Source of the DNA: Pavona decussata | Taxonomy: Eukaryota | Assembly: GCA_977016875.1 (NCBI GenBank) | Contig: CDRNST010000027.1 | Span: 2,914,001-2,978,000 of the forward strand | Direction of reading: 5' to 3' | Length of the DNA stretch: 64,000 nt | In this document: positions 1 through 64,000 of the stretch, in pieces | How the letters are laid out: each line of letters begins with the position of its first letter | Position numbering within the stretch: the stretch's first letter is position 1 | Made by a program: the position numbers and the translations under genes | Notes under the pieces: model-generated | Databases searched by the model: none | The model's input: only the letters and a program-made list of their open reading frames with translations | What the model was told of the DNA's origin: nothing

Positions 1-660
1 TACTGACACTGAACTACCGCTCGGTTATAGGACATTTGAGTACTCCTATGAATTGTCGAACTTAAGGCTCTCCGATTACTTTTTCGGAAGCTCAACGACA
101 GAGCTACATTTGATTAATTCTGATGGTATACTATAATCCTGGTGAATGAATGGTAATGATGTATTATTCAGTGAAAGACATCCACACTGCCCTTTACTCG
201 GAGACAGGATATCCGAGTCCTCCTATAAGGAATCAAACTGAAGCCCTTCCGATTACTGGCATTGAGCTACACTCGGAAATATGTTACTCCTATAAAGAGT
301 CGAATTCGACTTGTTCGGAAGCTCAACGACAGAGCTACATATGATTAAATCTGATGGTATACTATAAGACTTGTGAGAAAATGAAAACGATGTATTATTC
401 AGTGAGAGACACTGAGGCATACTCTGAAAAATGAAATCGGAGTCGATTTCTACGTTCATATTTTCTACCACTGAGCTTTACAGGAGACGCACAATAGCTA
501 AGGCTATTAAACTACTGAAGTTTATTGGACAAACATCCCGTATACTGCCTTGGATTTGAATGTTAATTTGTGGCATATCCGTAATGGAATAAATATGATG
601 GTCTACTTTAAGGCTTTTGAATGAATGAGAATGATGTATTAATCTGTGAGTGACTCATTT
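1..660 (-). mobile_element. Cluster of decayed tRNA-related SINE-like fragments with a ~231-bp tandem duplication
   Basis: The block ttcggaagctcaacgacagagctacat...ctgatggtatactataa occurs at 83 and 314. The motif gatgtatta(t)tcagtga-gaca(c) recurs at ~158, ~389 and ~633, and in better-preserved copies at 13712 and 21222. Confidence 0.6.
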
Positions 661-1744
661 TGTCCGGATTCTAGCTTGGGACACAAGTATGGAAAGCTGT
701 ACTTTCGTTAGTCGATTACTTTGTAATTCTTGCATTTCTTCACAGTGTCACTTAGTACCCGAAATATTAAGGCAGCAGCATGTCTTTTTATGGAAGGAAA
801 CGCTAAACTGTGATAGGGAGGTTGGACAATAGTTGCCAATCACGTGAGCTCAAACTGGGGGGATATATTCTTACAATTTCTTCACCCATCTGAGTTAACA
901 AGCCCGGAGCTGATTAAATGGCACGTTTCCTGCTGTTTTTTTTCTTCTGTACGTCATTTATTTGCTGTTGTAAGTCTTAAGTGTTAACGATCAAGTATGC
1001 ACTCGTTCGTAATTTACTGACGGAAGTCTGATTGTTTTGTAGGTTTGTAGAGTATCACGTTTCCTTTACAGTAACACTGAGTGAGATGCCTCTATCCATC
1101 ATTAGTAGACATATCTCCTGAGATAACAAACAAGATTTGCAAGGTATGTTGCTATGGTTTGCTGTCATCTTCCGGCCGTTGAGTCGACCATGGATCTGCG
1201 CTATGTACCCTGGACTTTCTGAGCGGCACATTTTCTTAGCTTGTTGAACTTGATATTCAACCAAATAGTTTTCTTGTAGTTCTTGAGTTGGTAGTTCCTA
1301 TTCTGAAGTGTGTTTAATGAATACAAGCCTATCAGTCTTAGTCGTAGTATCAAAATCTCTTAACGTATTAACAGTATATCCCCACTTAATTCTTCCATAA
1401 CCGCCCTATTTAATGGGAAATTTATTGGGAAAATATAGACTATTCTCCTCCTCTTCAGGGAAGACTACTCCAGATAGGTATGACTACCTCAACTATCCGC
1501 GGAGTTACTATCATAGAAATCCGAGGGAAAGCTGACGAAGGATGGATGAGTGTTTTCTTCTGATCAGTGTGAACTATCATGAAGGAGTCACTGTTAGTAA
1601 GCAGTTATCGCCATCGGCTCTCTTGAAGGTTAGTTGGGGTTAAGTGTACTTCCTCACTTATTTAACTATAAGGTATGCACAGCTCAAAAGAGTGTGACTC
1701 TTGTTTCGTTGGATTTTGAGAAGAGTATTATAGCAAGTTTAGAT

Positions 1745-2396
1745 ACCGTTTTTTCTCGATTAAACGCCCCGAGGTTTATTACAAAATCAGCAGTTTTGGT
1801 CCTGCCTTTGAAAACAGGCATTCCTGAATCGAGGTCCGGCGTTTATTGATAAAGTGCAGTCTTCTGACGTTTTTTCAGGCTAATTTCTTATTACCCTCCT
1901 CGGAGACCGAGCGGCAGGTAGCCAAGAGGTAGGACGATTTTTCCCTTCGTCCCGCCTTGACAAACTTCCCGTTGGTCTCCGAGGATGATTATTACCCAAA
2001 CTTACAGCATTACATACGGCGAGTGTATGTTGCAATCAAGATTTGTAACAAACAGAAAATAAACAAGAAGGATCTTCAAGGCACAGCTGTGTTGAAAGAA
2101 CATCGGCCTGGGAAAGCTTCCCAAAGGACGCATAACACAAGAAGGAGCGTTTTTCATGCGATCAGCAATACCACGTGAACGAAGATTGCTATGTTTTATT
2201 TTTGTACAACATCCATCCTAGCTATGCCAATGCAGCATAACGTACTGGTATGCTGTAGCAGTGCTATTCAAGAGAATATACTGGACCGCAAATAAACAAC
2301 GGGACCTCGATCAAACGCTCCCGGCGTTTATTTAAAAACTATCAGTTTTGACCCGACGTTTATACGAGGCCGGCGTTCTGAATCGAGAAAATACGC
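1745..2396. mobile_element. Non-autonomous TIR element (Tc1/pogo-like MITE) with a small nested MITE at ~1895-1988
   Basis: Inverted termini taccgttttttctcgatt and aatcgagaaaatacg. Nested inverted ends cctcggagacc and ggtctccgagg. Confidence 0.55.
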
Positions 2397-5300
2397 GCGT
2401 AATTTTAGTGTTAAAAGAGGTTTTTTTTCCAGTGAGCGAGTATTGGAGAAGGGTAGAGATTTGTGCCGTTTTTCGTCTCAATTGGGAGAGGGTCTGGAAA
2501 ATGGTCTAAAACAGTTTCATGGTTTGGCAGAACATGTTTGTAAGAAATAAGATCTCATGTTATAAGCCTGGTGAATAAATGATGTATTAATTTTTCAGTC
2601 AGTGACACAGGCATACTATCAGTCTAATAAAACTCTTGATCGTCTTATACTCGTATGCTGTATAGCAATAAAGTTAAACGTTAATGGATGCATTAATTAT
2701 CAATTAACAATAATCAGACTTACAAATCAATTCCGATTCTACTTCTTACCTTTTAGGGTGTTTTCTGTGGTTGAAGTCTCACGAAGTTTTTGAAGCTGGA
2801 GTTTATCCGAGTGAAAACGGAACAGCAAGAATCTTCAGCCAGCCTTCACTCTACATCATTGGTTAAGAATCAACACCGAATGTCTTTAAATCTCAAGACG
2901 AAAATGGCGTAGCCTGAACATTGATATTCCATAATCAGATTATTTCCCATCACTGCGAAATAACATTGCGTGAAGACCACCGAGTGGTGATTACGACTGC
3001 TACGATTACTTTGGCCGTGAGGCGTTTGGCTACAACGACAGTGAGCAAACATCGATAAAGGGACTTTTTTTCCTCTTTGAAAATGAAACAACTTTAGTTA
3101 CTTTGCTATACAGTAGATCTATAGGTGAAACTTTTGGTTACCTGACAACAGTTTGTGCCTCGATCATTCGTTGGCACCCTGAATTCGCGTAAATATTTCA
3201 TGAATTTAAAAAGAAAGGCCTTTTTATTAGGCTGAGTTAGCGTAATTTCCTGGACCCTATTTTCCTGTATCTCACTGAACCATTGTAGGATTTAACGTAC
3301 ATCCATGTTTTACAATGATCTCGCCTATCGATAAGCGTTTTCACCACTAGATTTAGTTCGTCTTAGGCTACCAATTTTTCGACTGAATTCAAAACATAAA
3401 ATGAAGGGCAAGAAAATATTTACAGAAATCCTCATTATTTAAGTTCAAACACTAAATTTTAAAGGGATTAAAATGAAATAAACATTAAACTAACACTAAA
3501 AATGAAAAGTATGATAAAAATAATAATTTAAAACTAATTTTAAAAGTCTAATTTCAAAATTAAAATGTCCATTTATCCTGCCGAGCCCGGCACACCTTTG
3601 TATATTAATGGTTCTTTTAAGTATGGGGTCTTAAAGTTTAATGTGGATTCCTGTAAAAATTGGTTGTCCTGTGTCTTGCTGATTTAGCTGACTTGTTAAA
3701 TACTGTACCAGTTAAAAAGGTTTACTGCGTTGGCCTATTTCCGAAGAAATCAGTCAGCCTTTGAACTCGTTGATTGATATGGTGACACTTCAAAAAGTTT
3801 CGGTTGTTGTTGCTAACGAGAAATTATATGTACGTAGAGCTATACAACTAAAATAGAATAATGTACTTGTTAACTTTCGTGATATTATTCTGTGTAAGGT
3901 AGATGTGCAACATTTTTAATGAAGTGAATTTAAAATTAATAAAAATGTTTTCGACCACTGTAACTTGGGTAGCAGTCATTTCCGGGAGCACACATGCGAT
4001 CAGTCAATATCAAATAAAATGCAGCTATTTAGCAACACTAGCCTGCAGAACAGGCGTTATTTTTATTTTTTTTTTGCGTTTTTCAAGCGAACGGCAAGCT
4101 TGCCTCTAATCGCTTGAATAATGCAAAACAAAAAAAACATTAGGATAAAATAACCCTTGTTCTACAGACCATAGCTTGCCAGTGGAACCTATTTTCCTGT
4201 GGCAATATTTTGGGCAATAATTCTTCTTGTGCCCGTTTTGATCTTAAATAGTCCATACTCCCTGGCTTCTGATCGCTTTCCTTTGCTCTCTGGAATGACT
4301 GTAACGCAGGTTACACCAGCCTCGTCTTATGTTGTTCTGCTATTTAGTATATTTAAAAATAACGACATTCGAAGCCCGGTAGAGATGTTCAATTCTGATG
4401 TTGGACAAATTGTAAAGATTGGATGCAACGAGAGCAGAAATGAAAAGGGGTTGTGTTTGATCTAAGCCCTCGTCCAAGCTAAATGATATGCGTCCGAGTC
4501 AATAACAACTTAGTGGACGTCCAACACCAAATTCTTATACGCTCCCATTCGAGCAATCTGTTGATCTATCTGAAACGGGTTATGTCGCCGGGGATTTTCA
4601 AGTGTTTTTCAGCGGAAACCTGATACCTCTTCTCATTTGCGAAATGCTTGTAGAACACAAATGGAAACATACCAAGTGATTTTCTCAAAGGGAGGACAAA
4701 CCATTATCCGCTATTTATCAACTTTTCAAAACACAGGGGTAGGATTAAAAAATTGGCCTTTTCGTTTAACTTGCAATCTCACCATCCGTGGCTAAATTAA
4801 ATTAAAAGACACTTAAATATACGTTTTAATACACTGGTATGATTACTTTTAACAACCCCCCCCCCCCCTCCAAAAAAAAAAAAAAATGACAATTATTTTG
4901 AGGTTTCCATTGGTGTAAGAGTTTATTCGTTACAAATCTCACAAAACTAAAATTGAAAACGACGCTTAGGTTGCATCCGGAGTCCCATCAGAAACCTCTG
5001 CAATCATTAAAACGATAGAGCCGCGTTTTTTCGCCTCAAATTGTTTCTGCTTTTTCAGAGCTGGAAAAAAAAGTAAATGTGGTCAAAGTCTCAACGCCAA
5101 ATACAGTGTTCCGACGAACCAAGTTTAACTCATCTCACAACTGACTTGCTGGACTGGCAAACTGATAAACGGTATGAAAAATTGCGGAAGCCTGAATGGT
5201 TCAACAAGCCCTTCAATCTCCTTTGAAACTTCAACACCATTTGGAGAAATGTGCCATTTTGCCAATATAATATATTTTGCTCTCTCCTAGAAGGGATCTA

Positions 5301-5655
5301 TTGTTCTGATTGTCTTCAACAAAAACGGCCCAATCAAAATCCATTATCGGCGCGTATAATAATTATCACGAGGGAGGGGACCCACTCATCCCTACCTGTG
5401 TGACGTTAAAGCAAATCATCATTTGAAAGGTTTTTTTTTCAATGGCGGCCACATGTATGAATTTAAGACCCTTATCTGCCGTTTTCAGAAAATGCCCTTA
5501 GGGGCATCTTATTTAGCATAGAACAGAGCGAGGCGTTTCCCTGTTTGTTCAAAGAGTTGGTAAACCGTATTACATGTAGCTTTCTCTAAGCGTGGTTTAG
5601 ACACCCATTCAAATCCATGGATGGCACCTCACGGGAGAAGAATCAGTCTTACTGA

Positions 5656-5944
5656 TGTTGCGAATGCCTTAAGTCAGTATCAGCCAGTGTTCGCAAACTT
5701 CACGATTTAATACCCTTGAATTATTACAGCACAATTTTTCTCTCTAGTAGCTAGTCTCAAATCTCAAGTCTCTTGTAAAATTACATTGTTTATCTGATCC
5801 TTTTGTACGTACTCACGCGCGACACACCCCTAGCGATAATTGATATGATACAAGTAACTCGATTCTATTGTCTTATCAAAATACCGGAAACGGAAGTCAC
5901 ATAACACAATCGCTGTCACACAATATAGCTGAAATATCGCAACA
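5656..5944 (-). repeat. 3' LTR (289 bp)
   Basis: Base-for-base identical to 11366-11654 by visual comparison; TG...CA termini. Confidence 0.97.
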
Positions 5945-5957
5945 CACTCCCCTATTT
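5945..5957 (-). other. Polypurine tract
   Basis: Minus-strand AAATAGGGGAGTG directly abuts the 3' LTR. Confidence 0.85.
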
Positions 5958-6107
5958 GTTTCCGTCACGGAAGCAAATACAGTTCGAGTAAAGTTCCTAA
6001 TTTCTTTCGTTAATACCTTATATTCTGAAATCAATGTTCAAATCATAAAATCAATGTTCCTCTCTTTAACGGTCTAAACAAAACAGTATTCGTGTAAACA
6101 AAGTTTC

Positions 6108-7145
6108 TTAGTCGTCTTGGTCACGTTCAGCAATCTCTTGGACTCGTAGTCTAGCTGCAACTGCAGCATCTCGCCTTGGTCTGAACACGGTCGCTTCAGC
6201 ATTCAAAGGAGGTCTCTCTGCTTCTTGAGACCTGTCAAAGGACAGCTCTAGCGGGTACAACTGCTGTACAGCTCGCTCCAGATGGTTCCTCCCCGCGCGC
6301 AGCTTCACAGCTCTTACGACGCCATCACGGCCTGTTATGAGCTCCTCCACAATTCCAAGTTTCCACTTATTTCTATCCTTGTTTTCATCTTTGATGATGC
6401 ACACATCTCCTTTCTTAACTCCACAAGAGACGTCTTTATGCTTTAGGGCGTGACGTTCTCGCAGCCCACGAAGATACTCTCTTGTCCACCTGTTCCACAT
6501 CGCGTCTTTGCACTTCCTCAGGTATTTCGCTCGCTGTCTGAGTTGCTGGTCTTCTTCGTGGTATGGCTCCCTTTCAGGTAGAATATTTGGCTGGGTGTAA
6601 AGCATTGAGTTTGGTGTTAAGACTGGCAACTGCGCGTCTTCTTCGACGTAGGACAGTGGACGACCGTTCAACGCTATCTCCACATCCAGTAGGACTTCTT
6701 TCAATTCGTTAAAGGTTAGGTAGGCGTTTCCGATAGTTTTCCTCATAGCTACCTTGACCAGCCCCACCATGCGCTCAAACTGGCCTCCCCACCAGGGAGC
6801 TCGGCTTAAATTGAACTTCCATGCGATCTGGTGTCGTGCTAGGTAATCGTTAAGCCTCTCGTCGTTCGTCACTTGTTTCATCCATGCTGCTGCTCCAATG
6901 AAAGTACTGCCGTTGTCTGAGTAGATCGTACTTGGCCTCCCGCGCCTTGCTATTAATCCCTTTAAGCTTAGCAGGAACTCGTTGGTCTCCATGCTCCTTG
7001 CAAGGTCTAGATATAGTGCTCTGGTCAAACTGCAGGCGTACAGGATAAGGTAGGCCTTCCCTTCGCGCTTGTCTGTGGCTTTAAACTTGATTGGCCCAGC
7101 ATAGTCAACCCCCACAACTTGAAAGGGAGATGATCCTTCGGTTCG
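6108..7145 (-). pseudogene. pol fragment 3: integrase core and C-terminal domain
   Basis: RTEGSSPFQVVGVDYAGP, IYSDNG and APWWGGQFERMV (DDE), then WKLGIVEELITGRDGVVR. Out of frame with the upstream fragment at 7145/7146. Confidence 0.92.
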
Positions 7146-8530
7146 AGTCCAGGGGGTGGTACTGCAAGGGCTGTTGCCTGGAAACGTTTACATCCTGGGC
7201 ATCCTTTCACGATGCGCTTCACTAGTCGCCTTTGGCGCGGGACCCAGTGCTCTTCTCGTACCTTAGCCATTGTCAACTGCGTCCCGCCGTGTAGAGTAGA
7301 TTCATGAGCTTCTTCTACAAATTTCTCGGTGTAGACTGCTGTATCTGGGAGATACACGGGATAGACGCCTTGTATCCTTCCTCGACATTCAAGGAGATTC
7401 TCGTCGTTTAGCTGCAGGTTGAGCTGCAGGCGATCTCTTTCGTAGTTCTCCGATTTCGCGCCTTCCAGCTGTGCTCTCTTCTCCCAGAATCTTCTTTGAT
7501 TGTTCAGTTCTTCAGTGGTCAGTGGTCCCGCTTTCCTCTCACGGGGTGGACTCCTTGAGTTACGGACAAATCTCGCGACCCATCCGCTGATACGCAGCAC
7601 GCGCCAGAACCCATACTTGTGTAGCACTGCATCAAGTTTATCTGCCTCATGGTCGGTAGCGAGCTTGAGTATCTCTCGTACCGTCTTTGCTTCTGCTAGA
7701 GTTTCGGCTGTCGCGGTTGTGGTTACATCAACTGGCCAAGCACTTGGGTCTGACAGCCATTTCGGACCATGCCACCAGAGGTCGTTGTCTTGTGCTACAT
7801 GGCCTCCACGACTCCCTAGGTCAGCTGGATTCTCTTTAGTGGGCACGTATCGCCACGTGATCCAATTCTTCTCTTGAATCTTTTGCACCCGGTTGTGCAC
7901 AAATTGCTTGTATTCGCCTTCTCCTCTAATCCAGTGGAGCGCAACTGTACTGTCCGACCAACAGTAAACTTCTTCAACTGGGTAACCTTCCAGAGTTTCT
8001 CTTACGTTAGTGGCCAGATTTGCTGCCATGTGGCCGGCGACCAACTCCAGGCGCGGTATGGTAAGGCCCTGTTTGGCCAAACGAGCTTTAGCAGCGACAA
8101 TGCCTTGTGTGATGCCAGAGGGTTGAGATACGACAGTAAACGCTCCTGCTGCTACGCCCTGTCCACTTGCATCTCCAAAGACATGTATAGATATGCTGTT
8201 GATTGGTTCCTGGTACTTGACCAGCGCCCTCTCGAATGTGACTCTCTCTGGTAATCTCGATTCCCATTTGGCCCACTTCTCAGCAAGGTCAGGAGGCAGC
8301 TTCTCGTCCCACCCGACCTTAAGGTTGCAGGCGTCTCGGTAAAGTAACTTTCCACATAGCGTGAGGGGGGACGCTACTCCGAGTGGATCGTAAATCCTGG
8401 CTACCTTGGCTAGAATTCCTCTCTTAGTGTTGTCGGCTTTCTCACCAGGCACAGCGACACTTAACACATCTCTTCGTTTGTCCCACTTCAGCCCGAGTAT
8501 CGCTCCACCTCCTCCTTCTGGTGTCCCCAG
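7146..8530 (-). pseudogene. pol fragment 2: RT C-terminus, RNase H and integrase HHCC zinc finger
   Basis: ILGLKWD, TKRGILAKVARIYDPLG, HVFGDASG, TIPRLEL, WSDS, NPADLGSRG, HESTLHGG...CPGC. Confidence 0.92.
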
Positions 8531-11334
8531 CTCTGCTGTTGCTTAGCAAACGTTTGTTCTCCGGCATTCTGTTCCGTTTCAGCGGATTCTAGCTCAGGCA
8601 CGTTAGAATGCCACTTGTGCAGTTCAAACGCAGCGTCAGCGAAAATCTCTGTGGCTGCCGTCTTGCTTTCTCTGGCCTTGGCAATTGAGGTTCCCCCACT
8701 GATTAGGTCATCGACGTATAGGTTCTTCTTTATTTCACTCACGATATCAGGACGCCTCTCGCTCCATGTGTCCAAGTGTTGGTCAATTACTCCCGCTAAC
8801 AGGAAGGGTGAAGGGGCCAATCCGAACAGCGCTCTTGTAAAACGCAGTGTCTCGACTTCTTTCTTCTCTATGTCCTTCAACCAGTGAAACCTGAGCGCAT
8901 CTCTTTCTTCAGATTTGATTCGAACTTGCAAGAAGGCCTTCTTGATGTCTCCAGTAACAGCAACTGGGTTGAATCGTCCACGAACTAACACGCTCCAAAG
9001 TTTGTTCTGCAGTGGTGGACCGGTGTTTAGGCATTCATTAAGTGATGGCGCGCCGTTCCAGGCCCGTGCGGAGGCATCGTATACAATTCTCAGCTTCGTG
9101 CTTTCTGCTGTCTCACGCACGACGCCCTTGTGCGGAATATAGAACTCTCTTCCTTCAACAGTGTTTGGGGCGCGCTCAACTATCCCTAGTGCTAACTGCT
9201 CCTGGATCACTGCGTTGTAATCGTTGAGGGTGTTGGTCTTTTCCAGTTTCCGTACAAGGCTAGCCAGTCTGCGTAGGCTCCCGTCTTTGTTAGTTGGCAA
9301 GGGAGGGTGGTCTCCTTTCCATGGGAGGCCGGTTTCGTACCACCCTTCTTCACTCCTTCGCAGCTGCTCCTTGAATTCATCATAAACCACGCTCTGATCC
9401 CCTGAAGGTGAGTCTGCCAACCCGAGAACATCCAATTTGCAGAGATCTTCATAGTCGACTCTTGACGTTTGTGTGAGGAGCATACTGGTAGTGTCGACTT
9501 CTTTGCCTGGCGAGGTGATGGTCCACCCCAACTTAGTGTAATTCGCTACGGGATCCCATTCTCCTCCTACTCGCTGAGGTTCGGTAGTACTGATTCTGGG
9601 GCACTCACTGTTCCCTAGGATGAGGTGCACGGGTAGGCGGGGTCTCTCATCGTTGTCATCCATTGACACGCCCTTTAGGTGAGGGTGTTTCTCTACGAGC
9701 TTCTTGTACCGAGGGTTGTCTATCAGCCTGAGGTGAGGTTTCTCTACTTTAGTGACTTCTGCTTCTATCTCAAAGTTTCCCTTCACTGAGTTTAGTTTGA
9801 TGCGAAAGACTTCCATCACTCGACTGGTCGCGCCCAGCATCATCTCAATCTTGCGCAGCCCAGAATGATGCGGTTTCGCTCTAATTCTATCGAGAAGTGC
9901 AGCTGAAGCGTAAGAACTTCCTGCTCCTGAATCTAAAAGTGCACGACATTTAATTCCTGCGACTTCCACAACAACCACTGGGTACACAACAGGACCATCG
10001 CCGATTTGCGTAGCTGTCATGGAGTTATCGGTGTTTCCTCTGTCACAGATGGAGGTGTGGTGTCTTCTTTTGCAAAATAAACACGTTTTCTTGCTTCTGC
10101 ATTCCGACGCCCTGTGATCATCACCAGCACAGTTAAAGCAGAGGCGCTTTCTCAGAAAGAACTTTCTTCTCTCGTTTGGATCAGGAACTTTGGTACATTC
10201 GTGTGGCTTGTGATCAGTGCTGTCGCAATAAACACATCCACTGGCACGAGGAGGGCGCGCGTCATCTAATTGGGTGTTGAAAGCATTGGAGTCACGCCAG
10301 GGCTTGTCACTTGATCTCATTGTACACACAGGATTTCGTTCTGTCCATCCTTGCAAAGCGTAAACAAACTTCGGGAAATCCCACTCTTGCCAGTTTTCGT
10401 CCATTCGGACCAAATCGCCTCGAATCCCTGGTAGTTTGTCGATTGACATGCGAACATAACCATTAACTTCTCTTAGTTTGCCCAGCGTCTCGAGAGCTTG
10501 AACATTGAAGGAGAGCGCTTCATAAAATTGATTGATTTTCGCTGGGTTTGCGCCGCTGATTACTGGTAACCCCATTATGTTCTGGACGTATCCATTTACT
10601 ATCTCTGACATTTTCCCATACTTGTCCTTAAGAATGTTCTTGGCCCGTTCATACCCCTCGCTTGAGAATGGGAGGCCATCTATCCCCGCTCTTACTTTAG
10701 GCTCTAGCAGATCCTTAAGATAAGCGAATTTCGTCACCGCCGCCATGTTGCTGCATTTATCGATTTCTGCTTCGTAAAAGTTCCAAAAACGGAGCCAATC
10801 TGTATGAGTACCGTTGAACTTAGTGTTAGTTAGCTTAGGTAATTTCGTGCGCACTCCCTCGCTGGGGGCGGGGCTGGCTTTAGCTTCGCTCTTTGTTGTG
10901 TAATTCTTCTTTGCTTCTTCAATTTTCTGTTCAAACTCCAGTTTTTGTTCTAGTTGCGCGCGTTCAAATCGCAGCTGCTCTTCGCGATCCCTCGCCTTAA
11001 TCTCCTTCTCGCTCTCTTGTGTTTTAGTGTCTTGTTCTAATTTTAAGCTAGACAAGCGCTCATTAATATAAGTTACGCGAGTGTCTACTTCGCCGATTTG
11101 CTTCTCAATTTCGTCGCTCCAGTCTCCGATATTTTCTTCTGAATCACTAGATTTGAACATCTCTTCGACTACTTGTAGCTTTAAAGCGTCGATCTGGTCA
11201 GCGATAGAACTAAGCGCCTCCCGATGGCGTTTGATAGTTTGTACATTTCCCGTTCCAAGGACGCTCTCCGATTTACCCAATGTAAACAACAGAAGATTAC
11301 GTTTACCTTTTAAGTCTTCTTTCAGTTTCTCCAT
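8488..11334 (-). CDS. gag-protease-RT part of the BEL/Pao polyprotein, truncated by a frameshift at ~8531
   Basis: Likely ATG at 11334 (MEKLKED), just after the PBS. KLPKL...FNG gag region, three Cys/His knuckles (CVYC..H..C, CFNC..H..C, CLFC..HH..C), protease ALLDSGA, RT GDIKKAF...YVDD. Confidence 0.93.
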   Translation of the reverse strand: MEKLKEDLKGKRNLLLFTLGKSESVLGTGNVQTIKRHREALSSIADQIDALKLQVVEEMFKSSDSEENIGDWSDEIEKQIGEVDTRVTYINERLSSLKLEQDTKTQESEKEIKARDREEQLRFERAQLEQKLEFEQKIEEAKKNYTTKSEAKASPAPSEGVRTKLPKLTNTKFNGTHTDWLRFWNFYEAEIDKCSNMAAVTKFAYLKDLLEPKVRAGIDGLPFSSEGYERAKNILKDKYGKMSEIVNGYVQNIMGLPVISGANPAKINQFYEALSFNVQALETLGKLREVNGYVRMSIDKLPGIRGDLVRMDENWQEWDFPKFVYALQGWTERNPVCTMRSSDKPWRDSNAFNTQLDDARPPRASGCVYCDSTDHKPHECTKVPDPNERRKFFLRKRLCFNCAGDDHRASECRSKKTCLFCKRRHHTSICDRGNTDNSMTATQIGDGPVVYPVVVVEVAGIKCRALLDSGAGSSYASAALLDRIRAKPHHSGLRKIEMMLGATSRVMEVFRIKLNSVKGNFEIEAEVTKVEKPHLRLIDNPRYKKLVEKHPHLKGVSMDDNDERPRLPVHLILGNSECPRISTTEPQRVGGEWDPVANYTKLGWTITSPGKEVDTTSMLLTQTSRVDYEDLCKLDVLGLADSPSGDQSVVYDEFKEQLRRSEEGWYETGLPWKGDHPPLPTNKDGSLRRLASLVRKLEKTNTLNDYNAVIQEQLALGIVERAPNTVEGREFYIPHKGVVRETAESTKLRIVYDASARAWNGAPSLNECLNTGPPLQNKLWSVLVRGRFNPVAVTGDIKKAFLQVRIKSEERDALRFHWLKDIEKKEVETLRFTRALFGLAPSPFLLAGVIDQHLDTWSERRPDIVSEIKKNLYVDDLISGGTSIAKARESKTAATEIFADAAFELHKWHSNVPELESAETEQNAGEQTFAKQQQSWGHQKEEVERYSG

Positions 11335-11344
11335 TTCCAGACGA

Positions 11345-11362
11345 GTCCCGTCGGAGGTGCCA
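11345..11362 (-). other. Primer-binding site
   Basis: TGGCACCTCCGACGGGAC lies 3 nt from the 5' LTR and is complementary to a tRNA-like 3' end (...GAGTCCCGTCGGAGGTGCCA). The tRNA isotype was not determined. Confidence 0.85.
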
Positions 11363-11365
11363 CTG

Positions 11366-11654
11366 TGTTGCGAATGCCTTAAGTCAGTATCAGCCAGTGT
11401 TCGCAAACTTCACGATTTAATACCCTTGAATTATTACAGCACAATTTTTCTCTCTAGTAGCTAGTCTCAAATCTCAAGTCTCTTGTAAAATTACATTGTT
11501 TATCTGATCCTTTTGTACGTACTCACGCGCGACACACCCCTAGCGATAATTGATATGATACAAGTAACTCGATTCTATTGTCTTATCAAAATACCGGAAA
11601 CGGAAGTCACATAACACAATCGCTGTCACACAATATAGCTGAAATATCGCAACA
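11366..11654 (-). repeat. 5' LTR (289 bp)
   Basis: Identical to 5656-5944. Contains a minus-strand ATTAAA at 11416-11421. Confidence 0.97.
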
Positions 11655-11752
11655 CTGACGAAAGACTTAGAACAACATTTGGTGAAGACGAAACGTTGAT
11701 TTTCCGTTACTGCATGTTCTTTAGCTTAAGAAACTTTGTCACCTCTGATATA

Positions 11753-12423
11753 TCAAGGTGGCATTGGTGGTTCATCTTCGTCGGAATCAAACTCCGCATT
11801 CTCGTCTTTGTACCATTTTCCATCCAAACCCATGATCCAACCCGCTTGTCTCAGTCGAGAAAAATGTTCTCTCCTCGCCTTTTCACCGGGACTAAGCTCT
11901 TTCTTCTGATTACTTGAGTCTTTGGAAAGTCTACCTGACAACGGAGCAAGTTGGTTGAAGCCTGAAGCGTTCGACTGGTTAGATTCACTCGCGGCTTTCG
12001 TTGAATCATCCGACCTTGATGAGGTTTCATTCGATTCCGTATCCTTTCGCTGTGAGTTGAAAGACCTTTTAGCCTGGAAGAACGACTGTTTTGGTCTTAT
12101 TTTCATTGGATTTAAACAAGAGGATTCACTTGATCCTACAATTTTTGCATCGCCTGTTTTTGTTTCGCTCGGATCAAAATTAATAGGTTTTCTAGACTGG
12201 AAGAAAGGCAAGTTGTTTGGTTTTCTTCCTGTCTCAGCTATAGACTGAGTCTTAAATTTTCTTGATCCTTGCAGTGCACGCTCTGTTTGCTGTTGCGTGA
12301 TTTTCAGTAGTGGCGCTTCATCTGTGTTGGAATCGTCCACGAGAGTCTCGATGTATTTCATTTGCTGTCTCTTTTGCCGTAATTCAGCGTCTTCCCGTAA
12401 CTTTTCTAGTCTCACCTTTGCAT
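11753..12423 (-). CDS. SCNM1: Sodium channel modifier 1, exon 4 (last coding exon)
   Basis: Acceptor ttcccatttccag, phase 1. EAPLL..T..AL and the C-terminal LRQAGWIMGLDGKWYKDENAEFDSDEDEPP match the SCNM1 acidic tail. Confidence 0.93.
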
Positions 12424-12604
12424 CTGGAAATGGGAAAAAAAAGCAATCACTTTCAGAGCTTATGAGACCCTTGGATGTCAAGTTTTTGGCCTTATATGCA
12501 AATAGTCAAGAAGAGGATAATTATATATGAACCGTTAATCCTCGAATAAGAAACCGAGGCCTTGGTTTGCCGGGATGGAACACGCTCATCGAGGGGGGTG
12601 CTAA

Positions 12605-12848
12605 CAGTGGGACCTCTAGTTTGAAACACCTCCCGTCCCAGAAAAACGTTTATAAAATCTTTCTATCAGTGACCACTATGAAAGGGACACCCCTATTAAG
12701 GGGACGGGGACAGTTTGTGGACGTCCCAAAATAATGCTATTGAAACCTCCATTGAGGGGAAGACAAGAAGAAACAAAATCGGCCCAACCTGTTTTCAAGG
12801 GACACTTCTCTCTGTCCCGAGGGTGTCCCCTTAATTGATGTTCCACTG
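12605..12848. mobile_element. Tc1/mariner-type MITE in SCNM1 intron 3
   Basis: Ends cagtgggacctc and gatgttccactg, with internal inverted gggacacc/gtgtcccc motifs. Confidence 0.6.
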
Positions 12849-12944
12849 CATTTACCTTTTCCGAAATCGTGGACAGATGGTCATTTACTATCTACTTGAA
12901 CTTCTTGTTTATGAACATTAATCCAATATATTAGTCCAAAACAA

Positions 12945-13617
12945 CAGTGTATATCTAGTGTAATAGGATGAAAAAAACCATAGTGTATATTAGGATGAAA
13001 ATTAGACAAAAAACAAGAGTGTATAGTATTAGGATGAAAATTAGACCAAAAATCAGAGTGTATAGGATTAGTATGAAAATAAGTCCAAAACCCAGTGTAT
13101 AGTATTAAGATGAAAAATAGACCAAAAACTGGAGGGTATGGTATTAGAATGAAAATAAGTTAGGCCAAAAACCATAGTGTATAGTATTAGGATGAAAATT
13201 AGACCAAAGACCAAAGTGTCTAAAAATTAGGCCGAAAACTACAGTCTACAGTATTAGGATAAGATTTACGCCGAGAACTAGAGTGAAAAGTATTAGGATG
13301 AAAATTAAGCAGAAAACTAGAGTGTGTAGTGTTATGATGAAAATTAGTCCAAAAACCAGTGTATAGCATTAGGATGAAATTTAGGCCAAAAACCAGAGTG
13401 TATAGCATTAGGATAAAAATTAGACCAAAACGCAGAGAGTATAGTATTAAGATAAAAATTAGTCCGAAAACCATAGTGTATAGTATTAGGATAAAAAAAA
13501 TTAGGTGAAGAGTGTATAAAATGAGGATGAAAATTGGTTAAAAAAAACCAGTGCATGTATTAGGATGAAAATTAGACCAAAAATCAGAGTATAGTATTAG
13601 GATGAAAATTAGTCCAA
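12945..13617. repeat. Minisatellite, ~39-40 bp unit, about 17 copies
   Basis: Unit approximately agtgtatagtattaggatgaaaattagaccaaaaaccag. Confidence 0.92.
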
Positions 13618-13711
13618 TCAGTTGTGCTGATTTGCAATGTTTGATTTTAGTACATTTAAATCATAGCTGGGCAGCATCAAGCAATATGCTTTACGAACTG
13701 AATTTTAATTG

Positions 13712-13833
13712 AGAATGATGTATTAATTCAGTGAGTGACACAGGCAAACTTGGAAAAAGGAAATCCGAGTGCAACTATCAGGAGTGGAACCTAAGACCTT
13801 CTGATGACTAGTTCAGATACTCTACCACTGAGC
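13712..13833 (-). mobile_element. tRNA-related SINE-like fragment
   Basis: Minus strand reads GCTCAGTGGTAGAG (A box-like) ... GGTTCCACTCC (B box-like). Same family as the copies at 1-660 and 21222. Confidence 0.7.
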
Positions 13834-14723
13834 ATATTTATATGTTCGACATATAAATGCTACTCAGGTTATTTAACTCTTGAGGCTACCAAATGGTGAA
13901 GTAATCGATGTGTTGTTCAGGAAGCTTTACTGGGTTTTATCCAACTAGCTCCAGTTTCTCTGCTATGATGACTTGCTAGGAGCATAACTAGAAACACTAC
14001 AGTGCACTATAAAGGATGGTAGCTACCCCCTCCCCCTTCCCCACATACACACACGCCGGCAGCTGTTTTATTCCCCCCCCCCCCCCGTCCCCCAAATGGT
14101 TATTGGCACGTGCTGGCTAACTGACCTAGCCAGACGTTTGTCACTGCACAGGACAAAATGAACAAAGGGAAGAGTCCTTAGATGGTTATCATGAAGGGGA
14201 TCAGAGCCACAGGGTCCCTGGGTTCTTTTATACCCTCTCTCTGATGGAAGAAATGACTGCCACTTGCCCCTGTGATGACAGATGTTTCAGGTGGAAATTA
14301 ATGCTCTTAAGGACATCAGAATTTTACCACCTGCTGGTGAGAACACTCCAAACAAGGTGCTCTGAACAAGGGTTAAGTATTAGATTCTTTGGAATGTTTA
14401 CAATGTTGAAAGCACCCATAAAGACTTTTTTCATAATGATGACGATTAGTTCAAAACAAGATGATATACTGGTTCATGTATCGCCAACTAAAGGTTAAAA
14501 CATTTGAGAAAAAAAAGTTGCTCCTTTGGTGTTTAAATAGAACTTTTAACATGGAGGGCATTCATGCATTCAATGAGAAGTTCTATCCAAGAACATTTTG
14601 ATGACACAAAATCAAATCCACTTTCTTTGAAAAAAGCTGTAAGTTTGCTTTCCATGACCTAAACATTACTTTTGGCCTTTCAAAATCCTGTTAAATGCTT
14701 TGGTCTTATTACACAAAACTTAC

Positions 14724-14812
14724 TTGCTAAATGCTTCTTTCCCTGCCTGTGGATACTGAGTACTGCCACAGTGTCAAAGACAGGACAATGTTTGCACACC
14801 AAACAAGCAAGT
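14724..14812 (-). CDS. SCNM1: SCNM1 exon 3 (C2H2 zinc finger)
   Basis: cag|A CTT GCT TGT ... TTA GCA A|gtaagt, encoding RLACLVCKHCPVFDTVAVLSIHRQGKKHLA. Phases fit exons 2 and 4. Confidence 0.93.
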
Positions 14813-15570
14813 CTGCCATAATTTGGAAAACAAAGAATAAAGTCAGCTGATGATGGATTATTAAAAAAAACAAAAACAAAAAACAACAACAACAACAACA
14901 ACAAAAAAAAAACAAGGCAATAATCACTAATTGATGAGGTAGTCATTTGAGGGATTTGGTTGAAAACAATACTAAGATGGTGAAATCCAAATTCCTCCAA
15001 ATTACCTCTAATTAACTTGTTAACTTGTTATAATATAAGAAACATAATTCTGTGTCTACCATTTAAGCTGAGGCTTTAAATTGGTAGAATTGACCTAGGG
15101 CTTTTTCCTGATTTAAATTTACAAAGTTAATTATTAAATCAGTGAAGGAAAGCAAAGCAATAAAAAAATTACTATAAGCCAATATTATTCTTAACATTTC
15201 AGCCTGAACTGAAAAAAATAAACATAGAACTATGATTTGCATCTTCAAACTCAAACTCTAACTAAAAAAAAGGCTCCACTTATGCCTAGGTTAGGGGGAG
15301 GGGATGAGGGGAGGATTGGGATGCAGTGGAATTGATGTATGCACTTTGTCAGTCAAAGAAGCGATACAGTTTCATAATAGCCCTTACTCACTTTGTCTTT
15401 TGTTACCTCACTACAGATCATGTGCCGGGACTCTAGGGAGTAGTCTCTTTTAGAATTGGTCATATTCATGCTGGCATGCATTCTTTTCTTCCAAAAATAC
15501 GAATGATCGATTCTGCTAAGAATACCGCATGGTTTGTAATGGGCAATTAGCATATAGAGCGAATAAAGTC

Positions 15571-17197
15571 TATTGATGGTTTGCATGTGATGCCATGGCG
15601 GCCATGTTGGTGTACAGGTTTACCTAAATCCAGGAATCCGGAATCCGGAATTAAAAAACAAAAATGAAAATTCAATGACATGAAAATTTCAACCAAGGTT
15701 AAAGTCACTTGGGAAACAGTTTTTATAGCTCTTGAAAAATTATAGTATCAGTCAGTAGGCCAGTGAAATTTTCAAAAGTTTGCCTAAGATTTCAATTGCT
15801 GCAGTTAAGCCTATGGTGTTAGTATTCTAAGGCAGTCCCCTTAAAGCGTAAAACTTTAAAACACACCAGAACGACACCTATCTATGTTTATAAAATCAAA
15901 TACACGGAATCCATATATCAGGAAAGGCTTTCTTTTCTTTCTATTTTTCTTTTTCTGTGTAACTTGCCATATGCTGATTGGCTTGTGAGTAGGGGATTTT
16001 CTTTCTTTCAGAAGAGCTAGGGGAGAGAGATGTGTACGATTGGTGGTGTTTTGACAGGTACAGTAGGCAAATTAATGCATTCACAATGGTGACGATGGAA
16101 ATATATCTTTACACATGTCATAACATTGTGACTAACATATATTACGGCTCAACAAATTGTGTGGGCATAAGGGTGGGAATAGGGCTTAATATGTAAACTT
16201 ATTAGCTCTAAATCAAAATCAATAGATCTACGGCTTCCAAAGTATCTGGAATTAGAGAATATAAAATACTTTGTTATCTACATCCTGCTACTGTGATTAC
16301 TAAATTATGGGAAATCGTTCACAGGCTCCTGAAGTTCTTACTGTTTTTCAAAAAAAGGCCATCGACATTAAACGTTTCCTTTGTACCGGCAACTCGACAC
16401 TCTTTTGTAAAAAGGTACATAAATGAATACGTGCATACATCCACGGCTGAACGTACGAATGACTATGCCAGCAGGCATGACAGGACCACGAGTGATCGCG
16501 AGTGACTGAGTGAGCGAAGGAATGAAGGGAATGAATGAATGAACGAATGAACCAACGAATGGATGAGTTGATAAATGAATAAATAACTTTGCCCGCTGTC
16601 TATCCAGGGTCGGTGCCAATTCGAAACTTTTTTTTTTAAATGAAATCTAAGCCACCCCCCATACCTACTTGTTTCAAGACTTTTTATATTATTATGCAAA
16701 GGCAGTGAGTCTTGCGAAGAGTTGATGAGTGATAAACGCAACACTGTCTCTTTTCTCTAGTTACCTTTCATTGTCTCTCTACGTGCTATGGCAGTAGGAA
16801 ACGTTGCAAGTAGGAAGAGGTGTGGGGGTATTTAAGAGTACGTTTGATGATTAGGAACCTTTTATTCCAAATGAGTGGCTCAACTGCCCAAGCAATTGAA
16901 ATCTAAGGGAAACTTTTGAAAATTTCACTGGGATCCTGACTGATATTATCATTTTTCAAAGCTATAAAAACTGTTTCCCAAGTGACTTTAATCTTCGTTG
17001 AAATTTTCATGTTGACGATTTTTTTATGATTATTATCATTCCGGATTCCGGATTCCGTATTTTAGGTAAACCCTCTCGTGTACAGGAACAATAAGATTTT
17101 TCTCCTCTGGGACTTAACTTCCATTTTTATGCAAACTATGTGAACAAATTTTCTTTTGTTTTGTACACCAACATGGCGGCAATGCAAGCCACCTATT
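15571..17197. mobile_element. Host MITE split by an insertion (halves at ~15571-15616 and ~17078-17197)
   Basis: Inverted ends ttgcat...gccatgttggtgtaca and tgtacaccaacatggcggcaatgcaa. Confidence 0.7.
15617..17077. mobile_element. Non-autonomous element with ~195-bp terminal inverted repeats, nested in the MITE
   Basis: 15617-15811 is the diverged reverse complement of 16877-17072 (ggtttacctaaa...ccggaatccggaa...). gtgtacagg is repeated at both junctions. Confidence 0.8.
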
Positions 17198-17364
17198 AGA
17201 CGTTATGAGTTAAAATGGTCGTTTTTCTTGTTGTTGTTATTATTATTGTTTTTTGTTTGCTTATTTTTGGCCTGGACTCCCTCCCCCTAAGACCTGTAAT
17301 TGTATTCAATATTCTCGAAGCTTAAGTTTACATGTTACACAGAAAAATTAGAGTATTTCTGTAC

Positions 17365-17435
17365 CTTCCGTTCTTCAGAAGTTTGGCTTCGTCCTCTGGA
17401 ATGTCTTCTAACAAAAGTTCAGATACTCGTTGTTT
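17365..17435 (-). CDS. SCNM1: SCNM1 exon 2
   Basis: tttag|AAA CAA CGA ... GGA AG|gtac, encoding KQRVSELLLEDIPEDEAKLLKNG(R). Not in the ORF track because it is too short. Confidence 0.92.
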
Positions 17436-17639
17436 CTAAAAGTTTAAAACGTAAGCTTTACTTCTGTGTAAGAGTGTTTCGTATACCGCGTATACGTAAG
17501 CTTATGTTTACGTACGATTTGGAGAAAACAATAAGGAATAAAAACTAAAATCACCAACACAATTGACAAAAAAAATAAAGCAACCGATTTCTAGATAATC
17601 AAATGTTGACTTTTGACCCTTTCCGAAGAACGTACAAAC

Positions 17640-17690
17640 CTTCTGTACTCTTAAAGCAGTAGGATCATCACCGACTCTTTTGAAAGACAT
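17640..17690 (-). CDS. SCNM1: SCNM1 exon 1
   Basis: MSFKRVGDDPTALRVQK|gtttgt matches the conserved MSFKREGDD N-terminus. The four exons total 882 nt (293 aa plus stop). Confidence 0.93.
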
Positions 17691-18369
17691 ATTTGTCCAC
17701 CATGTTGGCTACTGCGGGCGCAACTCTGTCAGCAGCTGCCGTATCCTCGCCCCAGTCTCTTATGCTTAGTGGACCACGGTTATGAACGAATTCTAGGTCT
17801 AAAGGTCGTCCAAGTATTTCGATTCTGCACTGTTTTTGTATGGACGTTCTTTTTATCTTATCTGCTTTGGGAATACTAGGCCAGCAAAATATTAGCCTGT
17901 TACTGTGGCAAGTGGCACGGAGTAATTGCGATACGTGCGCTCCCCACTTTCTGAACGCCTAGCAAACAGGCTAGCAAAATATTTACATGTAAAACTGATG
18001 CGAGGCTTCGTGTTACTGTATTGGGTGGGTAAAATTAGAAAATCATTGATAACGCTATTATTGGAAACTTGACAACTATTACAGCTATTAATTCCTACTG
18101 AAAAAAATAAGGAAAATTCGAGACGCAGCACATTTGAACTGTCTGCCAAAAGATACCTGTAAAAACTGAGCGAAGATTTAACTTTCAAAGTGTCTCTTCG
18201 AGGGATTGTCGTTATCCATGTTCTCATTTATCATCAAAGCAATATTAAGAGCGACAACATTTCAAAGCAAGACTAGAAAATAATATCATCAACAACAGCA
18301 AATCTTGCGAAGATCAGTTGAAGTGCTAATTTGATCAATCTACGCGATCGAAGGGCTTTGTGGAGAGAG

Positions 18370-20125
18370 CACGGAGAGACATACGCGCATGCACTTCTTA
18401 TAAAATTGGCAAGTAGAACTTTGAAAAATAACTTGTAGAGAAATGAGGTCAGAAAGTCCAGATGTTCTCAGAGGATAATGCAAAGGTAAATAGCGACAAT
18501 TCCGCAAAGCTTTAAAGACACTCAGACACTCAGACCGCGCGCCTTAACTGGAAGGCACAAGAACTGAACTGAGTTTCGCGCTTATATAGTTCCAGATTGA
18601 AGTAGCTGGAGCAATTTGTTTGGCCTGTCTCTAGAGCCAGCTGAAAGTAAATTGTGATCTCAAGTAAAGTGACTTAATTTTTTTTTTGATTTTTTTGGAT
18701 TATAGCCCACACTTTGGTAAAGTGTGGGCTATAATCTTTAATTACCAATCAAACAATTTTAATTAAATCTAAGTGGAATTAAGGTATCACAGATTCATTG
18801 CATTTCGCAATTTCCTCTTATGCTAAAACACCAAAACTAATTGCTTTCATCACTTGACTTCCTTGCCGATGTATAACACGTCCCTTTCACCTTTAAAGGG
18901 CCTGATTCAGTTATAAAATAAAGAGTTAGTTTATTTCACACGCCTGGTAGTTCCGTATCGTAAAATTTGTCCAAAAGATCCCAATGGAAAGGGGTTAAAA
19001 AAAATTCCCACTGCTAAGTTTAGTAAACTTTTCTTATTACGTTAGATGATATTTACCGAACCAACCGGCGTTGCTCAGTGATCAATCTGGCTAGTTGCAA
19101 TTGCCAAAGAAAACTGTGGTGCTGCGTCGCTGGGGAGCGAAAACGAATGTCTTGTTTTATCAACTGAGTTGATACGGTAACTGATTCGCTCTGACGAAGG
19201 GCTAACGCTCGAAATATCAGCGCTCGAACCTCTTTACGGTGGACAAATTTCCTTGTCAACAATGTTGATAAAACCAAACGGTTATTTCCGAGGTTCGATG
19301 CGTTACAATTACAAACTGTATCATGAGTTGCACACTGATGTCAAGGAAAAGAGAGGTTTCTCTAAACTTCTTTCATCAGTCAGCATGTTCTAGAAAATAT
19401 TTTTGGGTCAAAAGACCGCATGAACTTTGTACATCATTAAATCGGAAAAAGCGTTATCGCAACTACTTGCGAATTACCGTCCTTTTTACAGTTAACCATA
19501 AGCCATAGGTAGATTCATAGATCTACCCTTAGCCTAATTTTTGCATATATTTTTTTGACGTCTTTAGACGGCGCCCTGGCGAAGATTTGAAATGGTAATC
19601 CGATTATTTGAACTACTCTGGTCACTCTAAGCGATCGAATTAAGGACTTACGGCACAGAGAGCAGGGAGTCACCAGGGAAAGACACGACTGCGAGAACGG
19701 CGTGTATGCACTCCTCATGTGTTTGTCAAGTAGAGCGTTCAAACAAACCTTATATAAATGGAGAAAGGCGGTCAGGAACGGTCCGGACGTTCTCAGAGGA
19801 TAGAACAAAGGTAAATAGCGGCAATTCTGCAAGCTTTAAAATTAAAAGACAGACCGCCTTAATGAAGGTTCAAAAGTGAAAGTTTTGCATTTAGTCGGTA
19901 GAGGCATCCTCTTTTCAGAAGTAACTGGAACAATTTGTTTGATCTGTCTCTAAAGCCAAACTGAGAGTACGCGGTACAGATCAGAAGAAGATGATTGATG
20001 TTTGGATCCTCTTTAGTGAACTATGCGCTATGAACTTTAATTACGATCAAGCACTTTAAAATCGAAGCGGAATTACGTTATCATAGATTCATTGCATGTC
20101 CTAAATTCCTCTTATGTTAAAACTC
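18370..20125 (+). repeat. Diverged direct duplication (~18370-18830 and ~19690-20125)
   Basis: Collinear shared blocks: caagtaga, gttctcagaggata..caaaggtaaatagcg.caatt, ctgga.caatttgtttg..ctgtctcta.agcca, tatca.agattcattgcat, ttcctcttatg.taaaac. Confidence 0.85.
19183..19230 (+). ncRNA. Minimal type I hammerhead ribozyme in a Penelope-like/retrozyme-type repeat (~19105-19278)
   Basis: cgct-CTGACGA-A-GGGC-taac-GCTC-GAAA-TATC-agcg gives the conserved core, stem II, stem I (cgct/agcg) and an NUH cleavage triplet. Confidence 0.75.
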
Positions 20126-20530
20126 CATTGAAATCTCAGTAGGATTCTCTCGGGAAAATTGCTGATTCTTAACTAACACTCAATTTCCAGCAAAGAGACT
20201 AATTCTACCGGTTAAAAACATTCTTGAAGAATTTGAAGAATCAAAGATCAAATAATTCATTAAAACCAATGCGATTTTGCTTAGAAGACTTTTCACAGAC
20301 ATAGTTTCCGAAGTAAAAATAAAGACCACCGAGGTCCCATGAGGAGTTCTAACATAATTTATTACTTTTTAAAAGAAAACTATTTTGATAAACGAGAAGA
20401 ACCTGAATCAAAAGCTCCACAATGTCTCAGCGAGCAGGACTGATCTGGATACTCAGAAAGAGAAGAGTAAAAGCATTGGAACAGAAATATTCTCTACTCC
20501 TTCTTCTACTTCCGACTTTTTGAAATAATA

Positions 20531-20635
20531 TTTCCTTTTAAAAATATGCTGCACAGTGGTCGATGTCGTTTCCGAAATAGCACTGCTATTTCGGAAACGA
20601 CATCGACCACTGTGCAGCATATTTTTAAAAGGAAA
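20531..20635. repeat. Perfect inverted repeat, 52-bp arms, 1-nt spacer
   Basis: 20531-20582 is the exact reverse complement of 20584-20635. Confidence 0.95.
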
Positions 20636-21022
20636 ATATTTCTCATGTCGTCCGTTTGTTCCAATTATGTTTTCCGGCGTCAGTAAAAGGGATATTTGTG
20701 TACGGTAGCACAGTTTGAACTTTGAACGCTGAATTTTTAAGCCACAGAACTGAAATTCTAGGGAACAGAATTCCTTTACCTGAATTTACGGGACTGTTGT
20801 TGGCTTGTTTCGCACTACTGTAACAACATTTGTTTTGCCTACTAAACAAAAGTAGAATTAACTCACGCAGAAAACGCTAGTTTATCTTCACAGTTATTGA
20901 GTACGAATTTCTAAGCAGATTTACTGAGTGTTTAAAACAGATACTCACAGAACTGAACCGTTGGGTCTCCTGTCATATTGATTGGGATAAAGAAAAGGCC
21001 TCTTTTTTTAGTGACAAAGGCT

Positions 21023-21165
21023 CTAATCATTTTATTTATGTGCGGTGTAAGAATGTAAAGAAAAGCGTGTTTGCCACCCGAAACGGAAATATCATCTAAT
21101 ATTTTTATTTATGTGCGGTGTTAGAATGTAAAAAAAGTGCAGTTTGCCACCCGAAACGGAAATAT
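21023..21165 (+). repeat. Two-copy tandem repeat, ~73-bp unit
   Basis: ttttatttatgtgcggtgt.agaatgtaaa...gtttgccacccgaaacggaaatat occurs twice. Confidence 0.9.
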
Positions 21166-21221
21166 AACAACGAGCCTGATCGCGGCGACTTTTTGGTTAG
21201 GTAGTTATTTAGATTTAGTCG

Positions 21222-21341
21222 ATGACACAGGCATACTGATCGGAAAAAAATGTGAGCTCTCCCAAGAGGAGTCGAACCTATGATCTACCCGGTGATTACC
21301 AGTTCGATCCCTGAGCTACAGGAGACTCATGAGAGCCAAGG
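21222..21341 (-). mobile_element. tRNA-related SINE-like fragment running into an assembly gap
   Basis: gacacaggcatact...ggagtcgaaccta...ctgagctacaggagactc, same family as 13712. Confidence 0.65.
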
Positions 21342-21518
21342 NNNNNNNNNNNNNNNNNNNNNNNNNNNNNNNNNNNNNNNNNNNNNNNNNNNNNNNNNNN
21401 NNNNNNNNNNNNNNNNNNNNNNNNNNNNNNNNNNNNNNNNNNNNNNNNNNNNNNNNNNNNNNNNNNNNNNNNNNNNNNNNNNNNNNNNNNNNNNNNNNNN
21501 NNNNNNNNNNNNNNNNNN
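21342..21518. other. Assembly gap (other gaps at 47485-47613 and 47985-48115)
   Basis: Runs of N. Confidence 1.
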
Positions 21519-24459
21519 GCCCTTCTCATGATTGGCCACTTTTGAATTACTAGCTTGAAACTGTCGTGTTTAGCACTCCATTTTTTCGTTGTTACTATAC
21601 GTGCAGACCAGCAAACGCTTTTTAGCTTTTTCCGAACATGTCTCAAAAGACAACAAATCGGATTATCATCTATTCCGAGCATTTTGTCTGAGATATTCCT
21701 AGAGGGACTCTCCCTAAGGCGCAGAAAGGATGCGAAAAGGAGGTATTCAAGTGGAAAGGGAATTGGGAAACAACAGATTAAAAATAATTACAAACGACAA
21801 ATCTGAAATTGTAGGCAAACGTTTTTTTAAGATGTGCCAGCCCTGTTACGCAGCCGGATAGCTTGATTACACGGAAGCGGTTTAAACTGTGGACAACTTC
21901 AGACCAAAGGGATAAAAACGTTGTTTTTCCTCGTCATTTTCACCAAAATTAAAAGGGTGTTTGTGGTCTGTATTTTTTTTACATACCCTGGTTAACACCC
22001 AATCAAAGCATCCAATCTCATTTGCGTTTCGGCTACTAACTCAAGCCTCAGGAAAGAATAGTGAAATATCGGGCGCTAAAAATAAGTCCAACAACTACAC
22101 CATAACGTGCATACTTCTTGAGAATGGCTTAATTTAAGTCGAACATACCGCAGATTTGATTGTTATCTGTGATTTTAATTGTATTGGACGCGACGTCTTG
22201 CGTGCAACTGCATAGACGATTTTTCCGAAAAATCAGTCAAAAACCGGAAACCGCAAGCCACGACGGCATCTTTCTCAAATTGGTTCCGTGGCTCGCGTGT
22301 CCGTTTCGTCCAGCGAGAAGTAATTGGTAACTTTCAGCGTTAACAGCCTTATTGGAGAACGAAATGACAGAATAAACAGAGCTATTAAATAGCGGATGTG
22401 AATAATAGCAATCAGAGAATTGAACTGTTCGCTCTGTACATCGTCTCCGCCCTTTCAGAAGCACGCCGATAATTAATCGCCTTTCAATTCAGTTTTCTAA
22501 GTGCCAAGTGTTAGAATCTTAGTTGCTTAACTGACTAGTTTCTAGCTATAATAAGTTTAAAGGAGTTGTGAATATTTTAATTTGAATTAAACTCACATCT
22601 GCTGAACTTGGGATTTGAACTCGATTGTCGGACATTGTCCTCAACCAGGTATCCAACAAACAGTTTCGGCACAAGAGGCAATCGGAAGAATTAGAGCAGT
22701 ATGACAAAGAATCCAAACTTTCCAAATCCGATTATACGATTATAATTAAAGCTTAATGTTTATCCCCTGAGAATCACCGAGGGGTCATTCTAGAACGCAC
22801 AAAGAGTTTTGACGAGACGTATGGAAACAGGCTCATGTTTGAATCTATTCAGTTTTTTTGTTTTTACTCTCCAGTTCAACTCCTTTAGTGCTCCAAAAAC
22901 AACAAACGATATAGGCGGATTCTTTCTTCTTCTTTCTTTTCTCCTTAGTATCAGTCACGGGGTAGACCGATAAATGTGTCATAAACAGTTCAAAGTGAGA
23001 AAATGTGCAGTTCTAAGTAAAAATCCAAGATGATGGAGCATTTATGAAAGATTGACTTCAAGCATAGTTGCCTTTTTGCAGGCAACGCCGTATTTTTGCA
23101 TCATTCTGCTCCATATTAATGTCAAGTAGATCTCTTTTACTAAAACATACGCAACTGCTACAAAGCAGAAAATCAGTAGAAACTGAAGATCTTGAAGTTT
23201 GGCATCGAGCGATCTACCCTCAAGGTTGAGTCTTTGGCCACGAATAGCCTTGAATGGATTCATGGAGTGTACAATGTACGTATCTGTGAAAATTGGGTTG
23301 AATTCTGTCGCGATGTTTTGAGAATCCTCTCTCGAGTAAGATTTCAGTTGCCTTCCTTTCAAACTGTATAACGTGATATCTCAGAACTTGGCCAGCGTTG
23401 TAGGACTTTGTGTACAAGCAAACTAATTTAGCCGAAGTCATAATTGTAGCCAAATTTGTACCAAAGATATGTCGCCAAAATCGCGGCAACCTAGCACAGG
23501 AAACGACCAGAAAATAGGTAAATTTTCAAAAAGGAAAATTGTTGAGGAATGTTAATCCGAGAGAGATTATGAACCGATCGAAACGTAAAAAAAGGCCGTT
23601 CAATTGTTTCCCCAGAATTGTGCTAAGTAGTTGCCCGGAAACGATCAAAAGGAAGATGCCTTCAAGTGTCTACATATTTTTTTTACCTGTATGAAATGTG
23701 TTGCCTGCGGTTTGGAATTGGCCGAATGTGGCCACGATTAATTCTTTGACGCAATTAAATATTTTCCAGTGTATTTCAAGAAACTAGCCCGTCCTACAAT
23801 TAAACTGAATGAGAGAACTGATAGCAACAGTAGCAACTGACGTGAAATATAACAGCAACAATGAAACATTAAACCTCAGGAATCGGCGAATTGACCATGT
23901 ACCGCGAAATATCGACACTCCCAGTTGCGTTTAAGTTTTCCATATTGTGCATTTGTCTTTAAAACTTTCTTCGATCTGCGTTAGTATGAAATTCAGTTTG
24001 TGCCGGCCATAGATTTGTAGAGACTATGACACTTCCAGGAATCAAATTTTACGAAAATCATTTCAACTGACATTGCGTGATATCAGAGTCCATCGACCGA
24101 ACCCCTAAGAACGTCTGCGTGGGAGGCTACCCTGAATAGCCAGTCACCAAACAAGCAAGTGGAGCTCCCATAGAAACAAATTCCGAAAAACACTTGTTCA
24201 TAACCGATTTTACCAGTAGCTTATACGATTGTTAAATGACTCAGTAAAATATGGTTAGGCGTGCTATTGCAGACACGCACAAGGCACTTACCGCACTTAA
24301 TAAAGGGAAAAGCGTGGGGTGTTTGATGCGAAAATCCGGTGAGTGGTGCAGTCCCTTGGACTGGATTTAACCGAGTCCCCGACGAAACGTGAAAAATAAA
24401 TGAAAAAAGTAGACAGAACGAAAGCAAGATAGACAAAAAGGACGCAATACCCACAGCAA

Positions 24460-24630
24460 TGGTTCCTCAGCCATATTTTGCAGAGGAGTACTTAAAAATA
24501 TGAAAGAAAGAAAGAAAAAAGCGGTTCCTTCAAGTCTATTCTGAGTGGCTCCACTTCCATTTGTTGCAGAGGGTACTGAGAAAATATTAAAGAAAGAACT
24601 AAACAGGGTTCCTTTAAAGTCTATTCCAGT
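24460..24630 (+). repeat. Diverged two-copy tandem repeat, ~85-bp unit
   Basis: ttgcagagg.gtact..aaaatat.aaagaaagaa...ggttcctt.aagtctatt occurs twice. Confidence 0.75.
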
Positions 24631-25507
24631 GCAATCGATAAATCATATGGTACAAGACATTCAGATGACTCGAAAGAAGAACCTCAGTGATAACAAGTAT
24701 GTCAAAGATTTTACTTCGGCCCAGATGAGAAAATAACAATTCTTTCAGCAGTCGGGTTATGTTATGCTACAACTGCTACTTGATTTGCATGACAGAAATA
24801 GAACAAATTTTATGTAACTCTCAGTTTACTCATAATTACTTCAGACTCAGTTTGCAGACACAAATTAAACATGTTGTAATTGGAGGACAATTCTATTATA
24901 ATTGATTTATAATGTGAATATGTCTGTAGTCACTTCCTTAATTGAGTATATTGGAATTTTCACTTATGCCCGCCTTAACGCATCAGCACTTGAAGCCTAC
25001 CTCAAGAACTCGCCGAAAATTATTTTAATATCCTGTACGCAACATAGTATCGTACCCTTCCTTCCAACAGCCAAGCCTCCATGGTTCCCTCGGTATACAG
25101 TCGGCCAGCCTTTGAGTCTGGTGCATGGCCTTTCAAATGAGCCATTACTTTTTTTTTCCCCAACATTCCTTTGTTTTTCGTGGCAAACAAAATTAAATCT
25201 TAAAAGGATATTTGTCTGATGGGCTGAATTTGAATTTCGTTTCCGTCTTTGTCGATTAAAACAGAGTTGTATTTTTGGAAAAGGCATTATGAGAGTAGTT
25301 GGCAATGTCGTAATTCGATTGTTGGTGACGTCTTTCGCGATCTGCATTTCCTCTGGTGAGCGGAGAAAATTAAACTGTCTAAGGTGGCCTAGATATAGAT
25401 CACATTAACTGATAAAAAAGTAAGTGTTTAGTTTGTGGGTGGGACATTTAATTAGTCTGTGACATTTTTGTAGTTATCACACAAAAATAAATAATCCAGT
25501 GAAATAA

Positions 25508-25910
25508 CAGGAGCACCCAACAGCGGTTCATTTCGGTGGATATCTCTTTGGAAGGCGTTAATCGCCCTCAGAAATTCTGATTTACTCGTGAAGAAAATCT
25601 GGTATCATGATTTTCTTCGAAAAATTGTCACTTATCACTTCAAAACTAATTCCTTTCATTTTCGAAGGGGCAAATATGTCGTTAAAAATTCGAGAAAGGT
25701 CAGCCAGCCGGCGTTTCTGTAAAACCAACAAAAGCTAGTAAATCTGGGGAATAAACTTCGTTTCCTAAATAGTTCTGCCACTTAGAGTTTCAGCTAAAGC
25801 ATCCGAACAAATTGCATTAACTTGCTCAAAAAAGGGCAGAAAACGATCTGGGACTCACAGGAGACAGCATTTTAAGCCAGTTCTGCTTATTAAATATTCT
25901 CGTGCCCCTG
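25508..25910. mobile_element. hAT-like MITE
   Basis: CAGGAGCAC...GTGCCCCTG termini, flanked on both sides by aaataa. Confidence 0.55.
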
Positions 25911-26911
25911 AAATAATACCGTGACACATGTAAATTGTAGCCAAACGAAAGCCTTCAATGCCATCGCACATAATAATTCAGTTCCAATTGGTCTAGTTGT
26001 GCTTTAAATCGACCTTTCATTTGGAAATAAACAGTTCTTGTGCTATGCAGTGGAAAAGATTCCGCCGGGCCATAAATGGTCATAAATCCCTATCCAGACA
26101 AATCGATCGTCAGGATAAGCCGATCGAATTTAAACATTTAATTGCCAATGCAACTAATAGTTTTACCATAAGCTGTTTTATTAGTTTTTTCCCTCTCATC
26201 CCCATCCGTTTTATTCATTTGAGTTGGTCACCGTAAAGGTGTCCACCCCTCTGGAGGCCAGAATCACCCATCGAGTTTTATATTTTTGCTCCAACCCGCC
26301 CGGGACATAACGAATTGCGACAACAAGAGTCTAACAGCATTTTAGAAAAACGCATTACATCATAGCCAAAGAAAATTTCCAAATATTTCATACCTTTCTA
26401 TTAAAGGAGCCAGCCTCCGTAGAATTCAAAAAACACGATTTATTTTTGCAGACATCCGTCAGCAGGCTTCCCCAAGCGTTTGGGATTCAACCGGATACCC
26501 TGAGTAAATAATAATCAAACATTTAATGTGTGTAGGAGGTCTTTATCAATCCCCGCCTTCTTGGGAAGAATAAGTGACAACAAAATGGTTGTATTTTTCT
26601 CTCGGCTGTGATTTCGCCAGCCTCTTTAATCGATGAAGTTTATAACTATTTTTTCGACAAACATCTTTTTTCTGCTCAGACGACAGATGAGGCCGACATT
26701 TTTTGAGTCCTTGATGCCTCACCTCCAATCTGAGCAAAGGTTAAGGAGACTGCATGAATTGAGAAGCACTTTTAGTGATTATCCGGATTAACGTTTCTAA
26801 TCAAGCGTTTTTCAAATACCTGTGAACGCCTAACGTCGTATAAAGGTAATAACCGAGACGCCTTTAATCAGAAGTGTACAGTCGTTGGCTGAAGCATTTT
26901 GATGTTGCAAG

Positions 26912-27386
26912 ATGTCGATAGTCCGAGTCTTGTTTCTCGTAATTATAGCTTTTCATTCAACAGATGGATTTTTTCATCCATCTGAGAGGTGCGAGGAAAT
27001 TTTTATTCCTCTGTGCGGCAGTGTTCTACCGTACAACCTTACACAGTTCCCCAATTTGCTTGGTGACCGAAGCCAAGTTTTAGCCAACATATCGATGCTG
27101 CGATATGGCTCGTTAATTGAGCATGCCAACTGCTCCAAGAACGCTGTGTTTTTTTTCTGCTCGTTCTTTCTGCCCATCTGTGTACCAGGAATTCACGATC
27201 ACGACGACTCCGAAGAGAACATTTTCAAACCCTGCCGTTTTCTGTGTGAGCAAGTACGTTCCGACTGCTTTGAGAAGATGGGGCCAGATGAGTGGCCGAG
27301 TTTTGCGAAGTGTGAGGAGCTCCCCCAGTTCTCGGCCAGTGTTTGCATCAGTCCGGAGTCATTTATTTCAGCCCCCAAACCCTCAA
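26912..27386 (+). CDS. SFRP3/4: Secreted frizzled-related protein (sFRP3/4, FRZB-like), exon 1: signal peptide and Frizzled CRD
   Basis: Hydrophobic N-terminus and ten CRD cysteines with Frizzled spacing (CEEIFIPLC, YNLTQFPNLL, FFCSFFLPIC, PCRFLCEQVRSDC, WP..KC, VCISPE). Donor A|gtaagt. The ending VCISPE resembles sFRP3/4. Confidence 0.9.
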
Positions 27387-30165
27387 GTAAGTTAAAAGGT
27401 GTTTTATTAATATGGTTAGTCTCATGATAGAGAAGCGGAGAAGTACACAAAACAGATAAGCCTTCAGTTTAAGCGTTTATTTGAACGTAAAGAAAACTAC
27501 ACCGACAACACACTTAGCTGAATTGCCTAACTTTTTTTATCCGGCGCACTCTGACCAGCGATAAAAAAAATTGTAAACTAGAATTGAAGATAAGAAACAT
27601 TAACATGAAGTATTAGGAAGCTTCAGTTACACCATTTGACTCTATCAATAACAACAACAACATCAACAGCAGCAACAGCAACAGCAACAAACGGGCATTT
27701 GGCATGTTTTTATCGCGAGGCATTTAACCACAATCAAGCTTATACTCTTGTTCAGCATGTTTATGTTGTTGACCGCAGAAAGAAAATCCGCAAAAATTTT
27801 ACTGCAGAATAACTACCATTTGTTATGACTGAGTTTCTTGTTTCTGTCAAAGAACTGAAATAAGCCATACTGGCAGCTTAGTTTAGACAAACTATTTCAT
27901 TGGGTAGGCAATGTAGTTTAATAGCATTATCCAAAAATCGTTTCATCTGGCTCTTAATTTGCAATTACCCAAATAGAAGAAAAATGTATATATCACATTT
28001 TACCGTCAATGTCTTTCAATTAAACGTATTTTTTGCACTACTGTAAATACCTGTTTGCGATAAACTGCTTCAAATTCTCTTTTCTTCCATGTGCCCGTAA
28101 TTCAGGTTTTACAGAAACGTTGGCTGCAGATATATCACGGCTCTGAATTGCATTGCATGGCCTCATTTTTACAATATCTAAAATACATTCAAATTGCGGG
28201 ATTTGTGTTTAATTTTCTTCGACACTCTCTTACAATTTGAATCGTAATAAAAGCGATACTCGTCACTGCCGTCAACAACCAATCAAAATGGATGCCTGAT
28301 GTCCACTACATAAAGTCTTTTTGCTATAAGCTCACAATCTAATCATTCTTGCACATGGAGGATTTCATCCTTTATTCCTTAAAAATCCGATAAGCACCTC
28401 CAATCTCCAAGTAGGGATTCTTGAAATTTGCAAAAGCGCTGTTACTATCAGCATCTCACTTTTGCGTTGACAGGGTGACACACCCAGTCTCAATTGCCAC
28501 TTTTGGTTCATGTATGCAGTTAAATATCCTCTGTTGATCGGAAATGCGTGTTTTCCTCTACAAAGTGTTAGATAAACTAATTGCTTTCGTTATCTTGATC
28601 CAGACCTTGGCCAGATTCATTGAAATGCAATTCTCTTTTTTAAAATTCCTTGCTGGCTTGCGTTAAACGATGTAGAAACGAAAGCTACTGAGACTTTCTA
28701 GCGGTACAATGTGCTCAGCTGTTTTGCCGAGCAAAATATGATCGTACGTTTTGGGTCTGTAAAAGAAATCACAAAATGCTACCATACAAACGACAGCTAT
28801 GGAGACTGAGTACCTTCTTTTAATGATTGTTATATTCTGGTTGTTAAAGATGATGTTAACCTCTGGAAGCCACTGATAAGTACTTTCTTATCTTACCGTG
28901 TTGGTCAGTATGACGTTAGCTGAAATCGTAGAAATTTATCGGCCTCCATGTTTATTAACAAACCAGAAATGTGGTTTTACACCCACGTCCTTGCATTCTG
29001 AAATGTTGCCAAATCGAGATACCAAACTTTCAAATGAAAAGGATTATCATTGAAATTTATACGACGACCATAAGTATACAACGATAAGCCAGCATGTAAG
29101 CAAAGTAATTGGCATCTTGCCTTTTTCCTCTCTTCTCGCCGTGAGGCAGTTTAGGATAAACTTTTCAGGATGGAGTTTTACCGCTGCCATGCCGCTATCG
29201 TTAATCGTTTGCGCATAAGCCAAAGTGAATCATATTCACAAAAATAAACGCAAACAACAATAAAAGAAAACTATTCAGAATTTGGACTCATCACCGTTCA
29301 TCTTTGAGTTCAAGAGGTACACATAAAACAACAAAAGCAGCTATAGCTAAACAAAAAACCCAATAAATACATAAACAAACAAACAAACAAACAAACAAAC
29401 AAAAAAACAGAAATAGTGTTGTCACTGTGACAACTAGTCTGGCTACGTATCGAGTAAAATTATGAAGGAGCTCGCCTCAACGACATCGCGCTCTTCACCG
29501 GAAGGATCTAGTTTCTAGTTACACTCTAAACTTAGTAGCTGAAAAAATACAAAACTACCTAAAAAAATGACATGAGTGTAATCACAGAGCTTGGCACTGT
29601 GTTTGTCTTCTTCAATAAGTATGCTTTCGTCCAATTCGAGAACGAGGCTCTACTGTGCATGTTTAACAGGCAAAGCATTTGCACACGCACTTAGTTCTCC
29701 CTGAGAATTTGAACGTGATATTCAGGTTAAATACTTTCTTGGAGAAGTGCCTGAATCTTAAAGTGTCAAGATTTTACTTAATCATGACGTATAGATGGTT
29801 GGCAACCGCTGCAATCCAGCCATTAATTCATTCTTTCTAAATTTTATAGTTTTTGAAAGCTAATTTCTCCGCAACATATCATTATAATCAGTTTAAAAGT
29901 GTACCGCCTTGTTAGTAGCGCATTGTTTGATGCAGCTAGTACACATTAGTCAGTTAATTTGGGTAGAAAAGGACAATAACAGAACATCGATTACTCACAG
30001 AATAGCTTGAGAAAATGCTTAAGTATACAGGTAGGAAAATTTTAAAAAATATGTAACTGAATTATCGGATTTGTTAATTAGCTGAATTATTAGTTTATTT
30101 AATCATGTATTTTGCGTCTTGATGATCTTCTAAACTATCGTCTTATCCAATCTTTGGGCATTTAG

Positions 30166-30213
30166 ATGCATACCAAGGAAATCCTGCAGCTGATTACGAC
30201 CAATTTGATTATG
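30166..30213 (+). CDS. SFRP3/4: sFRP3/4-like exon 2 (48-nt micro-exon)
   Basis: tttag|ATGCA...GATTATG|gtaagg, phase 1 to 1, encoding (N)AYQGNPAADYDQFDY. Joined to exon 3 it gives the NTR-like DY-VIRFKV. Confidence 0.7.
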
Positions 30214-31092
30214 GTAAGGGCTTACTGGGTTATTTTTCGTTTTTTCTCCTGCCCCAAAACAAACATTTCTCGTTTCTCCGGTTTACCCTTGATGTAAATG
30301 ACCCGCTTCGACCACTTGTGGGAGTTGCGGCTTTCGTCTATAACATGAACATTTCATCTTAAATGATGGATTAGTTTCACAAGGTTTAGTGTACATACGA
30401 TGGGGTGCTATTCATGACCTATATAAGTCCATATAACATAGCTAGAGATTTACACAAAAGCTTGACGTTCTACCCACAAGGCGGCGCGCCAGCAATAAGC
30501 GGTTACCGTCGATCTGCGTTTGCGGTTCGAAACGAAAAATGCAGTTGTGGTTTTCTTGAGATGTTTTGACGTTGCGCCATAATTTCGTTGAAGGAAGTTT
30601 TCGTATTGAAGAATGTGACAGCTATAATTGCACTAAATTCTTCATATTTTGTTAAGTGTAAAAAGCTGGCGGGTAACTAGTTATCAGTCGCCTGTAATAT
30701 AAAAAGACAATAATTGGTTTAGAATTAGGCTAATAATTATAACAGAACGATTTAAAACTTCCAAATAAATACCCGCGTTGAATTTGAAGAACACATCAAG
30801 AGTCTCTCTCGTATACGCGTAAAGAAAATTAAAATGGCGGGAAAATCGTGACAGTGAGTTTATTTTTACCATTCACTTAAAACAGTGGCGCTTTATTCGC
30901 AAACGCGAACGGTAACCAGAAATCTGGAACCCCTCCTCCTCCCCCCAGAGTTTGCTTGACCTGTGTGGCGGAGGAGCGCGAGTACAAGATGCAAAATTCC
31001 TGCGCTGCAAATGACTTGGCGCAGTCAAAAGTCATTCTCTCATTCATTTTGCCACCATAAGTACTCATGGCGATTTCTCGGGTATCTTTCAG

Positions 31093-31418
31093 TTATTAGA
31101 TTCAAAGTTGTCCTTATCGAGAGACTTGAAAACAAAACGATAATACGAGGACGAGTCAGGGAAGTGTTCAAACAAAGTAACGTCACCATCAGCAAGGGCC
31201 GGCGCCGTGTGAAGATTTGGAGCAGCTCCAACTCTACTGGCCCATCCCTTATCTCGGGAAAGTCTTTCTTGATTGGTGGTCACGAGGATGCGTCAAAACG
31301 AAAGCTACTTTTGTCATCAACAAGTTTAATTGTGGCTTGGAGTAAGCAGACTTGTAAAAGGATAAGAAAATGGCAAAAGCAGGGAACAAATGGGGGGAAG
31401 AAAGGAGGAAGAAGGTGA
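31093..31418 (+). CDS. SFRP3/4: sFRP3/4-like exon 3: NTR/C345C (netrin-like) domain
   Basis: tctttcag acceptor, phase 1. VIRFKV...VREVFK...FLIGGHED...LLL...IVAW...IRKW follows the NTR pattern and is strongly basic. The spliced model is 282 aa. Confidence 0.82.
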
Positions 31419-32199
31419 GCTGTACGTCATGAGTTTGCTGGAATAAACTTAGGGATATGTCTAGGAATGCACGCTAATGAGATGCATAAATGTATGATAG
31501 GTGTCCTCTTACTAAAACTCAAATAATTCTGTCATACATGAAGTCGTATGAAAATGACAAAAAGGCCTGTCTTATATAAAGTACCCAAATGCAGGGTTAG
31601 GTGCATTTCTGGACATCGGTGAAACTTAGTAGCGAACTTTGTGGAGTTTTTGCGTAGTAGTGAGCTAATTCACCACCAACTTGCATATTTTAAGAAAATG
31701 GTGTGATTTTGAACTCAGCATTTTCCTGCGATAAATAGTGTTTGTTTGAAAATATTTTCCAGAATGGAATTTGAGATTTTGAGATTGTTTTCAATCAGCA
31801 GTTTGATTTCGTGATTTCGGTTACGATGATTTCAGTTGCAGAATTAACAGTTGCTTGAATTTCTGCTGAAATGTGTACTGGCATACTGTTACTCTCTTGA
31901 TTTCGGGGCTTCACAGCCATCATAGTGAAAACTATACCAGTGCTGGTATGGAAATGGTTTTTAATTTGCAACACTAGTGCAAATGTTTACCTTTTCCACA
32001 CTGACACTAGTGCAAGCGCCACTGAAAGAGTGTTCCTTGCCATGTTTTTTTCTTGAATTCCTTTCACTCTCTCCTTTCTAAACGCTTGGAAAAAATGACA
32101 ACTTAGCATAGGAACCCATGGCTAGGAGAATTTCAGGGTGGTCGCTTATTCGAAGGTGGGCGTTAATTAAGTTTTTGGTCTTTCAGGGTGGGCACTTAT

Positions 32200-32381
32200 A
32201 CAGCGAAAAACGCACAACCATAAACGCTTGCTTCGCAGGTTACTAACATTAAGCCTTGATAGCCGAGTGATTTACGCCCACCTTCGAATATATTCGAAGG
32301 TGGGCGTAAATCACTCGGCTATCAAGGCTTAATGTTAGTAACCTGCGAAGCAAGCGTTTATGGTTGTGCGTTTTTCGCTGT
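32200..32381. repeat. Perfect palindrome, 91-bp arms, no spacer
   Basis: Centre ccttcgaata|tattcgaagg at 32290/32291; the arms are exact reverse complements. Confidence 0.95.
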
Positions 32382-33616
32382 TTGACCGCGAGGAAATTAA
32401 GAAGAGAACGAAAAAACAACAACAACAAAAAACGGTCGCCCCATTTCGCGCGCATCCAAAATACGGAAATCGGCTTTTAATGCAGAAAACGCCACGCAAA
32501 CGCTTGCTTTGCAGCCTAAGTGTGAGAGATAGACGCTCCTGCTTACCATTATGTATCGCTCTGGCAATCCAAAATACCAGATTTTTTCATTGTTCAGTAG
32601 TCTATGACCGACACAATGGCTCATTAGAAATTTCAGCTGGAAATTGCTGTAAGAAACAACTAACGTACCTCTCTTTATCGTTTTGTTTCTGTTTCAGCTG
32701 TTTCAGAGTGCCAGATACATAAAAGCATTCAGTTATGGTTGGATTTAACAAAGAATCTTAATTTAAAGGCGAATCCTGCCACAAGTACAAACTGATGAAC
32801 TAGCAGAGTCAAAATGTAGAGTTAAGTCCTATTTAATTTAATGGGCGGGTTATAAAATTACGCGAGGCAATGTTATCTGACTGAAGTGTCGGATCTAAGG
32901 AGAGGCCGGATATCGCCGTGAATCAGGGGTATCGCCGTGAACCCCTTTTCAACAGATCCTTTAAATTTACAGTGTGACATTAGCCAGGAGAAAGTCACGA
33001 CCTCTTGCATTGAGAACTTTACGTTGCAAGGATTTCTTCGAAATAAACCTCAATCTTTCCCAAAAATAAAAAGAATGGTGCACGTAAATTAGTTTCGTAT
33101 TGTGTACTAAAAAACGGTAATAGAAATTTTCCTTAGCAGCTACGGTTTGAAGGGTAACATTTGCACCCCCCCTCCCCCACCGTCATAACAAAATCCGGCC
33201 CCCTGTATTGCAACCTCGTTTCCAGGACTTTTCCCTTGGAACGAGGTTGCCTGCATTGCCCAATGTAAGTGTTCATTTCTTAACCTGTCCCCAGCTTCCG
33301 TGATAGAAGTAAATACAACGCATAGGACTATAAACAGCGTTATTTTGATTTGATTTTAGACTATGCCATGTGCATAACGCAACAGCAGTAACGGCATTTT
33401 AGTGTTACCTTTGGTTTAAACTTTTTTTCCGGAGTAGTTCCAAGAAGTTCAGGCCTGGACAATTTTACATTCCATTTACTAAATGATGGCAAAACAACTA
33501 GCACTAAAGAAAAGTCCTGGGGCCGGATGTACGCAGAGACTGCATAGCTCTCTAAGTAAAGATGCACAGCGAAGCCCCGTTAGTACGGCCACCAACACGC
33601 CATGACAAATTTAGTA

Positions 33617-33876
33617 GGGAGCAGGGATGGCACGGTGGTGAGAGCACTCGCCTCCCACCAATGTGGCCCGGGTTCGATTCTCGGACTCGACGTCATATGT
33701 GGGTTGAGTTTGTTGTTGGTTCTCGTCCTTGCTCCGAGGGTTTTTCTCCGGGTTCTCCGGTTTTCCTCCCTCCACAAAAAACAACATTTCCAAATTCCAA
33801 TTCGATCTGGAATCCGAGGGCCACAGGTTTGTCAGTCGTCAGACTGTTAAGTGTCACTCTCCTTAAACAAAGTTGA
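33617..33876 (+). mobile_element. Near-intact tRNA-derived SINE with a V-domain-like core, inserted in a Tc1-type MITE
   Basis: A box TGGCACGGTGG, B box GGTTCGATTC, core GGGTTTTTCTCCGGGTTCTCCGGTTTTCCTCCC. The host's inverted motifs cccgttagtacggcca and tggccgtactaacggg flank it. Confidence 0.85.
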
Positions 33877-33969
33877 AAGTTGATTGGCCGTACTAACGGG
33901 GTGGCTTCATTAAAGAGGTAGGATCGAATTTCACGCCTGGTCTCTTTCATGACAGTTAAATCACAATCC

Positions 33970-34215
33970 AACGTACGGACAAAGATGGCGGCTGTACGTC
34001 TACTACAATACTTTGGGAACCAAACACAGCCAATAGTCTCTTAGCCAGCCAATTTTCTTTACGAAAATCGTCCTTGTACTATCAACATTGTGTATGCATT
34101 GTTTGAAGTTTTTAGAAATTTTTCTGTGCGTTTTTACGAGCGTTTTAACGTTTTCGTTCGCTCGAGAGTCAGATTATGGGCTATGTACCAGTCGCCATCT
34201 TTTTCGGTACGGTGG
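33970..34215. mobile_element. MITE
   Basis: Inverted ends cgtacggacaaagatggcggctg and cagtcgccatctttttcggtacg. Confidence 0.6.
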
Positions 34216-34357
34216 CTTGCACTAATCTAGACAAATGTTATTAAGCATCCAGAATGCAGATACAATTCAATTATTATTGTACATAGTAAAATAAACGTAA
34301 CTGAATTTTACAAACAGGAACAACCTGCTTTTCGTTTGTCACTTATTTGTCCTCCTG

Positions 34358-34596
34358 GCGCCAGTTGTTTAAAAAGTGGATAACTTTATCCACTGGATAA
34401 TTTAGTCACCATCCATCGGAGCAAATTTACTCCAAACAACGCTTTTGTCAAGTTTTCCACACAACCACAAATTTGACATACGCTTCTACTCTATCGACAA
34501 ATTATAGGGCTATCGGGAAAATCTTGTACACATTTCATCTGCCGGATGGTGACCTATCCAGTGGATGAAATTACCCGCTCTTTGAACAACTGGGGC
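34358..34596. mobile_element. Harbinger-type MITE A
   Basis: gcgccagttgtt...aacaactggggc, flanked by CTG on both sides. Confidence 0.75.
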
Positions 34597-34599
34597 CTG

Positions 34600-34839
34600 G
34601 GGGCCCGTTTCTCGAAAGTCCCGGTAACTTACCGGGTCCGATAAGTATATTTTTAAATGTTTTTTCGCCGATTGCACAGTGATTACAGACATAGTACTTG
34701 GCCAATGTTTTCATAGAATTATAATATTTAAAAATTTAGTATTCAAAGCTAACAAAAATTGACTTCTGTTAAGAAACATTTATAACCAAAATCACTTATC
34801 GGGCCCGGTAAGCTACCGAGACTTTCGAGAAACGGGCCC
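34600..34839. mobile_element. Harbinger-type MITE B (copy 1)
   Basis: Long TIR gggcccgtttctcgaaagtc...gactttcgagaaacgggccc with CTG flanks. A second copy is at 49569. Confidence 0.88.
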
Positions 34840-35755
34840 CTGGTCCTTTACTTGATCCGTGTAAATTTTTAACGAGGTGAATTTATGAAGGAATGCACAT
34901 GTTGGGATATTTACTATGTGACCGTTGGCCACATTAACAGGTTCTCTTAACAGGAAATGTGTCGGCGTTTCGCCTGGACAAAAAATGTGGTCGTATTAAC
35001 GAGATGGCCTTATGACGGAGTTCCACTTTATCTTAACTCTTGTTTCCTAACAAAGCCTATTGTTGTAATAATAACATACTATTTTTCAGAAACACTGAAT
35101 ACTTAGAAAACCTCTTAACTTGGGAGGGCTTCGCAAATCGTGTTCAAAGATTGCATAACTTTATCCAGTGCATAAGTCGCTATCTGATCCAGCTTGTGAT
35201 CTATCCACTCTTTGAGTGATCGCCAGTTCAGTTGAATAGCTTTCATTTGAATGGTCACACCGTACCGGTCTGTACAGCCCTCTAAATAGCACCACTCATT
35301 GATTGAGAAGTTTTATGATAGCTTGTACTTCACTGGCAATAATTCGGGGTTTCAAACATTACAGCAACCTGTTAACTCAACTGCCAAGTCCCCACCTTGA
35401 GCTTGTTTTGCTGGTTCGCTTGCTTAGCTTACCCTCTCGACTGCCACTTCCTCCTTCAGTTTTCCTTCCCTTCCCATTTCTAGCGCCTGTCAATGATGCA
35501 AATAGTGTCATAAGTCGTGCTATAATCACTCCTCACGCAACACTACTCGAAGCGATTAAACGCCCGGTGCATAGCACGTATCGATGGCAATCAATCAATA
35601 TCGATAACCGGCTTTGTGTGTAACCTATTGATTGGGAATCGATCTTTAGCTTTCTGGGAAGTGAAGAGGAGAGATGTTGAGTAATCGATATCAATCGAGC
35701 AATTGGTGTTGATTGGTATTTATTGGTCGTTTGCCGTTGTCGTCGATTGGATAAT

Positions 35756-35834
35756 CGGGAACTTAAGCAACAACGGACGGCGACGGTTAAACGGCAACGC
35801 CGTAAAGCAATAGGTTTAAGAAATCGCTCTGCAC

Positions 35835-35868
<34 letters not shown>

Positions 35869-36143
35869 TTTTGGTACATTACTTTGCCGCCTTCAGCAAA
35901 ACAATAGCGTGAATGACCAAATTCAAGGATTTGTGGAGAACGTGAACACACGACGGGGAATTTTTCGTTCTCTTTCTTAACTTGAACGCGACTCCAACCA
36001 ATTTGGTTCCTGGGTAGTTGACCACTTCTGTCAAGGTTGAACGAGTTAAAATTATCGAGAATTTGCCCAAACAGAAGAAAGTTATGTTTTCAAGTGACGT
36101 TTGCGTTGGCGTTAAGTTGCCGTCGCCGCTGCTTAAGTTTCCT
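35756..36143. mobile_element. MITE
   Basis: gggaacttaagca...cggcgacgg and ccgtcgccgctgcttaagtttcc inverted termini. Confidence 0.75.
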
Positions 36144-37184
36144 AATATCTCCTGCCTAATATTAATAAGGAGGCTGGGCTTTTTTCCCCTAGATAGTAGC
36201 AATTAATTGGCAGGTGGTTTTTATAGAAATAAAATAAACAACATTTTACCATGTTCTGTGATTTGGGTCTTGAACAAACAGCATCATCCACTTACCCACT
36301 TTGTAAGCCTTTCCCAGCGGTCTAAATTCTATGCATATCACGCGCGGATCTTACATGATAATGATGTGCGTTATTCTAAAACCATTGTGTTATAAATACA
36401 AAACTATATTCAATAACTCACTGTTGTATGTCACCACTTAAAGTAATTTCCTACCAGCGGTGACGATGAAAAACCAGCAGAATCCTTTGAATGCGGTAAA
36501 TTAGTTTCATACGACTTTTTGGGGGGGAAATGTTTTTTTTTTTTGTAAATTGTGTTGTGTAATGTAATTTTTTCACGGGACTTTAGGGAAAAGGAACAAA
36601 TAATAACCGGCTTTGACGTCACATCCAAAAGAAAAAAAAAACATTAGTCTGTGGAAACGAATATATGAAGAATAATTGCCCTGATAAACAAGGTGTTGGA
36701 AAATGTGTCATTAATTCGCAAAGAATACAGAAAAAAATAATGAATTTAGTCCAACGAAACTAATCAGTCTACTTTTCAGCAAATTTAAATCTTTTAAATG
36801 AAATCTATGTTCAGATGAACCATTTTAACCCGTCATTATCGATTCCGTTCAGTTCCATTACTAAACATCTTGAAATTGAACAATTGTAAATAATTCATGT
36901 GCACAGTCAGAAACGTATGGAAATCACCCCGAACTCTTTGATACCCTCTTGCAAATCGAACGATTATCAAAACAACGCGCCAAACTGTCAACTGAAGATA
37001 TGACGCACTGTTTACAAAGTAGCAAGGAAAATTATCAGGCTCCACTCGAAAAGAAATATTCAACGCTTGTTTTGAGAAATAAAAAAATGAGATTCTTTTT
37101 GTCTGTGTGATATATAAGCAGAGGGGAAAGATTGAAATAAACATATAAAGCAAGCTGTCTGCTTTTAAGACCGCGTTCGCCAAC

Positions 37185-37270
37185 GGACCAATCACAGAGC
37201 AGCGAATGACACATCAGTTGTTTTACGATTTTACGGCTTTGATCAGCGTGCGCGAGTAGCATTATAAAAT
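37185..37270 (+). promoter_or_regulatory. Putative CCAAT plus TATA promoter of the 37421 ORF
   Basis: ggaCCAATcac at 37188 and TATAAAA at 37263, 75 bp apart and about 150 bp before the ATG. Confidence 0.55.
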
Positions 37271-37420
37271 AGAATACATTGCGGATCACCTATCACGAAA
37301 GACATTTTACTCCCGATTGGAAAGCATGCGTCGAACCGTCTGTTAAGCTAATATTTACATTGAAAATCTTCCTTGAATTTTCGACGTTCGAATGAATTTT
37401 GCGATCACGGAACGCCAGCG

Positions 37421-38074
37421 ATGGATTTTCAAAACAACGGACCTCTCTCTCCTCCGGTGATTATTACTCCAGAAGTTTCAAGTTATCCCACGAAATTTCG
37501 CGTAAAGAAAATTCAATCTCGGACTTCCTTGGCTACCGATCGATTTTCTTGCATTTCTTTTCTTACCACGAGCTATCAGAGCGATCACTCCGTGTGGATT
37601 CCAAGATGGCGAAGCTTGCCTTGCGATCTCGACGAAGAAATCATCTACGACGATTGCCCCGAGTTTTTAAAAGCTTGGTCGCGATATCGCATAACTAATA
37701 TGGCTCGCCGATACAAGACCATGGATTACATACATATGGTTGTTGACGACAACAAGAGAGAAATATATACCGAATTGGACGGCTGTGGCGATTTGTCTGC
37801 GTCTGTTGGTATCTCAGTGAGTAGAGATTTATTGAACTGCCCTGCGGAATATACCGAAACTGGCTCTGGAATCGTACCGCGGAGCGCATCGGACGAAAAT
37901 ATACAATATTGCGACCACGAAAGCGCCGATAAACAATGGAATTTGACTCAAGTGAATTTGAGTCATGCCTTCCCTTCCTCGCGATCTTGTTCCAGCGAAA
38001 ATCTGACAGCCGACCAGAAAAACTTTAACAGGATCGAGAAGTGGCTGCGACGTTGTAACAGTGGGACAACTTGA
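37421..38074 (+). CDS. Uncharacterised 217-aa protein with C-terminal D-x6-IxxWL-x2-C motif (member 1)
   Basis: Uninterrupted ORF, more GC-rich than its flanks, with gcgATGG start context, upstream TATA/CCAAT and the shared C-terminal motif. Confidence 0.75.
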   Translation: MDFQNNGPLSPPVIITPEVSSYPTKFRVKKIQSRTSLATDRFSCISFLTTSYQSDHSVWIPRWRSLPCDLDEEIIYDDCPEFLKAWSRYRITNMARRYKTMDYIHMVVDDNKREIYTELDGCGDLSASVGISVSRDLLNCPAEYTETGSGIVPRSASDENIQYCDHESADKQWNLTQVNLSHAFPSSRSCSSENLTADQKNFNRIEKWLRRCNSGTT

Positions 38075-41000
38075 GAAGTCTATGTGAAAGCGCCGTTCGG
38101 GTCTCCGAAAACCCAAAGTCTTACGATAGAAACTATTGTGTTATCGTTATAAATACGGCTGTCAAGGCAGCTGTTTGTCTTTTAATCAGAGGAAAATTTT
38201 TTGTTTCACAATCCAATCGTCTTTGAAAAAGCGATCCATATATTTTTTTATGTTGAATGTTTATTATCGTTAAGGCAGACAATTTATTTAAACGGCTGTT
38301 CACAATTTTCGGTAGGACGCTCAGGTTAGAAAAGCCTCTATAATCCCTCTTTTAATTATTATGGATATAGGAAAGTTCAATTTTCTGGCAGTGGCTCTCA
38401 ATCTTTGTGTATTTATTCTCTAACCCGTGCTGCAGGCGACTTTACGTTTTGCGTGGTAAAGATATTCGCTTTGGTAGAAGCACAGGCGAACAACAAAAAC
38501 AAGAAAGTGACATCGATGTTTTAAATTTTCTTCATCAACTTTCTTTGGTTGCTCCGCACTGTTTACCTTACAATTTGCATTTTATTTCACGCTAGCTAGC
38601 GTTGTTTAATTTCTTAAGAGGCTTTGCACCCTATTGAAAGATTAAATTTACAAGTATTCCTACATCAGTGCTACATAAAGAATATTACATGTTTATTTCA
38701 GACAGTTCGTGAATTATTTTAGTAGTGCGAATGTCCGAAGCAATAAAATGCATTGGTGACGTCAAAAGGCAATATAAATGCTGTTTTTGTCTGATTATTC
38801 GTTTCAATATCAGATGCTTCCGGTTAACTGATTAAAAATTGTTGAACAAAGAATATAAGGTATTTTTCCTAGCACAAAACAGGTAGATTTGTAAGGAGAT
38901 GGTATAAAAGTTATGAACCAGAACTTAGGTACTGATGTATCGTTTACACTGCTAGTTCGATTCCCGGCCTCACGTGGATGACCGCATGTCAACCATGATA
39001 TTTCTGCAGCTACAGATATGCCATTTTGCATTTATTTACCGCACGCCTTGGCATATGGGATCTTTTATTTCAAAACTGCTAGTATACGAAGGCACGTTAA
39101 AAATTAACCATTATTATTCAGCATAAGATCAAGAGATTTGTTGCTGGGTTAATAACAACAGTGCGCTAATTGCTGAACTCAAAACTGGTACTGTACTGAC
39201 AGTCAAGTCAACAACAACAGCAAGTTTTATTTGCGTGACTGTAGATTCATACACCATACTCAAAGCGTACATTTGCCGAGTTGAAAAAGAAGGAACATAA
39301 TAATACCAAAATATAGAAAAAATACAAGGGTTCTTCGCCAGGAAGAACAGGGGCAGGGGCACCCACAGCGAGCATCTAAGCAAACTACTTTAAAAAAAAA
39401 AAGAAAAAAAAACTTACTCAGATCGCTTTGTGTCCTATGATCTGTTCGGATGCTTTTTTCTGAAAATTTAGGTATCGGAAAGTTCTACGGAAACGGAATT
39501 TACGAGCTGTTGTTGTTTTTACGAAACCACTATCTGACCTGTTTTCGCATTTTAACTACAAATTTGCCCGTCCAAAAACAAAAGGGATTAGTTTTCCTAG
39601 TGTTACAAAAATACGAGCTGACATTTTGCCGAGGAAAAGTTTAGATTTTCTTTACAACCAAATCCGAATTTCTAAGGCCATTAAGTCCATCCGAACAGAA
39701 ATCCATCCATATGAACCGTTGGGTGATCCTGATGAAGAGTTTATGAACAAGTATAAACTATCTTATCGTAACCAGTATGGTATAAACTAGCTACAATTAA
39801 AGTGGCCGGGTACAACGGTAGAAAACAAAACTGATTAAATTGCTTTAAATGAATTTTATCGCTTCGACTGATAACACCTTTAAATAATCACCAACTTGAG
39901 TTACTGGTTTTGTCTGTTTATTTTTGTTGTTTTTTGTTTTTGATTTTTATTGTATATGTGTTTTAATTATTCAAAATCCGGCACGTTGAATAGTATACTT
40001 TTGGGCAAAACAAGCGATTTATACAAAAATTAACATGAAATTCTTTCATTTTTATTTATTTCAGGTGCTATGTATACACTGACCTGACAATTTGCCTTCC
40101 GAAAGCGAAAATTAAAGTACTTGGCGCACTAAAAATCCATTTGCGGCAAGTGATTGATCACGGTCCTTAACTTGATTATCCGTGCAGGCACTTAAATTTC
40201 CAATTTCGAGTTCAAATATGCTGTTTACCTTTAGGGACCGTTTACATCAACAGCTCTAATGGACTATCAATCAACCTCTTATTCTGTTATTTGCGATCAA
40301 CTGAATGGACTCAAGACAAGGACTGCCAGCTCAACTTTGATGTTGTGACGGTTGTATGAGAGGATGGTAAGATGTAAAAGAACCTATCATTTAATAGGAC
40401 CATTTCAGGACCGCTTCCACTGGGAAGTTTAAGGATATTGTAGGCTTGTAGTGGTGCTTCATTTTAAATGCGATCCCAAGTCACTGACTGTAAACTAGGT
40501 GTAATTTTGTAACGATTTCGCGGCGATTAACTTCTGATTTTGTTGCGAAGATAACCGCATTGGTCATGTGATATACGCACTCCTCCAATAGTACGAAATT
40601 AGAATCAAATCATCGTAATCGCTACTAACCGATCGAAAATAAAATTTCCCGCACGTTAAGGGTTTGTGAACGGCTCTTTTTAAAATGATAACACTACTGA
40701 CTCACTGACTGACTGATTGAGCTGTGGCTTGGCAGAATCGCAAGAACTAAAGTTGAGGACGCTGAGATAGTAGGGAGGAGTGAATATTTTTCTCAGTCCT
40801 CACGGCTTCTTCACTGTCTCGTGTTCTTTACCCTACCGCTGCAACTTAGCGTTTGTATTTAGTTGAATGTTATTTCTTTGTGACCAATGTAAATCGAATA
40901 AAGGTTCTGATAAAAACCCCAAAACTTTGCTGCACTATTCGAACAATAGTGGGAAAGCATATCAACAGCCAAGGTAATTTCAATTGAAACAAATAGTAGT

Positions 41001-43036
41001 TCTAAATATGCGTCTTCCCCTGTCAAGTGCATCACAGACGTGACTGATCGGCTAAAATCGTGACACTATTTTTAATAAGAAGATTTTTTTTCTTTTTCAC
41101 TTAACTGCAAGACATTGTTTAATCAAAGGGATTGACAATAGCCAATAGATCCCTGAAATTTTGATGCTCCAGGGACGTTTTCTCAAAAGATGAAATAAAT
41201 TAACGTAACGATCAATCAGTTGTCCATTTACATTGGCAGTTGTGACTGCAGATTTCGCTCCTAAATTGCGCTTTAGAAATGAACAAACTTGGGCAAAGAA
41301 TTAATATCAACTATTTTCATGCTGGGACACAAAACTGCGAAATAACAGTCACTTGCCATAGAGTTGATTTTCTTGTTAATGGGGATTGCTTATTGCACCG
41401 TAATAAACAGCACGGGAGGAAAGTTTCATTCAGCGAATTTTCACACATGAAAGATTTCATCCACAGACTCAAAATCTAGAGCCACCTTGTATAACACTCA
41501 ATAAACAACACTATTTAGCAGTATTCAACGGGTCACCTGTTCAGACTTCATACACAGACTCAAAAGACATCAGCGTGGTGTTGGACAGTATAAACAGCAC
41601 CACAGGCAAATATTACTGCGCATGCACGAACTGATTACTGGACAGTACCACTAGTACTTCTCGGTTGAGGACAATGTTATCAGTTTGTATTTGTGATCCA
41701 CGGAGATGGTTACATAAAGAGCCAAGTTATTCCATTCAGGCCCTCTTGGAGGAAAAGGTCAAGGACTGATTGGAAATGAACTCAAGATTAAAGAGCGTGA
41801 CTGGGTTAATTCCTGAGACACTAAAGGCATAGTCACTAGGCAATTTGTCTTGGAACTTCTTTGAGCAATTTCTTTGAGCCGTTGCGTATTGCAACATGCA
41901 CATGCCCTGCAATGAACTTGCCTCGCAATGTTTTTCTTTGTTGCAATTACCGTTGAACGAAATAGAACCGACCTCTACTTTTCGCAACGGTTGCGGTACT
42001 GAACAAAAAAAATTTCGAGACATGCTAATTTCATGGCATGTTACACTAAGCAACTAAACGTGCAACTTGAATGAAGTATGCGAAATGAAGTAGGTAAACA
42101 TGACAAGTTTTATAGACACAGTGAATGTAATGTTTAAACATTATTGAACATACCGTCAGAAGCTAAATAACTGTAGTATAAAATCACCCATCTATGCCTT
42201 TTTTATTCGTACAAAAACGTAACCATAGCGAGTCCAAAGACGTCATTAAAGTAAATCGATTGAGTTCATTGTTAGGTACTGAAACGCTCTTCCACTGAAA
42301 CGTGCAGACGACTGACTGAATCCTAATGCTAATACGGTACATATAGTCTGAGCTAAATAAAGAACTTTTCAATCAACCTTTGTGCGTGATATGTCACTAA
42401 TCAAACAATGAATTGATCAATTTGAAAACACAAAGCGTGATGGCTGCGACTGAAAAGCGCTTGAACAACGAGAATGAGGCCACTTTTATAACTTGCGCAA
42501 CAGATCCACTGGTCAGGTCCTGGTCGACCAACTTTCATTTCTGTAAAATAATTATTTATTATTATAAGAATTTATGGGATCTCTCTGAAAAAATTAACTT
42601 GCGACGTGTAGTTCATGTGTAAGTTACATGTTTAAGTAGAAATCAGTGTTGACGCCTGTGAGACTGATTTTCCTGTTCGTTGTTTGCTGTGCCGGTTAAA
42701 AGACCCATTTTGTGAAAGTCTGAAACGGTCTCTGTTTGCGCTCACTTGCGTCACCGTTACTAAAAAGAAAATTGATTAATTTGCATTCAACCGGAATACA
42801 CTTTTTTCTTCATTCGGTAACAAAAATTGCCAATTGACCGAGCTCTTCATCAAGGAGTGGAAGTCATTTTTTTCTTCCAATTTCTGGAGGTTTGGAGCTC
42901 AGAAGAAAATCGCCAAGTTTTTCTTGAAAGGTCAAAGAGAATCGAAGTTACTAAGTGAAAGGTGTCGCACGTATACAAAAACGCTATCTTGGACGGTGGT
43001 GGACTGCAGCAAAATTATTGTAAGCAATCTCTTGGC

Positions 43037-43852
43037 ATGGAAGAAAGCGTTCAAAATAATCCTCCGTTTCTACCAGAATTGTGGCACACGGCAAGAATGA
43101 TCAGCTTTGGAAATGATGGAGGGAAAGCGGCGACTGGAAGTTTTCTAGTAAGTGCGCCATCCACCTGCAGGCCGGAAGCGCAAGGAAAGGTTGTTGCATT
43201 TCGGCGACGAAGGTTAAGAGTTCAATGTCCGCAAGGGTCAAACAAAGTAGAGTTTTGTTTTAATAATGCAGAGATGGCTTCAAAAACTAACAAAATTAAT
43301 CTTCGGGATGACAAAAATCGTCGCACAAGGGAAATCTCTGTTGACGATTTTCCAGTCAACGTTACCGCAGGTAGAGAGGTGTTAAAGTGGGTAACTCAGG
43401 CTAATGGTGGAGCTGAAGAAGAAAAATGTGCACGTGAAGTGAATAAAGCAGACGAAGAAGATTACGGAAGCGAAGGTACGAAAAGAGAAGACGGATGTTC
43501 TGTTGATTTATCCGCCGTTAGCAACGTGGGACTGACTTCTTCCGTCACAAAAAGGCTGACCAATAGGAAGCAACTAAAGTCTTTCATGGAACTTGACGCT
43601 TCACTCTCACATCATGTTTTTACTGACACTCACTTGGAGAAAATTAACAAGGAAAAACAAAGACCAAGTCCCAGTTTTCTTGACAGCTTTGAGAGGGGAC
43701 TGGGAAGTAACGTAAACTTTTGCCGCCAAAGAATGCAGATGACTGAGAGCCTCGCGCGGAATCCCTGTACGAATCTTGATATAACAAAGAAAGCTATGAT
43801 TAACAACTGGCTTATTGATGTTGCTATAGAGAGAGGTAGATGCACCGAATAG
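43037..43852 (+). CDS. Uncharacterised ~271-aa protein with C-terminal D-x6-IxxWL-x2-V motif (member 2)
   Basis: Long ORF with ggcATGG start context (alternative ATG at 43097), charged disordered composition and the shared motif. Confidence 0.72.
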   Translation: MEESVQNNPPFLPELWHTARMISFGNDGGKAATGSFLVSAPSTCRPEAQGKVVAFRRRRLRVQCPQGSNKVEFCFNNAEMASKTNKINLRDDKNRRTREISVDDFPVNVTAGREVLKWVTQANGGAEEEKCAREVNKADEEDYGSEGTKREDGCSVDLSAVSNVGLTSSVTKRLTNRKQLKSFMELDASLSHHVFTDTHLEKINKEKQRPSPSFLDSFERGLGSNVNFCRQRMQMTESLARNPCTNLDITKKAMINNWLIDVAIERGRCTE

Positions 43853-44540
43853 CTTTGAGAGTTTGAGAGGTACTAATTTCCAAATGAGTCTATTTTGTTT
43901 TTAAGAAGACAACCCATACGTTTGCTTGACTGATTTTCAAAATGGCATAGACATATATACCATCCCGGATCATTCAAACCCGCTAAGATGTCTGAATAGT
44001 GGAGTTATGGTGACTATTAATAATTTATCACTATTAAAAAGGCTGGTGACGTGAATCAAAAATTGACACAATGAAAGTGTAAGGCTAAAAGTTTATAGTT
44101 TTGATTTTTTTTTTCGTTGAGCTACTGATCGTTTCCAAGACAACATGACTATTAATAAACCAGGCCAAAGAAATGGGTTTTGTTTTGTTTGTAGAAAATT
44201 CTTTTATTAGATTCGTATACGTCATTTGTCTGTTATCAACGTATAAAAATGCTCTTGCGTTTACACTGTCGTCTCCTTTAATTTCAACATACCATTTTTT
44301 CGTAAATTGTTCTATTTTTGTTCCAAGATATTAAAACTTCCTTTGAGTTTTTATTTTATTTTATTTTATTTAATAGCAACATACAGTGCACAATCGTGCG
44401 GAGCATAAGGGAAAGTAATAAATAATACAAAATAAGAGGGTAACAGAAAACATTACAAGCACAGTAAGGTACATATTGGCAAAGCTAAATATTGGATCCT
44501 GCTCACTAACAGTGATCGGCGCTGACTTAATAATTAATAA

Positions 44541-46430
44541 GGTGGTCTTCCACTCAAAATTTGAAAAATTTCCCTGTTGGTTGGCACAAATTCTTTTTGT
44601 ACCAATGGTCAGATCATCACTTGGTGATACAAGTGATTGGTGATGACAACTTTGATTGACATTCTGTTGGTATGGTAACCATGCCACGGACCCCAACAGT
44701 GAAAATAGTGGTACTGGCCTCGGAAAGGATATCTCTGAAAGGTATTGAACGTTTTGAGATGAACGAAACATTAATATAAAGTACAATAATAGTTCTATAC
44801 CGTGAACCTTTTAAACCCAATATTTTTAATGTTTGTAGTACTTTATCTAGCTACTTTTTTCTCAGTTTTGGAAAAATTAAAGGCTTCAAGATACTTAATG
44901 AATAAAACGAGAGTGATAAGAGGAGATATCAAGACTTTTTTTAGCTTCCCAGCATGAAACTACATTATGAGAAACAACTGTGAAAGTTCGGTGTGAATCA
45001 GGGAAATAATTTATGAGATATTCTTCAGAGCATTTTGCTTTAAAGTTTCAGAATAGGCTACGCCCTCTTTTTGTTGTGCCTTATCAGTTATTCTCTTCCT
45101 TTTTCCTCAAAGCAATCTTGTTCTTGTCTTGTTTTATGGACGTTTCTTATAGAGTTTGCTTTTGCCACTCAAATTCTGTCAGAATGTTAACAGCCAGTCA
45201 TACAAAACTCTCCAGGAGAGATTCCAAGCTTGTCAAATACGTTGGTACAAGCCTGGAATCCAATGTTAATAAGGGCTATACAGCGTCATAAATGCCCAGC
45301 TGTAGTACTTCGGCACCCACAAAAACACCTTTAGGTACGCGCTCCCAAAACATTCCATTAAGGCCTCATTTCGGTTTTGAGTTTTGCCATCTAGACATCA
45401 GCTACTAATGAAAGTCATCCTCACTCAACTTGGCATAAATAGGTTTTCGTTCAACAATTATGTCTAAGGGCAATCAATTAAATTCAATTCAATTTTATTT
45501 ACACTTATTCAACTGAAATACAATATATTTTTATAGTAAAAAAATAGACATGCAGAGCATTGTATTTAAGTGATTTTACCTTCTAGGAAAGAAGTGAGTA
45601 GTGGCCAAAGGAGCAAGACTTTCGTTTTGGCCACTACCTCTGTGCACTTACAAAAATGGGGGGAAGTAGAATTTATAAAACTGTTTGTAGAGCTCTGTTA
45701 ATTAAATTAGGCTTGGGAGAGGAAAATACATCAGTAAGGGAAAAAGTGTTTACAGTAAATAGATAAGTATATAGTGTAAGTTAAATTAATATATATTATT
45801 CATGTTTGGCTGTACATGTCAAGTAGCAAAAGTTTGTCTTATAGCAACAGGTTTGAAACAATTGGTTCTGTTGGCTCTGTCCCACATAAACCCACACAGT
45901 CAAGCTGTCTGCTCCTCCTGGGCAATATTACAAGTGCAAACTCCTATCTGCTGAGGAGGCACAACTGAGCGCATAACATATCGAACTGTTAACCTGAAAG
46001 GTACGATTATGTTGAGAAGAGGTGAAGAAATCTTTTTTCCAATCACATGAGGGACAAAACAAACGGAGGCTTGACGCACATCCCTTCGGGTTGGCAGTCT
46101 GCTCTTGCAAAACTAAGCAGCATTCGAAGCACTCCCTGTAAGGAAAAGCCTTCGTATTAACAAACCTAAATACGCTGGTTCGTGCACTCTTCTCACAATC
46201 GTTATTTTTAAGCTTTTTGGTCCCTTTACTAGAGAACATTTTCCCGGCAGAAGCAGAATTACTCGTGTCTTTCTAAATCGAGGGGCCAATCACTCGTGCC
46301 AGTAGTCTTGTTTTCCTGTTAAGAATGCCGATTTCCATAAAATTCGCGTTCCTTTGGGTAACCAGTGCGGGCTTTAGGTAAACCGAACAAAAACGACAAA
46401 TAATGAAGCTGAAGTTCCCAAAGTTCAACA
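44541..46430 (-). mobile_element. Decayed DDE DNA transposon (Kolobok- or Mutator-like transposase remnants), internally deleted and interrupted
   Basis: Minus-strand fragments in order: LPKARTGYPKEREFYGNR (~46330-46385), CFEC..KGCASSLRLFCPSCDW..FFTS..FQVN (~45985-46140), and CLDGKTQNRNEAL..WERVPK.VFVG..LGIYDAV (~45280-45400), with frameshifts and stops. Candidate terminus (a)taa|ggtggtc at 44541. Confidence 0.7.
45475..45830 (-). mobile_element. Probable LINE 3' end inserted into the transposon remnant
   Basis: (ttcaa)n-type tail next to ttttattt (AATAAA on minus) and a hairpin gtagtggccaaa...tttggccactac. Confidence 0.45.
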
Positions 46431-46855
46431 CGCGTTATAAACACCTTCAAAACGGGTCTTAAATGCGTTCAAAACGAGTTCAAAACCAAACGCGTCAAAA
46501 ACGCGTTTAATACGCGTTCAAACCGCGTCCAAAACGCGTTCAAAGCGCGTAAAAAACGCGTTCAAAACGCGACTTTGAACGCGTTCAAAAGGCGTTCCAA
46601 GTTCGTTCAAAACGCGTTCCAAACACGTTTAAAACGCGTTTTGAAAGCGTTTTAAACGCGTTCGGAATGCGTTCTAAACTCGTTTAAAACGCGTTCAAAA
46701 AGCCTTCCATAACGCGTTTGAAACACGTTCTAAACGCGTTTTAAACGCGTTCTCAATGGGTTTTTTGGAACGTGTTCCAAACGCGTTTAAAACGCTATTA
46801 AAACGCATTCAAAACGCAATTCAAACGCGTTCCAAACGCGTTCAAGATGCGTATC
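46430..46855. repeat. CpG-rich short-period satellite (~11-bp unit built on AACGCGTT)
   Basis: Dozens of degenerate aaaacgcgttc units in both orientations. Confidence 0.9.
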
Positions 46856-46863
46856 GTATCTTT

Positions 46864-47058
46864 GAGAATTGGTTCATGCTTAGTGTGCGTATATCGAGTT
46901 ATGGATGCACGAGGGAAGTTGGGAGAGCACGAGAGAAGCGTAAGAGTTACTCGAGGCGTAGCCGAGAGCAACTCTAGCTTCTTGAGTGCTCTCCAAACTT
47001 CCCAAGTGCATCTATAACTCGATAAACGCGCAGCTAAAAGTATGAACCAATTCTTTTA
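46864..47058. mobile_element. Fold-back (hairpin) repeat element
   Basis: agaattggttcat...tatcgagttat.gatgcac...ggaagtt.gg.agagcac pairs with gtgctctccaaacttcc...gtgcatc.ataactcgata...atgaaccaattct. Confidence 0.75.
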
Positions 47059-49568
47059 TAACATAGTAAAGATAAAGAAAATGATTCCTGGAAAACAGGT
47101 TTCGTTCCTAATTAATTACAAATTCTCTGTGCAAAAAAAAAAGGTGAAAGTAGTTTCTCATGGTTTAATCTTAACGTTTCATTAAACTTCGACAAGCTCT
47201 TATAAATATACATTTTTTTTGGTGTTGTCTCTCCGTAAAAGTTTTTTATAACACAGCGCGCGCATGCTTCTCCATCTGACTTGCACACGTCATCGGATGG
47301 ACGCACGGCCGTGCGTATGTTGAGAAATGGACCATAATGACGCCAATAGGAGTAAGATTAGGATGTACGCGCGCTATGTTATATAAGAAGTTCACACTTC
47401 TTATCTAAGAATTACGTAGGGACTAAATCAGTCTACTTGCAGAACCCTTACTTAATGAAAAGTAGGATTTTAAAAAATACGTAANNNNNNNNNNNNNNNN
47501 NNNNNNNNNNNNNNNNNNNNNNNNNNNNNNNNNNNNNNNNNNNNNNNNNNNNNNNNNNNNNNNNNNNNNNNNNNNNNNNNNNNNNNNNNNNNNNNNNNNN
47601 NNNNNNNNNNNNNAATGACTGTATGTAGTTCCTTCGATGTACTCTGTGTTTGGTTCCCTGCGTTTTCCCCTCTTTTCTTAATCAACGGGTTTGAAATATC
47701 AAGAATATGATTATTATTAGAATAATGATTCTCCTTTTCCCTTTTCATCTCTTTTTCTGTTGTAATGTTAATGATAATAAAAATTATATTAAATTTACTT
47801 TAATTTTGTTGCATACCCTTTTCTAAATCTGCGTTGTTATGTAAAAGTTAAGTTTCTTATTCCTTCTTTTCCGTTTTTCCAGCATGTTTTGTAATTTATT
47901 GTAATTTTTTTTTTCCATTATGTTCTCCTACTCGTCTTGTCTACTCGACTAGCTTTGGGGCTATTTGCGGGACAACCAAAATTGNNNNNNNNNNNNNNNN
48001 NNNNNNNNNNNNNNNNNNNNNNNNNNNNNNNNNNNNNNNNNNNNNNNNNNNNNNNNNNNNNNNNNNNNNNNNNNNNNNNNNNNNNNNNNNNNNNNNNNNN
48101 NNNNNNNNNNNNNNNGTGGCCAAGACTCATTTCATCCTCTTTCCTTGCAGTAATTCTATGGCAATCTTTCGGAGTGGGACTTAAAGGGAAAGTTCATGGG
48201 AATTTGGTGTTATATCAAAAACTCCAAAACGTTTTTTTATCAACAGAAACCTAAAAGTACATTACTCAAATGTGTTGTAGATTGCCACAACAGTGTACTT
48301 AGACTATCGACAAGTGTCTCTGGCCACAGATGCACTGGGTCAGAATGGATTGCGACTTGAAATAAGTCAGGTTAATACTTTGAAATTCTCGCGTTTCTTA
48401 GTTTTCAAAATGTACTAGAGCATGTCATTGTTCCTTTCAAGAATTCAGCTGATTTCTTTTTCTTGATGTTCTAGAATTATTTTGTAACTTAGTGAAGGTG
48501 TTGTCGCACCATTTTTACCACAAAAGGTGAAAATCCCCGTGATACTTTCCCTTGAAGAAAAAGAATGTTGAAAACAGAGGAGGTTTTTAGCTGGCTAAAA
48601 CGTACCATGTTCACTCCTTTCACTTGAATGATAACATGCTAGCGGTTAGAGAGTTGAAGAGCTCGAGAGAGTGGCACTTTATATGATTGCTTTCTGTTTA
48701 CAAACTTTACAGAGATTGAAGAAACTCTCTGGTCATCGCAAAAGATCATTCTCTTGGTCATCGCTAATGTTACCACGTCAGGTTGCTGACATATTATTTA
48801 TCTAGAGAACTTTCTAGCCTTTCAATTCCTAATCGGTAAGAATCAAGTCAGCGACGAAGTGCTTCCGGCGGGACTCAAAGATAGTTCTTTATTGCCCGCC
48901 CTATAGTCCTAAACACGCCAAAATGTTTAAACATTCGTTATTAATAACAATTTTGCTTTCCATTCGGCAGTAAAACCTGAACCTAGTTAAGAAATTTTTA
49001 ATTCGTTTGAATATAACTTTTCTGACTGAGAATCAATGGTCTTTGTAACTGGAAAAAAAATCAAGGCTCCTGCGCTATAAACCTCGTCACTTTTATATAG
49101 ATGTGCTTACAATATAAGTATTTCCTAGGGTAACAGTGTGTTCGTGTGTGTTCTGCGCATTCCACAAGAGGTATGTCAAGAAAAAAACTCCGCTTTTAGG
49201 AGGATTAACTTAATCACCTTGCACCGTCAGGTGATATTTATTTCAATTGTCAAGCCCGCAGCATTTTCTTCTTTCTTTTTCCGATGATCGCTAAAAACGA
49301 TGTATCGGTGCTATTTACACGCATCATATTATCCTATGACGAAGTCCAGACGGGAGTTCTATCGGACTTATTCCGCAATCCGCTTTCTCGATAAAAATAT
49401 ATCTGATGGACTGGTTGGTGTATTGCACAGCTTTCATGTTCATTCATAAGGCGAGAAAGACTTAGAAACTTTATTGCACGTTATCTCTCTCCTCTCCTGA
49501 GTGGGTACATACTGCTAGGGCAACTGTGCTAGGGACTGAACCCTTCGATGGACTGGCATCCCATCCAG

Positions 49569-49803
49569 GGACCCGTTTCTCGAAAGTCCCGGTAACTTAC
49601 TGGGCCCGATAAGTATATTTTTAAACGTTTTTTCGCCGATTACACAGTGATTACAGACATGGTTCTTGGGCAGGGATTCATTAAACTACAAGATTTTAAA
49701 ATTTAGTATTCAAAGCTAACAAAAATTGACTTTTATGAAGAAACATTTATTACAAAGACACTTACCGGCCCGGTAAGTTACGGGACTTTCGAGAAACGGG
49801 CCC
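49569..49803. mobile_element. Harbinger-type MITE B (copy 2)
   Basis: Closely similar to 34600-34839, with CAG on both flanks. Inserted in a SINE-like 3' segment (gatggactggcatcccatccag|ggggg). Confidence 0.88.
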
Positions 49804-52800
49804 CAGGGGGGAATTGTTAGCGAGATTTCTAGTCAGTTAATGCTAGACCGGATGGGTCACGTACGCTCGAAGTCCAACTACGCGCGAAGAGTACTACAAT
49901 AGATCAAAAGCAAGCGGACAAGAAGTTATCACCCCTTGACGCACATTATTCCTAAAAAACATTTCGCCCTGTTCAGGCCCGGGCGGTAAAAATCTTTACT
50001 CTTTATTACACACATAGAGAAATAATTCTCCGTTTCGCACCAAAATGGCTCAAAATTCGAAAACCCCCCACCACACCCTGTAGCTGGTATAGAGGATACC
50101 CTGTCTTTATAGATGGTTCCCGCGCAGTTCAACCCCCTCAACTCCCTCTACCCGCCCCAAAACCTTTGGTAAAGAATTTAATCAAAAGTAGCTTTAACAG
50201 TCTGGAGCGTAAATGTATTCTAGTGTTGATAAACATAAGATTAACGCTATAAAATTTCATACGTGTTGCATTGGGAACTCCAGTAACATTAAACCTTGAA
50301 CAAAAAAAAGGCTTATAAATGGTCAACGAAACAGAGTCATTACAAATGTTTCGAATAGAACTGAGGAATGACGACTTATAAATGTTCAACATTTTCCAGA
50401 AGAGGATGCTGCAAGATCCCTTTACAAGAATGGAAATCTTATGGGCTTACCGTTAGAGCCCCTCCAGTTAAAAATGCCTTCCTATGTGCTAGTTATCATA
50501 CGTGTTGTATACCATTAATCCTCAGCTAAAACAACAACAAAGAAAAAACATTGGTTTAATAATCTTTGACAACAATTAATAAGGATTAAATTGAAGGCTT
50601 ACACTTTTTCCCACTTTGTTCCACCTTAATTAAACCACATTTTTCTCTGACTTGAGCTCTGGCAATCGTCTTTGGAACAATGGTTCGCTTTTGTAACTTC
50701 AAGTACTGGCACCGCTGCTTTTCCATATTGCCTGGGGGATAACCTACTGGTGCTGTCAATGTATTACATATGCATGTGGTAGGCCATAAAGAAGAGTGGG
50801 AAAAATCAGCGTTGAGATTGCGGGATTGTGTGCTGGAATCTCCGGCAGCTATAAGTTAAATTTTCAGCAAATTTCAGCTGTCAGTTTAAATTTAGCCATT
50901 TCTCAGGGATATCTGGTTGATCGGCTTTTCCGAGTTCAAACTAGCGGTCCTTCTCAACTGATTGTTAATCACAATCCTCAGACATCAGTTTAACCCCATC
51001 GAGACCCTCATTTTTCAACAAGATTGTGTTTGTTATGTGTTAATGCAAAACTGATCCAAAACTGGGAATAAAACGTAGCTCAATAGTAGATCTTTTCCCG
51101 CCTGTTCGCCTCTAGGCCGAGGGCAGCTAAGACAGCTAAAATTGCAGTAAATTTATGCCAGATTTTACGGCCGACTTTGAACCTATCAGTAACTCCGCTC
51201 AAAACTGACAGGTCAAGTCCAAAATCTAAAATTATGCCTCTCAGTTATACCTGAATAGAACACCGCACATTAAAATCATAGACCCGTACAGCGCTCGTAA
51301 ACCATGATTAGAAATCTTCTAAATGTCGCCACATTTTGATTAGAAGAGTTTGTAAGCTAAGTTTTTTTAAATTTCGTGTTTGACACTGGTTTATAGCCCG
51401 AGTCTGTTTTCTATACGTTTGTAATCTCATGAGGGCGATTACCCTTTGAGCCCCACATATAATGAGTCCCTTCCTCTTTCAGCATTGATTTTCCCCTTCC
51501 CTTTTTCTAGTTTTCTTCCTATACTTAGTTGGAGAGTGCGTCCAGATGAACGTACTTTGCACGTCCTCGTGCAATACGGCAATCATTGTCGTGATTCCGA
51601 GGAAGCCTCGTCGTGTCATATGTGCGTGTGCTCTTCGAAACTGCTCTAATCGCGTGCAAACTAAGGAAAATAAAACATCTGGTGCAGTTGAAATGAAAGA
51701 AGTTATTAGTTTTTTATCCTTTATCATTGAGCTCAGGTATCAAAAAAAAAAAAAAAAAACTCACCAGAACCCGGCAGGGAGTACTCAGTAATCCTTTTAG
51801 TGGAATTAAAGATAAGGTTACAGAAAAGGTTTTCTGCTTTTTGTCGGTTAATTTCGTTAGAAAAACGTCCCGTTTATTATGTCCTCACTGATGTATCTTG
51901 TACTAAGGGTCCGGCTTGTTTGGACTTTAAAATTATACCTTATCCAAGGTACTATTTCAGCGACTTAAAATACAAAAGTTTTTAGTTTCTTCATAACAGA
52001 GAGATTCTAAGTCCATTCGTATGGGGATGGCCCTGGAAACGAAAATTTCAATTCTTTAGGACGCACGGTGTACACCAACACGGGAAAAGCAGATCATAGC
52101 AAGGGCTACTGAAATCCAAAGAGAAACTTGGCGGTAAACCACGCATTTTTCAGGGATAAATAAGCTTCAATTTGGAAAAATTCCATAGATTCATTGGGTT
52201 CCCTGTGTGCATACCACTGGACTGTTCACAGCCAATGATCAATCGAAACAGTTCTGTCATAACATTAGAAGTCGTTTCCGGGTCTTTCGTTTTGGAATAC
52301 GTTCAACAAGGAATTTTACATAGGTTAATCGAGTTTTAGCAACATTCAAATGCTGTCTCCTGTTTCAGTTAGCCCACTTAATTCCTAAGTTTTGGTAACT
52401 GAACATCAAATTGGAGTGTAGTTACTTTATCTAGTTTGCTGGCTCTTGAGAAACGAAACATTGAACTGTTCAAAATGTGTAATTTTGGAAAGAAATATTG
52501 TTATAAGACATGAAGCAGTTACCTGTGACACAAAACTGACAAAGATGTGTAAAGATGAAAGCCGAAGAGATATTATGATAACCTGCAAAATTAAATTTGG
52601 TGTGTTGGAGAATCGATTCAGCTCTCAATTCCGCGCAGCCCATAGCTTCATATGCCCTTCTAGTCTGCATACTTCCTCCTTTCTCCCTGCGATTTTACGC
52701 TTTTTTTCGAACAAATGTACTGATGGCGCAGGATACTGAAACAGTCATAATCACATCTCCACGATGATTTTTATTTTTAGGGGAAAAATGGGAGGGCGGG

Positions 52801-53250
52801 GTTCAACGAGAACTTCCTTCCGGCTGGATATCTTTACTGAATAAAGAGCTTATCATCGGGGGATTAAGAACGCCATTGTTCCCACAGCTCGATCAAAATC
52901 GAACGTTTTATCGCTTTTATTGTTTTAATGTTTGTCGTGCAAAGGTCGCTTTCTGCTTCGAGATAGTTCTCTTCTTTTTTTTTTTTTTTATGATGATCAA
53001 AACGTGCGTTCCAACAGATAAAAATCCAAACCTTGTCCTTTTTCACTTACATAATCAGAGAGGTCTTGCCTCAGAGATCTTTCTTTCTCAAAAGTCACTT
53101 CAAACGCCAGGCCACGTCGTGAAAGACGTTTAAAGATATCGTTCCGCCGTTGAATTATCAATGTTGGTCCGTTTCTGTAGCTGATAAAAAAGTTCTATCG
53201 CCTCCTCAGTCTGTTTTGCAAACACAAGAAAAGCTTGCCCAGTTCTTCAA

Positions 53251-53686
53251 CCCGGGGGGTGGTGGGGGACCGGGGGAAGGTACTCCCATGGGCCATACAG
53301 GTATGTGCAGCCCCAAAGGGCACGGTTTTTCAACCGTTCTGGTCATAAATGGGGCATCGATTGAAGCCTTTTTGCCACCATTTTGGTAATAAATAGGGTA
53401 TCAATTTTTGCACCCTAGTCTTAAATGCGTTTTTTAAGAAGAAGCTACTTCTTCATAGTGATATTTACGGCAACTGTGTACGTGCCGTAACGGCTTGTCA
53501 CGCCTTTAACAATGGCCTGAACTAGGGGAATAATTATAAAGCAGGTCTGAAACAGGGTATTGATTTAAGGGTCAGGACATAAATAGGGTAGGGAAAATCG
53601 CAGATTTTGGTCATAAAGAGGGTAAGGGCTTTGGGAAACTGGCCGCACACCCTTACCCCGTGATTTTCCTAGGAGTACCCCCCGGG
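53251..53686. mobile_element. Non-autonomous TIR element with CCCGGGGGG termini
   Basis: cccgggggg...gtactcc and ggagtaccccccggg inverted ends, with internal (aaat)agggta subrepeats. Confidence 0.7.
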
Positions 53687-56422
53687 CTCTTCCGGGTTCT
53701 ACTTCTCACACTTCTGTTGCTTGTCTCTCAAGGCATGATGCCTTCTCTTCGATAAATACTAACATCGTTTGCTTAAGAGTGTCAAGTGAAGAAAACTCAA
53801 GTATCATGTCAGTTGTTTAAATTTTGGTTTGACTCTAGTTAGCTTCGTCAGTTATTCCAAGAAAAGATGTACTCATTGCCGTGATAACAGCAGAATCTTA
53901 GGTAGTTGTATTACTCTGTTACTGGCTCTGAGATGCACAGACACTTTGAGTATTGTGCACAGGCGCAGTAACAAATTGCATGGCAGCAAGCTCTTACATT
54001 ATGACTATTTTTGTCAAACTGATTCCAGTCTGCGCTACAATTTTTTTTTATTTTTAATCTCGTTAATTATCGAAGACACTTGACTTCAAAAGTCCAGTGC
54101 TAACCATGTTCTCACTGATCAAGCTAGAGAGTGTGAACTGACAAAGACCATGAAATAAGAGGAAGCCTTGCATGTATGCATTTCGTTCGTTTAACCCTTA
54201 CCGGCAAATTGAAACCGTTCACATCTTTTGCAATATTTAATAAAAATAAGGTAGTACCTTATGAAGGTCTGCTCACCAGATTTCGTTCCGTTTTGGTTGG
54301 TACTTGTTCTTTCACACCATTCAAGTGTTAAACATCTTGCTCCGTCATAGTAGGGTACTATGCTCAGTGCTGAGCTTCATTTGAATTGTCACACTTTAGG
54401 ATTTCAGTTCACAGACTCAATAGTTAGAACCACCTTACCACATAGAAGTGCAAATTCGGATTCCCGTATGAAAGCTGAGGGAACAATCACTAGAAATGTT
54501 GAACACTAAAATCTACGTTGCTCGAGATGGGTAAAACCCAGAGGTACTATTTCGTATGAAAAATGATAACATTAACTGGGTTGTCTTGAACACGAATGAG
54601 TAAGTCTTCTTCTTTACGGCAAACCTTAACTCGTATAAAATGGGGTTGAGGGATACGTTAGGTTCTGTCCAAGATGACGAGCTACAGTTCAGAGAAAAAG
54701 AGGTTCCCCCTGTTCACGGTTATTTCAACACACTCGGTAACACTGCCCAAATATGGTCATGGTGCACTGAATATTCATCGTCCGTAGTCAACCGATAGCC
54801 TGCGATGTACGTAATTTCGACTGTCGGGGAGAAAAATGGCAAAATAAAGATCGTCTCCAGCATTCTGCCATAAAACTGTTGTTTGTTATCAATGTGTTGA
54901 ATAAAACAATTTTTCTGCTCTATCAGTGCGGAATATCTCCTGATTTTAGCCCACTCCGCCTACGGCCTCATCAGCTAAGCATCAGGTGCGCGATTTCGCA
55001 TGATTTTTTTTTTTGAATTGTAGTAAAGTGCACAGACCAGTTCATTCTCTCAAGCCTTTTTCACTACTACAATTTCGCGTGCTTCACGAGTTAATTAAAA
55101 CCAGAAGCTCCTTCATATTGAGTATTATCCCACTAACAATCGATTAAAATACACAATGAATTAACAATGATTCTAAACATTTATTTCCGTAAAGGCAAGA
55201 TTTTTGAGCTTAACCACAATCGTTACTGAACTCATGCTAAAACTAAACCTTACACACACTTTTGATATTTCGATATGTACAGTCAACCACAATAACGCCT
55301 TGTTTGAAAAAACACATCGCACGCAACAATCGATGAGAGTTTGACCTTCTTTTCTTAATAAAAGGTAAATGTTTTAAGACCACCCAGCAAAGGAAATGCT
55401 TTGAGAAAGACAGCTCTGTCCTGTTGTGGGCAGAAAACAAACAAACAAACGCCTACATCTCGATAGCGCGCGGGCGAGATATAATAACTTAGCGGAGAGC
55501 AGAGGCCACTTCCTTTGTCTATACTAATTGCTGAACATGTAAGCTAACATACTAAGATGGAAATGAAATTTTACGGAAATCACACTTTTTCTTGTGTTTC
55601 GGACGTAACAATATAATTTTGAACACCTTACATAATTAGAGTACAAACAGCTTGTCTTTTTCTTGATCAATCTTCGACGCCGGTGCGTGAAGATGAAAAT
55701 TGTTGGCGGAAACTATCGGTCTCGAGCAGGCGCAGACATTTTCTCTACCAGGGAAGAAATAAAGAAACTATTTGTAGTCTTCACAGAGTTTAAAATACTG
55801 ATCTCATACCATGCCCCGTCCTCGTACCAGCCGCAGGGGTGAATATAGCGTGAGTAAAGTTCGGATTTTTAAATCGGACCATTTACACGTTGCATCACGA
55901 TCTATGAATGCAAGCGCCAAGCGGTGGGAAGAATAGACCTTAATCCACTTGACTTCTCCATATCTAGCTTGCTTCGTTGCATATCGTATTCAGATCAGAA
56001 AAGATTATTTCAAGGAACCAAACTAAATCCACGAGATCTGTCTGTAGCGGTTTAATTTGACCCTATACATTTTTTTTGTGGTCTACTTGATTTTCTAAGA
56101 ATTGTATCGGAAAATGACTGAGTTTTCTATACGTCTTAGCCATTCTCTACGTTTTCAAACCAACACATGGAGTCTTTGCTTGATTCAGTTTTAAAGCTCA
56201 AAGTTCGGAATGCAGCTAATTTAGAGGAGCTCTATTCTATTCACTAGGGTGATGACAAAGCCATAAAAAGTCTATTCTTCCTAACAACTTTGACGCGTTA
56301 TATAAATATACTTAACGACAGAAACCGAGTGTTCATATCCTGCTGGATGCCGACGGCACGCACATAGAGACCTTTTATTTACAGATAAATTTCCTGAATA
56401 CTTTTGTTTTGCAAGCCAGCTG

Positions 56423-57277
56423 TTATGTAACTTTGGCTTTTTCGCACTCTTTTAACCAGTTACAGATCATGGAGACCTTTTCTGGATCCTGCTCCTCCTC
56501 GTCTTCATCAAAAACTTGATTCACGTCTTCTATCTCCTCTAAATTTTCGTCAAACGGCGACCGCGCGCGTTCAGACTCGTCCACCGCCTTTTCCCGTCTG
56601 ATGACTGCGGATTTTGTGCGGTTTCGAAAAGGGGAACCGTTTATGTCACTTAATCCATTTGTAAGGGCAGAACACGTTTTAATCACAGGTAGAGAATTCG
56701 TCTTTCGAAGAATCTTTCCATTTGCCAGGTTTAGCGTAACGAACGCCTTTCTCGCCCCAGACTCGAGAAGTAGTTGGCTGTCACAATCGATTGGGCGGGA
56801 AAAGCCCCCATTGGAAACGTTTCCGCTAAACGCAGTTTTAACTTCTCCAGACGACTTTCTAAAGAAATCCTCCGAATGACTCGGCGGTTTTTGTAATGGA
56901 GGCAAAGACGTTGCTGAAAGCATTTTAGGTAGCGTCTGACCCCCTTTCTGTGCTTCCAAGACTTCGAGAAAATGCTCTGAAGGTCTTCTCACGCGGAAGC
57001 TTTGCGCGGAGTTTTCCCGAATATCGCAATTTGCCGGTGGCGTGAATGGCGGTGTGAGGCATCTTTCGGACAGACTTGTTTCGTACTTCAAGCTTGAAAC
57101 GCTCCTCGATGAAGCAGATGACAAGCGTTCTCTTTTGCCTAAAGCGTTCGTGATTTCCTTATCGCCATCCGCTTGTTCAATAGCGTGAGCTTCAAAGTTC
57201 AAAATCGTGGGAGGTGATATCTTACGTCGCAATGGAAGTAAGCTATTCTCTGAGTTGTACATTGGGGTTTCCCTCAT
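56423..57277 (-). CDS. Uncharacterised ~284-aa Ser/Arg/Pro-rich protein with C-terminal D-x6-IxxWL-x2-C motif (member 3)
   Basis: Long ORF with first ATG (aaaATG) at 57277. A strong acceptor ttttctttcgttatcag| lies at 57355, so an N-terminal extension is possible. An acidic run precedes the shared motif. Confidence 0.78.
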   Translation of the reverse strand: MRETPMYNSENSLLPLRRKISPPTILNFEAHAIEQADGDKEITNALGKRERLSSASSRSVSSLKYETSLSERCLTPPFTPPANCDIRENSAQSFRVRRPSEHFLEVLEAQKGGQTLPKMLSATSLPPLQKPPSHSEDFFRKSSGEVKTAFSGNVSNGGFSRPIDCDSQLLLESGARKAFVTLNLANGKILRKTNSLPVIKTCSALTNGLSDINGSPFRNRTKSAVIRREKAVDESERARSPFDENLEEIEDVNQVFDEDEEEQDPEKVSMICNWLKECEKAKVT

Positions 57278-60200
57278 TTTAAACCAGTGTTGAAGAATCG
57301 GGACGATTTCCTCGCGTTTAGATATTCCAGTCACCGGCCGGTAAGGCACATCACCTGATAACGAAAGAAAAATGTAGCTTGTTCAATTGTTGTCACCTTA
57401 AACCAAGACAAAAAGCGACACAGCACGACCTTTAAAGACCCACTGTGTACCGTATCGATTACATCTCAAGTAAACTACATTCCCACATATAAACACATAC
57501 AGTGACATTGACTTATGTTATATAATTCTTATTTCCCGTTCATATCACGTGGACTTAAGCGTATAAAATGCACCAAACTACAACTCGGTTTCGACCCCTC
57601 ATCCTTCTGAAGAAAGTGTTCACTGTCTTAGGTCCTTGCTTTCGAAGAAAAGAGGTTTATACGGGTTTCAAAATCTGCTTGCGTGATTTCCCGCAGCTTG
57701 TGGGGCGATGCTTGATTAAACAAGTTTGTCTCAGAGCAAAATAAATCAGATAAATTTCTTCAATCCATCAATCCACCGTTTGTTCTCAAGAGCTTCATGA
57801 GATGACTCCACCTACCGGTAGATTTTTTAACTCGTTAATTTACAAAATTCAATTAAGCAAAGGACAGGGTAAATTCTCTTATAAACACTCTCGGCTTTAG
57901 GAGCCTTTCTATGGTGATTTGTCGCTTGAAGTATTTTTTTAAGGCATCAAGACAATGATCTGTTTAATCGAGCAGTAGGACTTGTGTATTTTAAGGGGTC
58001 ATGATCTTACAACAAAACTGCGGATACAAGCACAACGAACCGGGTTAGCTTTGCAGATGAATCAATTAGAGATAAATACAGCACACGTTCGCCCGAAAAA
58101 CTGAATAGAATAGTTGTTCACCTTAATCTGAGAGTGAGAATTTAAAGAATTAACTTAAGTAGCTATTGATGACCTACATGACAAAGTAAGCAGCTCAGTC
58201 TTCGGGTGCAAACTATTTAACTGATGGCGTGATGCTGTGATTGCATTTCTCGAAAAAAGATTTTTTAAGTAAATAGCAGTTAGCCCTCACGAATTAGAGA
58301 GCAAAGGGCAATACACTCAAAGCTTGTCGATCAAAGTAGTAATACCACGTGAATGAATGTATACGATTCACATGTTTTGCACATGCAAACACTCGATCCC
58401 GATCAAAGTGTGAAAGTTACGACCTACTGGAATTATGGGGTGATTTAATTAGCATACACATATTTCGCGCCTTTTTTCTTGTCCTGTGTAAATGTTAAGC
58501 CCGTAAAACCTTACGTGCTTTTATTTTCTAGCAAAAAAAATGTAGTTAGGCTTATACATGGTGAAACACTTCGCTGAAAGCTGTTGGATCTGTATATACT
58601 TTTTACCCGACAAGGTTTTTTCAATCAACTGTAATATCTTATATCCGAAGTACAAAGACTCTTTTGTTATTGTTTTACTGCAGTTACCATGGTGATTGTG
58701 AGCAAAAGGAGTAAGTATGTGATTTGGCAATGAACAACTCTGATGTTTCCTGTTCTGAAATTTAGTTTTGCCACTTAATTTTTTTTAGGAGCTTTTCATA
58801 GTGGAGTTAAATTAGCACCTGGTGGATTTCAATTGCTTTTTTATGACAGAAATCAAAGACTGAAGTGGGCGTGGACATTACGACGTAAGCACGTTTCATT
58901 ATTGTTTTTGTAAATGAAGGTCTTTTTCCTGCGCTAATTAACAATAAAAATTTACTTTCATTGAGCTGCATGCAAAACTCATCAATGGCGACAAATGTTT
59001 TGTTAGTTAATCTTTTGTCCAACGTATTTGCGATAGTGAAACAACCTGGAACAAAAGCATGTCCCCAGGCAGTGGAATTATGTTTTACTGAGTGAAATCA
59101 GTTCAAGCATAAAGAAGAAAACGGAGTGTCCAAGGCGAGGCAGAGGGTTTTCAGCATGATTTGCTCTGTTGCTTTTCACTTTTACTAAGTTTTGGTGCAT
59201 GTATGATCCAGGGCTTGAACTCAAAGGGCAATTTTCCAGTCCAAATAAAGATTTCACCGGCCGCAAGTTCTGGTATTGCCGATTATCTTGACCAGTCACG
59301 TTCGCTTCGTGATAAATGACAAAATAAGTACAATTCCACATTTTTCGGATCATTTTAAAGAAATGCAGATGTCGTTCATTACCCAAGAAAAGAAGTACTT
59401 TTGTGCGATTCCTAGCGCTAAGAACTTCAAAAGTTTAACTTAAACTCGCCTTCAAATGTTTAACTTAAGCCTGAGGCTTATTCCGACCGCGGAAGAGTTG
59501 AATACTAACTCATCTGGGAAAAATTATTTTTACCAAGTACTACGAAAACATCTTTAAAAAAACTAATCTTTTTATGGTCCTTATTTACTCTAAATATTTT
59601 ACTGGGAAGATTCAAATCATTTCTATTGTTTAGCCAAAGGAAAAAAAAAACGAAGATGAGATTACGTAAATTATGCAAATACTTGCAAACATTTCATCTA
59701 ATTACGCCATGTTCCCTTTTTTACGATACGTTCATTTGACAGAAAAGTTCTATTTAACTTTTCGATGAAATTACGAATTTTTTAGTAAAAGAATTTTAAG
59801 TAAAAGCAAACTTTTTCTGAAAGGCAAAAACAACCTACTAAACGAAACGAAAACCTTGAATGACTACATATTCGCCTTTCCAAAGACTCGGTCCCGTAAA
59901 ATATTCATTTGGCAAAATTTGTCGCTTAGTTCAGGCCCGGCACCCTGAACGGTTCATCTCGATGGATGGCCCCCAGTAATTAGGATTTAGTCAAAAAGAG
60001 TTAGGATTAAGCTGATTTTCTCAGTTCCGCGGTAAAAAAGAAAACTACGTCCTTTCGTATTGAAGGGGCGAACATGGCGGTTAAAAATGCGAAAAAGGCC
60101 TGCTAGCATAGTGATTCGGGAAAAAATTCTGCTTTAGCTTAACTTTTCATCTAAAGTATTAGCTTATACATCGAACACAGGAGACAACATTTCAAGTATT

Positions 60201-62173
60201 TTGTTCAAATACCTCGTTCAGTTTGTTTGAGTTTGTTTTCCGGATTCCTTATTCATCTCAATCCAATTTCTTCGGCTTTCTTCTTCTTAAAACGAATTGA
60301 AATCTAAAAGCGCCGACCGACATCGAGTCGCGAAACAGCAGAAGCAAGTCTTCTTCTCCTAACGCTTCACAGCCAAATTGCGCCGGAATCGAAGGAGCAA
60401 AGCCGTCATACCTTCTCGCACAAACTTGACCGGAGGACAGGTTCTAAAAGCTTTGCAGGTGGAAAAATCTAGACCCTTAACTCATTATTTGTTTATATTA
60501 AACAATCTAGAGTTTGGCCGTTCTGGTTTTCTTTATAAGTAAGCAGCGTTTTCCACTAGTTTCTAAAGAGTTGTACTAATTTATATTCGGACCAGCCAGA
60601 AACGAGGCCGCGCTACTATACCGAGCAAAAACTTGTTTTCATCGGTCACCATCACGGCAAAAATAACTTCAGTCAATCAATTTTATTTTAGTTAAGTTGT
60701 GCTCTTAATTTACGAGGCAATAGCGCAAGCAGCAGATCACGAAAAGTAGAAGAAAACGGAAACCATTATACCTTAGTGTAGCTTGGAGGTTATAGGTCAT
60801 AAACAGATTAAGTAACTATTGTCATCGTTCTCACTTTGTTTACTGATAATGGCCGAGAGGACGGTGGAATAAGCTAGAAACAAGAGAGGATCCTCTCTTG
60901 GCTAGAAACTAAGAACTTTTAGGGCGAGATCGGAAATCCTATTGCAGGAAACGAGATCTTTCAAGAACAGACAACTGAGCAAATAACGGAAACCCTTGTA
61001 TCTCACATCCAAGGAAAGATTTCTGACTTCCATAAGATGGTGAGATGGGACACGTATCATGGACAGAATCGTGATTGAACAAGTCAGCTATGCTGAGTCC
61101 TGAGTGCAGCATCAACGTATTCTTCTGTACGCGAGGACTGATTCAATTATTCCATTGCAACATTTAAGGTTCTTTAGATTTGGGTTGATGCTAATGTCGC
61201 GTTTGTTTGGCAAACGCAAGTTCATTGAAAGAAAAATACAATTTGTGGCCATTGGTGAGTTGTACCGATGCATGAATTCAGGTGAAGGTTAATCCCGGCT
61301 ATTGTGCTTTAAGCCGAACAAGAACTGAGCCCTCTAATATTTTAAATTAATCGGATCAGATTTCTGAGAAGGAAACAGCGATCTGAAACCTCTAATATAA
61401 TTGATTAGCTTGCAAAATTATCTAGCTTGATGAGCTTACTGTATGTGTCGATACACTGATGAAAATAGCCCGATTCAATGTATTTAGTATGTACTGTTTG
61501 GCACAGAAATACTAATAACTGCCGATCTAAAAACTTGAAAAGGATTGCCATGACATTAACGATCATCAGTTTCTCGACCTCATTTCTTTACTCCGACACT
61601 GAGAACAAAAACAAGCCATTTAGAGTGAACTTGTTGTTCTAAATACTTTGAATTAACTCCTCCATTTCGTGATCAGTGAAGTTCTCTGTGGTTTATATGT
61701 CAGGAAACGACAGGAAACGCGCGCACGCCAAATACAGCCTGACCTTTGCTCGCGCCCACATCTCAAGCCTCGACTGAGAAAGATAAATTTTGCAAAAGTG
61801 CGTACAAACATCACGAGCGAGTACATCCGGCCTACTAATTTTATATATGGATAGTCACACCTCAAAATTTCGATTTTTTTAAAAAAGCCGATAACTATGT
61901 TGCACGGCACAACAACAGAGTTACAGTAACTTCCTCTGTTCACAAGGGCTTCCATTTTAAGAATGGTCGCAGCAATTCAGTAAGGATTTTATCCAAAGAC
62001 TCACACGATCGACTCAACCACATTGCACAGCATATTAAATGGTGCACAAGCAATTACATAGTCACACCTACTTAGTCATCTCAGTTTTTTAAAAGAGCCA
62101 AAAATCGTAAACAACATGGCAACACGACATGATCCCGCGGTGTAGCCCACACGAGAAAACGAAATTGCCTTAC

Positions 62174-62290
62174 CTTTCCTTCGCTCACCCTCCCGTGTCT
62201 CTTCCCAAGTTGTCTCAAGAACTCTCAAACAAGACATCTCAGACTAACAGCGAATGATGCGAAGCACTACCAGTTAATTAGCATTTCACG
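62174..62290 (-). other. Candidate non-coding first exon for member 3
   Basis: Strong donor GAAAG|gtaagg at 62174/62173 on the same strand, upstream of the 57355 acceptor. The 5' boundary is a guess. Confidence 0.3.
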
Positions 62291-64000
62291 GGCGACTGGA
62301 AATATTTGTGTATCAACTTCGCGTGGGTTTCAACCAACATGTATTAAAGTACACAGCCTCTTCCGCATACCGCGCCGTAAGAAAAACAAAGCTTGAGGCT
62401 AAAAACATCCCTTTTGGCTGAAACGAGGATCGTTCTGTAATTATCACCATAGTATCTAGACCGTCTTGGCAACTCGAATAAACAAAAAAGACCAACAAAC
62501 AAACAGAGAGACAAGTACACAAGCCACGAAAAGGCTCGATGCTAGGTCTTCCGCAAAACCGCAAAATTCTTTTGCTTAATTGATTACATGAATGTATAAT
62601 GTACAACATCCGGCGATGTCGTTTGATAAGCTCTTCACAGGCATAACAGTTGTAGTACTGTACTTTCAAGACTTCACATTTGAGATCCTAATCAAAAAAG
62701 GATAATAGACTTGCCAAGTTTTTGAGTATTCGGCTTCATCGAAGTGCCACCTCGAATTATTGACGCTTGGACGCTTCAGTCAGGCTGGATAAACACCCCG
62801 CGGGCGTGATTTAGAACTTTTAAACTTTTAACTTTTAGCATTTTACCCCTTCTGTCGGGATGAAATTTGCAAATGTTCTCGTTCAACTGGTAGATGGTTA
62901 TCTCACATTTTATTTCTTTCTCATAAATCCCAGTTTTCCCTTACGAAACAAGCATGCGTGCGAGAACAGACTCCGGCCAAATAAGCTTCTTCAAACGCGC
63001 CATTAATGACGGTGTGCATGCGCAACAAGCGCAAGCTGGACAACTCTAGGCTGCTTCATTGGCGCCTTGATCACAGTTTCACCACTCACTTTCTTTTTAA
63101 TCTAATCGGGACTCTTACGATTGCGTTTCTAATGCATGAAGACGGATGAAAGATGAAATCAGAGATGAAATATAGTGGCATCCGTCAACAGAGATACCAA
63201 TATTGCGTCATGCAAGAGTGCTGAAAGCATCTTAAAATTTTAAGTAAACCATTTATCGTGTAGGGTCACGTGACGAGTAAGGTGACGTCCGTCACTAGTT
63301 GATACGCCAGTTCCAGAACTAACAATGTCCGTTGTTCAGTAATTTCAAGTTTAGCAGCCCTTTCCTGTCGCCACTTTCTGTAGTTTACTATACCACATTT
63401 GAGTATCAGCACTGCCAAAAAATTAAAAAGTCATTTTTTTGTCTTGTTACGCTACACAATAAAAAATGAAGGTACATGTACAGTTTTCTTCTGCTGAAGC
63501 GATCCTTCAGGCTTTAAATCGGGTATCTAGGTTTACAGCATGTAAAGTATATATGTGTACGAAAGTCCTCAATGTTTTTCGTACCGAAAGTCCAGTCACT
63601 TTGGAGGTTGGTACCTTAGGGAAGTCGCTTACATTCGAAACTTTACCGTATCCACTTGTTTCGAACCTGAACGTCTTTTCCGGATGCGAAGAATACTCGA
63701 ATAGTAGCAGGAAAAGGAAAAAAATTTATTTTTTGTATTACTTGCACAGCGTTATACAGCGTTTTCAGTAGGTTTTCAAGTAGAAGTTGGACCTGTCAAA
63801 GTAGACGTTGCAGGCACGGAGTCATTGCAGACACGTAGTGTCTGCGCAAGGCCCAGAGGGCGTTGCTTTCTAGGGGGGTCTGGGGGCATGCCCCCCCAGA
63901 AAATTTTGACGTGTTATACTCTCTGGGATGCATTTTCCTGCATTGTGAAGCACTAAACGGTCAGTTCGAGTCTTGTTGAAAACATGGCAATTTTTCACTT

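What the first reader, a model, noticed from the sequence alone, without database searches (positions are those of the whole stretch)
37421..57277. Three clustered orphan genes sharing only a C-terminal D-x6-I-x2-W-L-x2-[CV] helix
Seen: the three long non-transposon ORFs in this 20 kb end in ADQKNFNRIEKWLRRC, LDITKKAMINNWLIDV and QDPEKVSMICNWLKEC. D, I, W and L align without gaps, each within about 10 residues of the stop. The rest of the proteins show no alignment I can see. All have uninterrupted CDSs of 217-284 aa with polar, disorder-like composition. Inference: this is an old tandem family of disordered adaptor or inhibitor proteins in which only a docking helix is conserved, and they may compete for one partner. 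From memory the motif resembles the KIxxWLxxC segment of ITPRID2/TESPA1 and the RIIKWL tail of FAM110, but this is unverified.
Basis: partly seen in the sequence, partly recalled or inferred. Interest (0 to 1): 0.82.

Follow-up and report, generated by a model that had tools for sequence, protein, structure and literature searches.

The report
Coral gene trio sharing tail helix
Three neighbouring, uncharacterised coral genes encode mostly disordered proteins whose only shared feature is a short, strictly conserved helix (I-x-x-W-L) at the very end. The trio keeps its order in a distant relative, so the helix probably docks all three onto one still unknown partner.

Summary
Three uninterrupted ORFs (37421-38074 +, 43037-43852 +, 56423-57277 -) end in I-x2-W-L-x2-[C/V], 10-14 residues from the stop. 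The assembly gaps are intergenic.

What supports a real, shared tail:
- Each gene has orthologues in which I, W and L never change. This holds even where the rest has drifted to 21-32% identity.
- Synonymous codons vary in the tail, so selection acts on the protein.
- Profile-profile comparison of the three families gives tail-versus-tail as the only hit each time (E 0.013-0.05).
- The same order and orientation recur within 8 kb in a distant hexacoral.
- AlphaFold2 predicts disorder, with the tail helix as the most confident element.

What needs correcting:
- The genes are not orphans. ORF1 reaches Nematostella and an octocoral cluster that includes a Xenia protein.
- Each family has further conserved blocks of its own, including 14-3-3-type R-x-x-S-L-P sites.
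- Pfam does not support the ITPRID, TESPA1 or FAM110 resemblance.
- Leave-one-family-out tail profiles do not recover the third gene genome-wide, so cross-family similarity is only about five residues.

Best reading: an old tandem trio of phospho-regulated disordered adaptors with a common docking helix. The partner is unknown. Moderately interesting, undescribed family.

The parts
37421..38074 (+). ORF1, single-exon CDS of 217 aa. The oldest and slowest-evolving member, found across Anthozoa.
   Evidence: ORF. There are 21 homologues including Nematostella (45% id), plus distant relatives whose cluster includes a Xenia protein. dN/dS is 0.09. It is single copy in the genome. No Pfam hit.
38009..38059 (+). 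ORF1 tail helix ADQKNFNRIEKWLRRCN (residues 197-213).
   Evidence: I205, W208 and C212 are invariant in 20 sequences, and L is F only in the octocoral-like rows. AlphaFold2 predicts helix 197-213, the best-scoring part of the model with block pLDDT 63-74. Translation checked.
37601..37621 (+). ORF1 PRWRSLP, an invariant block that fits the 14-3-3 mode-I consensus (R-aromatic-basic-S-L-P).
   Evidence: P61-P67 are invariant in alignment A2 and rank among the top conserved windows. The 14-3-3 reading is inferred from the published consensus and was not tested.
43037..43852 (+). ORF2, single-exon CDS of 271 aa. The fastest-evolving member.
   Evidence: ORF. Only 4 word-search homologues. Positional orthologues in L009 and L010 are 21-22% identical. 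hmmsearch gives E 2.7e-8 and 1e-4 for a one-sequence search space. dN/dS is 0.5-0.7 between close species.
43781..43822 (+). ORF2 tail ITKKAMINNWLIDV (residues 249-262).
   Evidence: K251, I255, N256, W258, L259, D261 and V262 are invariant in 6 sequences. This is the most conserved 12-residue block of the family.
56423..57277 (-). ORF3, single-exon CDS of 284 aa, convergent with ORF2.
   Evidence: ORF. 35 homologues including Acropora millepora LOC114948459 at 56% id. The L010 orthologue is 30% identical by tblastn, E 5.8e-8. dN/dS is 0.2-0.3. It is single copy.
56438..56485 (-). ORF3 tail helix PEKVSMICNWLKECEK (residues 265-280).
   Evidence: K267, M270, I271, W274, L275, K276, C278 and E279 are invariant in 18 sequences. 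AlphaFold2 predicts helix 265-280 with block pLDDT 74-93.
56954..56989 (-). ORF3 RRPSEHFLEVLE, the most conserved block of the family: a basophilic-kinase-type site followed by a short helix.
   Evidence: Nearly invariant, also in the 29%-identical L010 orthologue. It is the top conserved window, 0.97. AlphaFold2 predicts helix 101-109. ORF2's RPSPSFLDSFER (43661-43696) is the best BLASTP match to it but is not significant, E 0.81.
56687..56710 (-). ORF3 LRKTNSLP, which fits the 14-3-3 mode-II and AMPK/SIK-type consensus (L-R-x-x-x-S-L-P).
   Evidence: L190, S195, L196, P197 and I199 are invariant. It is the third most conserved window. The function is inferred from the consensus only.
47485..48115 (.). 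Two assembly gaps (47485-47613 and 47985-48115) in the ORF2-ORF3 intergenic region.
   Evidence: N runs were located. No ORF of the trio touches them. The flanks are collinear with the related contig L008. The gap letters were not looked up.

Best explanation
The locus holds three linked, single-exon genes found only in anthozoans. Each encodes a mostly disordered protein that ends in the same three-turn amphipathic helix: hydrophobic-x2-I-x2-W-L-x2-C/V, with hydrophobic positions 1, 4, 7/8 and 11. Shown: the helix is the only element common to the three families. It is under protein-level purifying selection. The gene order ORF1(+), ORF2(+), ORF3(-) is old. Inferred: ORF1 is the Anthozoa-wide, slowly evolving member, and ORF2 and ORF3 arose from an ORF1-like gene by tandem duplication followed by fast, unequal divergence that spared the tail. 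The narrow hydrophobic stripe of the helix suggests it docks each protein onto one common, unidentified partner. The disordered bodies carry family-specific short motifs. These include invariant R-x-x-S sites that fit 14-3-3 binding (PRWRSLP in ORF1, LRKTNSLP in ORF3) and RRPSEHFLEVLE. On this reading the three proteins are phospho-regulated adaptors or competitors at one site.
For: The ORFs and tails are real. I, W and L are invariant within each family while the rest falls to 21-32% identity. The tail is the top conserved block in the ORF2 family and the second in ORF3. I, L and C codons vary synonymously among species. dN/dS is below 1 for all three genes. hhalign between the family profiles gives one hit each time, always tail against tail (E 0.013, 0.035, 0.052). 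The composition-based chance is about 7e-7. L010 has the same order and orientation within 8 kb, with tails KIERWLQRC, VMINKWLSDV and GMIREWLKEC. L009 has ORF1 plus ORF2. AlphaFold2 gives mean pLDDT 45 and 51, with the tail helices as the best parts, up to 93. A combined tail profile finds only these three genes in the 602-Mb genome below E 1e-5. ORF1 relatives in Nematostella and in the octocoral cluster that includes a Xenia protein keep KIERWLFRC and KINKWFQRC.
Against: Cross-family similarity rests on about five residues. Pairwise BLASTP is not significant. The hhalign probabilities are low. Tail profiles built from two families do not recover the third genome-wide at E<=10. Common descent is therefore argued from position, linkage and conservation, not from sequence statistics alone. 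No partner is known. The complex test of ORF3 tail with ORF1 tail gave no verdict. In ORF1 the tail is only middling in conservation. Nematostella and Xenia show ORF1 alone within 10 kb on either side. I found no direct expression evidence, because the Logan contigs are collinear with the genome.
Confidence: 0.5

Rival explanations
1. The tail is a targeting signal, not a partner-docking helix. It could be an in-plane membrane or lipid-binding amphipathic helix, perhaps with an S-acylated cysteine, or a class-3-type nuclear export signal (hydrophobic-x2-hydrophobic-x3-hydrophobic-x2-hydrophobic).
For: The helix is amphipathic and C-terminal. The Cys three residues after WL is invariant in the ORF1 and ORF3 families. 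F/M-x2-I-x3-L-x2-C fits the class-3 NES spacing, from the published consensus as I recall it.
Against: ORF2 has Val in place of Cys, so the position looks like a hydrophobic contact and not an acylation site. The hydrophobic stripe is narrow, with charged residues elsewhere, which is more typical of protein-protein helices. The invariant W is not one of the NES anchor positions. NES-like patterns are common by chance.
Confidence: 0.2
2. The three genes are unrelated neighbours, and the shared I-x2-W-L arose by convergence or chance. There is no common ancestry.
For: There is no significant similarity outside the tail. Leave-one-family-out profiles fail genome-wide. Short frames elsewhere in the genome carry MINRWLSDV at chance-level E-values.
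Against: All three are adjacent, single-exon, disordered and of similar size, and all carry the motif at the same distance from the C-terminus. Chance is about 7e-7. The motif is invariant in each family over long divergence. The cluster is conserved in L010. Even convergence would imply a shared function for the tail.
Confidence: 0.15
3. They are divergent members of the ITPRID/KRAP/TESPA1 or FAM110 families.
For: ESM Atlas lists an arthropod KRAP_IP3R_bind cluster at cosine 0.78 for ORF1, which is below the level that counts as more than a lead.
Against: There is no Pfam hit at E<=10 for the three proteins or for 34 homologues. The coral has its own KRAP_IP3R_bind exon on another contig at 48 bits. 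The three family profiles do not match that exon. No IxxWL-type frame lies within 50 kb upstream of it.
Confidence: 0.03

Closest known systems
Intrinsically disordered adaptors or regulators built from short linear motifs plus one docking helix (general class; for example AKAP-type amphipathic helices that bind a dimerisation/docking domain)
   Same: The proteins are mostly disordered, with one short, confidently predicted amphipathic helix that is conserved while the rest drifts. Paired hydrophobics occur one turn apart (MI..WL) in ORF2 and ORF3.
   Different: The AKAP consensus is not met: ORF1 has R/K where a hydrophobic residue is required, and W is atypical. No RIIa/DPY-30-type partner is known here. 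The motif I-x2-W-L-x2-C/V matched no Pfam family and no solved chain better than chance.
ITPRID2 (KRAP) / TESPA1 / ITPRID1 family (Pfam PF14722, PF14723)
   Same: Only a recalled KIxxWLxxC-like segment and a weak ESM Atlas lead at 0.78.
   Different: The KRAP_IP3R_bind and SSFA2_C domains were not detected. The genome's KRAP-domain gene lies on another contig and does not match these families.
14-3-3 client phosphoproteins
   Same: Invariant PRWRSLP (ORF1) and LRKTNSLP (ORF3) fit the mode-I and mode-II consensus, alongside several other invariant R-x-x-S sites.
   Different: This is a consensus match only. ORF2 lacks such a site, and it says nothing about the shared tail.
RefSeq 'uncharacterized protein' entries LOC114948459 (Acropora millepora), LOC5504086 (Nematostella vectensis) and LOC124453739 (Xenia sp.)
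   Same: LOC114948459 and LOC5504086 are the orthologues of ORF3 and ORF1. LOC124453739 (P0081) belongs to the same 90% cluster as the distant ORF1 relative P0061.

Membership tests
ITPRID/KRAP/TESPA1 | KRAP_IP3R_bind domain (PF14722) | tested here: not met
   No hit at E<=10 for the three proteins or for the 17+17 homologues. The genome's PF14722 exon is at C28:934565-934720. hhalign of the three family profiles against it found nothing.
ITPRID/KRAP/TESPA1 | SSFA2_C domain (PF14723) | tested here: not met
   No Pfam hit.
   No ITPRID protein sequence was available from a tool. A scan of 50 kb upstream of the coral KRAP exon found no convincing frame.
FAM110 | FAM110 N- or C-terminal Pfam domains | tested here: not met
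   No Pfam hit at E<=10. HMMER filters would miss a motif-only resemblance.
INKA/FAM212 | FAM212 domain (PF15342) | tested here: not met
   It was the top ESM Atlas lead at 0.83 with 166 shared features, below the reliable range. No Pfam hit.
14-3-3 clients | R-x-x-pS-x-P type site, phosphorylated and bound by 14-3-3 | tested here: inconclusive
   The consensus is present and invariant in ORF1 and ORF3. Phosphorylation and binding cannot be tested here.
AKAP-type RII-binding helix | Hydrophobic pairs at i/i+1, i+4/i+5 and i+8, with small aliphatic residues | tested here: not met
   By inspection of alignment A7, ORF1 has R/K at the first pair position and all three have W in the second pair.
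One paralogous family ORF1/ORF2/ORF3 | Significant similarity between the family profiles | tested here: inconclusive
   The only hhalign hit in each pair is tail against tail, with E 0.013-0.052. Leave-one-out tail profiles fail genome-wide.
One paralogous family ORF1/ORF2/ORF3 | Conserved linkage and orientation | tested here: met
   L010 carries all three in the same order and strands within 8 kb. L009 carries ORF1 plus ORF2.

The most novel reading that the evidence does not exclude
The I-x2-W-L-x2-C/V tail is an undescribed, anthozoan-specific docking module. Three co-located, phospho-regulated disordered proteins use it to compete for, or assemble on, one cellular hub, and the cluster is kept together because their dosage must be co-regulated.
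Probability: 0.3. Interest if true: 0.6.

Novelty: new variant of a known kind. Interest (0 to 1): 0.4.

Why it matters
Corals and sea anemones carry many conserved genes of unknown function. Here three of them are tied together by linkage and by one small, invariant helix. That gives a concrete handle for experiments: a 15-residue peptide with a W-to-A control can be used to fish for the partner. It is also a clean example of tandem duplicates that diverge beyond recognition while one short motif is kept, a pattern that ordinary homology searches miss. It does not overturn anything known, and without a partner its biological weight is open.

Tried and rejected
- **Pfam scans.** The three proteins and 34 homologues gave nothing consistent.
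- **ESM Atlas.** Only sub-threshold leads: FAM212 0.83, MACIR 0.78, KRAP 0.78.
- **PDB profile search with the tail.** Chance-level hits only, E about 1.
- **Big HMM search with the ORF1 family against 1.84 billion representatives.** Eight hits, all the family itself, octocoral-like relatives, fragments or a repeat protein. No bilaterian relative.
- **Own-genome searches with the full-length ORF1 and ORF3 profiles (A2, A1).** Self only.
- **Leave-one-family-out tail profiles.** The third family was not recovered.
- **hhalign with alternative alignments.** The N-terminal SPP and mid-protein F-L motifs do not reach significance.
- **Complex prediction, ORF3 residues 235-284 with ORF1 residues 170-217.** No verdict (score 0.02). 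This counts neither for nor against binding.
- **Search for a KIxxWL exon upstream of the coral KRAP-domain exon.** Nothing convincing within 50 kb.
- **Logan contigs as transcript evidence.** Collinear with the genome, so uninformative.
- **Literature searches on the RefSeq locus names.** No papers.
- **Taxon names for the ENA contigs L008-L011 and L033.** None available.
- **ORF2 near a 45%-identical ORF3 orthologue (L033).** None within 10 kb, which is uninformative because the window spacing is 12.5 kb.
- **Other motif readings considered and rejected by inspection.** PP1 RVxF, calcineurin PxIxIT, B56 LxxIxE, MDM2-type FxxxWxxL, eh1, and the W-acidic or Arp2/3 acidic-W motifs. A LIR reading (FSMI after an acidic run) fits ORF3 only.
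Full report
**1. What is there**

The window is eukaryotic DNA of about 39% GC, part of contig C27 of a 602-Mb assembly. Its best protein matches are stony-coral and sea-anemone sequences.

Between 37 and 58 kb there are exactly three long ORFs.

| Gene | Coordinates | Length | Tail |
|---|---|---|---|
| ORF1 | 37421-38074 (+) | 217 aa | ...NRIEKWLRRC... |
| ORF2 | 43037-43852 (+) | 271 aa | ...AMINNWLIDV... |
| ORF3 | 56423-57277 (-) | 284 aa | ...SMICNWLKEC... |

The tail W lies 10-14 residues from the stop. The flagged assembly gaps (47485-47613 and 47985-48115) are in the ORF2-ORF3 spacer and touch no ORF. A related coral contig, L008, is collinear with the window on both sides of the gaps. 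I did not look up or fill the gap letters. No sequence handled here looked human.

**2. Are the genes real?**

Yes, on comparative grounds.

- **ORF3** has 35 homologues down to 44% identity. These include Acropora millepora LOC114948459, and the same 90% cluster holds A. palmata and A. muricata entries.
- **ORF1** has 21 homologues, including Nematostella vectensis LOC5504086 at 45%.
  - A profile search of 1.84 billion representatives adds only distant relatives, P0061, P0062 and P0065. P0061's 90% cluster includes the Xenia protein LOC124453739. Nothing outside Anthozoa was found.
- **ORF2** evolves fastest. The word search found four homologues. Positional orthologues in L009 and L010 are 21-22% identical.
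- **dN/dS** against close relatives is 0.09 for ORF1, 0.2-0.3 for ORF3 and 0.5-0.7 for ORF2.
- **Gene structure.** The ORF1 (A2) and ORF3 (A1) profiles find only themselves in the genome, and the tail profiles find ORF2's tail only at its own locus. In the orthologous loci inspected (Nematostella, Acropora, Xenia and unnamed ENA contigs), the called gene is the same single ORF.
- **Expression.** I found no direct evidence. The Logan contigs are simply collinear with the genome.

So the genes are not orphans. They are taxon-restricted, unnamed genes with no Pfam domain.

**3. Is the tail special?**

Within each family, I, W and L never vary.

- **ORF1 family (20 rows):** I205, W208 and C212 are invariant. 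L is replaced by F only in the octocoral-like rows.
- **ORF3 family (18 rows):** K267, M270, I271, W274, L275, K276, C278 and E279 are invariant, also in the 29%-identical L010 orthologue.
- **ORF2 family (6 rows):** K..MIN.WL.DV is almost the only invariant block.

By sliding 12-residue windows, the tail is the most conserved block in ORF2, the second in ORF3, and middling in ORF1. The codons for I, L and C change synonymously between species, so selection acts on the protein and not on a DNA element.

AlphaFold2 with the family alignments predicts disorder: mean pLDDT is 45 for ORF1 and 51 for ORF3. The tail helices are the most confident elements (ORF1 residues 197-213, block pLDDT 63-74; ORF3 residues 265-280, 74-93).

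**4. Do the three belong together?**

Sequence statistics alone are weak.

- Pairwise BLASTP is not significant.
- Profile-profile comparison gives a single hit for each pair, and it is always tail against tail, with E 0.013, 0.035 and 0.052. Secondary alignments are noise.
- Tail profiles built from two families do not retrieve the third across the genome at E<=10.
- A profile built from all three finds only these three genes below E 1e-5. That test is circular.

The stronger arguments are position and linkage.

- The composition-based chance that two neighbours share I..WL in their last 22 residues with a first gene is about 7e-7.
- A distant hexacoral contig, L010, carries all three in the same order and orientation within 8 kb. 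Its ORF1 is 47% identical, about as far as Nematostella, though its tree placement is unsure because of a long branch. Its tails are KIERWLQRC, VMINKWLSDV and GMIREWLKEC.
- L009 has ORF1 followed by ORF2. It also has the NTR exon of the upstream neighbour.
- Nematostella and Xenia show ORF1 alone within 10 kb on either side.

I read this as ORF1 being ancestral, with ORF2 and ORF3 as old tandem derivatives that diverged quickly. This is an inference. Convergent gain of the tail is not excluded.

**5. What else do the proteins contain?**

Each family has its own invariant short blocks.

- **ORF1:** SLATDRFSC.SF, PRWRSLP, RRYKTMDYI and SVSRD.
- **ORF3:** LLPLRRKISPP, RERLFSASS, RRPSEHFLEVLE (predicted helix 101-109), LPPL and LRKTNSLP.

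PRWRSLP and LRKTNSLP fit the published 14-3-3 mode-I and mode-II consensus. Several blocks are R-x-x-S sites of the basophilic-kinase type. These functional readings are inferences from consensus only.

Two further resemblances are suggestive but not significant: SPP[VT]I[IL] near the N-terminus of ORF1 and ORF3, and P-x-x-F-L-x-x-hydrophobic in all three.

**6. Mechanism**

The tail places hydrophobic residues at positions 1, 4, 7/8 and 11 of a three-turn helix, with charged residues elsewhere. In ORF2 the Cys position is Val.

This narrow stripe is what a helix that packs into a groove of another protein looks like. My best explanation is therefore a common docking helix on three phospho-regulated disordered adaptors, confidence about 0.5. 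A targeting role (membrane or acylation, or a nuclear export signal) is the main rival.

The partner is unknown. One complex prediction of the ORF3 tail with the ORF1 tail returned no verdict and is not evidence either way.

**7. Comparison with known families**

- ITPRID/KRAP/TESPA1, FAM110 and INKA are not supported. There are no Pfam hits for 37 sequences.
- The coral's own KRAP_IP3R_bind exon lies on another contig and does not match the three profiles.
- ESM Atlas scores are below the level that means more than a lead.
- A motif-only resemblance to an ITPRID N-terminal segment could not be tested, because no tool gave me such a sequence and I did not type one from memory.
- PDB holds nothing better than chance.

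**8. Verdict**

The family and its tail motif are undescribed, but the general kind, disordered proteins with a conserved docking helix, is familiar. I rate the interest as moderate.

The sFRP-like neighbour was searched exon by exon by reference.

Noticed in passing
window 26912-27427 (+) and 30963-31418 (+): Two exons of a secreted frizzled-related-protein-like gene lie upstream of ORF1. One has an Fz domain (E 4.5e-22) and one an NTR module (E 6.1e-11). The NTR exon is also found upstream of the ORF1 orthologue in L009, so synteny extends to this neighbour. The exons were searched separately and not joined.
   Followed up: partly
window 6108-11406 (-): A BEL/Pao-type LTR retrotransposon in a GC-rich stretch (about 0.50). 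Its domains are DUF1759, RVT_1, Peptidase_A17, integrase zinc-binding, rve and DUF5641.
   Followed up: partly
window 11753-12481 (-): An ORF with the acidic C-terminal region of sodium channel modifier 1 (SCNM1_acidic, E 2.3e-19).
   Followed up: no
window 13770-13841 (-): Rfam tRNA match just above the gathering score (30.6 against 29 bits). ARAGORN found no tRNA, so it is possibly a tRNA-derived repeat.
   Followed up: no
G000:C120:2720001-2770000 (L027-L031): A tandem array of at least seven open frames of about 650 aa. The one scanned has Mab-21 nucleotidyltransferase and Mab-21_C domains (cGAS-like). Three antisense frames of 33-40 aa between them read ...K[KE][MT]INRWLSD[VA]SPVHTLID, which resembles the ORF2 tail. 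The E-values are chance-level (0.1-0.9) and the copies are not independent.
   Followed up: partly
window 43337-43411, ORF2 residues ~101-125: ORF2 has an internal segment, SVDDFPVNVTAGREVLKWVTQANGG, that aligns weakly with ORF1's tail region, SSENLTADQKNFNRIEKWLRRCNSG. This was the top ORF1-ORF2 BLASTP hit (E 0.75); hmmsearch gave E 0.004 for a one-sequence search space. ORF2 might contain a second, degenerate copy of the tail unit.
   Followed up: no
L006 17198-20705 (Nematostella): The downstream neighbour of the Nematostella ORF1 orthologue is a PTEN-like phosphatase gene (DSPc, PTEN_C2). No counterpart was seen in the window.
   Followed up: no
L008 1432-5154: In the closely related coral contig, a LINE-type element (Exo_endo_phos, RVT_1, zf-RVT) lies about 5 kb upstream of the ORF2 orthologue. 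No match to it was seen in the window.
   Followed up: no
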